DNA of 64,000 bases from Oikopleura dioica (GCA_907165135.1 OU015567.1:1-64000); one strand, 5' to 3'; shown: positions 1 to 64,000, counted from the stretch's first letter. Notes: generated from the sequence alone by a model not told the origin. A program made the numbers and translations.

Positions 1-11917: not shown

Positions 11918-14900
11918 TCATATTTCAGTTTCAAAGTCTGGAAGAAAAACAAGAACATTTTTCGCATCGGATGATTTGGAAATTTTTTCAGCAATTCTGT
12001 TTCGATAGATGCCTGTAAGATTGTCTTTGAACAGTTTTTAAATTTACAGGGTAAATCATAAAAAGCGCAAACAGTCTTTAGCTCGGGGACAGTTAGTTCG
12101 TACAACGTTCGCTCTTTTGCACTCTAAAGACCGCAAAAAAGAAGTTGTCCGTTTCTCGATTTACGCCAATTCGGATACTCTCTACGAATAGTTTCCTTCA
12201 CTTTTATCTGAAGTTTCGCCCTTGATTCCTCGAGATCAAAGTCCTGATTCATTTTAAAAGAATGAATAACAGAGAGTCTCTTGTTAATTCGTTCAGTTTG
12301 ATAAATATGCCATTTTCAACATAGGTCTCCTCTATGTCGTCTGTATTTTTCCATTTATCATTTAGATGTTCGAAAAAGTCAAGATCATGATTTTCCATTT
12401 TAATTAAAATTGACATGTTTTCCAAATTATTTTCAACTGTAAATTTAGCAATTTTTCGCTCGACAACGGAATCATCAGATCTTTCCCTTCTACGTTTTAG
12501 AGCAACTAACGGATCAATTTCGGGCAATTTATCGTACGATGTCAAATTAACAGAGAGCTCAGAATCAGAACTTGATTTCTCGGAATCAAGCACAATGTCT
12601 GATCTATTTCCTACTTGATTCAAATCAGGTTGTTGATTTCGATAAATTTTTGGTAATGGCATTTCTATCAAAAGAGTCGATGAGGATGAAAAATTATCTG
12701 GTTCTGAAGAAGAACTAGACCGCTCCCGATAAGGTTCCGATTGTAAAGACTGATCTGACATTTCGGAGGATAAAGATTCATGCGCTATTTCCGATTCTTT
12801 TTCTGTAGAGAAATTTTTCGCAAACCGACCAAGGAAATCCCTCGAAAAAAGACAATCTTCGGAGAAAAATTCGAAAAGCTCGAGATCATTTTCTTGTACT
12901 TTTGTCACAATCTTGGGGTATTTTTCAGCATCATTATTCGTCTCATCAGTTAAATTCCGCTGAGAATAACTTTTTATATGCTCTGCATGACGCCGAAATT
13001 CGTCCTTATCATTTTTAACAGTGTACCACAGGCCACTCGGGGATTTAAACGTAACTTCATAAGGACCAATAAATGGAGGGAATTTTTCGCGGAAATTTTT
13101 GATAAGAACTTTATCGCCTAAATTATATTCTTTGAACCGGGGATTATCAAATTTGTTCATTCTTTTTTGTTTTTCTTGTTCAATTTTTGCACGAATTTTC
13201 TCAAAATCAACGTCGATTTTATCTCCGTATGTTCGCCAATTAGGGTCTTGAAAATGATGACTGCTTTTTATACCAGTTTCTACACAAAATGGGGTTGTTC
13301 CGAGTACTGTATGTAGACTACTGTTTATTTCGTGAACAATTTCAAACAGAAAAATATCCCAATTCACCCAATTTGAACGAGCCCTAAGCCTGGCTTTTAT
13401 GGTTCTATTGACGTTTTCAACTTGCCCATTAGATTGGGGATGGCGCGGGGGAATATAATGCACACCAATTTTGTTTTCTTTCAAAAATTTTTCAATCAAA
13501 ACGTGTTCCTTCGCGTTATCTAAAACCATATATTTTGGAAATTTTGGATTTCTAAATAATACGCTTCGAAATTTTTGCAGTAAATAATCCGATTTTTTGC
13601 AAGATAAGGGCTCCGCATAAACTTTTTTGCTGAAACCGTCAATAACCACCATTACATATTTATGACCAAAATCAGTTTCTTGAAGTGGGCCGATTAAATC
13701 GAAGTACAAAATTTCAAAAGGGCCGCTTGGTGTTTCAGATTTACCTAAGGGAGGTTTGTTAGGCTGTAAATTTGGTTTTGAAATTTGACATTTGTGACAT
13801 GATTTAATAAAGCTCGCGACTGTGTTTTTTAATCCCGGCCAAAAATACTTTCTAGAAATTTTCTCGGCTGTTATATCGATTCCAAAATGAGAATGATCAT
13901 GATATTCGCTGCAAATTGTCTCTGTCAAAGCCTCGGGGACGCAAAATCTTTTTTGATATGCTGGAGAGTTTATTGCTAGTTCCCCGGACTCAAGAATTTC
14001 AAGGTCAGGTCTACGTAAAAAATATGGGTAAAGCTCACTAGCTGGGTTATTTGGCCATCTATCAATTTTAACGAAACGTCTTACTTGTGATAATACTCGG
14101 TCAGATTTTTGAAACTCAACAAATGATTCAGGGGTAAACTTTATTTGATTGATTGAACAATTTAATGTATTACGACTAAGGCAATCACTTATTTTCATTT
14201 GATGAGTTTTTCTTTGTTCAATTCGAAATGAAAATCCCTGAAGCTCAGTAAACCATCTTTGAATTTTCAAATTACTTGTCTTGAAAGATTGAGCGTATTT
14301 TACGCAAGAATTATCAGTAATCCAAAGAAAATCGACATAAGCAAGATAAGCTCTCCATCGTTCCATACATGTTTTCCCACTATATAGCTCTTTTTCCAAT
14401 GTCCCGTATTTTTGTTGTGCCGGCGTAAAATTTAGCGAGTGGTAAGCTATCGGTTGCAAGCAATTATGCGAATGATGGTGATCTTTATTTCGCTCCGCGC
14501 AAAGATAAAGAACTCCACCAAGACTATGGTTGGATGCGTCAGTCTCAAGTACAAAAACACCGTTATTTAGTGGGGGGATTTTGAGCTCCAGAGTATTATG
14601 GCAGATGATACTTTTGAGCTTTTCGAGTGAAATCGTCGCCTCTTTTGTCCAACAGAATGAACCTCTGTACGTTTTTGAAATTTCCACTCCCAGGGGTGCA
14701 AAATTTTTAATAAACTTTCTGTGCTGCGAAAGAAGTCCGAAAAGTGATTGTGCCTCCTCTCGGTTTCTTGGAATAGAAAGATTTTTAACCGCTTCGATCT
14801 TGTCCTGTGATGGCCGTATTCTCCCGTTAAAAATTTCAAATCCCAAAATGCATGCTTTTCGCTCAAAAAAACTCGCTTTGTCAATATTTATCCGTAAATT

Positions 14901-16379
14901 ATTTTGATCTAAAATTTGAAAAAATTTAGATAAATTGGCTAGGTGTTCCTCCTCTGTTCTTGAATGGACCACAAGATCGTCAAGATATGCGCAAATTTGA
15001 GTTTTTGGCGTGTCTCGTAAAATAACATCCATGCATTTTGCGAAATGAATAGGGGCATTTTTAAGACCCATGGGAAGCCTTTTCCAAGTAAATTGTCCGT
15101 CTTCAGTCGAAAAAGCTAGTTTTTCTCGCGATTTCTCATCCACGAGACACTGATGAAATCCTTTGCGCAAATCAACGCAAGAAAAAATAAGGCTATTTTC
15201 TAAAAACCCTAAAACATCCTCAATTTGTTGCAGCGGATGATGCTGCTGAAGCGTAAATGAATTTAATTTTCTGTAATCTATACACAGTCTGAATGTACCG
15301 TTTCGTTTTCTTACGAGTAACGCGGGGCTATTATAGGGTGAATTTATTCGCATTATTATGTCTTGACCAAGGTAGGACGTAAGAGTCCCAGTCATTACTC
15401 CCCGCAAAGCATATGGCGTTCTGTACATATTGCTACAAATCGGGCGATCAGTCTCAAGTTCAATCGAAAATTTTTCAAGGTTCGAGACAGGCAAATCATC
15501 GTCCTCGTCTTGAAATAAATGGGTATACACACCAAGAAGATCAAAAAATTTTGGCTGATTGTTTTTCGATACATCGCCTATTTTTAACCGCGAAAGAAGA
15601 AAATTAAGATCTTTTTTTGAGGGCTTTATGCACGCGATCTCAGCTATTTCTGCCAGTTTCGCAAAAGCCGTGCCAGCAGGAATTTTCACTGTAGAATTCA
15701 GGGGATTTATAACAAGAATACGAAAAAATGGAGATTCGGGATCAACTCTCTGAAATGATTCTATTAATTCGAGCTTCGAATTTTTGAGCTGGCTTTTTTC
15801 TAAAAAAAGGTTCATTGATCTGTTCAAATGAGGAATTTTCAAGTCGATTATTTGCTCACTTTTGCCTCTAAATGTGAAATTTTGTTCAGAAACGGCATAA
15901 AAATTGTCTTGCTCAATGTTATTTACTGTTGGGCTTTTTGATGAATTATTACATAAATTTGCCATACGCTCGATAGGACCAGATTTAAATAGACGATTAC
16001 GATGAAGATTGATCATTATTTCATTAGATTTCAGTGCTTCCGAACCGAGAATTGCCTCACAATTGTCATTTACAATATAAAATCGCGATTTACCCCACTT
16101 TTCCGTTTTAACATGAAAATCACATTCAACAAAACCAAGAATTTCAATACTTCCTCCACCATAGTTTTTAGCAAAAATATCAGGGGCTTGAATTTTAACG
16201 TTATCGGGAATAAATGATTTAGGCAAAAGATTAAGTTGGGAACCTGAATCGACGAGCATTTTTATTTTCTTTGAAAAAATTGTCATTTCTACAAAATATT
16301 GTAATCCAATGCGAAAAATTGAACAAGTTCTTGGAACTGGTGCCTGACCAGGGCTTTCAGTTCCATTTACTCGTTTTTT
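11918..16379 (-). CDS. pol: Element B pol polyprotein (PR, DUT-like region, RT, RNaseH, IN, C-terminal extension); frameshifts near the 3' end
   Basis: 1345-aa ORF with LVDSGS, YLDD, LETDAS, HxxxH..CxxC, DDE and GPY; the tail continues in 11866-12105 after apparent 1-nt homopolymer losses. Confidence 0.93.
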
Positions 16380-17472
16380 GAAGTTTCCTCTCCCTCGATC
16401 CGAGCAGCTCTGTAAATTCTATCGGGATTATCGGGACAAGCCGTTTTCATGTGGCCTTTTTTCTGACAAAAGTGGCAGGTAATAAAGGGGCAATGCGATC
16501 TAAAATGAGTGTCTGTGTTACAAAATCCACAAAATCGTCGAGGCCTTGGCCGATACGAATTCGGCGCGCCCAAATTTCGACTTTGAAAATTCCGTTGCTG
16601 GTTATTTTGGCGCGTCAAACTCTGATCGTTGCGGCGATCAACTTCTAATTTTGCAATTGTTGCCGTTAGTTTTTCAATTTGATCATGAAGCGCACACGCC
16701 CGTTTTTCCGCCGCCTCTTCTGATTTTTTCTGTTCAATTTTCAATTGAGAAATTTGGTCCTCGAAGGACATTGTCGATTTCGAAATTAAGTCAGAAGTCG
16801 ACTGAAAAAACGAGCCAAGTTTCGCGTCAATTTCGATTTGGGCAATTTTGGGGATAGTTTCATTACGTTTTCTTTTGTCAAGAAATTTGGATATTTCCTC
16901 GGGGGTTTTTTCAAGCATACACTGATCGCGAAGAAAATTCTGCAGTTCAGGCGTGAGCGATTTTCTAAATTGCGCGTCGATAATGTATTCTCTCGCGTCC
17001 GGTTTTTGCGTTATTTTCTCCGCGACTGTTTTAACACGTGACAAAAAAATCTCGAATTTTTCATTGTTCTCGCTCTTTCGGGCGAGATTTTCCATTTTTC
17101 TTTGTTTCGAAGGATTTTTCCTCGGGCGATTCGTCGCCAAAAACAGACGTCAAAAAGACAATTTTTCCTCAGCTGATTCAAATCCATAAAGATCTTCCCC
17201 GTATTCCCTAAGAAATTCGGGCTCGCATGAATTGTAAACAAAAGAACTTGAAAGGCGCGAAAATTGAGCCTCGAGGTCCTCCTTGTTTTCGGGTTTATTT
17301 TCCGCGAGAGATTTTTCAAAAATCCATTTTGCTCGCTGTAATTTGTCTTTAATTGTGGAATTAATCAAATTAAATTCAAAATTTCTCATTCCTAATCTTA
17401 TCATTTGATTCGGGGAAACAGAAAAAGCGCATGACTCTTGTACAGTACCTCTTCAGGAGTTGGGGTCACCAT
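16367..17472 (-). CDS. gag: Element B gag (two CCHC knuckles), split by frameshifts
   Basis: Pieces 17472-17401, 17404-17150 and 17140-16367; CGFCNTDTHFRSHC and CHFCQKKGHMKTAC; slippery AAAAAAC at 16379-16373. Confidence 0.88.
17458..17471 (-). promoter_or_regulatory. Primer-binding site of B, tRNA-Trp-like (TGGTGACCCCAAC)
   Basis: Directly follows the LTR terminal CA; resembles the complement of the eukaryotic tRNA-Trp 3' end (TGGTGACCCCGAC, from general knowledge; host tRNAs unknown). Confidence 0.7.
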
Positions 17473-18762
17473 GATACGGAAGCGGCTGTCCTGCAAGAAT
17501 TTTGCTCGATCTCTAACTCTAGAATGCCAAGCCAAAACAACGAGAATCAAATTTAAAATTTGCGTGGTTTTATTTGTGATTTGAATGACGGAAAAGGCGC
17601 GACGCGGGGTTAAATAGCAGCGAGATTCGATCAGTGTTTTTGAACAAGCGGTTGTTTTTGAAAAACAATTTTTCTTTCGAAAACAAGGAAGAGAGCCCGT
17701 GGCTTCTTTTAGCGGTTTTTCTTGCGGGAAATCCTTTCGGATCGATTTCTTTTCGGAAGAGGAGCTGGTCGAACTAGCCAAGCAAGTTATTTTCAAAGGT
17801 TTCGGGAGCCGGCGCCGCGCGTGACGAGATAAAACGCAAATTAATTATTTTTTCATAATAAAAGCAGAAAATAATAACAGCCACTTAAACTTCTCACTAT
17901 GTGACCGTAGAAGTGACTGTTAATTATGATTGAAATAAATAAAGGATGAGAAAAGTAAAAGAATATATACAAAATTTTAACAAATAAATTGAATAAAATT
18001 TGGTCAGGATTTTATAAAATAAATTTATCAAAATTGAAATCATAGAAGAAGCAAATTCCAAGGAACATACCCGGGGGAAGTTACTGTCGCGGTTCGCACC
18101 GTATCTTCTCTTACGGATGAGCTAGTTTGCGACAAGCGGACGCACTGACAGAGAGTTTGTCCGACCCCACGGCACCGAGATGATACGACGGTTTATCTGC
18201 TCGTTGGAGTTGTTGTTGTTGAAGAAGGTGTTGACGGCTGTTCTGTTGTAGACTTTGAATCGTATGTACTGTCAATAATCGAACTTTAAAATCGCAAAGC
18301 AATGATAAGAAATATCAATAAATAGATTAAACATGCGGTTTTGCGAATTGCATATTTTTGATGAATTGACGTCAGATCGCACTAGAATAGTCAGAAACGA
18401 ATTAAGATTTCTTCCAAAGTATGCGTACATACACATTAATCCTAGACTGAATAAACCCTTAATTAGTTTCCGACCCGTTGATTATGATGAGAGCATATGA
18501 GCATTCCAATGATAAAAATAGAAATCGTAAAGAGATGACATGATGATAAGACAATTTTGGGTCAATCTGGCTCGTAAAAACTGACCATCTTTTCATTTTG
18601 AGAAGAATATCGTGAAATGATTTTTGAAAAAATGTCTGATCAATTTGGTGATACCAAGCTGACAAGACAAATTTAAACCAACGTAGAACCGAATTGACGT
18701 AAATACTTGGCCGTGAAATAAATTTTTTGTGTTGCTTGAGGCGTTGTTCCCTAAGGATATCA
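17472..18762 (-). repeat. Element B 5' LTR
   Basis: Direct repeat of 10580-11868; visible differences are homopolymer lengths. Confidence 0.96.
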
Positions 18763-18767
18763 GTCAC

Positions 18768-19215
18768 ACTGTCAAGCCGCACAAAGCGGAACTCAGCTAG
18801 AGGATGAATTTATCATGCAACAGCTTCGTAGTAGTTGAAGAAGAATACCAGTTGAATAGTCCAATTGTCGAGAAGATGTCGTCGATTGAAATCATAGAAG
18901 AGTCAGCTTGATTCATCAAATAATATTTACCAGAGCAGAATATTGAAAATAAATTGTAAGCACTAGAATTTTTTAACAAAAACCGCCGAAACGGGTGGCT
19001 AATGTGCCTTTTGTGAGTGTGAAATAACGCCTACGTTATGAAGGAAAAATAGAGATTTTATGAACTCATGCATTATCCGAGATTTGGCTCCAAAATCATC
19101 AGAACAATTTTATCGTGAATTTCATGCTTGATCAACCTAATTGGCGTAAAATTATTTGTGAGAGATAAATTCAATTTTTATTTTTTTGTCTTAGTTCTTT
19201 CCCGTATTCGTATCA
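18768..19215 (-). repeat. Element A 5' LTR, upstream (U3) part
   Basis: Starts TGATACGAATACGGG on the minus strand; homologous to the first 450 bp of the D LTR; joins 10579 across the GTCAC TSD. Confidence 0.88.
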
Positions 19216-20243
19216 TTGACCTCGTTTTTGGCGATTCATGATAACGATGACCATCGAAAATATATTTTTTGGGTTTTTTCTGTTGGGTTTGAGAGGCTCA
19301 GACTCAACCAAAATAACGCTCGGAAGACGGCAAAAACGCTGCAAATAAAATAAGGGCAAAAACGAACTTTCAAAATTTTGACCTCGTTTTTGGGCGATTC
19401 ATGATAACGATGACCATCGAAAAAAATTTTTTGAATTTTTTTTCTGTTGAGTTTGAGAGGCTCAGAATCAACCAAAATGACGCTCGGAAGACGGCAGAAA
19501 CGCTGCAAATAAAATAAGGGCAAAAAACGAATTTTCAAAATTTAGACCTCGTTTTTGGGCGATTCATGATAACGATGACCATCGAAAAAAAATTTTTTTT
19601 TTTTGAATTTTTTTTCTGTTTGGTTTGAGAGGCTAAGAATCAACCAAAATGACGCTCGGAAGAAGGCAGAAACGTTGCAAATAAAATTAGAGCAAAAAAC
19701 GAATTTCAAAATATTGATCTCATTTTTGGGCGATTCATGATAACGATGAGCATCGAAAAAAAAATTTTTTTTTGATTTTTTTTCTGTTGGGTTTGAGAGG
19801 CTCAGAATCAACAAAAATGACGCTCGGAAGACGGCAGAAACGCTGCAAATAAAATAAGGGCAAAAAACGAAATTTCAAAATTTTGACCTCGTTTTTGGGC
19901 GATTCATGATAACGATGACCATCGAAAAAAAAATTTTTTTTTTTTGAATTTTTTTTCTGTTGGGTTTGAGAGGCTCAGAATCAACCAAAATGACGCTCGG
20001 AAGACGACAAAAACGCTGCAAATAAAATTAGAGCAAAAAACGAATTTTCAAAATTTTGACCTCATTTTTGGGCGATTCATGATAACGATGACCATCGAAA
20101 AAAAAATTTTTTTTTTGATTTTTTTTCTGTTGGGTTTGAGAGGCTCAGAATCAACCAAAATGACGCTCGGAAGACGGCAAAAACGCTGCAAATAAAATAA
20201 GGGCAAAAACGAACTTTCAAAATTTTGACCTCGTTTTTGGGCG
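19216..20243. repeat. Subtelomeric satellite, ~160-172 bp monomer (block 1)
   Basis: Tandem monomers GGGCGATTCATGATAACGATGACCATCG-A(n)T(n)-GAATTTTTTCTGTTGGGTTTGAGAGGCTCAGAATCAACCAAAATGACGCTCGGAAGACGGCAGAAACGCTGCAAATAAAA...TTCAAAATTTTGACCTCGTTTTT. Confidence 0.97.
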
Positions 20244-21316
20244 TGATAAGAATAGCGGAAAAGAACATAAAAATAAAAATTGAATCTTCCACTCACGGCC
20301 AGAATTTCGCCAATTAGGTTGATTTTGCATGAAAATCACTTGTTAAACGGACTGAAGATTTATGGAGCCAAATCTTTGGAAAGCATGAGTTCATCAAAAT
20401 CTATATTTCTCATTCATAACGTACGCGTTATTTCACATTCTCTGAAGGCACCTTAGCCACCCGTTTCGGCGGTTTTCTTTAATCTTTCTAGTGTTCAGTT
20501 TGTTCTCCTATATTTTCTGACTGGTAATTATTTTTGATGAAACAATTCTTCTCTTTCTTGATATCAACAACGATTCGGACTGCTTTGGAAATGCATTATT
20601 CTGCTCATAGGAAAATACTTCAATTGGCTCTCTTCTATGATTTCAACGGAGCTGTTGCATGAAATTCATCCTCTAGCTGAGTTCCGCTAACGCGGCTTGA
20701 CACTGTGACCCCGTGATCCTCGGGATGGCGGTGTCTGTAAGTGCTCCTAGGTAGGCAAAATCGATTGAACACTTTTCTGGCTCGCTTCAGGATTACTGAC
20801 CATTCTCCTCAAACCGACAGAACTGCAGCGTCAACGATGGCGGCGACTTCTCCAGCTACTACAACGACGACAACGACAACGCAATGGACTGACAATGATT
20901 ATGGAAATGGACTTGGACAAAGTAAAATAAAAATTGATAAAGAATTCTATCAAGAGTGATATGGCCACATAGTGGGAAGTTGATCTCTTGATATGATTTG
21001 AATTTGAAATTAATCAAGAAAAAAAAAAAAGATTATTACGAGCGTGGCGATTGCGGAAAATTTGATGTAACGAAAATAACAATTGGCGCGAAAGCGCCGC
21101 GTCATTATTGGAAACAACAACAAAAGCGCGAAATGCGCGAAACGCCTTATTTGGAAATATTTGCACCTGCCAAAAATTGCAAATCTGAAAATTTTGAATT
21201 TGAATTTCACTCTCTTCATAACCAAAATAATAAAAGCCACGTTTCGTATTTTGAAGCCTCATCCTTAGCAAGACGCAGTTAGATTAGAGAGTCAGTAATT
21301 AGAGTTATCTGCATCA
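20244..21316 (+). repeat. D1 5' LTR (~1.07 kb)
   Basis: TGATA...GCATCA; about five substitutions versus the 3' LTR. Confidence 0.96.
20664..20755 (+). ncRNA. Putative conserved three-way-junction cis-RNA motif (D copy; also 27473-27564, 29496-29587, 36300-36391)
   Basis: P1 CTAG-ct-GAG/CTC-CTAG, P2 CCGC/GCGG, P3 GACAC/GTGTC, junction GTAAGTG, then AG|GTAGG; compensatory changes in the other families. Confidence 0.7.
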
Positions 21317-22367
21317 TGGCGACCACTAGCGGCGACTCCAATTTCAAGGTAACAAAATGGCCCGAAGATTTTCTCTTTGCCCCATTTCCTTCCCTTAATT
21401 CTCGGCAACATTTTAGGCCCAATATGCTTTCTTACGAATTTCAAATTTCTAAAAGTAATTTGAGCGACAAAATTTCGGCAATGAAAAAATTGTTTTTAAA
21501 ATCAATCCAAGATCATAACCGAGGGGCCGATCAGACCGAATTAGAAAAAGCTTTTGAAAGACAAGCAGTTGACTGTATCCGAAACAATTGCTCTCATGAT
21601 TTCATTTGCAATCACGGGCGGGAAATGGCAAATTTGGAGACCGAAAAAAAGGCTTTTGAATTTTTAGAAACAGTTTTCGGCAAGGAAACTGAGGACGAAA
21701 AGCGGGAGCGGGCCCAAAATGAACTCGATAATATGGCTCGTCGGTCGGAAATGAATGAAAAATTTGGTTCTTATTTGACGAGAATTCGTACGGTTGCAGG
21801 AATTATTTCTGATAAACCGGACGCTGTTTCGTTTATCACAGATGCACATTTTATGAAAAGTTTGGAACCGGCCAACAAGTCATTTTTGCGGGATCATGGT
21901 TTTAGCAGAAAGAGTGCTCAGGAAATTGCCGATTTTTTGGATTCCAGAGAGCGATTCTTGAGTGTCAGTGTTTCCTCGATTGAAACGAATTTAGCGTCTT
22001 TTGTCGATCAGACAAGTGAAATTCTTGACTCAAGACTCGCTCAAATGGAAGCTAATTATGAACGCAAAAATTCAGAGCTTTCAGATATGATTAAACAGTT
22101 GACTGCGACTGTAGCCAAGCTTGAAATTGAAAAAAGGGAGAGAACTAGTAAGCCCGTACCCCAACCGCCCGCAGCCATCCCCCATATCCGTTTGGATATT
22201 CTCAAACGCCTCAGAGTAGCCCTTTCTGTCGCAATTGCAATCAATGGGGTCATACTAAACCCCGTTGCCCCAAGATTAAATGTTTTGAATGTGATGGGTT
22301 CGGTCACATTTCTAGATTTTGTTTGAAGCGTCGGGAGAAAAAGGAATCTGCTGAGCAAAAAAACTAG
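21316..22367 (+). CDS. gag: D1 gag (two CCHC knuckles); one frameshift near 22190 in a C-run
   Basis: Begins MATTSGDSNF; the knuckles CRNCNQWGHTKPRC and CFECDGFGHISRFC lie in the shifted frame (seen in D2 ORF 30946-31194); ends AAAAAAC TAG. Confidence 0.92.
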
Positions 22368-22405
22368 CTTTCGGGACAAATTCTGGTCAAATTTCAATCC
22401 CGAAA
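22358..22405 (+). promoter_or_regulatory. -1 ribosomal frameshift signal (A AAA AAC plus hairpin)
   Basis: Slippery heptamer 22358-22364 before the gag stop; stem TTTCGGGA/TCCCGAAA; pol opens in the -1 frame. Equivalent sites in A, B, E and F. Confidence 0.8.
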
Positions 22406-25400
22406 ATTTCTGTAAATAAAATTGGCGAGCAATTTTTTGTAAGTGCTAAAATTTTTGATTCACATGTTCGTTTTTTACTTGACACAGGCTCACAATTAAA
22501 TTGTATTTGTAAAAAATATGTTCCAAAAACAAAAAAAATAGAAAAAACAAAAATGGAGGCAGTTAATTATACTGGCGGTAAAATTGAAATTTTTGGAAAA
22601 ATCGAAACCGAATTAATTATTGATAATGTTTCCTGGGGAAAATCCTGGTTTTATGTAGTCTCTGACAATCTGAGCCCCATTTTGGGAGTGCCCGCAATTC
22701 TTGATGATGAAATTTTGATAAACCTTCATCGGAAAAAATTGATTCAAGCAGGCCCTGTCGAACGGTTCGCAAACCTTAATTTAATAAGTTCTGATGAAAA
22801 TGCTACTAATAATTCCGAAAATGAGTCGATCGAAGAGTACGAGGCATTCTCAACAGAAACTTTTTCTTTTAAAGGGAAGTCGGAAAGATTAATTGATTTA
22901 TCGGTTAAAAATTTCAATAAAACAATGAGTCTCTCGTTCGAAAATTCTAATCTTGGTAATTCAAAACTACAACTTATTCCAAGTTTACAAATTGTTGAGA
23001 AAGATTCCCCAATTTTTCGTTTATTGGTAATTAATCCAACAGACACGACAATTCGTATTCCAGCTGGAACAGTTTTTGCTAAATTACATGAAATAGTCGA
23101 AATAGCTCAAATCAAAAACACAAAAAATAAAAATATGGAAAATATCTTAGTCGGAAAAATTAACTCTCCAGAAGTAGAAAAAGATTTTTACGCCCTTTTA
23201 GACCTTGTCACACATTTATTTCTTGATGATGATGATCCCCTTCCCGCGTGTTCTATTGAAAAATTTTCGATTGATACAAATACACAGTGCCCCATTTCTT
23301 CACAGCCTTATAGACAACCATTTAGTTTGCGTCGAGAATGGAAGAATATATTGGATAAATTTTTGGGAAATAAAATAATAGAAAAATGTTCGAGCCCCTG
23401 GAATAGCCCTGCAATTTTGGTAAGGAAAAAAGACGGGCGATGGCGGCTCGTAATTGATTTTCGAAAGCTAAATGATGCAACAATACAAATTCACCACCCT
23501 CTCCCAAATTTAGAAGACTCATTGTCGTATTTAGAGAACAGCAAAATTTTTAGTTCGGTTGACCTCATCAAGGGATTCCATCAGGTAGAATTAACTGAAG
23601 AGTCGAAAAACAAGACGGCATTTACGACTGAACATGGCCAATTTAGATTTTTGAGGATGCCGATGGGCTGCCGCAACGCGCCTGCATTTTTCATGCGAAT
23701 AATTGACCAAGCTTTAAAAGGGGTTGATAAAACAGAAATTTTACCCTATATGGATGATCTATTAGTTCATAGCAAAACAGAAGAAGAGCATTTATTAAAT
23801 CTTAAGAAATTTTTCACTATTCTTGATGCAAATAACCTGCGCATTCATTCGCGCAAAGCGTCGTTTTTTACGAGGTCTGTAAATTTCTGCGGCTATTTTA
23901 TTTCGAATGGCGAAATTTCCCCAACAAAGGACAAAATTAAGGCGATTGAAAACCTTCAAATCCCGACATCAAAAGAAAGTGCACAAAGTCTTTTTGGACT
24001 TTTAAACTATCATAGAAGATTTATTAAAAATTTTGCGGCAATAGCTTTACCAATTACAAAAACGTATCGAAATTCGTTCTGCTGGACGAATGAGGCCACT
24101 CAAGCATTTTTAAAACTCAAGGAAATTATCTGCAATAAAGTTATGAAATTGAGGATCCCCCCAGCCGATCAGGGCGTTTTCGTTTTAGAAACAGATGCAT
24201 CATCTTCGGGATACGGCGGAGTACTGTATATTTGTGATCAAAAGTGTAGAGACGAGAATCATCATCATTCAACAGATTGTTTGGTCCCTGTGAGTTACAA
24301 TAGTGGTAATTTTAATGAAAAACAGTCAAAGTATACAATAATCGAAAAGGAATTATACTCTGCAAAAACTTGTATGACAAAATGGGCTGTTTATCTCTCT
24401 TATACAGAATTCGACTGGATTACAGACAATTCGAATATAAAATATATCAGGTCGATTAGAACAAATAATCAAAAAATTGCAAGATGGATTACAGAGATTC
24501 AGGGATTTTGCTTTCGGACGATCCAAAAACCTTCGTCAAAAATGAAAATTAGCGATTGCTTGAGTAGAAATAATTCTGAAAAAGTCAAAATGAATTCTGT
24601 TCAAATTTCTCAAGATCAATTTTGTGAAATCCAAAAATTAGACCCAACGCTTAGTGAAATTCGAAAATACTTGCAAATTGATAGATGGCCAAATAATCCA
24701 AAAGGCGACATTAATTTTTATTCGTTTCTGAGAGATAAATTGACTATTTCGGAAAGTGGAGAAATAGCTTATATCGATGAGTTTAATAATCGTCGCGTTC
24801 TTGTGCCGAAAAATATTGAAAATGAAATAATAAAAAATTATCACGATTACTGTCATGCAGGAATTGACCAAGTTTTTGCTAAAATTTCGTCGTAATATAT
24901 TTGGCCGCGAATGCGTAACGGAATAAAAGAATTTATTAGAACTTGCTCGTTTTGCCAGAGGGATAAGCCTAATTTTCACCCCAATAGAGCTCCAATTCTA
25001 TCATTCAAAACTCCAGACGGACCTTTTGAAGTTTTCGGATTTGATCTTGTCACGCTTCCTCCAACAGATTTCGGAAATAAATATGTTCTAGTGATGATTG
25101 ATTTTTTCTCGAAATTTGGTTATTGTGAACCCCTCAAATCGCGAGATTCAAAATATCTCCTTGGTAAATTTAAAAGTGTTATTTTTAAAAATCCGTATTT
25201 CCCAAAGAAAGTCATTTTAGATAATGCTCGTGAGCATTCTGAAATGGAAAAATTTATGAGAGAAAATTCGATAGAGCCCCATTTTACACCACCAAGACAT
25301 CCACAGACTAATGGTCAAGTTGAAAATTTTAATAGAACATTGAAAAGTAGACTGCGCGCTAAATGTGATTATAAAAATTGGGATTTATTTTTGCAAGAAA

Positions 25401-26977
25401 TTGTTCATGATATAAATACTTCGCAACATTCGGTAACAAAGAAATCTCCATTTTCGCTTCAATTTGGATTTAAGAATCCTCATGATATTTTTGACCCTAA
25501 TTTTAGAATTAACAACGATCGTGAACAAATTAATTTTGAGTCGATCAAAAAATTATTAGACGAAGAGAAGCAAACAAGGCTTGAAAAATTTTCGAACCCT
25601 AAATTCGTAAAATATAAGGCTGGTGATCAAGTTCTTATTAAAAATTTTCATTCTAAAAAACCAGCCTTTTTAGGCCCCTTTGAAGTCATAAATAGCTCAC
25701 CGGAGGGAACATGGTACACGGTCAGGTCTGGGGAAAAAGAATATCGGAGACACGCCGATCATCTGAAAAAATATCATGAAAGGATTGAAAGAACGGAAAG
25801 CTCGAGTATTCCAAATTTTTCCCCCGACGCTCAAAATTTTACAGAAACACCCGAAAATAATTCTGCTGGATTCTTTGAAAATTTTTCGAGTTGTGTGTAT
25901 TCTCCTGTAGATTCATCTTCAGATGTTAAACTGTTGGAAAATGCGTACGATAAAATTGTCTCTCTTTCGGTCGATAGTATTTTTGAGAATATATTTACAG
26001 ATTTTATGATTGAAACACTAGAATCAATTGAATCTTCGGATGAAGAGGACTCTGTTGTTTCAATTATAGAAAACCAAAATATGACCGTTAATGAAACTTA
26101 AAATTCGTCAATGATGGATAAGATTCCAAAACCAGATGATTTTCCAACACGAGAATCAAATTCGGTTTGTGATTCTGAATGGGAAATAGAAGATCATTCT
26201 CATTGGGAAATCACGCTTGATTCTGAAATTGAGACAGAAACGATTCATAATCAGGTTGATTGTAATTCGGAGCATTTAATTTCATATGACAAATTGGACA
26301 TATCGGCTAATCGGGAGGGCGAACTAGAATTAAATAATTCAAACAAGGCTGAAGGGTTACAAAATGATCGAAAAAGAATACGAGAATCGTCCAAAGATTC
26401 AAATCCCTCTTCAAAAATTCCAAATTTAGAAATTTTAGATATTGAAAATTCTGTTTCCGAAGCCAGTGATTGTTCAGAAATGATATGCGAGCAAAATTTT
26501 AATCTTTCAATCGCTTTTAAATTTGAAAATATTGACAGTGAATTTTTCAAGAATATTGAAGAACGAATAAGGGAGGATGTGGACATTGAGAAAGGGTGTA
26601 TTTTGAAATTGGGAGAGCTAACAAAGGAAGCTCTGAGATTTATTTTGTATAAGTTTGAGGTCTTTTACAATACGACGGAATCTGTAGGTGAATTAAGAAT
26701 TAAAATCAGAGAGTATATCCGTAAGAATCACCCTAATTGGCGAAAAAGCGAATCTGGAGAGTTTTTGTTTTTTTCAGTTCTAAACTTGAAGAAGGAGAAA
26801 ACTCTCTACGATTTGACCAAACCCGAACTTAAGGTCCTTATTTCTGAATACAAACTTCCAAAAACTGCTATTCAAAACAAAACTGAAATGATCGAATTTG
26901 TTAAAATTTCCTTTGAACAAGTTTATCCAAATCATCCAAGAAAAAACAACCAACTTATTTTTGGACCAAGATCTTAA
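22364..26977 (+). pseudogene. pol: D1 pol with two in-frame TAA stops (24893, 26099)
   Basis: ORFs 22553-24895, 24911-26101 and 26111-26977 are in one frame and collinear with A, B, E and F pol; the first stop falls inside the integrase HHCC domain. Confidence 0.93.
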
Positions 26978-27051
26978 GATTCAATAGTTCTTTTTCGAAA
27001 AAAGAAGCTCCAAAAATAGAAAATTTAAAAGATACCCACAACGGGTCATAC

Positions 27052-28124
27052 TGATAAGAATAGCGGAAAAGAACATAAAAAATAAAAATTGAATCTTCCA
27101 CTCACGGCCAGAATTTCGCCAATTAGGTTGATTTTGCATGAAAATCACTTGTTAAACGGACTGAAGATTTATGGAGCCAAATCTTTGGAAAGCATGAGTT
27201 CATCAAAATCTATATTTCTCATTCATAACGTACGCGTTATTTCACATTCTCTGAAGGCACCTTAGCCACCCGTTTCGGCGGTTTTCTTTAATCTTTCTAG
27301 TGTTCAGTTTGTTCTCCTATATTTTCTGACTGGTAATTATTTTTGATGAAATAATTCTTCTCTTTCTTGATATCAACAACGATTCGGACTGCTTTGGAAA
27401 TGCATTATTCTGCTCATAGGAAAATACTTCAATTGGCTCTCTTCTATGATTTCAACGGAGCTGTTGCATGAAATTCATCCTCTAGCTGAGTTCCGCTAAC
27501 GCGGCTTGACACTGTGACCCCGTGATCCTCGGGATGGCGGTGTCTGTAAGTGCTCCTAGGTAGGCAAAATCGATTGAACACTTTTCTGGCTCGCTTCAGG
27601 ATTACTGACCATTCTCCTCAAACCGACAGAACTGCAGCTTCAACGATGGCGGCGACTTCTCCAGCTACTACAACGACGACAACGACAACGCAATGGACTG
27701 ACAATGATTATGGAAATGGACTTGGACAAAGTAAAATAAAAATTGATTAAGAATTCTATCAAGAGTGATATGGCCACATAGTGGGAAGTTGATCTCTTGA
27801 TATGATTTTAATTTGAAATTAATCAAGAAAAAAAAAAAGATTATTACGAGCGTGGCGATTGCGGAAAATTTGATGTAACGAAAAAAACAATTGGCGCGAA
27901 AGCGCCGCGTCATTATTGGAAACAACAACAAAAGCGCGAAATGCGCGAAACGCCTTATTTGGAAATATTTGCACCTGCCAAAAATTGCAAATCTGAAAAT
28001 TTTGAATTTGAATTTCACTCTCTTCATAACCAAAATAATAAAAGCCACGTTTCGTATTTTGAAGCCTCATCCTTAGCAAGACGCAGTTAGATTAGAGAGT
28101 CAGTAATTAGAGTTATCTGCATCA
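27052..28124 (+). repeat. D1 3' LTR
   Basis: Direct repeat of 20244-21316. Confidence 0.96.
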
Positions 28125-29075
28125 GGGCGATTCATGATAACGATGACCATCGTAAAAAATTTTTTTTTTTTTTGAATTTTTTTTCTGTTGGGTTTGAGAG
28201 GCTCAGAATCAACCAAAATGACGCTCGGAAGACTGCAGAAACGCTGCAAATAAAATAAGGGCAAAAACGAACTTTCAAAATTTTGACCTCGTTTTTGGGC
28301 GATTCATGAAAACGATGACCATCGAAAAAAATTTTTTTGAATTTTTTCTGTTGGGTTTGAGAGGCTCAGAATCAATCAAAATGACGCTCGGAAGACGGCA
28401 GAAACGCTGAAAATAAAATTAGGGCAAAAAACGAACTTTCAAAATTTTGACCTCGTTTTTTTGCGATTCATGATAACGATGACCATCGAAAAAAAAAATT
28501 TTTTTTTAAAGAAGGCAGAAACGTTGCAAATAAAATTAGAGCAAAAAACGAATTTCAAAATATTGATCTCATTTTTGGGCGATTCATGATAACGATGAGC
28601 ATCGAAAAAAAAATTTTTTTTTGATTTTTTTTCTGTTGGGTTTGAGAGGCTCAGAATCAACAAAAATGACGCTCGGAAGACGGCAGAAACGCTGCAAATA
28701 AAATAAGGGCAAAAACGAAATTTCAAAATTTTGACCTCGTTTTTGGGCGATTCATGATAACGATGACCATCGAAAAAAATTTTTTTGAATTTTTTCTGTT
28801 GGGTTTGAGAGGCTCAGAATCAACCAAAATGACGCTCGGAAGACGACAAAAACGCTGCAAATAAAATTAGAGCAAAAACGAATTTTCAAAATTTTGACCT
28901 CATTTTTGGGCGATTCATGATAACGATGACCATCGAAAAAAATTTTTTTGATTTTTTTCTGTTGGGTTTGAGAGGCTCAGAATCAACCAAAATGACGCTC
29001 GGAAGACGGCAAAAACGCTGCAAATAAAATAAGGGCAAAAACGAACTTTCAAAATTTTGACCTCGTTTTTGGGCG
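28125..29075. repeat. Satellite block 2
   Basis: Same monomer; shares diagnostic variants (ATATTGATCTC, GATGAGCATC) with block 1. Confidence 0.97.
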
Positions 29076-30141
29076 TGATAAGAATAGCGGAAAAGAACAT
29101 AAAAATAAAAATTGAATCTTCCACTCACGGCCAGAATTTCGCCAATTAGGTTGATTTTGCATGAAAATCACTTGTTAAACGGACTGAAGATTTATGGAGC
29201 CAAATCTTTGGAAAGCATGAGTTCATCAAAATCTATATTTCTCATTCATAACGTACGCGTTATTTCACATTCTCTGAAGGCACCTTAGCCACCCGTTTCG
29301 GCGGTTTTCTTTAATCTTTCTAGTGTTCAGTTTGTTCTCCTATATTTTCTGACTGGTAATTATTTTTGATGAAACAATTCTTCTCTTTCTTGATATCAAC
29401 AACGATTCGGACTGCTTTGGAAATGCATTATTCTGCTCATAGGAAAATACTTCAATTGGCTCTCTTCTATGATTTCAACGGAGCTGTTGCATGAAATTCA
29501 TCCTCTAGCTGAGTTCCGCTAACGCGGCTTGACACTGTGACCCCGTGATCCTCGGGATGGCGGTGTCTGTAAGTGCTCCTAGGTAGGCAAAATCGATTGA
29601 ACACTTTTCTGGCTCGCTTCAGGATTACTGACCATTCTCCTCAAACCGACAGAACTGCAGCGTCAACGATGGCGGCGACTTCTCCAGCTACTACAACGAC
29701 GACAACGACAACGCAATGGACTGACAATGATTATGGAAATGGACTTGGACAAAGTAAAATAAAAATTGATAAAGAATTCTATCAAGAGTGATATGGCCAC
29801 ATAGTGGGAAGTTGATCTCTTGATATGATTTGAATTTGAAATTAATCAAGAAAAAAGATTATTACGAGCGTGGCGATTGCGGAAAATTTGATGTAACGAA
29901 AATAACAATTGGCGCGAAAGCGCCGCGTCATTATTGGAAACAACAACAAAAGCGCGAAATGCGCGAAACGCCTTATTTGGAAATATTTGCACCTGCCAAA
30001 AATTGCAAATCTGAAAATTTTGAATTTGAATTTCACTCTCTTCATAACCAAAATAATAAAAGCCACGTTTCGTATTTTGAAGCCTCATCCTTAGCAAGAC
30101 GCAGTTAGATTAGAGAGTCAGTAATTAGAGTTATCTGCATC

Positions 30142-31194
30142 ATGGCGACCACTAGCGGCGACTCCAATTTCAAGGTAACAAAATGGCCCGAAGATTTTCT
30201 CTTTGCCCCATTTCCTTCCCTTAATTCTCGGCAACATTTTAGGCCCAATATGCTTTCTTACGAATTTCAAATTTCTAAAAGTAATTTGAGCGACAAAATT
30301 TCGGCAATGAAAAATTGTTTTTAAAATCAATCCAAGATCATAACCGAGGGGCCGATCAGACCGAATTAGAAAAAGCTTTTGAAAGACAAGCAGTTGACTG
30401 TATCCGAAACAATTGCTCTCATGATTTCATTTGCAATCACGGGCGGGAAATGGCAAATTTGGAGACCGAAAAAAAGGCTTTTGAATTTTTAGAAACAGTT
30501 TTCGGCAAGGAAACTGAGGACGAAAAGCGGGAGCGGGCCCAAAATGAACTCGATAATATGGCTCGTCGGTCGGAAATGAATGAAAAATTTGGTTCTTATT
30601 TGACGAGAATTCGTACGGTTGCAGGAATTATTTCTGATAAACCGGACGCTGTTTCGTTTATCACAGATGCACATTTTATGAAAAGTTTGGAACCGGCCAA
30701 CAAGTCATTTTTGCGGGATCATGGTTTTAGCAGAAAGAGTGCTCAGGAAATTGCCGATTTTTTGGATTCCAGAGAGCGATTCTTGAGTGTCAGTGTTTCC
30801 TCGATTGAAACGAATTTAGCGTCTTTTGTCGATCAGACAAGTGAAATTCTTGACTCAAGACTCGCTCAAATGGAAGCTAATTATGAACGCAAAAATTCAG
30901 AGCTTTCAGATATGATTAAACAGTTGACTGCGACTGTAGCCAAGCTTGAAATTGAAAAAAGGGAGAGAACTAGTAAGCCCGTACCCCAACCGCCCGCAGC
31001 CATCCCCCCCATATCCGTTTGGATATTCTCAAACGCCTCAGAGTAGCCCTTTCTGTCGCAATTGCAATCAATGGGGTCATACTAAACCCCGTTGCCCCAA
31101 GATTAAATGTTTTGAATGTGATGGGTTCGGTCACATTTCTAGATTTTGTTTGAAGCGTCGGGAGAAAAAGGAATCTGCTGAGCAAAAAAACTAG
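30142..31194 (+). pseudogene. gag: D2 gag, homopolymer frameshifts
   Basis: Pieces 30142-30324, 30315-31046 and 30946-31194 match D1 gag. Confidence 0.9.
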
Positions 31195-34100
31195 CTTTCG
31201 GGACAAATTCTGGTCAAATTTCAATCCCGAAAATTTCTGTAAATAAAATTGGCGAGCAATTTTTTGTAAGTGCTAAAATTTTTGATTCACATGTTCGTTT
31301 TTTACTTGACACAGGCTCACAATTAAATTGTATTTGTAAAAAATATGTTCCAAAAACAAAAAAAATAGAAAAAACAAAAATGGAGGCAGTTAATTATACT
31401 GGCGGTAAAATTGAAATTTTTGGAAAAATCGAAACCGAATTAATTATTGATAATGTTTCCTGGGGAAAATCCTGGTTTTATGTAGTCTCTGACAATCTGA
31501 GCCCCATTTTGGGAGTGCCCGCAATTCTTGATGATGAAATTTTGATAAACCTTCATCGGAAAAAATTGATTCAAGCAGGCCCTGTCGAACGGTTCGCAAA
31601 CCTTAATTTAATAAGTTCTGATGAAAATGCTACTAATAATTCCGAAAATGAGTCGATCGAAGAGTACGAGGCATTCTCAACAGAAACTTTTTCTTTTAAA
31701 GGGAAGTCGGAAAGATTAATTGATTTATCGGTTAAAAATTTCAATAAAACAATGAGTCTCTCGTTCGAAAATTCTAATCTTGGTAATTCAAAACTACAAC
31801 TTATTCCAAGTTTACAAATTGTTGAGAAAGATTCCCCAATTTTTCGTTTATTGGTAATTAATCCAACAGACACGACAATTCGTATTCCAGCTGGAACAGT
31901 TTTTGCTAAATTACATGAAATAGTCGAAATAGCTCAAATCAAAAACACAAAAAATAAAAATATGGAAAATATCTTAGTCGGAAAAATTAACTCTCCAGAA
32001 GTAGAAAAAGATTTTTACGCCCTTTTAGACCTTGTCACACATTTATTTCTTGATGATGATGATCCCCTTCCCGCGTGTTCTATTGAAAAATTTTCGATTG
32101 ATACAAATACACAGTGCCCCATTTCTTCACAGCCTTATAGACAACCATTTAGTTTGCGTCGAGAATGGAAGAATATATTGGATAAATTTTTGGGAAATAA
32201 AATAATAGAAAAATGTTCGAGCCCCTGGAATAGCCCTGCAATTTTGGTAAGGAAAAAAGACGGGCGATGGCGGCTCGTAATTGATTTTCGAAAGCTAAAT
32301 GATGCAACAATACAAATTCACCACCCTCTCCCAAATTTAGAAGACTCATTGTCGTATTTAGAGAACAGCAAAATTTTTAGTTCGGTTGACCTCATCAAGG
32401 GATTCCATCAGGTAGAATTAACTGAAGAGTCGAAAAACAAGACGGCATTTACGACTGAACATGGCCAATTTAGATTTTTGAGGATGCCGATGGGCTGCCG
32501 CAACGCGCCTGCATTTTTCATGCGAATAATTGACCAAGCTTTAAAAGGGGTTGATAAAACAGAAATTTTACCCTATATGGATGATCTATTAGTTCATAGC
32601 AAAACAGAAGAAGAGCATTTATTAAATCTTAAGAAATTTTTCACTATTCTTGATGCAAATAACCTGCGCATTCATTCGCGCAAAGCGTCGTTTTTTACGA
32701 GGTCTGTGAATTTCTGCGGCTATTTTATTTCGAATGGCGAAATTTCCCCAACAAAGGACAAAATTAAGGCGATTGAAAACCTTCAAATCCCGACATCAAA
32801 AGAAAGTGCACAAAGTCTTTTTGGACTTTTAAACTATCATAGAAGATTTATTAAAAATTTTGCGGCAATAGCTTTACCAATTACAAAAACGTATCGAAAT
32901 TCGTTCTGCTGGACGAATGAGGCCACTCAAGCATTTTTAAAACTCAAGGAAATTATCTGCAATAAAGTTATGAAATTGAGGATCCCCCCAGCCGATCAGG
33001 GCGTTTTCGTTTTAGAAACAGATGCATCATCTTCGGGATACGGCGGAGTACTGTATATTTGTGATCAAAAGTGTAGAGACGAGAATCATCATCATTCAAC
33101 AGATTGTTTGGTCCCTGTGAGTTACAATAGTGGTAATTTTAATGAAAAACAGTCAAAGTATACAATAATCGAAAAGGAATTATACTCTGCAAAAACTTGT
33201 ATGACAAAATGGGCTGTTTATCTCTCTTATACAGAATTCGACTGGATTACAGACAATTCGAATATAAAATATATCAGGTCGATTAGAACAAATAATCAAA
33301 AAATTGCAAGATGGATTACAGAGATTCAGGGATTTTGCTTTCGGACGATCCAAAAACCTTCGTCAAAAATGAAAATTAGCGATTGCTTGAGTAGAAATAA
33401 TTCTGAAAAAGTCAAAATGAATTCTGTTCAAATTTCTCAAGATCAATTTTGTGAAATCCAAAAATTAGACCCAACGCTTAGTGAAATTCGAAAATACTTG
33501 CAAATTGATAGATGGCCAAATAATCCAAAAGGCGACATTAATTTTTATTCGTTTCTGAGAGATAAATTGACTATTTCGGAAAGTGGAGAAATAGCTTATA
33601 TCGATGAGTTTAATAATCGTCGCGTTCTTGTGCCGAAAAATATTGAAAATGAAATAATAAAAAATTATCACGATTACTGTCATGCAGGAATTGACCAAGT
33701 TTTTGCTAAAATTTCGTCGTAATATATTTGGCCGCGAATGCGTAACGGAATAAAAGAATTTATTAGAACTTGCTCGTTTTGCCAGAGGGATAAGCCTAAT
33801 TTTCACCCCAATAGAGCTCCAATTCTATCATTCAAAACTCCAGACGGACCTTTTGAAGTTTTCGGATTTGATCTTGTCACGCTTCCTCCAACAGATTTCG
33901 GAAATAAATATGTTCTAGTGATGATTGATTTTTCTCGAAATTTGGTTATTGTGAACCCCTCAAATCGCGAGATTCAAAATATCTCCTTGGTAAATTTAAA
34001 AGTGTTATTTTTAAAAATCCGTATTTCCCAAAGAAAGTCATTTTAGATAATGCTCGTGAGCATTCTGAAATGGAAAAATTTATGAGAGAAAATTCGATAG

Positions 34101-35804
34101 AGCCCCATTTTACACCACCAAGACATCCACAGACTAATGGTCAAGTTGAAAATTTTAATAGAACATTGAAAAGTAGACTGCGCGCTAAATGTGATTATAA
34201 AAATTGGGATTTATTTTTGCAAGAAATTGTTCATGATATAAATACTTCGCAACATTCGGTAACAAAGAAATCTCCATTTTCGCTTCAATTTGGATTTAAG
34301 AATCCTCATGATATTTTTGACCCTAATTTTAGAATTAACAACGATCGTGAACAAATTAATTTTGAGTCGATCAAAAAATTATTAGACGAAGAGAAGCAAA
34401 CAAGGCTTGAAAAATTTTCGAACCCTAAATTCGTAAAATATAAGGCTGGTGATCAAGTTCTTATTAAAAATTTTCATTCTAAAAAACCAGCCTTTTTAGG
34501 CCCCTTTGAAGTCATAAATAGCTCACCGGAGGGAACATGGTACACGGTCAGGTCTGGGGAAAAAGAATATCGGAGACACGCCGATCATCTGAAAAAATAT
34601 CATGAAAGGATTGAAAGAACGGAAAGCTCGAGTATTCCAAATTTTTCCCCCGACGCTCAAAATTTTACAGAAACACCCGAAAATAATTCTGCTGGATTCT
34701 TTGAAAATTTTTCGAGTTGTGTGTATTCTCCTGTAGATTCATCTTCAGATGTTAAACTGTTGGAAAATGCGTACGATAAAATTGTCTCTCTTTCGGTCGA
34801 TAGTATTTTTGAGAATATATTTACAGATTTTATGATTGAAACACTAGAATCAATTGAATCTTCGGATGAAGAGGACTCTGTTGTTTCAATTATAGAAAAC
34901 CAAAATATGACCGTTAATGAAACTTAAAATTCGTCAATGATGGATAAGATTCCAAAACCAGATGATTTTCCAACACGAGAATCAAATTCGGTTTGTGATT
35001 CTGAATGGGAAATAGAAGATCATTCTCATTGGGAAATCACGCTTGATTCTGAAATTGAGACAGAAACGATTCATAATCAGGTTGATTGTAATTCGGAGCA
35101 TTTAATTTCATATGACAAATTGGACATATCGGCTAATCGGGAGGGCGAACTAGAATTAAATAATTCAAACAAGGCTGAAGGGTTACAAAATGATCGAAAA
35201 AGAATACGAGAATCGTCCAAAGATTCAAATCCCTCTTCAAAAATTCCAAATTTAGAAATTTTAGATATTGAAAATTCTGTTTCCGAAGCCAGTGATTGTT
35301 CAGAAATGATATGCGAGCAAAATTTTAATCTTTCAATCGCTTTTAAATTTGAAAATATTGACAGTGAATTTTTCAAGAATATTGAAGAACGAATAAGGGA
35401 GGATGTGGACATTGAGAAAGGGTGTATTTTGAAATTGGGAGAGCTAACAAAGGAAGCTCTGAGATTTATTTTGTATAAGTTTGAGGTCTTTTACAATACG
35501 ACGGAATCTGTAGGTGAATTAAGAATTAAAATCAGAGAGTATATCCGTAAGAATCACCCTAATTGGCGAAAAAGCGAATCTGGAGAGTTTTTGTTTTTTT
35601 CAGTTCTAAACTTGAAGAAGGAGAAAACTCTCTACGATTTGACCAAACCCGAACTTAAGGTCCTTATTTCTGAATACAAACTTCCAAAAACTGCTATTCA
35701 AAACAAAACTGAAATGATCGAATTTGTTAAAATTTCCTTTGAACAACTTTATCCAAATCATCCAAGAAAAAAACAACCAACTTATTTTTGGACCAAGATC
35801 TTAA
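31191..35804 (+). pseudogene. pol: D2 pol, same two TAA stops as D1 plus homopolymer frameshifts
   Basis: ORF 31380-33722 translates to the same 780 aa as 22553-24895; later pieces 33738-34046, 34070-34927 and 34937-35881. Confidence 0.92.
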
Positions 35805-36946
35805 GATTCAATAGTTCTTTTTCGAAAAAAGAAGCTCCAAAAATAGAAAATTTAAAAGATACCCACAACGGGTCATACTGATAAGAATAGCGGAAAAGAA
35901 CATAAAAAATAAAAATTGAATCTTCCACTCACGGCCAGAATTTCGCCAATTAGGTTGATTTTGCATGAAAATCACTTGTTAAACGGACTGAAGATTTATG
36001 GAGCCAAATCTTTGGAAAGCATGAGTTCATCAAAATCTATATTTCTCATTCATAACGTACGCGTTATTTCACATTCTCTGAAGGCACCTTAGCCACCCGT
36101 TTCGGCGGTTTTCTTTAATCTTTCTAGTGTTCAGTTTGTTCTCCTATATTTTCTGACTGGTAATTATTTTTGATGAAATAATTCTTCTCTTTCTTGATAT
36201 CAACAACGATTCGGACTGCTTTGGAAATGCATTATTCTGCTCATAGGAAAATACTTCAATTGGCTCTCTTCTATGATTTCAACGGAGCTGTTGCATGAAA
36301 TTCATCCTCTAGCTGAGTTCCGCTAACGCGGCTTGACACTGTGACCCCGTGATCCTCGGGATGGCGGTGTCTGTAAGTGCTCCTAGGTAGGCAAAATCGA
36401 TTGAACACTTTTCTGGCTCGCTTCAGGATTACTGACCATTCTCCTCAAACCGACAGAACTGCAGCTTCAACGATGGCGGCGACTTCTCCAGCTACTACAA
36501 CGACGACAACGACAACGCAATGGACTGACAATGATTATGGAAATGGACTTGGACAAAGTAAAATAAAAATTGATTAAGAATTCTATCAAGAGTGATATGG
36601 CCACATAGTGGGAAGTTGATCTCTTGATATGATTTTAATTTGAAATTAATCAAGAAAAAAAGATTATTACGAGCGTGGCGATTGCGGAAAATTTGATGTA
36701 ACGAAAAAACAATTGGCGCGAAAGCGCCGCGTCATTATTGGAAACAACAACAAAAGCGCGAAATGCGCGAAACGCCTTATTTGGAAATATTTGCACCTGC
36801 CAAAAATTGCAAATCTGAAAATTTTGAATTTGAATTTCACTCTCTTCATAACCAAAATAATAAAAGCCACGTTTCGTATTTTGAAGCCTCATCCTTAGCA
36901 AGACGCAGTTAGATTAGAGAGTCAGTAATTAGAGTTATCTGCATCA

Positions 36947-38410
36947 GGGCGATTCATGATAACGATGACCATCGAAAAAATTTTTTTTTGAATTTTTTCT
37001 GTTGGGTTTGAGAGGCTCAGAATCAACCAAAATGACGCTCGGAAGACTGCAGAAACGCTGCAAATAAAATAAGGGCAAAAACGAACTTTCAAAATTTTGA
37101 CCTCGTTTTTGGGCGATTCATGAAAACGATGACCATCGAAAAAAATTTTTTGAATTTTTTCTGTTGGGTTTGAGAGGCTCAGAATCAATCAAAATGACGC
37201 TCGGAAGACGGCAGAAACGCTGAAAATAAAATTAGGGCAAAAACGAACTTTCAAAATTTTGACCTCGTTTTTTTGCGATTCATGATAACGATGACCATCG
37301 AAAAAAAAATTTTTTTTTTTAAATTTTTTTTCTGTTGGGTTTGAGAGGCTCAGAATCAACCAAAATGACGCTCGGAAGACGGCAAAAACGCTGCAAATAA
37401 AATTAGGGCAAAAAACGAATTTTCAAAATTTTGACCTCGTTTTTGGGCGATTCATGATAACGATGACCATCGAAAAAAAAATTTTTTTTTTTTTGAATTT
37501 TTTTTCTGTTGGGTTTGAGAGGCTCAGAATCAACCAAAATGACGCTCGGAAGACGGCAAAAACGCTGCAAATAAAATAAGGGCAAAAAACGAATTTTTAA
37601 AATTTTGACCTCGTTTTTGGGCGATTCATGATAACGATGACCATCGAAAAAAAAATTTTTTTTTTTGAATTTTTTTTTCTGTTGGGTTTGAGAGGCTCAG
37701 AATCAACCAAAATGAAGCTCGGAAGACGGCAGAAACGCTGCAAATAAAATAAGGGCAAAAAACGAACTTTCAAAATTTTGACCTCGTTTTTGGGCGATTC
37801 ATGAAAACGATGACCATCGAAAAAAATTTTTTTTTTTGAATTTTTTTTCTGTTGGGTTTGAGAGGCTTAGAATCAACCAAAATGACGCTCGGAAGACGGC
37901 AAAAACGCTGCAAATAAAAAAAGGGCAAAAAACGAACTTTCAAAATTTTGACCTCGTTTTTGGGCGATTCATGATAACGATGACCATCGAAAAAAAATTT
38001 TTTTTTTTGAATATTTTTTCTGTTGGGTTTGAGAGGCTCAGAATCAACCAAAATGACGCTTGTAAGACGGCAGAAACGCTGCAAATAAAATTAGGGCAAA
38101 AAACGAAATTTCAAAATTTTGACCTCACTTTTGGGCGATTCATGATAACGATGACCATCGAAAAAAAATTTTTTTTTGAATTTTTTTTCTGTTGGGTTTG
38201 AGAGGCTCAGAATCAACCAAAATGACGCTCGGAAGACGACAGAAACGCTGCAAATAAAATAAGGGCAAAAAACGAACTTTCAAAATTTTGACCTCGTTTT
38301 TGGGCGATTCATGATAACGATGACCATCGAAAAAAAATTTTTTTTGAATTTTTTTTCTGTTGGGTTTGAGAGGCTCAGAATCGACCAAAATGACGCTCGG
38401 AAGACGACAG
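36947..38410. repeat. Satellite block 3
   Basis: About nine monomers. Confidence 0.97.
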
Positions 38411-40080
38411 TGATACCAAATCTCTGGTTTTTCTGATTGCAATTAAAATATAACTAATCAAATTAATTTTTCTGCAATAAAATTTGATCAAAATTTTTGC
38501 TTTTACGGTTATTTGTTTATTCGAGGAATGAGGGAAATTTGGCGGTGAGCGAAAATGCAAAAATTATGCAGCTGCATTTTCCAAATAAGAAAACAATATT
38601 GCACGCGCGGAAAGCATGGTTTTTCAAAACACAGAGTTCACAAGTTCGTCCCAGTTTTCTTCCGGATAATCATTAGCGATCTTTTCAGATCAAATTCTTT
38701 CGCATGAGCCGGGTTCTCAGGCTTTTTCTTTTCGCTTCAGGAGACGAACAGTGAAGGGATGAATTATGTCGCGGAAAGCGGCGCCAAATTTCGCATAAAT
38801 AAAATAAAGAAAGATTAATAAAAGTTAAGGAAAGCAAGGTAAAATAATCTATAATAATAATTGGCCAGAAATTAAAATTATAAATTTACAGAAAAGATAA
38901 TAAAAAGTAAATAAAATAGTTTCTCATTTTTTTGTTATTTTTTTTTTTGATTTTTTTTTCAATTATGTTTGCATAAAATACAGTTAAATAAAGTGTAATG
39001 ATTAATTTAAATTACAGAAAAATTTATAAAGTCAAAACTACTTCGGCTCACCTTGCAGTGCTTATTGACGCCTTTTGCTTCACTCGCTACTTTGCGTCAA
39101 GCCCTATCGTTGACAGGGAACCGCAAGATGCCAAGTATCTGCAGCTTGAAGCTTGCCATCCGGCGCGCCCATGGGTGCCATTTGAAGTAGAATTGAAGAG
39201 TTGGCGAGGTGGTAGAACTCGCGTCCGCGCCGATAGCAGCAGTCGAAGATTTTCCAAATTGAACAGAATAAGATAAACCCACTAGCTAGAAATTAAGAAC
39301 AAATTAACCCTCGAACACTAAGGGCTTTTACAGAGCAAAGACACCTAATTTAAACTAGGAAAGAAACGATCCAAGCAACATTTTTTCAATTTCAAATAAA
39401 ATTAACCCTCGAACATGCGGGACTTTTCATGCATAAACAAGAACGATAAGAGTAATTTTAGAAATCATAAATGAAAATTAACCCTCGAACACTTAGGTTA
39501 AGTTAGAATCAAGAATTTTAATAAAATGAACCCTCGAACACAAGGGTTTCCATGCAACCAAATGTTTTGTTCCGAGCAATATATCGATCATGCTAATTTT
39601 TAACAAGCGAATTTGAAGTATTTTAGTAGATAAATTCGGGATTAAGCGGTTATTTTTGATAACGCTTCTAAATAAATTTTCAATAATAATTGTACAGAGG
39701 TTATATGTGCACGCGTACGTACTGTTAAGCCTAGACTTTAACCGCTTAATTTAAACCCTAACCAGAAGAATTGAAGAGTTCGGCCGCTCGCTGACTTTAG
39801 AGGTCTGCCGAGGTTCTAGCTCCGATGCAGACATAAAGCCGCGAGAAGACCTTTTACCAGTGATGAGATGAAATTTGGGACCGTGAAGAGACGTTTTTTG
39901 GATTGTGAAGAGTCTCTTTTGAACCGCAAGGAGACTCTTTTGGGCGGAAATTTCGACGCCATCTTTTCAAAATTTTTGGTGTGAATTCGGGCTGTATTTT
40001 GAAGCTTAGTTTGAGTTCAATTTCACCGTGAAGATTATCAGAAGATTTTTTTTTTCGGCATTTTCTGTAGTATTGTATCA
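38411..40080 (-). repeat. E 3' LTR
   Basis: TGATA/TATCA termini; direct repeat of 46352-48021. Confidence 0.96.
39041..39155 (-). ncRNA. Three-way-junction motif, E copy (also 46982-47096)
   Basis: Sense strand: ATCTTGCGG-TT-CCCTGTC(AAC)GATAGGG-CT-TGACGC...GCGTCA-ATAAGCA-CTGCAAG|GTGAG. Confidence 0.68.
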
Positions 40081-40227
40081 CTGTGACCACTTATGGGTCC
40101 GGAACTATTTTTCTTCCATTCTTTTTTGTCAGTGATACAATTATTTTTTCCTACAGAAGAAAATTTTTTAATATAAGCTTGGCTAATTGAACTCAAGCCT
40201 CAAACTACAATTGATACTATTTCTATT

Positions 40228-43200
40228 CTAAAGAGCCGTTTCAGGGCTAAAAATTAGCTCACCGTTGGCGCGCTCGTGATTTGGAAAGTTGTCGAAAAAA
40301 AACTGATCGATTATTTCTCGCGCTTCGTATTTTCTAAGATGGAAGACGCTTTTGATGTCATAAAATGCTGCAAGGGCTTTTAATTCAGGTTTACTGAATT
40401 CACTCAATTTAGTCGGTTTTAAAACAACGAAGATTCCGTAGAAAAGGAATTCTCCGTTCGTTGCTTTTTTCCAAAATTTAAAATTTTTTTGAACATGATT
40501 TCTAATTTTTAATCTAAGCTCAGAAACCTCATCATCTTCCCAATCAACTAATTCAAATTTGTTTGCTATGTACTTAAGCATAAGCATGGAAAGCTCGCTA
40601 AGCTTACAAAAAATTCCTTTTTCGATCGACATATTCTGTTTACACTGATCATAAATCTGGTCGAATCGATCAAAAAGCTCTTGATTCTCATTTTGTAATT
40701 TAAAATTAATTGAAAAATCCATCCTGTCCGTCTGTTCGGCAAGTGCAATCTCAAAATTATCGCTATCTAAAATTTGGCACTTACCGGAACGTCCAGAATT
40801 GGAATCTTTGGACGACTCCCTTCCTCGTTTTTTGGGATTTAAGGGATTGTGACTTACATCTAGAATGTCAAAACTAGTTAAATTTTGCTCAATTATCTGG
40901 GTCTCAGTTTCGGTGATGCGCTCGAGATTCTCATTATCTAAACTCGAACTATCTGAAGTTTCAACTACATTCTGTAATCGGCTATTGTTGATTATTGGAG
41001 AATTAAACGAACCGGGGCTATGACTATCTGATTTTTTGGGCGTATCAAGGTCAGAAAATGTTAATTTTTTGTTAAGATTTTGTTGGGCCGGGTTATTTTG
41101 GTCTGAATTTTCGGGGGAATCAAGGTCCGAAAAAGTTATTTTTCTGCGGATATTCTGTGGTTTTGGGGCTAAACAAGGGGTGTTATGCGGAGGAACTGGC
41201 TCTCTTGTCTCGGGCGCAGCGTTGCTTAAAATCGGCTCTGCCTGGGCTTTGCAGTCGTCATCAGTTATTTCGGGCTGAGAACTGATTTTCTTGGGAAATT
41301 TTAGCATGACAATTGGGTCAATAGGAGCCTGATCTGGAACGTCATTTTCAAAATCACTATCTGAGCTAATCTTTGAGCTGTCACTTGAACCCGTCACCTT
41401 TCCCGATTCTGAACTCTCTACGTATTTGGAGTGCGAAGAATTTTTGGGATTTTCAGAGAGATGCTCTGCAATATCAATATTCGGCGACAAAGCGATCTCC
41501 TCGCTGGAGCTTCTACTTTCGGATCTCTCCTCATGACTTATATCTGCTTCAGAAATATTTCTTCCCTCGGAAAGACTCTTTTCTTCAGAAGTGCTTGTAT
41601 CTACCAAAAAGAACGTTTCTTCTTCTTCTTCCGACTCGAAATTAAATTGCGCTTGAGCATTAGGATTTTGATAACCCATTTCTAGCTCGACAGTATTTTC
41701 CGCGATCTCTTCAACATCTTCTTCCGTTCTACGCTCAATATATTTTCTCAGATCACAACCGTGTCTTTTGTATTCGTACCCAGTTTGTAAATTTCTCAAC
41801 GTATACCAAGTTGATTTAGAAGATTTACTTATAATCAAAAAAGGTCCTACAAACGGTGGATATTTTGATTTCAAGTTCTTCATTAAAACTTTAGCTCCAA
41901 CTTCGTATTCAACATACTTTGAATTCGAATACTTCTCGACTCTTTTACTTTTTTCGACCTCTATTTTTTCTTTGATTTTTTCAAAATCAATATCAATCTT
42001 TTCGCCGTATTTTCTGAAAAGAGGATCATTCGGATTGTGTACTTCCGCGACGCCTGTTTCGATTTGAAATGGACTGTACTCAGAGACAGAATGAATACTA
42101 CCGTTTATTCCATGAACTACTTGACATATCCAATTGTCCCAATTTTCCATATTACAAACGGCGCGAAGACGAGCCTTGATTGTGCGATTAACAACTTCAA
42201 TACCGCCATTTGTCTGAGGATGATACGGCGGACTCAACTTGTGCTCGATTCCTTTCTCCTTCAAAAAATTAGCTACTCCGAAAAACTCCGTTCCGTTATC
42301 TGAAAGTACACTTTTTGGGACATGCGGAATAGAAAACACGATTCGTTTGAATTTCTCCAAAACTTCGTATTTATTTTTCGACGCAAGAGGTTCCGCATAA
42401 ACTTTTTTTGAGAAGAGATCAACAGCAGTTAAACAAAATTGCATGTCAGAATCGGTTGGTCTTAAGGGCCCTATTAAATCAATTGCGAGCTTCTGAAAGG
42501 GAGCGCAAGGGGTCTCACTTTTACCAAGCGGGGGACGATTTGGGTGAGTATCTGGTTTAGCCGCTTGACAATGTCCGCAAGACCTAATAAAATGAGCAAC
42601 GGATTCCCGCATTCCAGGCCAAATATATTTCATGGAAAGCTTATTAAAACATATATCGATGCCTTCATGGCCGGGTTCATGGTAGTTTTGGACCACAGAA
42701 GAGACGAGTTGGTCGGGAATACAAGTGCGAGTTTGACCGACAAAATCGAGAAGCGCGAGACGGCCATCCTCCTGAATTTTCAATTTATCTCGGTGCAATT
42801 TATAAAAAATGATTTTTCGGTCCGAGGTTGAATTCGGCCAGCGATCAATTTTTACGAACTTGAAAATTTCAGAGAGAGTTGGATCGAGCATTTGAAAATG
42901 GACAAGGTCGCCTTCCGAATACGCAATTTCACAAATATCAATTTTTTTGGTTTTCGAATTTGAGCGACTAAGATAGTCGCTTATTTTCATATCTTTTGAT
43001 TTTCGCTGAACCGGCTTATACGAAAATCCTTGAATATTCATAATCCAACGCTGAATTTTTCGGTTTTTCGTTTTTAAAGAATTAATAAATTTTAAGCATG
43101 AATTATCAACAATCCATTCAAATTCATTAAATAAAAGATACGGTGCCCAGCGCTCCATGCACGTCATTCCACTAAAAAGCTCTTTCTCTACAGTAACATA

Positions 43201-45222
43201 TCGAGCTTGCGTCTCTGAAAAATTTCCTGAATGGTAAGCGATCTGGCGCAAGCAATTTTCTCCGTGCTCGTGCGCTAAATTCGAAAAACGGCAAAAAGAG
43301 AGGCATCCGCCGAAGCCCGTTTCTGAAGCGTCGGTCTCAAGGACAAATTTACAATCTTTTGGAGGCAATGACAATTGAAGCGCATTACTCGAAATTATCC
43401 CCTTCAGTTTCTCAAACGCTAGGGTTGCTTCTGGAGTCCACTCGAATTTTCCTCGATACGTTTTCGTAATTGGAAGCGCAAGCTCTGCAAAATTCTCAAT
43501 AAAGCGCCTGTGGCTTGATAAAGCTCCGAAAAGCGAAATCGCTTCGTCCCGATCTTTTGGGATTTCCCGATCCTTTATCGCTTCCACTCTACTCTGCGAA
43601 GGCCGTATACAACCGTTCTCAATTTCAAACCCGAGAAAATCAACCTTTTTCACACAAAAAATGGCTTTTCTTGCGTTAAGTCGAAGCGAGTTTACAGCCA
43701 TCAATTTGAAAAATTTTTGCAAGTTTTCCAAATGTGTTTCGTAGTCTGGGCTATGGACAATAAGGTCATCCAAATAAGCTGTTATTTCTGTCCGCGGAAC
43801 GTCTTCGAGGACTTTGTCGACTACTTTCGCAAAATAACTCGGTGAGTTACGAGTCCCCATTGGCATTCGCCTAAACTGAAACTGACCATATTCGCAACTG
43901 AATGCGGTTTTTTCCTTTGAACTGTCCTCAATCGTGATCTGGTGGAACCCCTTGATCATGTCTGCTACGCTATAAATTCGGCTCTCCGCTAAATAATTGA
44001 GCGTGTCTTCAATATTTGGCAACGGGTGATTTGCCTGGACTGTGACGGAGTTTAGTCGCCTAAAATCAATAACTAGCCTAAATTTCCCATTCTTTTTTCT
44101 TACTAAAAGTAACGGCGAATTCCATGGACTGTTACTTTTTTCAATTATTCCATGTTTCTCAAACAAAGTAAGAAGCTCTTTTAAATACGGTCGAAGACTG
44201 TACGGAGTACGATACGGATCAGAACAAACTGGAGGATGGTTACCAGTATCTATAACAAATCTGCCAATTTCAGAAGGTGGAAGAATGTCCTCCTCATCGA
44301 GAAACAGAAACCAGTATTTTTCAATTAATTCGAGAAGCTTTTCTTTAAGCTCAACCGGCATATCTCCGATAACTATTTTACTCAAAATACTTTCAAGAGT
44401 TTCTTTACTTGCCACTTGAAGTTCCGATACCTGAGCAACTGGAAAAAGCTTTGCAAAAACTGTCCCACGCGGGATTTTTATGCTCGCGTCTGTGGGATTG
44501 ATCACGAGAATTCGAAAACGCTTCGAATCATTTTCTACAGTTTGGATGGAAGGAATTAATTCTAACTTCGATTTTTTAAGAGCGCTTTCCTCAAAAAATA
44601 AATTACATGAACTTTCTAAACCAACTACTTCCAGATCAAATATTGTCTCCGATTTTGCTCGAAAAGTTCTGGTCTCCACTGAAACTGCATCAAAAGCCTC
44701 ACTTTCTCCGGGCGACAGATCCTCGAATCCCGAATTAAAACCCTCTTGACTCTTTGACAGCAAATCAACTCTTTTTCCGCTCATTTTCTCACAAAGATTT
44801 GCGTGTCTTTGAATCGGTCCGGCCTGGATCATTCTTCGACGTTTAAGATTAAGAAGACAGTCGTTTCCCTCTAGAAAATTGCTACCTAAAATCGAAGAAA
44901 ACTCGTCTGGAACAATAAATAATTTAGCTTTTCCCCACTCCACGGAATCAATCTTTACAGCGGCTTCGATAAACCCTTCGATTTTCATGGCAGAATTGTT
45001 GAAGCTATTAACGATTAAGGAAGAGCTAAATATTTCACAATTTTTTGGAACAAATTTTTTCTGGAGAGTACAAATCTGACTTCCAGTGTCAATTAAAAAA
45101 TTTACAGAAGAGTCGAAAACCGAAGCATTCACAAAATATTGACTCCCAATTTTCGAAAAACTACTAGAGAGAATACTAATTAATGGAAGGTCGTCCTGGC
45201 CAAACGAACTTCCATGAATTAG
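40228..45222 (-). CDS. pol: E pol polyprotein, uninterrupted (PR, DUT-like region, RT, RNaseH, IN, long acidic linker, helical C-terminal domain)
   Basis: 1634-aa open frame: FLIDTGSQI, YLDD, LETDAS, HEPGH..CGHC, DDE, VGPF; entered by a -1 shift at TTTAAAC (45228-45222). Confidence 0.96.
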   Translation of the reverse strand, partial: LIHGSSFGQDDLPLISILSSSFSKIGSQYFVNASVFDSSVNFLIDTGSQICTLQKKFVPKNCEIFSSSLIVNSFNNSAMKIEGFIEAAVKIDSVEWGKAKLFIVPDEFSSILGSNFLEGNDCLLNLKRRRMIQAGPIQRHANLCEKMSGKRVDLLSKSQEGFNSGFEDLSPGESEAFDAVSVETRTFRAKSETIFDLEVVGLESSCNLFFEESALKKSKLELIPSIQTVENDSKRFRILVINPTDASIKIPRGTVFAKLFPVAQVSELQVASKETLESILSKIVIGDMPVELKEKLLELIEKYWFLFLDEEDILPPSEIGRFVIDTGNHPPVCSDPYRTPYSLRPYLKELLTLFEKHGIIEKSNSPWNSPLLLVRKKNGKFRLVIDFRRLNSVTVQANHPLPNIEDTLNYLAESRIYSVADMIKGFHQITIEDSSKEKTAFSCEYGQFQFRRMPMGTRNSPSYFAKVVDKVLEDVPRTEITAYLDDLIVHSPDYETHLENLQKFFKLMAVNSLRLNARKAIFCVKKVDFLGFEIENGCIRPSQSRVEAIKDREIPKDRDEAISLFGALSSHRRFIENFAELALPITKTYRGKFEWTPEATLAFEKLKGIISSNALQLSLPPKDCKFVLETDASETGFGGCLSFCRFSNLAHEHGENCLRQIAYHSGNFSETQARYVTVEKELFSGMTCMERWAPYLLFNEFEWIVDNSCLKFINSLKTKNRKIQRWIMNIQGFSYKPVQRKSKDMKISDYLSRSNSKTKKIDICEIAYSEGDLVHFQMLDPTLSEIFKFVKIDRWPNSTSDRKIIFYKLHRDKLKIQEDGRLALLDFVGQTRTCIPDQLVSSVVQNYHEPGHEGIDICFNKLSMKYIWPGMRESVAHFIRSCGHCQAAKPDTHPNRPPLGKSETPCAPFQKLAIDLIGPLRPTDSDMQFCLTAVDLFSKKVYAEPLASKNKYEVLEKFKRIVFSIPHVPKSVLSDNGTEFFGVANFLKEKGIEHKLSPPYHPQTNGGIEVVNRTIKARLRAVCNMENWDNWICQVVHGINGSIHSVSEYSPFQIETGVAEVHNPNDPLFRKYGEKIDIDFEKIKEKIEVEKSKRVEKYSNSKYVEYEVGAKVLMKNLKSKYPPFVGPFLIISKSSKSTWYTLRNLQTGYEYKRHGCDLRKYIERRTEEDVEEIAENTVELEMGYQNPNAQAQFNFESEEEEETFFLVDTSTSEEKSLSEGRNISEADISHEERSESRSSSEEIALSPNIDIAEHLSENPKNSSHSKYVESSESGKVTGSSDSSKISSDSDFENDVPDQAPIDPIVMLKFPKKISSQPEITDDDCKAQAEPILSNAAPETREPVPPHNTPCLAPKPQNIRRKITFSDLDSPENSDQNNPAQQNLNKKLTFSDLDTPKKSDSHSPGSFNSPIINNSRLQNVVETSDSSSLDNENLERITETETQIIEQNLTSFDILDVSHNPLNPKKRGRESSKDSNSGRSGKCQILDSDNFEIALAEQTDRMDFSINFKLQNENQELFDRFDQIYDQCKQNMSIEKGIFCKLSELSMLMLKYIANKFELVDWEDDEVSELRLKIRNHVQKNFKFWKKATNGEFLFYGIFVVLKPTKLSEFSKPELKALAAFYDIKSVFHLRKYEAREIIDQFFFDNFPNHERANGELIFSPETAL

Positions 45223-46352
45223 TTTAAATTGTCCTTATTTTTGGCTCCCGCCGGGACCTTTCGGTCAGGGCATGATTTTGCCATGTGACCCGACTTTCCA
45301 CAAACAAAACAAGTAATTTTTGGACACTCTGATCTCCAGTGCTCATTCGTATTACAGGGTCGGCAGAACCTCGTTCTTTGTCTCCACTGGCCCTGGCTCG
45401 GGGCGGATAACCCGGGGCGACCTTGCTCTTGCTGACTGCTCTGGTTAGGAAAGCGCGTGGCGTAAGGGCGAGGTGAGAAGTCTCGCCCTTGATTGCTTCC
45501 TAGCTCGTTTATTTTCGCCGCCAAAATCGCGATCTGATCGATGAGTCGGCCGTTTTGCTCCTCTGCTCTTGCCTGATTAGCCGCAACTGTCTGTTCAAAT
45601 TTCTTGGCTTGTTGAGCGAGCATTTGTGACTGGCTCTCCATCAGATCGTCAATTTGCGCCTGAATCTGCACTTTATTAACCGACGTACAATTCGATTTCA
45701 TGTGCCGCTTGCGCGTGTCCAGATAATTAGCAATAGTCTCTACTGACTCGTCCCACTGCAAATTATCAAGCAGAAAACTCCTGTTGGCCGGGCTGATTGA
45801 TTTTTTAAATTTTTCTGATATCAGAAATTTTTTATTTTCCTCATTTTCTGTAATCAAGCCCGCAACAGAAGTGATCCGCTTCAAAAATCGAGAAAACGGT
45901 TCCGAATTTTCGACCTTTCTGGACATAGATTCAAGGGAATCTTTCGCGCGTTCCACTTTTTCCTCCCGGGACTCCTCCTGAAAAAGGCTCGAAATAAACT
46001 CGAGTCTATCATCTGCGCCCTCGATCCTACTCAATTCCTCCCCATATTCCCCATAAAAATCCGGTGCACAGCAGTGCAGAACAAAGTCCCCGGCTAGATC
46101 TCTGAACTGAGCCTCCAGCTCAGTTTTTTTTGAAGAAGGATGGGCCTCAAACGCTCTGTCAAGCCCCCACTTAGCCCGGGTGATTTTATTCCGCACATTT
46201 TTGTACAGCAGATCTTTCTCAAAAAATTTCATTTTGAGGCTAAACCCCTGCCCCGAAGGAACCGAAAAAAGGTTTGCCGCATTAAGTATTTCTTCTGGGC
46301 TCTTACTTTTTGGAAGTTGCGTGTCCGTTCGTGTCTCTAGCGGGGTCGCCAT
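45219..46352 (-). CDS. gag: E gag, intact, 377 aa, two CCHC knuckles
   Basis: MATPLETRT...CRPCNTNEHWRSEC..CFVCGKSGHMAKSC; ATG uses the last LTR base. Confidence 0.95.
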   Translation of the reverse strand: MATPLETRTDTQLPKSKSPEEILNAANLFSVPSGQGFSLKMKFFEKDLLYKNVRNKITRAKWGLDRAFEAHPSSKKTELEAQFRDLAGDFVLHCCAPDFYGEYGEELSRIEGADDRLEFISSLFQEESREEKVERAKDSLESMSRKVENSEPFSRFLKRITSVAGLITENEENKKFLISEKFKKSISPANRSFLLDNLQWDESVETIANYLDTRKRHMKSNCTSVNKVQIQAQIDDLMESQSQMLAQQAKKFEQTVAANQARAEEQNGRLIDQIAILAAKINELGSNQGRDFSPRPYATRFPNQSSQQEQGRPGLSAPSQGQWRQRTRFCRPCNTNEHWRSECPKITCFVCGKSGHMAKSCPDRKVPAGAKNKDNLN

Positions 46353-48021
46353 GATACCAAATCTCTGGTTTTTCTGATTGCAATTAAAATATAACTAATC
46401 AAATTAATTTTTCTGCAATAAAATTTGATCAAAATTTTTGCTTTTACGGTTATTTGTTTATTCGAGGAATGAGGGAAATTTGGCGGTGAGCGAAAATGCA
46501 AAAATTATGCAGCTGCATTTTCCAAATAAGAAAACAATATTGCACGCGCGGAAAGCATGGTTTTTCAAAACACAGAGTTCACAAGTTCGTCCCAGTTTTC
46601 TTCCGGATAATCATTAGCGATCTTTTCAGATCAAATTCTTTCGCATGAGCCGGGTTCTCAGGCTTTTTCTTTTCGCTTCAGGAGACGAACAGTGAAGGGA
46701 TGAATTATGTCGCGGAAAGCGGCGCCAAATTTCGCATAAATAAAATAAAGAAAGATTAATAAAAGTTAAGGAAAGCAAGGTAAAATAATCTATAATAATA
46801 ATTGGCCAGAAATTAAAATTATAAATTTACAGAAAAGATAATAAAAAGTAAATAAAATAGTTTCTCATTTTTTTGTTATTTTTTTTTTTGATTTTTTTTT
46901 CAATTATGTTTGCATAAAATACAGTTAAATAAAGTGTAATGATTAATTTAAATTACAGAAAAATTTATAAAGTCAAAACTACTTCGGCTCACCTTGCAGT
47001 GCTTATTGACGCCTTTTGCTTCACTCGCTACTTTGCGTCAAGCCCTATCGTTGACAGGGAACCGCAAGATGCCAAGTATCTGCAGCTTGAAGCTTGCCAT
47101 CCGGCGCGCCCATGGGTGCCATTTGAAGTAGAATTGAAGAGTTGGCGAGGTGGTAGAACTCGCGTCCGCGCCGATAGCAGCAGTCGAAGATTTTCCAAAT
47201 TGAACAGAATAAGATAAACCCACTAGCTAGAAATTAAGAACAAATTAACCCTCGAACACTAAGGGCTTTTACAGAGCAAAGACACCTAATTTAAACTAGG
47301 AAAGAAACGATCCAAGCAACATTTTTTCAATTTCAAATAAAATTAACCCTCGAACATGCGGGACTTTTCATGCATAAACAAGAACGATAAGAGTAATTTT
47401 AGAAATCATAAATGAAAATTAACCCTCGAACACTTAGGTTAAGTTAGAATCAAGAATTTTAATAAAATGAACCCTCGAACACAAGGGTTTCCATGCAACC
47501 AAATGTTTTGTTCCGAGCAATATATCGATCATGCTAATTTTTAACAAGCGAATTTGAAGTATTTTAGTAGATAAATTCGGGATTAAGCGGTTATTTTTGA
47601 TAACGCTTCTAAATAAATTTTCAATAATAATTGTACAGAGGTTATATGTGCACGCGTACGTACTGTTAAGCCTAGACTTTAACCGCTTAATTTAAACCCT
47701 AACCAGAAGAATTGAAGAGTTCGGCCGCTCGCTGACTTTAGAGGTCTGCCGAGGTTCTAGCTCCGATGCAGACATAAAGCCGCGAGAAGACCTTTTACCA
47801 GTGATGAGATGAAATTTGGGACCGTGAAGAGACGTTTTTGGATTGTGAAGAGTCTCTTTTGAACCGCAAGGAGACTCTTTTGGGCGGAAATTTCGACGCC
47901 ATCTTTTCAAAATTTTTGGTGTGAATTCGGGCTGTATTTTGAAGCTTAGTTTGAGTTCAATTTCACCGTGAAGATTATCAGAAGATTTTTTTTTTTCGGC
48001 ATTTTCTGTAGTATTGTATCA
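46352..48021 (-). repeat. E 5' LTR
   Basis: Direct repeat of 38411-40080; only homopolymer differences seen. Confidence 0.96.
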
Positions 48022-48928
48022 GACAGAAACGCTGCAAATAAAATAAGAGCAAAAAACGAATTTTCAAAATTTTGACCTCGTTTTGGGCAATTCATGATAA
48101 CGATGACCATCGAAAAAAAAATTTTTTTTGAATTTCTTTTCTGTTGGGTTTGAGAGGCTCAGAATCAACCAAAATGACGCTCGGAATACGGCAGAAACGC
48201 TGCAAATAAAATAAGAGCAAATAACGAAATTTCAAAATTTTGACCTCGTTTTTGGGCGATTTATGATAACGATGACCATCGAAAAAATTTTTTGAATTTT
48301 TTTGTTGGGTTTGAGAGGCTCAGAATCAACAAAAATGACGCTCTGAAGACGGCAGAAACGCTGCAAATAAAATTAGGGCAAAAACGAACTTTCAAAATTT
48401 TGACCTCGTTTTTGGGCGATTTATGATAACGATGACCATCGAAAAATTTTTTTGAATTTTTTTCTAATGGGTTTGAGAGGCTCAGAATCTACCAAAATGA
48501 CGCTCGGAAGACGGCAGAAACGCTGCAAATAAAATAAGGGCAAAAACGAAATTTCAAAATTTTGACCTCGTTTTTGGGCGATTCATGATAACGATGACCA
48601 TCGAAAAAATTTTTTTTTGAATTTTTTCTGTTGGGTTTGAGAGGCTAAGAATCAACCAAAATGACGCTCGGAAGACGACAGAAACGCTGCAAATAAAATA
48701 AGAGCAAAAAACGAATTTTCAAAATTTTGACCTCATTTTTGGGCGATTCATGATAACGATGACCATCGAAAAATTTTTTTGAATTTTTTCTGTTGGGTTT
48801 GAGAGGCTAAGAATCAACCAAAATGACGCTCGGAAGACGACAGAAACGCTGCAAATAAAATAAGAGCAAAAAACGAATTTTCAAAATTTTGACCTCATTT
48901 TTGGGCGATTCATGATAACGATGACCAT
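48022..48928. repeat. Satellite block 4
   Basis: Same monomer. Confidence 0.97.
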
Positions 48929-49970
48929 TAATATCGATACGGCAGAAGAACATAAAAATAAAAATTGAATTATCCTACAATCACGGCCAAATTACGCTAA
49001 CTCGGATAGATTTTTGAATCTTTCACAAATCGAATGTAAAACTTGAAATCTTGAGCCGATTTCATGAATCGCCAGCATGAGTTCATCATAATCCCTCTTA
49101 TTCTCTGTAGCGTACGCGCTATTTTACTTCATTTAAGGCACATTAGCCAACCGTCTTCGGGCGTTAAAATCTCACTCTTTTAGATACGCATGAATATTCA
49201 ACCCTTTTCTATTGGAAACAACTCTCAATTCATTTTAGTTCTAAATTCTCTTTCTAGTTCAAATTAATCCCTTCTTATTTTGCTGTTTAAAACGATTCTC
49301 AAGCTTCAACCTGGAAAAGCTAAAAAACGATGGATTCTTCCTTGATTTCACCCTGGACCATTTGTATGAATATTCATCCCCAGCTGAGTTCCGCTTTTGC
49401 GGCTTGACAGTGTGACCCCGTGCTCCGCGGGATGGCGCTGTCAGTAACTGCTCCTGGTAGGCGTTTTTGTTTGAACCCTTTTTGGCTCGATTAAGGACGA
49501 ATGGCTATCATCTTTAAAAACGACAAAACTGCACGTTCTACAACGACGACAACTGCTCCATCAACGAAAACGACAACGAACGGACTGACAACGATTTTGG
49601 ACATGGACTAATAACGGCTTCTTATCAAAAGTGATACGGCAACATAGTTGGAAGTTGATCTTTTGATAAGTCAAAATGATGATATGGGAATCGGCTGCTT
49701 CTTGCGTAACAATCACTGCGGCGAAAATGAAGAAAACAACGAGAAAAACAAGAGCGCGAAATGCGCCGCGCAAAATCAAAACATCCGCGAAATACTTGGC
49801 GAAATGCCCTTATTTGGAAATTTTACCATCTGCGCGGAATTGAAATTTGAAAATTTGAAATTCGAAAATCATTCTCGATCTTACCAAATAAAATAGCGTC
49901 GATTCCTGAATTTTTAATTGTTTCCTTTGCAAGTTGCAGATTAGCTTAGAGAATCATCCCTTTCGGTATC
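48929..49970 (+). mobile_element. G1: solo LTR related to the A/D LTRs, termini degraded
   Basis: Shares U3 boxes, the RNA motif (49372-49461) and the TAGCTTAGAGA...TCGGTATC end with A/D; no internal coding region; starts TAATA and lacks the terminal A and right TSD. Confidence 0.85.
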
Positions 49971-51452
49971 GAAAAAATTTTTTTGATTTTTTCTGTTGGG
50001 TTTGAGAGGCTCAGAATCAACCAAAATGACGCTCGGAAGACGGCAAAAACGCTTCAAATAAAATAAGGGCAAAAACGAACTTTCAAAATTTTGACCTCGT
50101 TTTTGGGCGATTCATGATAACAATGACCATCGAAAAAAATTTTTTGAATTTTTTCTGTTGGGTTTGAGAGGCTCAGAATCAACCAAAATGACGCTCGGAA
50201 GACGGCCGAAACGCTGCAAATAAAATAAGGGCAAAAAACAAACTTTCAAAATTTTGACCTCATTTTTGGGCGATTCATGATAACGATGAACATCGAAAAA
50301 AAATTTTTTTTTTTTTTGAATTTTTTTTCTGTTGGGTTTGAGAGGCTCAGAATCAACCAAAATGACGCTCGGAAGACGGCAAAAACGCTGCAAATAAAAT
50401 AAGGGCAAAAAACGAACTTTCAAAATTTTGACCTCGTTTTTGGGCGATTCATGATAACGATGACCATCGAAAAAAATTTTTTTGAATTTTTTCTGTTGGG
50501 TTTGAGAGGCTCAGAATCAACCAAAATGACGCTCGGAAGACGGCAGAAACGCTGCAAATAAAATAAGGGCAAAAACGAAATTTCAAAATTTTGACCTCGT
50601 TTTTGGGCGATTCATGATAACGATGACCATCGAAAAATTTTTTTGTTTTTTTCTTCTATTGGGTTTGAGAGGCTCAGAATCAACCAAAATGACGCTCGGA
50701 AGACGACAGAAACGCTGCAAATAAAATAAGGGCAAAAACGAACTTTCAAAATTTTGACCTCGTTTTTGGCGATTCATGATAACGATGACCATCGAAAATA
50801 TATTTTTTGGGTTTTTTCTGTTGGGTTTGAGAGGCTCAGAATCAACCAAAATGATGCTCGGAAGACGGCAAAAACGCTGCAAATAAAATAAGGGCAAAAA
50901 CAAACTTTCAAAATTTTGACCTCGTTTTTGGGCGATTCATGATAACGATGACCATCGAAAAAAATTTTTTGAATTTTTTCTGTTGAGTTTGAGAGGCTCA
51001 GAATTAACCAAAATGACGCTCGGAAGACGGCAGAAACGCTGCAAATAAAATAAGGGCAAAAACGAATTTTCAAAATTTTGACCTCGTTTTTGGGCGATTC
51101 ATGATAACGATGACCATCGAAAAAAATTTTTTGAATTTTTTTCTGTTTGGTTTGAGAGGCTCAGAATCAACCAAAATGACGCTCGGAAGACGGCAGAAAC
51201 GTTGCAAATAAAATTAGAGCAAAAACGATTTTTCAAAATTTTGACCTCATTTTTGGGCGATTCATGATAACGATGACCATCGAAAAAATTTCTTTTTTTG
51301 AATTTTTTTTTTTCTGTTGGGTTTGAGAGGCTCAGAATCGACCAAAATGACGCTCGGAAGACGACAGAAACGCTGCAAATAAAATGAGAGCAAAAAACGA
51401 ATTTTCAAAATTTTGACCTCATTTTTGGGCGATTCATGATAACGATGACCAT
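49971..51452. repeat. Satellite block 5
   Basis: Same monomer. Confidence 0.97.
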
Positions 51453-53309
51453 TTATATCGATACGGCAGAAGAACATAAAAAATGAAAATTGAATTATCC
51501 TTCAATCACGGCCAAATTACGCTAACTCGGATAGATTTTTGAATCTTTCACAAATCGAATGTAAAACTTGAAATCTTGAGCCGATTTCATGAATCGCCAG
51601 CATGAGTTCATCATAATCCCTCTTATTCTCTGTAGCGTACGCGCTATTTTACTTCATTTAAGGCACATTAGCCAACCGTCTTCGGGCGTTAAAATCTCAC
51701 TCTTTTAGATACGCATGAATATTCAACCCTTTTCTATTGGAAACAACTCTCAATTCATTTTAGTTCTAAATTCTCTTTCTAGTTCAAATTAATCCCTTCT
51801 TATTTTGCTGTTTAAAACGATTCTCAAGCTTCAACCTGGAAAAGCTAAAAAACGATGGATTCTTCCTTGATTTCACCCTGGACCATTTGTATGAATATTC
51901 ATCCCCAGCTGAGTTCCGCTTTTGCGGCTTGACAGTGTGACCCCGTGCTCCGCGGGATGGCGCTGTCAGTAACTGCTCCTGGTAGGCGTTTTTGTTTGAA
52001 CCCTTTTTTGGCTCGATTAAGGACGAATGGCTATCATCTTTAAAAACGACAAAACTGCACGTTCTACAACGACGACAACTGCTCCATCAACGAAAACGAC
52101 AACGAACGGACTGACAACGATTTTGGACATAGACTGATAACGGCTTCTTATCAAAAGTGATACGGCAACATAGTTGGAAGTTGATCTTTTGATAAGTCAA
52201 AATGATGATATGGGAATCGGCTGCTTCTTGCGTAACAATCACTGCGGCGAAAATGAAGAAAACAACGAGAAAAACAAGAGCGCGAAATGCGCCGCGCAAA
52301 ATCAAAACATCCGCGAAATACTTGGCGAAATGCCCTTATTTGGAAATTTTACCATCTGCGCGGAATTGAAATTTGAAAATTTGAAATTCGAAAATCATTC
52401 TCGATCTTACCAAATAAAATAGCGTCGATTCCTGAATTTTTAATTGTTTCCTTTGCAAGTTGCAGATTAGCTTAGAGAATCATCTGATACAATACTGAAG
52501 AAAAAGAGAGAAAAAAAAAAAATTTTTTTTTGATTAATTTTCACGGTGAAATTAAACTCAAAATAAGTCGCAGAGTACTTCCCAAAGTCACATAAAAATT
52601 TGGAAAAGATGGCGTTGAATATTCCGCCCAAAATCTTCTACTCACGGCCAAAATTATCATCATCACTGGTAAAAGGTCTTCTTGCTCTTTTATGTCTGTA
52701 TCGGAGCTAGAACCTCTGCAGACCTCTAAAATAAGCGAGCGGCCGACTGCTTTATCTAAAGCTCTGGTTAGGGGTAAAAATAAGCGGTAAATACTTAGGC
52801 TTGTCAGTACGTACGCGTGCATATAAAACTTCTGTTCAATTATTATTCGAAACATTTATAATTTGATTCAAAACTAACCGCTTAATTTCCGAATTCTCTA
52901 CTAATATACTCTCCGAATTTGCATGTTCAAAATTAGCATGATCGTTCATTTATCGCTCGAAAATTATAGATCTGACTTGCATGAAAGCTCTAGTGTTCTA
53001 GGGTTAATTTTATTTTAATTCCTGACACTTTATTAAATTCTTCCAAAATTGCTTGCTGTTAAATTTAACCCGACTGATCCAGGGTTAAATTTATTTTAAA
53101 AATTCATTATTTCTTATTTCACTCGAGTGTTCGAGGATTAACTTGCTCTTGATTATAAGCTGTGGCTTTTTCTGTTCGATAAATTGGAAATCAATGATGA
53201 TTGCTTACGACGCGGATGCGAGTTCTACCACCTCGCCAACCCTTCAAAATTAGCTTCTAATGGCACCCATGGGCGGGCCGGATGGCAAGCTTCAATGCTG
53301 CAGATACTT

Positions 53310-53400
53310 GGGCATCTTGCGGTTCCCTGTCATCGATAGGGCTTGACGCAAAGTAGCGAGGCAAAGCAAACCGCGTCAGTAACTACTGCAAGGTGAGCCG
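53310..53400 (+). ncRNA. Three-way-junction motif, F copy (also 61138-61228)
   Basis: ATCTTGCGG-TT-CCCTGTC(ATC)GATAGGG-CT-TGACGC...GCGTCA-GTAACTA-CTGCAAG|GTGAG. Confidence 0.7.
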
Positions 53401-54061
53401 AAGTTAATTTTTCCCTATAATTTTTTCTGTAAATAGTATTCTTTTATCGTTAATTTTAAATGCTTTTAACTGTTTATTTATGCTCCTTTTTATTATTTTC
53501 ACGAAAAAAATGATAGATAATCTTTTCAAAAAAAATATATACATTTATTCACTTACTTTTATCTTTTTCTGTAAATTAATAATTTTAATTACTGGCCAAT
53601 TATTATTATTATTTATCAAACCGATTGTATTTAAAAAAAAAAAATTTTAAAATTTATTCTTTTTATCTGCGAATCTGTGCGACGCTTTCCGCGAAAATTG
53701 TTTCTTCATCCCTTCACCTGTTCGCCTCCCGAGACGAAAACCAATGCCCGAGAACCCGGCTCGAGCGAAAAGAAATAGACTTGAAAAGGTCGAGAAATGT
53801 TTAACCGGATGGAACTCTGGCGAACTTGTGAACTTATTGTTTTTAAAAAATCACGCTTTGTGCGCGTGCGCTATTGTTAAAATTGTTTATGAAATGCAGC
53901 TGCGCTTTTCTGCATCTTTTTGCGCTTGCAATTTTTGCTCACTCTCAAAATAAACGAAAAACCGCGAAAGTAAAAAATTAAATTTTCAAATTTTCTTGCA
54001 GGAAAATTAATTAAATTAGAAAAATTTTAATTGCAATCAGAAGAATTAGAGCATTTGTATC

Positions 54062-55199
54062 ATGGCGACGAACGAAGAGACCAAATCCGAAGCCACACTT
54101 CCAAAAAGTAAGAGTCCTGAGGAGATCCTTAATGCGGCCAACCTTTTTCGTTACCACCGGGTCAGGTTTTCAGCTCGAAAATGAAATTTTTCGAAATGCG
54201 GCTGCTACGCAAAAATGTGCAGAATAAAATTACTCGGGCAAAGTGGGGCTTAGAAAGGGCTTTTGAAGCCCACCCTTCATCAAAAAAAGGAGAACTTGAG
54301 GCTCAGTTTGAGGAGCTTGCCGGGGATTTTATTATGCACTGCTGCGGAGCGGAGTTTTTTCGGGAACATGGGGAGGAGCTCAGTCGAATCGAGGGCGTAG
54401 ACGAAAAACTTGAATTTATTTCGAGTCTCTTTCAGGAAGAGTCTCAGGAGGAGCAAATTCAGCGGGCCAAAGATCAGCTTGATAAAATGACCAGAAAAGT
54501 CGAAACTTCGGAGACTTTTGCTCGTTTTTTAAAACGGATTACTTCTGTTGCCAGGTTGATCACGGACAATCAAGTTAATCAAGATTTTTTAATAAATGAA
54601 AAATTCAAAAAATCGATCAGCCCGGCAAACAGAAGTTTTCTGTTCGATAATTTGCAATGGGACGAATCATGCGAGACCATTGCAAATTATCTTGACTCGC
54701 GAAGGCGCCACATGAAATTAAATAACTCGGCGAATATTAATAAAATTGAAATAGAAAGCCAGATAAATGATCTGATTGAAAATCAGTCCTTTTTGCTAGC
54801 TCAACAGGCCAAAAAATTTGAACAGACAGTCGCGGCTACTCAGGCCAAAGCAGAGGAGCAAAATGGTCGGCTTTTGGACCAGATCAGCATTTTGACGGCA
54901 AAAATTAGCGCGATGGAGGAAATCAAGGACGAGACTTCTCACCTCGCTCTTACCCTCCGCGCTTTCCTTTTCAACCGACCGACCAAGGGCAGGGCCGCCC
55001 GAGATTCAGTAATCAAAACCAGGGGCAGTGGAGAAACCCAAGAAGTCGATTTTGTAGAGCTTGTAATTCGGACGAGCATTGGCGCTCGGAGTGTCCAAAA
55101 ATTACATGCTTTGTTTGTGGCAAATCGGGTCACATGGCCAAGGCTTGTTCCGAACGTAAAATTTCGGCCGAGACTAAGGCCGAGCAGTCTTTAAACTAA
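54062..55199 (+). pseudogene. gag: F gag with frameshifts
   Basis: MATNEETKSEATLPKSKSPEEILNAANLF matches E gag; frame breaks near 54147 and after 54920; ends TTTAAAC TAA at 55190-55199. Confidence 0.9.
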
Positions 55200-58100
55200 T
55201 TTCCGGAAGCTCGTTTGGCCAGGATGATCTTCCAAAAATTAGTATTTTCTCTAGTAGTTTAGCCCAAGTGGGCGGACAGTATTTCGTGAATGCATCAGTT
55301 CTTAATTCACCAGTTCGTTTTTTAATTGATACGGGTAGTCAAATATGCACAATCCAAAGAAAATTTGTTCCCGAAAACTGCGAAATTCTAAGCTCTACTC
55401 TAGTCGTAAATTCGTTTAATAATAGTGCTATGAAAATTGAAGGATATATTGAAGCGGCGGTAAATATTGATTCAGTTAGTTGGGGAAAAGCTAAGCTTTA
55501 CGTTGTTCCAGATGAATATTCTTCGATTCTAGGCAGTAATTTTATTGAAGGAAACGATTGTCTTCTAAATCTTAAACGTCGTAAAATGATTCAAGCCGGG
55601 CCGATAACAAGGCATGCGAATCTCTGTGAGATAACGAGAGAAAAAAGAATTGATTCGCTGTCTGAATGTCAAGAAGGCTTTGATTCGGGATTTGGAGAGT
55701 CTACCTCCGACTGTATAAATTTGTCTTCTGAAAAATGTGAGGTCTATGATGCGGTTTCAAGAGAGACTATGACGTTTAGAGGTAAATCAGAAACAATTAT
55801 GGATCTGGAGGTAGTAGGCTTAGAAAAGTCGTGTAACTTGTTTTTCGAGGAAAGCTTTCTAAAAAGGTCGAAATTGGAACTCATTCCTTCAATTCAAACG
55901 GTAGAGAATAAAACGAAACTTTTCAGAATGCTCATCATTAATCCAACAGATGCGAGCATAAAAATTCCGCGCGGAACAATTTTTGCTAAGCTTTTCCCAG
56001 TGGTTCAAATTTCGAAACTTCAGGTTGCGAGTAAAGAGACAATTCAGTCTATTTTGAATAAAATAACAGTTGGAGATCTTCCGGAAAATTTGAAAGAGAA
56101 GTTTTATGCGCTCATTGAAAAGTACTGGTTTCTTTTTCTTGACGAAGAGGATATCCTTCCGCCTTCGAAAATTGGTGAATTTGAAATTGACACCGGTAAC
56201 CATCCTCCGGTTAGTTCTGATCCCTACCGTACACCCTACAGTCTTCGTCCCTTTTTGAGAGAACTCTTGACCTTATTCGAAGGTCATGATATTATTGAAA
56301 AATCGAATAGTCCTTGGAATTCACCTCTTCTTCTTGTGCGGAAAAAGAATGGAAAATTTAGACTGGTTATTGATTTTAGACGTCTTAATGCGATCACTGT
56401 ACAGGCCAATCATCCTCTGCCGAACATTGAAGACACTTTAAATTATTTGGCAGACAGTAGAATTTATAGTGTCTGTGATTTGCTAAAGGGATTCCATCAG
56501 ATTCCAATTAAAGAAAGCTCGAGGGAGAAGACCGCTTTCAGTTGCGAATTCGGACAATTCCAATTTAAGCGTATGCCAATGGGCACAAAAAATTCGCCCA
56601 GTTATTTTGCAAAAGTAGTAGACAAATGTCTGGAAGATGTTCCTCGCACTGAAATCACAGCGTATCTCGATGATTTAATTGTCCATAGTCCCGATTATGA
56701 GACACATTTGGAAAATCTTCAAAAATTTTTCAAAATTATGGCAATTAATTCGCTCCGGTTGAATGCAAGAAAAGCGATTTTTTGCGTAAAAAAAGTCGAT
56801 TTTCTGGGATATGAGATTGAAGGTGGATGTATTAAACCGTCGCAAAGTAGAGTAGAAGCAATAAGGGAACGAGGCATCCCAAAAGATCGCGACGAGGCTA
56901 TTTCACTTTTCGGGGCTTTATCAAGTCACAGACGTTTTATTGAAGGATTTGCGGGAATTGCGCTTCCTATTACAAAAACTTATCGTGGAAAATTTCAGTG
57001 GACTTCGGAGGCTACTTTAGCATTCGAAAAATTGAAGGAAATTATTTCTAACAACGCGCTTAAATTGACACTTCCTCCTAAAAATTGCCGATTTGTATTA
57101 GAAACTGACGCTTCCGAAACCGGCTATGGCGGTTGCCTTTCGTTCTGTGAGATTCCAAATGTCACACATGAGCACGGCGAAAAATGCTTACGACAGATCG
57201 CCTACCATTCAGGCAATTTTTCTAAAACCCAAGTGCGTTACGTGACCGTAGAGAAAGAGCTGTTTAGTGGCATGACTTGTATGGAGCGGTGGGCGCCATA
57301 TTTATTGTTTAATAATTTTGACTAGCTCGTGGATAATTCATGCCTTAGATTTATTAATTCTTTAAAAACAAAGAATCGGAAAATTCAGCGCTGGATAATG
57401 AATATTCAGGGATTTTCGTTTAACCCGATTCAGCGGAAATCTAAGGAAATGAAAATAAGCGACTATTTGAGCCGCTCAAATAATGAATCCGATAAAGTAA
57501 ACATCCAAGAGATCTCTTTTTCGGAAGGAGATTTTGTGCAATTTCAAATGCTTGATCCCACTCTTTCCGAGATTTTTAAATTTGTCCAAATTGATCGCTG
57601 GCCTAATATTTGCGCTGATAGAAAAATCACTTTCTATAAATTACATCGTGACAAGCTCAAGGTCCAGGAAGATGGCCGCCTTGCGGTGCTCGATTTTGGC
57701 GGTCAGATCCGTACTTGTATTCCAGATCAACTCGTCGTCTCGATCATTAAAAATTTCCACGAACCTGCTCACGAAGGAATTGATATTTGTTTCAAGAAAT
57801 TGTTTTCCAAATACATTTGGCCTGGCATGCGAGAGTCGGTCGCGGAATATATTAGAGCGTGTGCACACTGTCAGCTGGCAAAACCAGATACTCACCCAAA
57901 TAGACCGCCGCTCGGAAAAAGCGAAACGCCAGTTGCGCCTTTTCAAAACCTTGCTATTGACCTGATTGGGCCTCTAAGGCCAACTGATTCTGATATGCAA
58001 TATTGTCTTACTGCAGTCGATTTATTTTCAAAAAAGGTTTACGCCGAGCCGCTCTCGTCTAAAAATAAAGTTGAGGTTTTAGAAAAATTCAAAAGAATTA

Positions 58101-60169
58101 TATTCTCGATCCCACATGTTCCAAAAAGCATTCTATCGGATAATGGGACAGAATTTTTCGGAATAATTGATTTTTTGAAAGAAAAAGGAATCAAACACAA
58201 ACTGAGCCCGCCATATCATCCTCAAACTAACGGTGCTATTGAAGTAGTGAATCGCACGATAAAAGCGCGTCTTCGGGCCGTCTGCAATATGGATAATTGG
58301 GACAGTTGCCTTTATCAAGTAGTGCATGGAATAAACGGGAGTATCCATTCCGTTTCCGAGTACAGTCCATTCCAAATCGAAACTGGCATTGCAGAAGTTC
58401 ACAATCCTAATGATCCGCTATTTAGAAAATACGGTGAAAAAATTGAAATTGATTTTGAAAAAATCAAGGAAAAAATTGAAGTTGAGAAAGGTAGAAGAGT
58501 CGAAAAATATTCTAACTCGAAATACGTTGAATATGAAGTTGGAGAGAAAGTTTTGATGAAAAACCTTCAATCCAGCTATCCTCCATTTGTGGGTCCCTTC
58601 TTGATTGTCAGTAAATCATCGAAAGCAACGTGGTACACGTTAAAGAATATCGAAAACGGTAGAGAGTATAAACGGCACGGATGCGATTTGCGCAAATTTA
58701 TCGAGGCCAGAGAGGAGCTGACCTTTGAGGAAAGCGTAGAGGTCGAACCGAGTTTTGAGAGTCCTTATATTCTAGCGCAAATTAATTTCGATTCCGATGA
58801 CGAACAGGAAATTTTCTTTCCCGGAGCTTCAATCGCTCTCAGTGCTAGTGATAATACAGTGACTCAACAAAGCTCTGAAATTGAAATCAACAAGGAGGTT
58901 AATTCAGAAAGTAGAAATTTCGACGAACCAGCAGTTAATGATAACCAAGAGGCAGAGGTTTCCGATAATTCTTCGCGCTCGGAATTTGTTGAGAGTACAG
59001 AGTCTGAAAAGGTGACGGCTTCGAGTGACAGCCTAAAGACTAGCTCAGATAGTGATTTTGAAATTGAGAACCCGGATCAGGCTCTTATTGACCCAATTGT
59101 CATGCTTAAAATTCCCAAGAAAATCAGTCTTCAGCCCGTAATAACTGATGCCCAGGCAGAGGTGATTTCAAGCAACGCTGCGCCCGAGACTAGAGAGCCA
59201 GTTCCTCCGCATAATACCCCTAGTATAGCCCAAAAGCCCCAGAATATCCGCAAGAAAATAACTTTCTCGGATCTAGATTCTTCCGAAAACCCAGTTCAAA
59301 ATAGCCCGGTCCCTAAAAATATAAACAAAAAATTAACATTTTCGGAATTAAATACGCCCGATAAATTAGATGAAAATAGTCAATTTTCCCCGAAATCCCC
59401 AATTTTACAAAATCACAATGCTCAGAATTTTATTGAAACCTCCGAAAGCTCAAGCCTAGAAAATGAAAATCTCGAGCGGATTACTGAAACTGAGACCCAA
59501 ATTGTGGCCACTAACCTAACGAGTTTTGATAACCTTGATGTAAGCCATAACCCTCTTAATCCAAAAAAACGCGAGAGAGAATCTTCGAAAGATTCCAATT
59601 CTGCACCTTCAGGTAAATGCCAAATTCTTGACAGTGATAATTTTGAAATCGCACTTAACGAAGGAAATGACAGAATGGAGTTTTCGATTAATTTTAAGCT
59701 TGAAAATGAAAATAAAGAGCTTTTCGATCAATTCGACCGAATTTACGATCAATGCAAACAAAATATGTCTGTTGAAAAAGGGATATTTTGTAAGCTTAGT
59801 GAACTATCCAGGCTTATGTTAAAATACGTAGCAAATAAATTTAATATTAAAAACGGAAATGACATTGATGTTCCCGAGCTCCGACTCAGAATAAGGAGTC
59901 ATATTCAATCAAATTTTAAATTTTGGAAAAAAGCGACGAACGGCGAGTATCTTTTCTACGGTATTTTTGTCGTCTTAAAGCCAACCAAATTAGGTGAATT
60001 TAACAAAACGGAATTAAAAGCGCTTGCCGCTTTTTACGACATAAAAAACGTCTTTCATCTGAGAAAGTACGAAGCAAGGGAACTAATAGATCAATATTTT
60101 TCGGATAATCTTCCAAACCATAAGCGCATCAACGGCGAGCTTATTTTCAGCCCGGAGTCGGCTGTTTAG
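55196..60169 (+). pseudogene. pol: F pol with one in-frame TAG (57323-57325, Trp codon in E)
   Basis: ORFs 55268-57325 and 57329-60169 are in the same frame and collinear with E pol. Confidence 0.93.
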
Positions 60170-61907
60170 ATTAGATAAATTAAAAAGTATTCTGCGGTTT
60201 GAGTTTAATTAGCCACGCTTTGTCTTTAAGATTTCTTCAGGAAAAAATAATTGTTATAACTGACAAAAAAAGATCGGAAGAAAAATAGTTCCGGACCCAT
60301 AAGTGGTCACAGTGATACAATACTGAAGAAAAAGAGAGAAAAAAAAAAAATTTTTTTTTGATTAATTTTCACGGTGAAATTAAACTCAAAATAAGTCGCA
60401 GAGTACTTCCCAAAGTCACATAAAAATTTGGAAAAGATGGCGTTGAATATTCCGCCCAAAATCTTCTACTCACGGCCAAAATTATCATCATCACTGGTAA
60501 AAGGTCTTCTTGCTATTTTATGTCTGTATCGGAGCTAGAACCTCTGCAGACCTCTAAAATAAGCGAGCGGCCGACTGCTTTATCTAAAGCTCTGGTTAGG
60601 GGTAAAAATAAGCGGTAAATACTTAGGCTTGTCAGTACGTACGCGTGCATATAAAACTTCTGTTCAATTATTATTCGAAACATTTATAATTTGATTCAAA
60701 ACTAACCGCTTAATTTCCGAATTCTCTACTAATATACTCTCCGAATTTGCATGTTCAAAATTAGCATGATCGTTCATTTATCGCTCGAAAATTATAGATC
60801 TGACTTGCATGAAAGCTCTAGTGTTCTAGGGTTAATTTTATTTTAATTCCTGACACTTTATTAAATTCTTCCAAAATTGCTTGCTGTTAAATTTAACCCG
60901 ACTGATCCAGGGTTAAATTTATTTTAAAAATTCATTATTTCTTATTTCACTCGAGTGTTCGAGGATTAACTTGCTCTTGATTATAAGCTGTGGCTTTTTC
61001 TGTTCGATAAATTGGAAATCAATGATGATTGCTTACGACGCGGATGCGAGTTCTACCACCTCGCCAACCCTTCAAAATTAGCTTCTAATGGCACCCATGG
61101 GCGGGCCGGATGGCAAGCTTCAATGCTGCAGATACTTGGGCATCTTGCGGTTCCCTGTCATCGATAGGGCTTGACGCAAAGTAGCGAGGCAAAGCAAACC
61201 GCGTCAGTAACTACTGCAAGGTGAGCCGAAGTTAATTTTTCCCTATAATTTTTTCTGTAAATAGTATTCTTTTATCGTTAATTTTAAATGCTTTTAACTG
61301 TTTATTTATGCTCCTTTTTATTATTTTCACGAAAAAAATGATAGATAATTTTTTCAAAAAAAATATATACATTTATTCACTTACTTTTATCTTTTTCTGT
61401 AAATTAATAATTTTAATTACTGGCCAATTATTATTATTATTTATCAAACCGATTGTATTTAAAAAAAAAAAATTTTAAAATTTATTCTTTTTATCTGCGA
61501 ATCTGTGCGACGCTTTCCGCGAAAATTGTTTCTTCATCCCTTCACCTGTTCGCCTCCCGAGACGAAAACCAATGCCCGAGAACCCGGCTCGAGCGAAAAG
61601 AAATAGACTTGAAAAGGTCGAGAAATGTTTAACCGGATGGAACTCTGGCGAACTTGTGAACTTATTGTTTTTAAAAAATCACGCTTTGTGCGCGTGCGCT
61701 ATTGTTAAAATTGTTTATGAAATGCAGCTGCGCTTTTCTGCATCTTTTTGCGCTTGCAATTTTTGCTCACTCTCAAAATAAACGAAAAACCGCGAAAGTA
61801 AAAAATTAAATTTTCAAATTTTCTTGCAGGAAAATTAATTAAATTAGAAAAATTTTAATTGCAATCAGAAGAATTAGAGCATTTGTATCATCATCCCTTT
61901 CGGTATC

Positions 61908-63238
61908 GAAAAAAAAATTTTTTTTTTGATTTTTTTTCTGTTGGGTTTGAGAGGCTCAGAATCAACCAAAATGACGCTCGGAAGACGGCAAAAACGCTGC
62001 AAATAAAATAAGGGCAAAAAACGAACTTTCAAAATTTTGACCTCGTTTTTGGGCGATTCATGATAACAATGACCATCGAAAAATTTTTTTGAATTTTTTC
62101 TGTTGGGTTTGTGAGGCTCAGAATCAACCAAAATGACGCTCGGAAGACGGCAGAAACGCTGCAAATAAAATAAGGGCAAAAAACAAACTTTCAAAATTTT
62201 GACCTCATTTTTGGGCGATTCATGATAACGATGACCATCGAAAAAAATTTTTTGAATTTTTTCTGTTGGGTTTGAGAGGCTCAGAATCAACCAAAATGAC
62301 GCTCGGAAGACGGCAGAAACGCTGCAAATAAAATAAGGGCAAAAAACGAAAATTCAAAATTTTGACCTCGTTTTTGGGCGATTCATGATAACGATGACCA
62401 TCGAAAAAAAATTTTTTTTTTGTTTTTTTCTTCTGTTGGGTTTGAGAGGCTCAGAATCTACCAAAATGACGCTCGGAAGACGGCAAAAACGCTGCAAATA
62501 AAATAAGGGCAAAAAACGAATTTTCAAAATTTTGTTCTCGTTTTTGGGCGATTCATGATAACGATGACCATCGAAAAAAAAATTTTTTTTTTGAATTTTT
62601 TTTCTGTTGAGTTTGAGAGGCTCAGAATCAACCAAAATGACGCTCGGAAGACGGCAGAAACGCTGCAAATAAAATTAGAGCAAAAAACGAATTTTCAAAA
62701 TTTTGACCTCGTTTTTGGGCGATTCATGATAACGATGACCATCGAAAAAAAATTTTTTTTTTTTGAATTTTTTTTCTGTTTGGTTTGAGAGGCTCAAAAT
62801 CAACCAAAATGACGCTCGGAAGACGGCAGAAACGTTGCAAATAAAATTAGAGCAAAAAACGAATTTTCAAAATTTTGACCTTATTTTTGGGCGATTCATG
62901 ATAACGATGACCATCGAAAAAAAATTTTTTTTTTGAATTTTTTTTCTGTTGGGTTTGAGAGGCTCAGAATCGACCAAAATGACGCTCGGAAGACGACAAA
63001 AACGCTGCAAATAAAATAAGAGCAAAAAACGAATTTTCAAAATTTTGACCTCATTTTTGGGCAATTCATGATAACGATGACCATCGAAAAAAAATTTTTT
63101 TTTTGAATTTTTTTTCTGTTGGGTTTGAGAGGCTCAGAATCAACCAAAATGACGCTCGGAATACGGCAGAAACGCTGCAAATAAAATTAGACCAAATAAC
63201 GAAATTTCAAAATTTTGACCTCGTTTTTGGGCGATTTA
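61908..63238. repeat. Satellite block 6
   Basis: Same monomer. Confidence 0.97.
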
Positions 63239-63545
63239 TGATACGGAAGCGGCTGTCCTGCAATTTATGCGCGTTCTCTAACTCTAGAATGCCAAGCTAA
63301 AAATGACGAGAATCAAATTTTTTAATTTGCGTGGTTTTATTTGTGATTTGAATGAGAAAAAGAAGCACGGCGCGCGGTTAAATACGGCGAGATTGAATCA
63401 ATGTTTTTGAACGAGCGGTTGTTTTTGAGCTTTTGAAAAGCTTTTGTTTTTGAAATCAAGGAAGAAAGCCCAAGGCCATCAAAGCAGTTTTTCTTTCGGG
63501 AAATCCTTACGGATCGTATTCTTGCCGATTTAGAGCTGAGCTTGT
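63239..63545 (-). mobile_element. H1: U5 end of a B-related LTR (minus), interrupted
   Basis: TGATACGGAAGCGGCTGTCCTGCAA... is a diverged match to 10580-10880. Confidence 0.85.
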
Positions 63546-64000
63546 TGATATCCTTAGGGAACAACGCCTCAAGCCAAATAAAAAATTTTTATTTCACGGC
63601 CAAATATTTACGCCAATTCGGTTCTACGTTAGTTTAAATTTGTCTTGTCAGCTTGGTATCACCAAATTGATCAGACATATTTGCAAAAATCATTTCACGA
63701 TATTCTACTTAAAATGAAAAGATGGTCAGTTTTAACGAGCCAGATTGACCCAAAATTGTCTTATCATCATGTCATCTCCTTACGATCTATACGTTCTATC
63801 ATTGGAATGCTCATATGCTCTCATCATAATACTTTTCTAGTGCAATCTGATGTCAATTCATCCAAAAATATGCTATTTGCAAAACTGCATGTTTAATCTA
63901 TTTATCGATATTTCTTATCATTGCTTTGCGATTTTTAAAGTTCGATTATTGACAGTGCATACGATTCAACTTCTACAACAAGAAAGTCGTCAACATCTTC
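63546..64000 (+). mobile_element. H2: start of a B-family LTR on the plus strand, running off the window
   Basis: TGATATCCTTAGGGAACAACGCCTCAAGC... is the reverse complement of the B LTR end (11868 downward). Confidence 0.88.

What the first reader, a model, noticed from the sequence alone, without database searches (positions are those of the whole stretch)
20664..20755. Unrecognised covarying three-way-junction RNA motif in every LTR family
LTRs of the three lineages are otherwise unalignable by eye, yet each has P1-G-T(T)-C-P2-G-CT-TG-P3-RTAASYN-C-P1'. P1: CTAG..GAG/CTC.CTAG (D), CCAG..GAG/CTC.CTGG (G), ATCTTGCGG/CTGCAAGGT (E, F), CCG.GGGG/CCCC.CGG (B). P2: CCGC/GCGG, CCCTGTC/GATAGGG, CGGAC/GTCCG. 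P3: GACAC/GTGTC (D), GACAG/CTGTC (A, G), TGACGC/GCGTCA (E, F), TGTCGC/GCGACA (B). Junctions GCTTG and TAA are invariant while stems and loops vary freely, the pattern of a ligand-binding or catalytic core. It does not match hammerhead, HDV-like, twister, pistol or hatchet cores as I recall them. P1' covers the splice donor, suggesting a splicing/packaging switch or a new self-cleaving RNA. Copies: 11173-11280, 18063-18171, 10530-10579 plus 18768-18810, 39041-39155, 49372-49461, 53310-53400.
Basis: partly seen in the sequence, partly recalled or inferred. Interest (0 to 1): 0.88.

Follow-up and report, generated by a model that had tools for sequence, protein, structure and literature searches.

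The report
Conserved three-way-junction RNA in LTRs
Every intact long terminal repeat of the Ty3/gypsy-type retroelements in this subtelomeric window carries, on the element's sense strand, the same 80-110-base three-helix RNA fold ending at a splice-donor-like GU; it is real, conserved and matches no catalogued RNA family, but nothing shows it is a ribozyme or a ligand sensor.

Summary
Twelve intact LTRs have exactly one copy each, and a thirteenth, interrupted LTR has it in two pieces. All copies lie mid-LTR on the element's sense strand. Each lineage folds on its own into the same three-way junction. A model built from one lineage alone finds the second lineage as its best outside hit. A structural descriptor hits only these 12 places, against 0.007-0.03 hits per shuffled window. 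In four distinct sequences all cells pair, and 7 of 24 pairs changed on both sides. The motif is the best-conserved stretch of the LTR within two lineages. Support is weaker for the third lineage and for helix P1 in longer context.

No Rfam family and no tRNA matches, so it is not a known ribozyme class.

A G|GU-purine-N-G sequence sits at the 3' foot of P1 in all lineages. LTR landmarks suggest the usual promoter lies about 400-550 nt downstream, which would put the motif in U3 rather than the leader.

My best reading, at 0.35 confidence, is a cis-acting RNA element that controls access to that donor-like site. Catalysis and ligand binding have no support.

The parts
20668..20758 (+). P1 to P1' spans 20673-20750.
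27477..27567 (+). Motif copy, 3' LTR of element 20244-28124
29500..29590 (+). Motif copy, 5' LTR of element 29076-36946 (tandem duplicate of the previous element)
36304..36394 (+). Motif copy, 3' LTR of element 29076-36946
49376..49464 (+).
51901..51989 (+). Motif copy in the second solo LTR, starting at 51453
53311..53400 (+). Motif copy, 5' LTR (52485-54062) of element 52485-61890 (lineage 2)
61139..61228 (+). Motif copy, 3' LTR of element 52485-61890
39044..39132 (-). Motif copy, 3' LTR (38411-40080) of the minus-strand element 38411-48021 (lineage 2)
46985..47073 (-). Motif copy, 5' LTR (46352-48021) of element 38411-48021
11171..11284 (-). Motif copy, 3' LTR (10580-11868) of the minus-strand element 10580-18762 (lineage 3). 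Weak model score but the same fold and junction letters.
18063..18177 (-). Motif copy, 5' LTR (17472-18762) of element 10580-18762
10049..19226 (-). Its motif copy lies in two pieces on either side of the nested element. The pieces were compared apart and not joined.
20751..20756 (+). Splice-donor-like GU-purine-N-G directly after P1'. The same feature is present in all lineages, and in some the G or GU is itself paired in P1.
20965..20975 (+). Second small conserved hairpin (4-bp stem, AUA loop) about 200 nt 3' of the motif. Shared by lineages 1 and 3, with two compensatory changes.
21146..21157 (+). 12-base box shared by lineages 1 and 2, always about 160-180 nt before the LTR's 3' end. Possible core-promoter element.
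21229..21234 (+). AATAAA about 85 nt before the LTR end. One is present at 70-115 nt before the LTR end in every lineage.
20244..21316 (+). The LTR that holds the finding (TGATA...CATCA). It is followed by the primer-binding site, and the gag ATG is formed at the LTR/PBS junction.

Best explanation
It is a cis-acting structured RNA element of one clade of Ty3/gypsy-type LTR retroelements, read from the element's sense strand. Two local hairpins (P2, P3) are closed by a helix (P1), and the 3' strand of P1 ends at, or includes, a 5'-splice-site-like G|GU-purine-N-G.

I infer that forming or opening P1 hides or exposes that site to U1 snRNP or the spliceosome. That would decide whether the full-length RNA stays unprocessed or is processed.

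Shown: the fold, its strand, its conservation and the donor-like sequence.
Inferred: that the GU is a used or bound 5' splice site, and that P1 controls it.
Unsettled: whether the motif lies in a long R/leader or in U3 (the 3' untranslated part of the full-length RNA). The LTR landmarks favour U3.
For: - The same three-way junction appears in five independent folds.
- It is detected across lineages.
- There is one hit per LTR and none elsewhere.
- All 80 cells pair, 7 of 24 pairs changed on both sides, and slid controls pair at 35-50%.
- There are 2-5 G.U pairs per copy, and the sense fold is more stable than the antisense fold in 4 of 5 families. Both point to sense-strand RNA.
- It is the best-conserved LTR segment: 85-90% against a 66% mean in lineage 1, and 95% against 70% in lineage 2.
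- GU with a purine at +3 and G at +5 follows P1' in all three lineages. From base composition I estimate about 1 in 100 per lineage by chance.
- In lineages 2 and 3 the GU itself is base-paired in P1.
- In lineages 2 and 3 the donor-like site is followed by 150-280 nt of very A+T-rich, poorly conserved, intron-like sequence.
- A pyrimidine-rich stretch ending in GCAG lies 20-70 nt before the end of every LTR.
Against: - There is no transcript evidence, so no splice junction is shown.
- The elements have no env-like gene. The pol C-terminal extension has no hydrophobic segment and no Pfam match, so no subgenomic mRNA is obviously needed.
- A shared 12-mer box about 170 nt from the LTR end, an AATAAA 70-80 nt after it, a gag ATG at the LTR/PBS junction and an ATG-free final 166-384 nt fit a standard promoter, R and U5 in the last 170 nt. 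That would put the motif in U3, where a working donor is unexpected.
- No acceptor is conserved at the end of the A+T-rich stretch in lineage 2.
- P1 is predicted to be outcompeted in longer context in lineages 1 and 3.
- There are only three independent lineages.
Confidence: 0.35

Rival explanations
1. It is a structured cis element with no role in splicing: a recognition site on the full-length RNA for the element's own Gag or RT, or for a host factor (packaging, dimerisation, nuclear export, or 3'-end formation if it lies in U3). The GU-containing tail would simply be part of the binding surface.
For: - The fold is conserved and is the strongest constraint in the LTR.
- The likely U3 position matches where export or response elements of some retroviruses lie (general knowledge).
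- Gag has a CCHC knuckle.
- There is no env-like gene.
Against: It does not explain why a good donor-like hexamer is kept at the same structural position in three lineages whose stems share no sequence. The loops, the usual protein-contact sites, are not conserved.
Confidence: 0.25
2. It is the body or first exon of a separate transcript made from an upstream start inside the LTR: a small non-coding RNA, or a leader exon spliced to the acceptor-like site near the LTR end. That transcript would be made in addition to the standard transcript.
For: - In lineage 2 the 100 nt upstream of the motif are 82-95% conserved and rich in DNA palindromes.
- There are T runs 6-45 nt after P1'.
- An acceptor-like Y-rich stretch ending in GCAG lies 20-70 nt before the gag ATG in all lineages.
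- The unspliced stretch between them holds many ATGs, while the motif has none in lineages 2 and 3.
Against: - T runs are expected by chance in 64% A+T sequence.
- No conserved TATA-like box lies upstream of the motif.
- In lineage 1, conservation starts only about 30 nt upstream of the motif.
- No Rfam small-RNA family matches.
Confidence: 0.1
3. It is a self-cleaving ribozyme of a new class, or a ligand-sensing junction.
For: It is a three-way junction with a few letters invariant across lineages while the stems change. Ribozymes are known in other retroelements, such as the hammerheads in LTRs of plant retrozymes (PMC4918200). No known family matches.
Against: - Invariance rests on three lineages.
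- Part of the 'junction' pairs as an extension of P3.
- No known ribozyme model scores, even at E<=10.
- An LTR element has its own promoter and poly(A) signal and needs no RNA-end-making ribozyme. Cleavage inside U3 or R would cut the full-length RNA.
Confidence: 0.05
4. It is a DNA-level regulatory element, or a chance by-eye pattern, with no RNA structure under selection.
For: It lies in an LTR region rich in palindromes. Few lineages are available. The alignment used for pair counts was fitted to the structure.
Against: - Compensatory changes, including a U-A, U.G, C-G series at one P1 position within lineage 1.
- G.U pairs that would be A.C mismatches on the other strand.
- One hit per LTR and none in shuffles.
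- Cross-lineage model detection.
Confidence: 0.05

Closest known systems
Splice-donor stem-loop and three-way-junction packaging core of retroviral 5' leaders (described for HIV-1 in PMC4974535 and PMC7395439)
   Same: A conserved RNA fold in a retroelement that places the major donor in or at the foot of a helix. A three-way junction in which donor residues can be sequestered. The idea that structure tunes the choice between splicing and keeping full-length RNA.
   Different: There is no sequence or model similarity: no Rfam retroviral family hit. Here the motif is inside the LTR, probably in U3 and 400-550 nt upstream of the likely start site, not downstream of the primer-binding site. The elements have no env-like gene. 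I fetched no retroviral sequence for comparison, so the likeness is one of architecture only.
Hammerhead ribozymes in the LTRs of plant retrozymes (PMC4918200, PMC9695139)
   Same: A small three-way-junction RNA motif carried in both LTRs of an LTR-type retroelement, on the sense strand.
   Different: The hammerhead models do not match. Retrozymes are small, non-coding and non-autonomous. These elements are 8-10 kb with gag and pol. No evidence of cleavage or circular RNA exists here.
Export/response elements in the U3-R part of the 3' LTR of some retroviruses, and constitutive transport elements (general knowledge; not tested here)
   Same: Structured RNA in the 3' untranslated part of the full-length RNA, conserved within a lineage and acting in cis.
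   Different: Those elements are larger and serve RNAs that keep introns. No homology was tested or found, and the donor-like GU has no counterpart there.

Membership tests
Hammerhead ribozyme (Rfam hammerhead models) | Match to the family covariance models (core letters in the three junction strands) | tested here: not met
   No hit at the gathering threshold in the whole window. No hit at E<=10 with lax filters around a copy of each lineage.
Hammerhead ribozyme | Three helices around a junction | tested here: met
   Three-way junction in all folds. This feature alone does not define the family.
Hammerhead ribozyme | Site-specific self-cleavage | not testable with these tools
   No RNA data are available.
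HDV-like, twister, twister-sister, pistol, hatchet and hairpin ribozymes | Match to the Rfam covariance models | tested here: not met
   none listed, even at E<=10
Known retroviral/retroelement cis-RNA families in Rfam (packaging, donor, primer-binding-site elements) | Match to the Rfam covariance models | tested here: not met
tRNA or tRNA-like gene | Cloverleaf detected by ARAGORN | tested here: not met
   0 genes in the window
Spliceosomal snRNA / spliced-leader RNA | Match to Rfam snRNA or SL RNA models | tested here: not met
LTR retrozyme | Small non-coding LTR element with a hammerhead in each LTR | tested here: not met
   The elements encode gag and pol. There is no hammerhead.
Ty3/gypsy (Metaviridae-type) LTR retroelement (the carrier of the motif) | Pol domain order protease, RT, RNase H, integrase; Gag with a CCHC knuckle | tested here: met
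   Pfam hits
Ty3/gypsy LTR retroelement | Direct LTRs with TG...CA ends, 5-bp target duplication, primer-binding site after the 5' LTR | tested here: met
   LTR pairs 99.3-99.9% identical. TGATA...TATCA ends and 5-bp duplications. TGG-starting site after each 5' LTR.
Functional 5' splice site | GU with a consensus-like context | tested here: met
   G|GU-purine-N-G in all lineages
Functional 5' splice site | Observed exon junction in RNA, with a matching acceptor | not testable with these tools
   No transcript data are available. Only acceptor-like sequences were noted.

The most novel reading that the evidence does not exclude
The junction is a new small functional RNA class carried by LTR retroelements. 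It could be a self-cleaving RNA, or a structured decoy or gate for U1 snRNP placed in U3. In the boldest version its donor pairs with the acceptor-like site in U5, so that read-through or back-spliced forms of the element's RNA arise.
Probability: 0.07. Interest if true: 0.85.

Novelty: new member of a known kind. Interest (0 to 1): 0.45.

Why it matters
Conserved RNA structures are well mapped in a few retroviruses and yeast elements, but hardly at all in the very large Ty3/gypsy group of invertebrate-type genomes. This is a compact fold that is the most constrained part of the LTR, survives complete turnover of its stem sequences, and ends at a donor-like site. It is therefore a good handle on how such elements control processing of their full-length RNA. 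It is also a useful marker for annotating this clade's LTRs. If the motif does lie in U3, a conserved donor-like site there would be unusual and worth explaining.

Tried and rejected
- Known-family search: Rfam at the gathering threshold on the whole window and at E<=10 on three copies gave only chance-level hits to unrelated families. ARAGORN found nothing.
- Plain MAFFT of the five families aligned the junction letters but not the 5' helices. I therefore used model-based alignment. I discarded alignment A4 for counting because two of its rows ran into the nested element.
- Cross-lineage BLAST of whole LTRs does not pick out the motif. This confirms that the likeness is structural.
- Coding explanations: there is no shared ORF in the LTRs. 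The ATG after the motif in one family is not conserved.
- Env-like gene as a reason for a donor: rejected. No hydrophobic segment and no Pfam match in the pol C-terminal extension.
- A short conserved intron directly after the motif in lineage 1: rejected. The aligned AG is preceded by C, A or G in the three families.
- Pol III gene idea: the T runs after the motif are not more than chance in this composition.
- Long-range pairing of the motif with the U5/PBS region: the script timed out and I did not repeat it.
- Failed calls: an empty script, a structure string one character too long and a search term with a slash.

Full report
**What the window is.** Bases 1-4830 are a (CCCTAA)n telomere tract. 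The rest (about 36% G+C) is an array of a 163-173-bp satellite into which LTR retroelements have inserted. Pfam shows protease, RT, RNase H and integrase in that order, and a CCHC Gag, so these are Ty3/gypsy-type elements. I do not take the contig for human. It carries long open gypsy-type gag-pol frames, and the closest protein relatives are unnamed proteins on 6-7 kb metagenome contigs at 42-65% identity. The best named hits are arthropod and mollusc proteins at about 27-35% identity. The host is unknown but is probably an invertebrate animal.

**Elements and lineages (bounds).**
- Lineage 1 has three families.
- Lineage 2 is 38411-48021 (minus strand) and 52485-61890 (plus strand, inserted near the end of the second solo LTR).
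- Lineage 3 is 10580-18762 (minus strand, the nested element).
- All LTRs start TGATA and end TATCA or CATCA, and have 5-bp target duplications.

**Observation check.** The sequence at 20664-20755 is as described. Every intact LTR has one copy, always on the sense strand of its element and always mid-LTR. Sense offsets are about 425 of 1073, 448 of about 1040, 585 of 1291, 949 of 1670 and 827 of 1578. Folded in isolation, one copy of each of five families gives the same architecture: closing helix P1, short hairpin P2 and long hairpin P3. Energy z-scores range from -0.3 to -3.4 (trimmed cores). MAFFT finds GCTTG and TAA invariant.

I compared the interrupted copy as two separate pieces. The 5' piece has the P1 5' strand, P2 and the anchor. 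The 3' piece has the distal P3 hairpin, the TAA junction, P1' and the GU. I did not cut out the nested element or join the pieces. At one P1 position the three lineage 1 families show U-A, U.G and C-G.

**Is it more than chance?**
1. Covariance model R1 was built only from the two intact lineage 1 families. Searched with filters off over 59 kb on both strands, its best non-self hits are the lineage 2 copies, at the right place and strand (18.2 bits, E about 0.008; 14.2 bits, E about 0.1).
2. Model R2, built from lineages 1 and 2, finds the lineage 3 copies as its best new hits, but only at noise level (13.2 bits, E 0.16; 11 bits, E 0.75). By this test the third lineage is suggestive, not proven.
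3. On the four distinct sequences of lineages 1 and 2, all 80 cells form standard pairs and 7 of 24 pairs changed on both sides. With partners slid by 1-3 columns, only 35-50% of cells pair and 0-1 pairs change on both sides. That alignment was fitted to the structure and so leans towards it.
4. A simple descriptor (the 5-letter anchor, TAA three bases after P3, at least 4 bp in P2, at least 5 bp in P3, at least 6 bp in P1 with one bulge) hits exactly the 12 intact copies and nothing else. Shuffled windows give 0.007-0.03 hits. I wrote the descriptor after seeing the data, so this is a rough figure.
5. LTRs of different lineages are otherwise not alignable. Within lineages the motif is the best-conserved LTR stretch: 85-90% against a 66% mean, and 95% against 70%.
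6. Each copy has 2-5 G.U pairs, and the sense fold is more stable than the antisense fold in four of five families. The structure therefore belongs to the sense strand.

**Weak points.**
- There are only three independent lineages.
- P1 is kept with high probability in a 300-500 nt context only in lineage 2. P2 and P3 persist everywhere.
- Part of the 'invariant junction' (UUG with CAG or CAA) pairs as an extension of P3 in most copies, so the truly unpaired junction is short.

**Known families.** Rfam 15 gives nothing at the gathering threshold in the window. It gives nothing relevant at E<=10 with lax filters around a copy of each lineage. ARAGORN finds no tRNA-like gene. So the motif is not a hammerhead, HDV-like, twister, twister-sister, pistol, hatchet or hairpin ribozyme, not an snRNA or spliced-leader RNA, and not a catalogued retroviral element. 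Full-text searches found HIV-1 donor and three-way-junction papers and the plant retrozyme literature, but nothing describing this motif.

**What surrounds it.** Directly after P1' every lineage has G|GU, a purine at +3 and G at +5. In lineages 2 and 3 the GU is itself paired in P1, and in lineage 2 a further short helix covers the next bases. From the window's base composition I estimate about 1 in 100 per lineage for such a hexamer at that position. This is my own calculation, not a tool result.

In lineages 2 and 3 the next 150-280 nt are very A+T-rich and poorly conserved, which looks intron-like. In lineage 1 the next 160 nt are 76% conserved but not coding. A small hairpin (4-bp stem, AUA loop) about 160-200 nt downstream is shared by lineages 1 and 3 with two compensatory changes.

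Nearer the 3' end of the LTR there are four more landmarks:
- A 12-base box is shared by lineages 1 and 2, always about 160-180 nt before the LTR end. There are 10 matches, all on the sense strand, against 1.8 expected.
- Every lineage has an AATAAA 70-115 nt before the LTR end.
- Every lineage has a pyrimidine-rich stretch ending in GCAG 20-70 nt before the LTR end.
- The gag ATG is formed by the last base of the LTR and the TGG of the primer-binding site in the three full-length families checked in lineages 1 and 2; the lineage 3 element has the same junction ATG, but it does not open its gag frame.

The last 166-384 nt of each LTR are free of ATG. This is modest evidence, because runs of similar length occur elsewhere in the LTRs.

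**Where the motif sits in the transcript.** There are two layouts.
- Layout (i): a standard promoter, R and U5 lie in the last 170 nt of the LTR. The motif is then in U3, is transcribed only in the 3' untranslated part of the full-length RNA, and lies 400-550 nt upstream of the start site.
- Layout (ii): transcription starts just 5' of P1, R is about 560-650 nt long, and the motif is the first leader structure. The donor-like site would then be used with the acceptor-like site near the LTR end, removing many upstream ATGs.

The box, the AATAAA spacing and the ATG-free tail favour (i). The donor-like and acceptor-like pair favours (ii). I put (i) at about 0.6. Sequence alone cannot settle it.

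**Mechanism.** My best-supported reading (0.35) is a cis-acting RNA element whose closing helix gates a 5'-splice-site-like sequence. The fold, strand, conservation and hexamer are shown. Use of the site and the gating are inferred.

Rivals:
- A recognition element for packaging, export or 3'-end formation without splicing (0.25).
- A separate LTR-internal transcript or leader exon (0.1).
- A new ribozyme or ligand sensor (0.05).
- A DNA-level element or chance (0.05).

The elements have no env-like gene. The 400-660-residue pol extension beyond integrase has no hydrophobic segment and no Pfam match. This weakens the simple 'major donor for a subgenomic mRNA' version.

**State of the elements' genes (counts only, from open-frame chains; approximate).**
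- 38411-48021: gag and pol each uninterrupted.
- 20244-28124: gag open; pol in one frame with two in-frame stops.
- 29076-36946: gag shortened with at least one frame change; pol with two in-frame stops and one frameshift.
- 52485-61890: gag with at least one frame change near its start; pol with one in-frame stop.
- 10580-18762: pol open; gag region split over three open stretches (at least two frame changes).
- The telomere-capped element: pol with one in-frame stop and one frameshift. It has lost its 3' part to the telomere and carries one nested insertion in its 5' LTR.

- That step is referred. It is also the main route to a larger covariation test.
- The two covariance models are profiles of a 91-position non-coding motif.
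- None was entered into a tool, a note or this report, and no conclusion rests on them.

**Verdict.** This is a real, conserved, so far uncatalogued structured RNA motif of one clade of LTR retroelements. It is a new member of the known kind 'cis-acting RNA structures of retroelements'. Its function is unproven, and its probable U3 position next to a conserved donor-like site is unusual. The catalytic and ligand-binding reading is not supported by anything found here.

Noticed in passing
window 1-4831: About 800 CCCTAA repeats abut the broken-off pol of a minus-strand gypsy-type element with no 3' LTR. The chromosome end appears to have been capped inside the element. The listed 908-aa ORF at 4629-7355 runs on into the telomere repeats.
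   Followed up: partly
window 19216-20243, 28125-29075, 36947-38410, 48024-48928, 49968-51452, 61905-63243: A 163-173-bp satellite flanks every element. Insertions are at different positions of the monomer (target duplications GGGCG and GACAG), so there is no single target site. The whole region is a satellite array colonised by LTR elements.
   Followed up: partly
window 19660-28510 vs 28509-37323: An 8.85-kb tandem duplication (99.5% identity) of satellite plus a whole element. The two element copies differ in how their genes are interrupted.
   Followed up: partly
window 20965-20975; also near 49640, 10320 (-) and 11005 (-): A second small conserved hairpin (4-bp stem, AUA loop, followed by a shared purine-rich tail) about 160-200 nt 3' of the motif. 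It occurs in lineages 1 and 3 with two compensatory changes and was not found in lineage 2.
   Followed up: partly
window 21146-21157 and nine other sites: A 12-base box shared by otherwise unalignable LTR lineages 1 and 2 at a fixed distance (about 160-180 nt) from the LTR end, 70-80 nt before an AATAAA. It is a candidate core-promoter or poly(A) upstream element.
   Followed up: partly
LTR/PBS junctions at 21316, 46352, 54062 and 17472: The last A of the LTR and the TGG of the primer-binding site form an ATG at all four junctions. It opens gag in three of the four full-length families, so the whole 5' untranslated region would lie inside the LTR. All lineages share the first 7-8 bases of the primer-binding site, so they probably use the same primer tRNA.
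   Followed up: partly
window 40231-42135 (-), 12252-13409 (-), 58229-60166 (+), 26111-26974 (+): Pol continues for 290-660 residues beyond the integrase core, with no Pfam match above chance and no hydrophobic segment. This is an uncharacterised C-terminal domain of this clade.
   Followed up: partly
window 63239-63830: Two LTR fragments related to the lineage 3 LTR (81% and 93% identity) lie in opposite orientations next to each other. The second may begin another element that runs off the window.
   Followed up: no
window 10137-10242: A 41-bp unit repeated 2.6 times inside the LTR of the telomere-capped element. It duplicates the 12-base box region.
   Followed up: no
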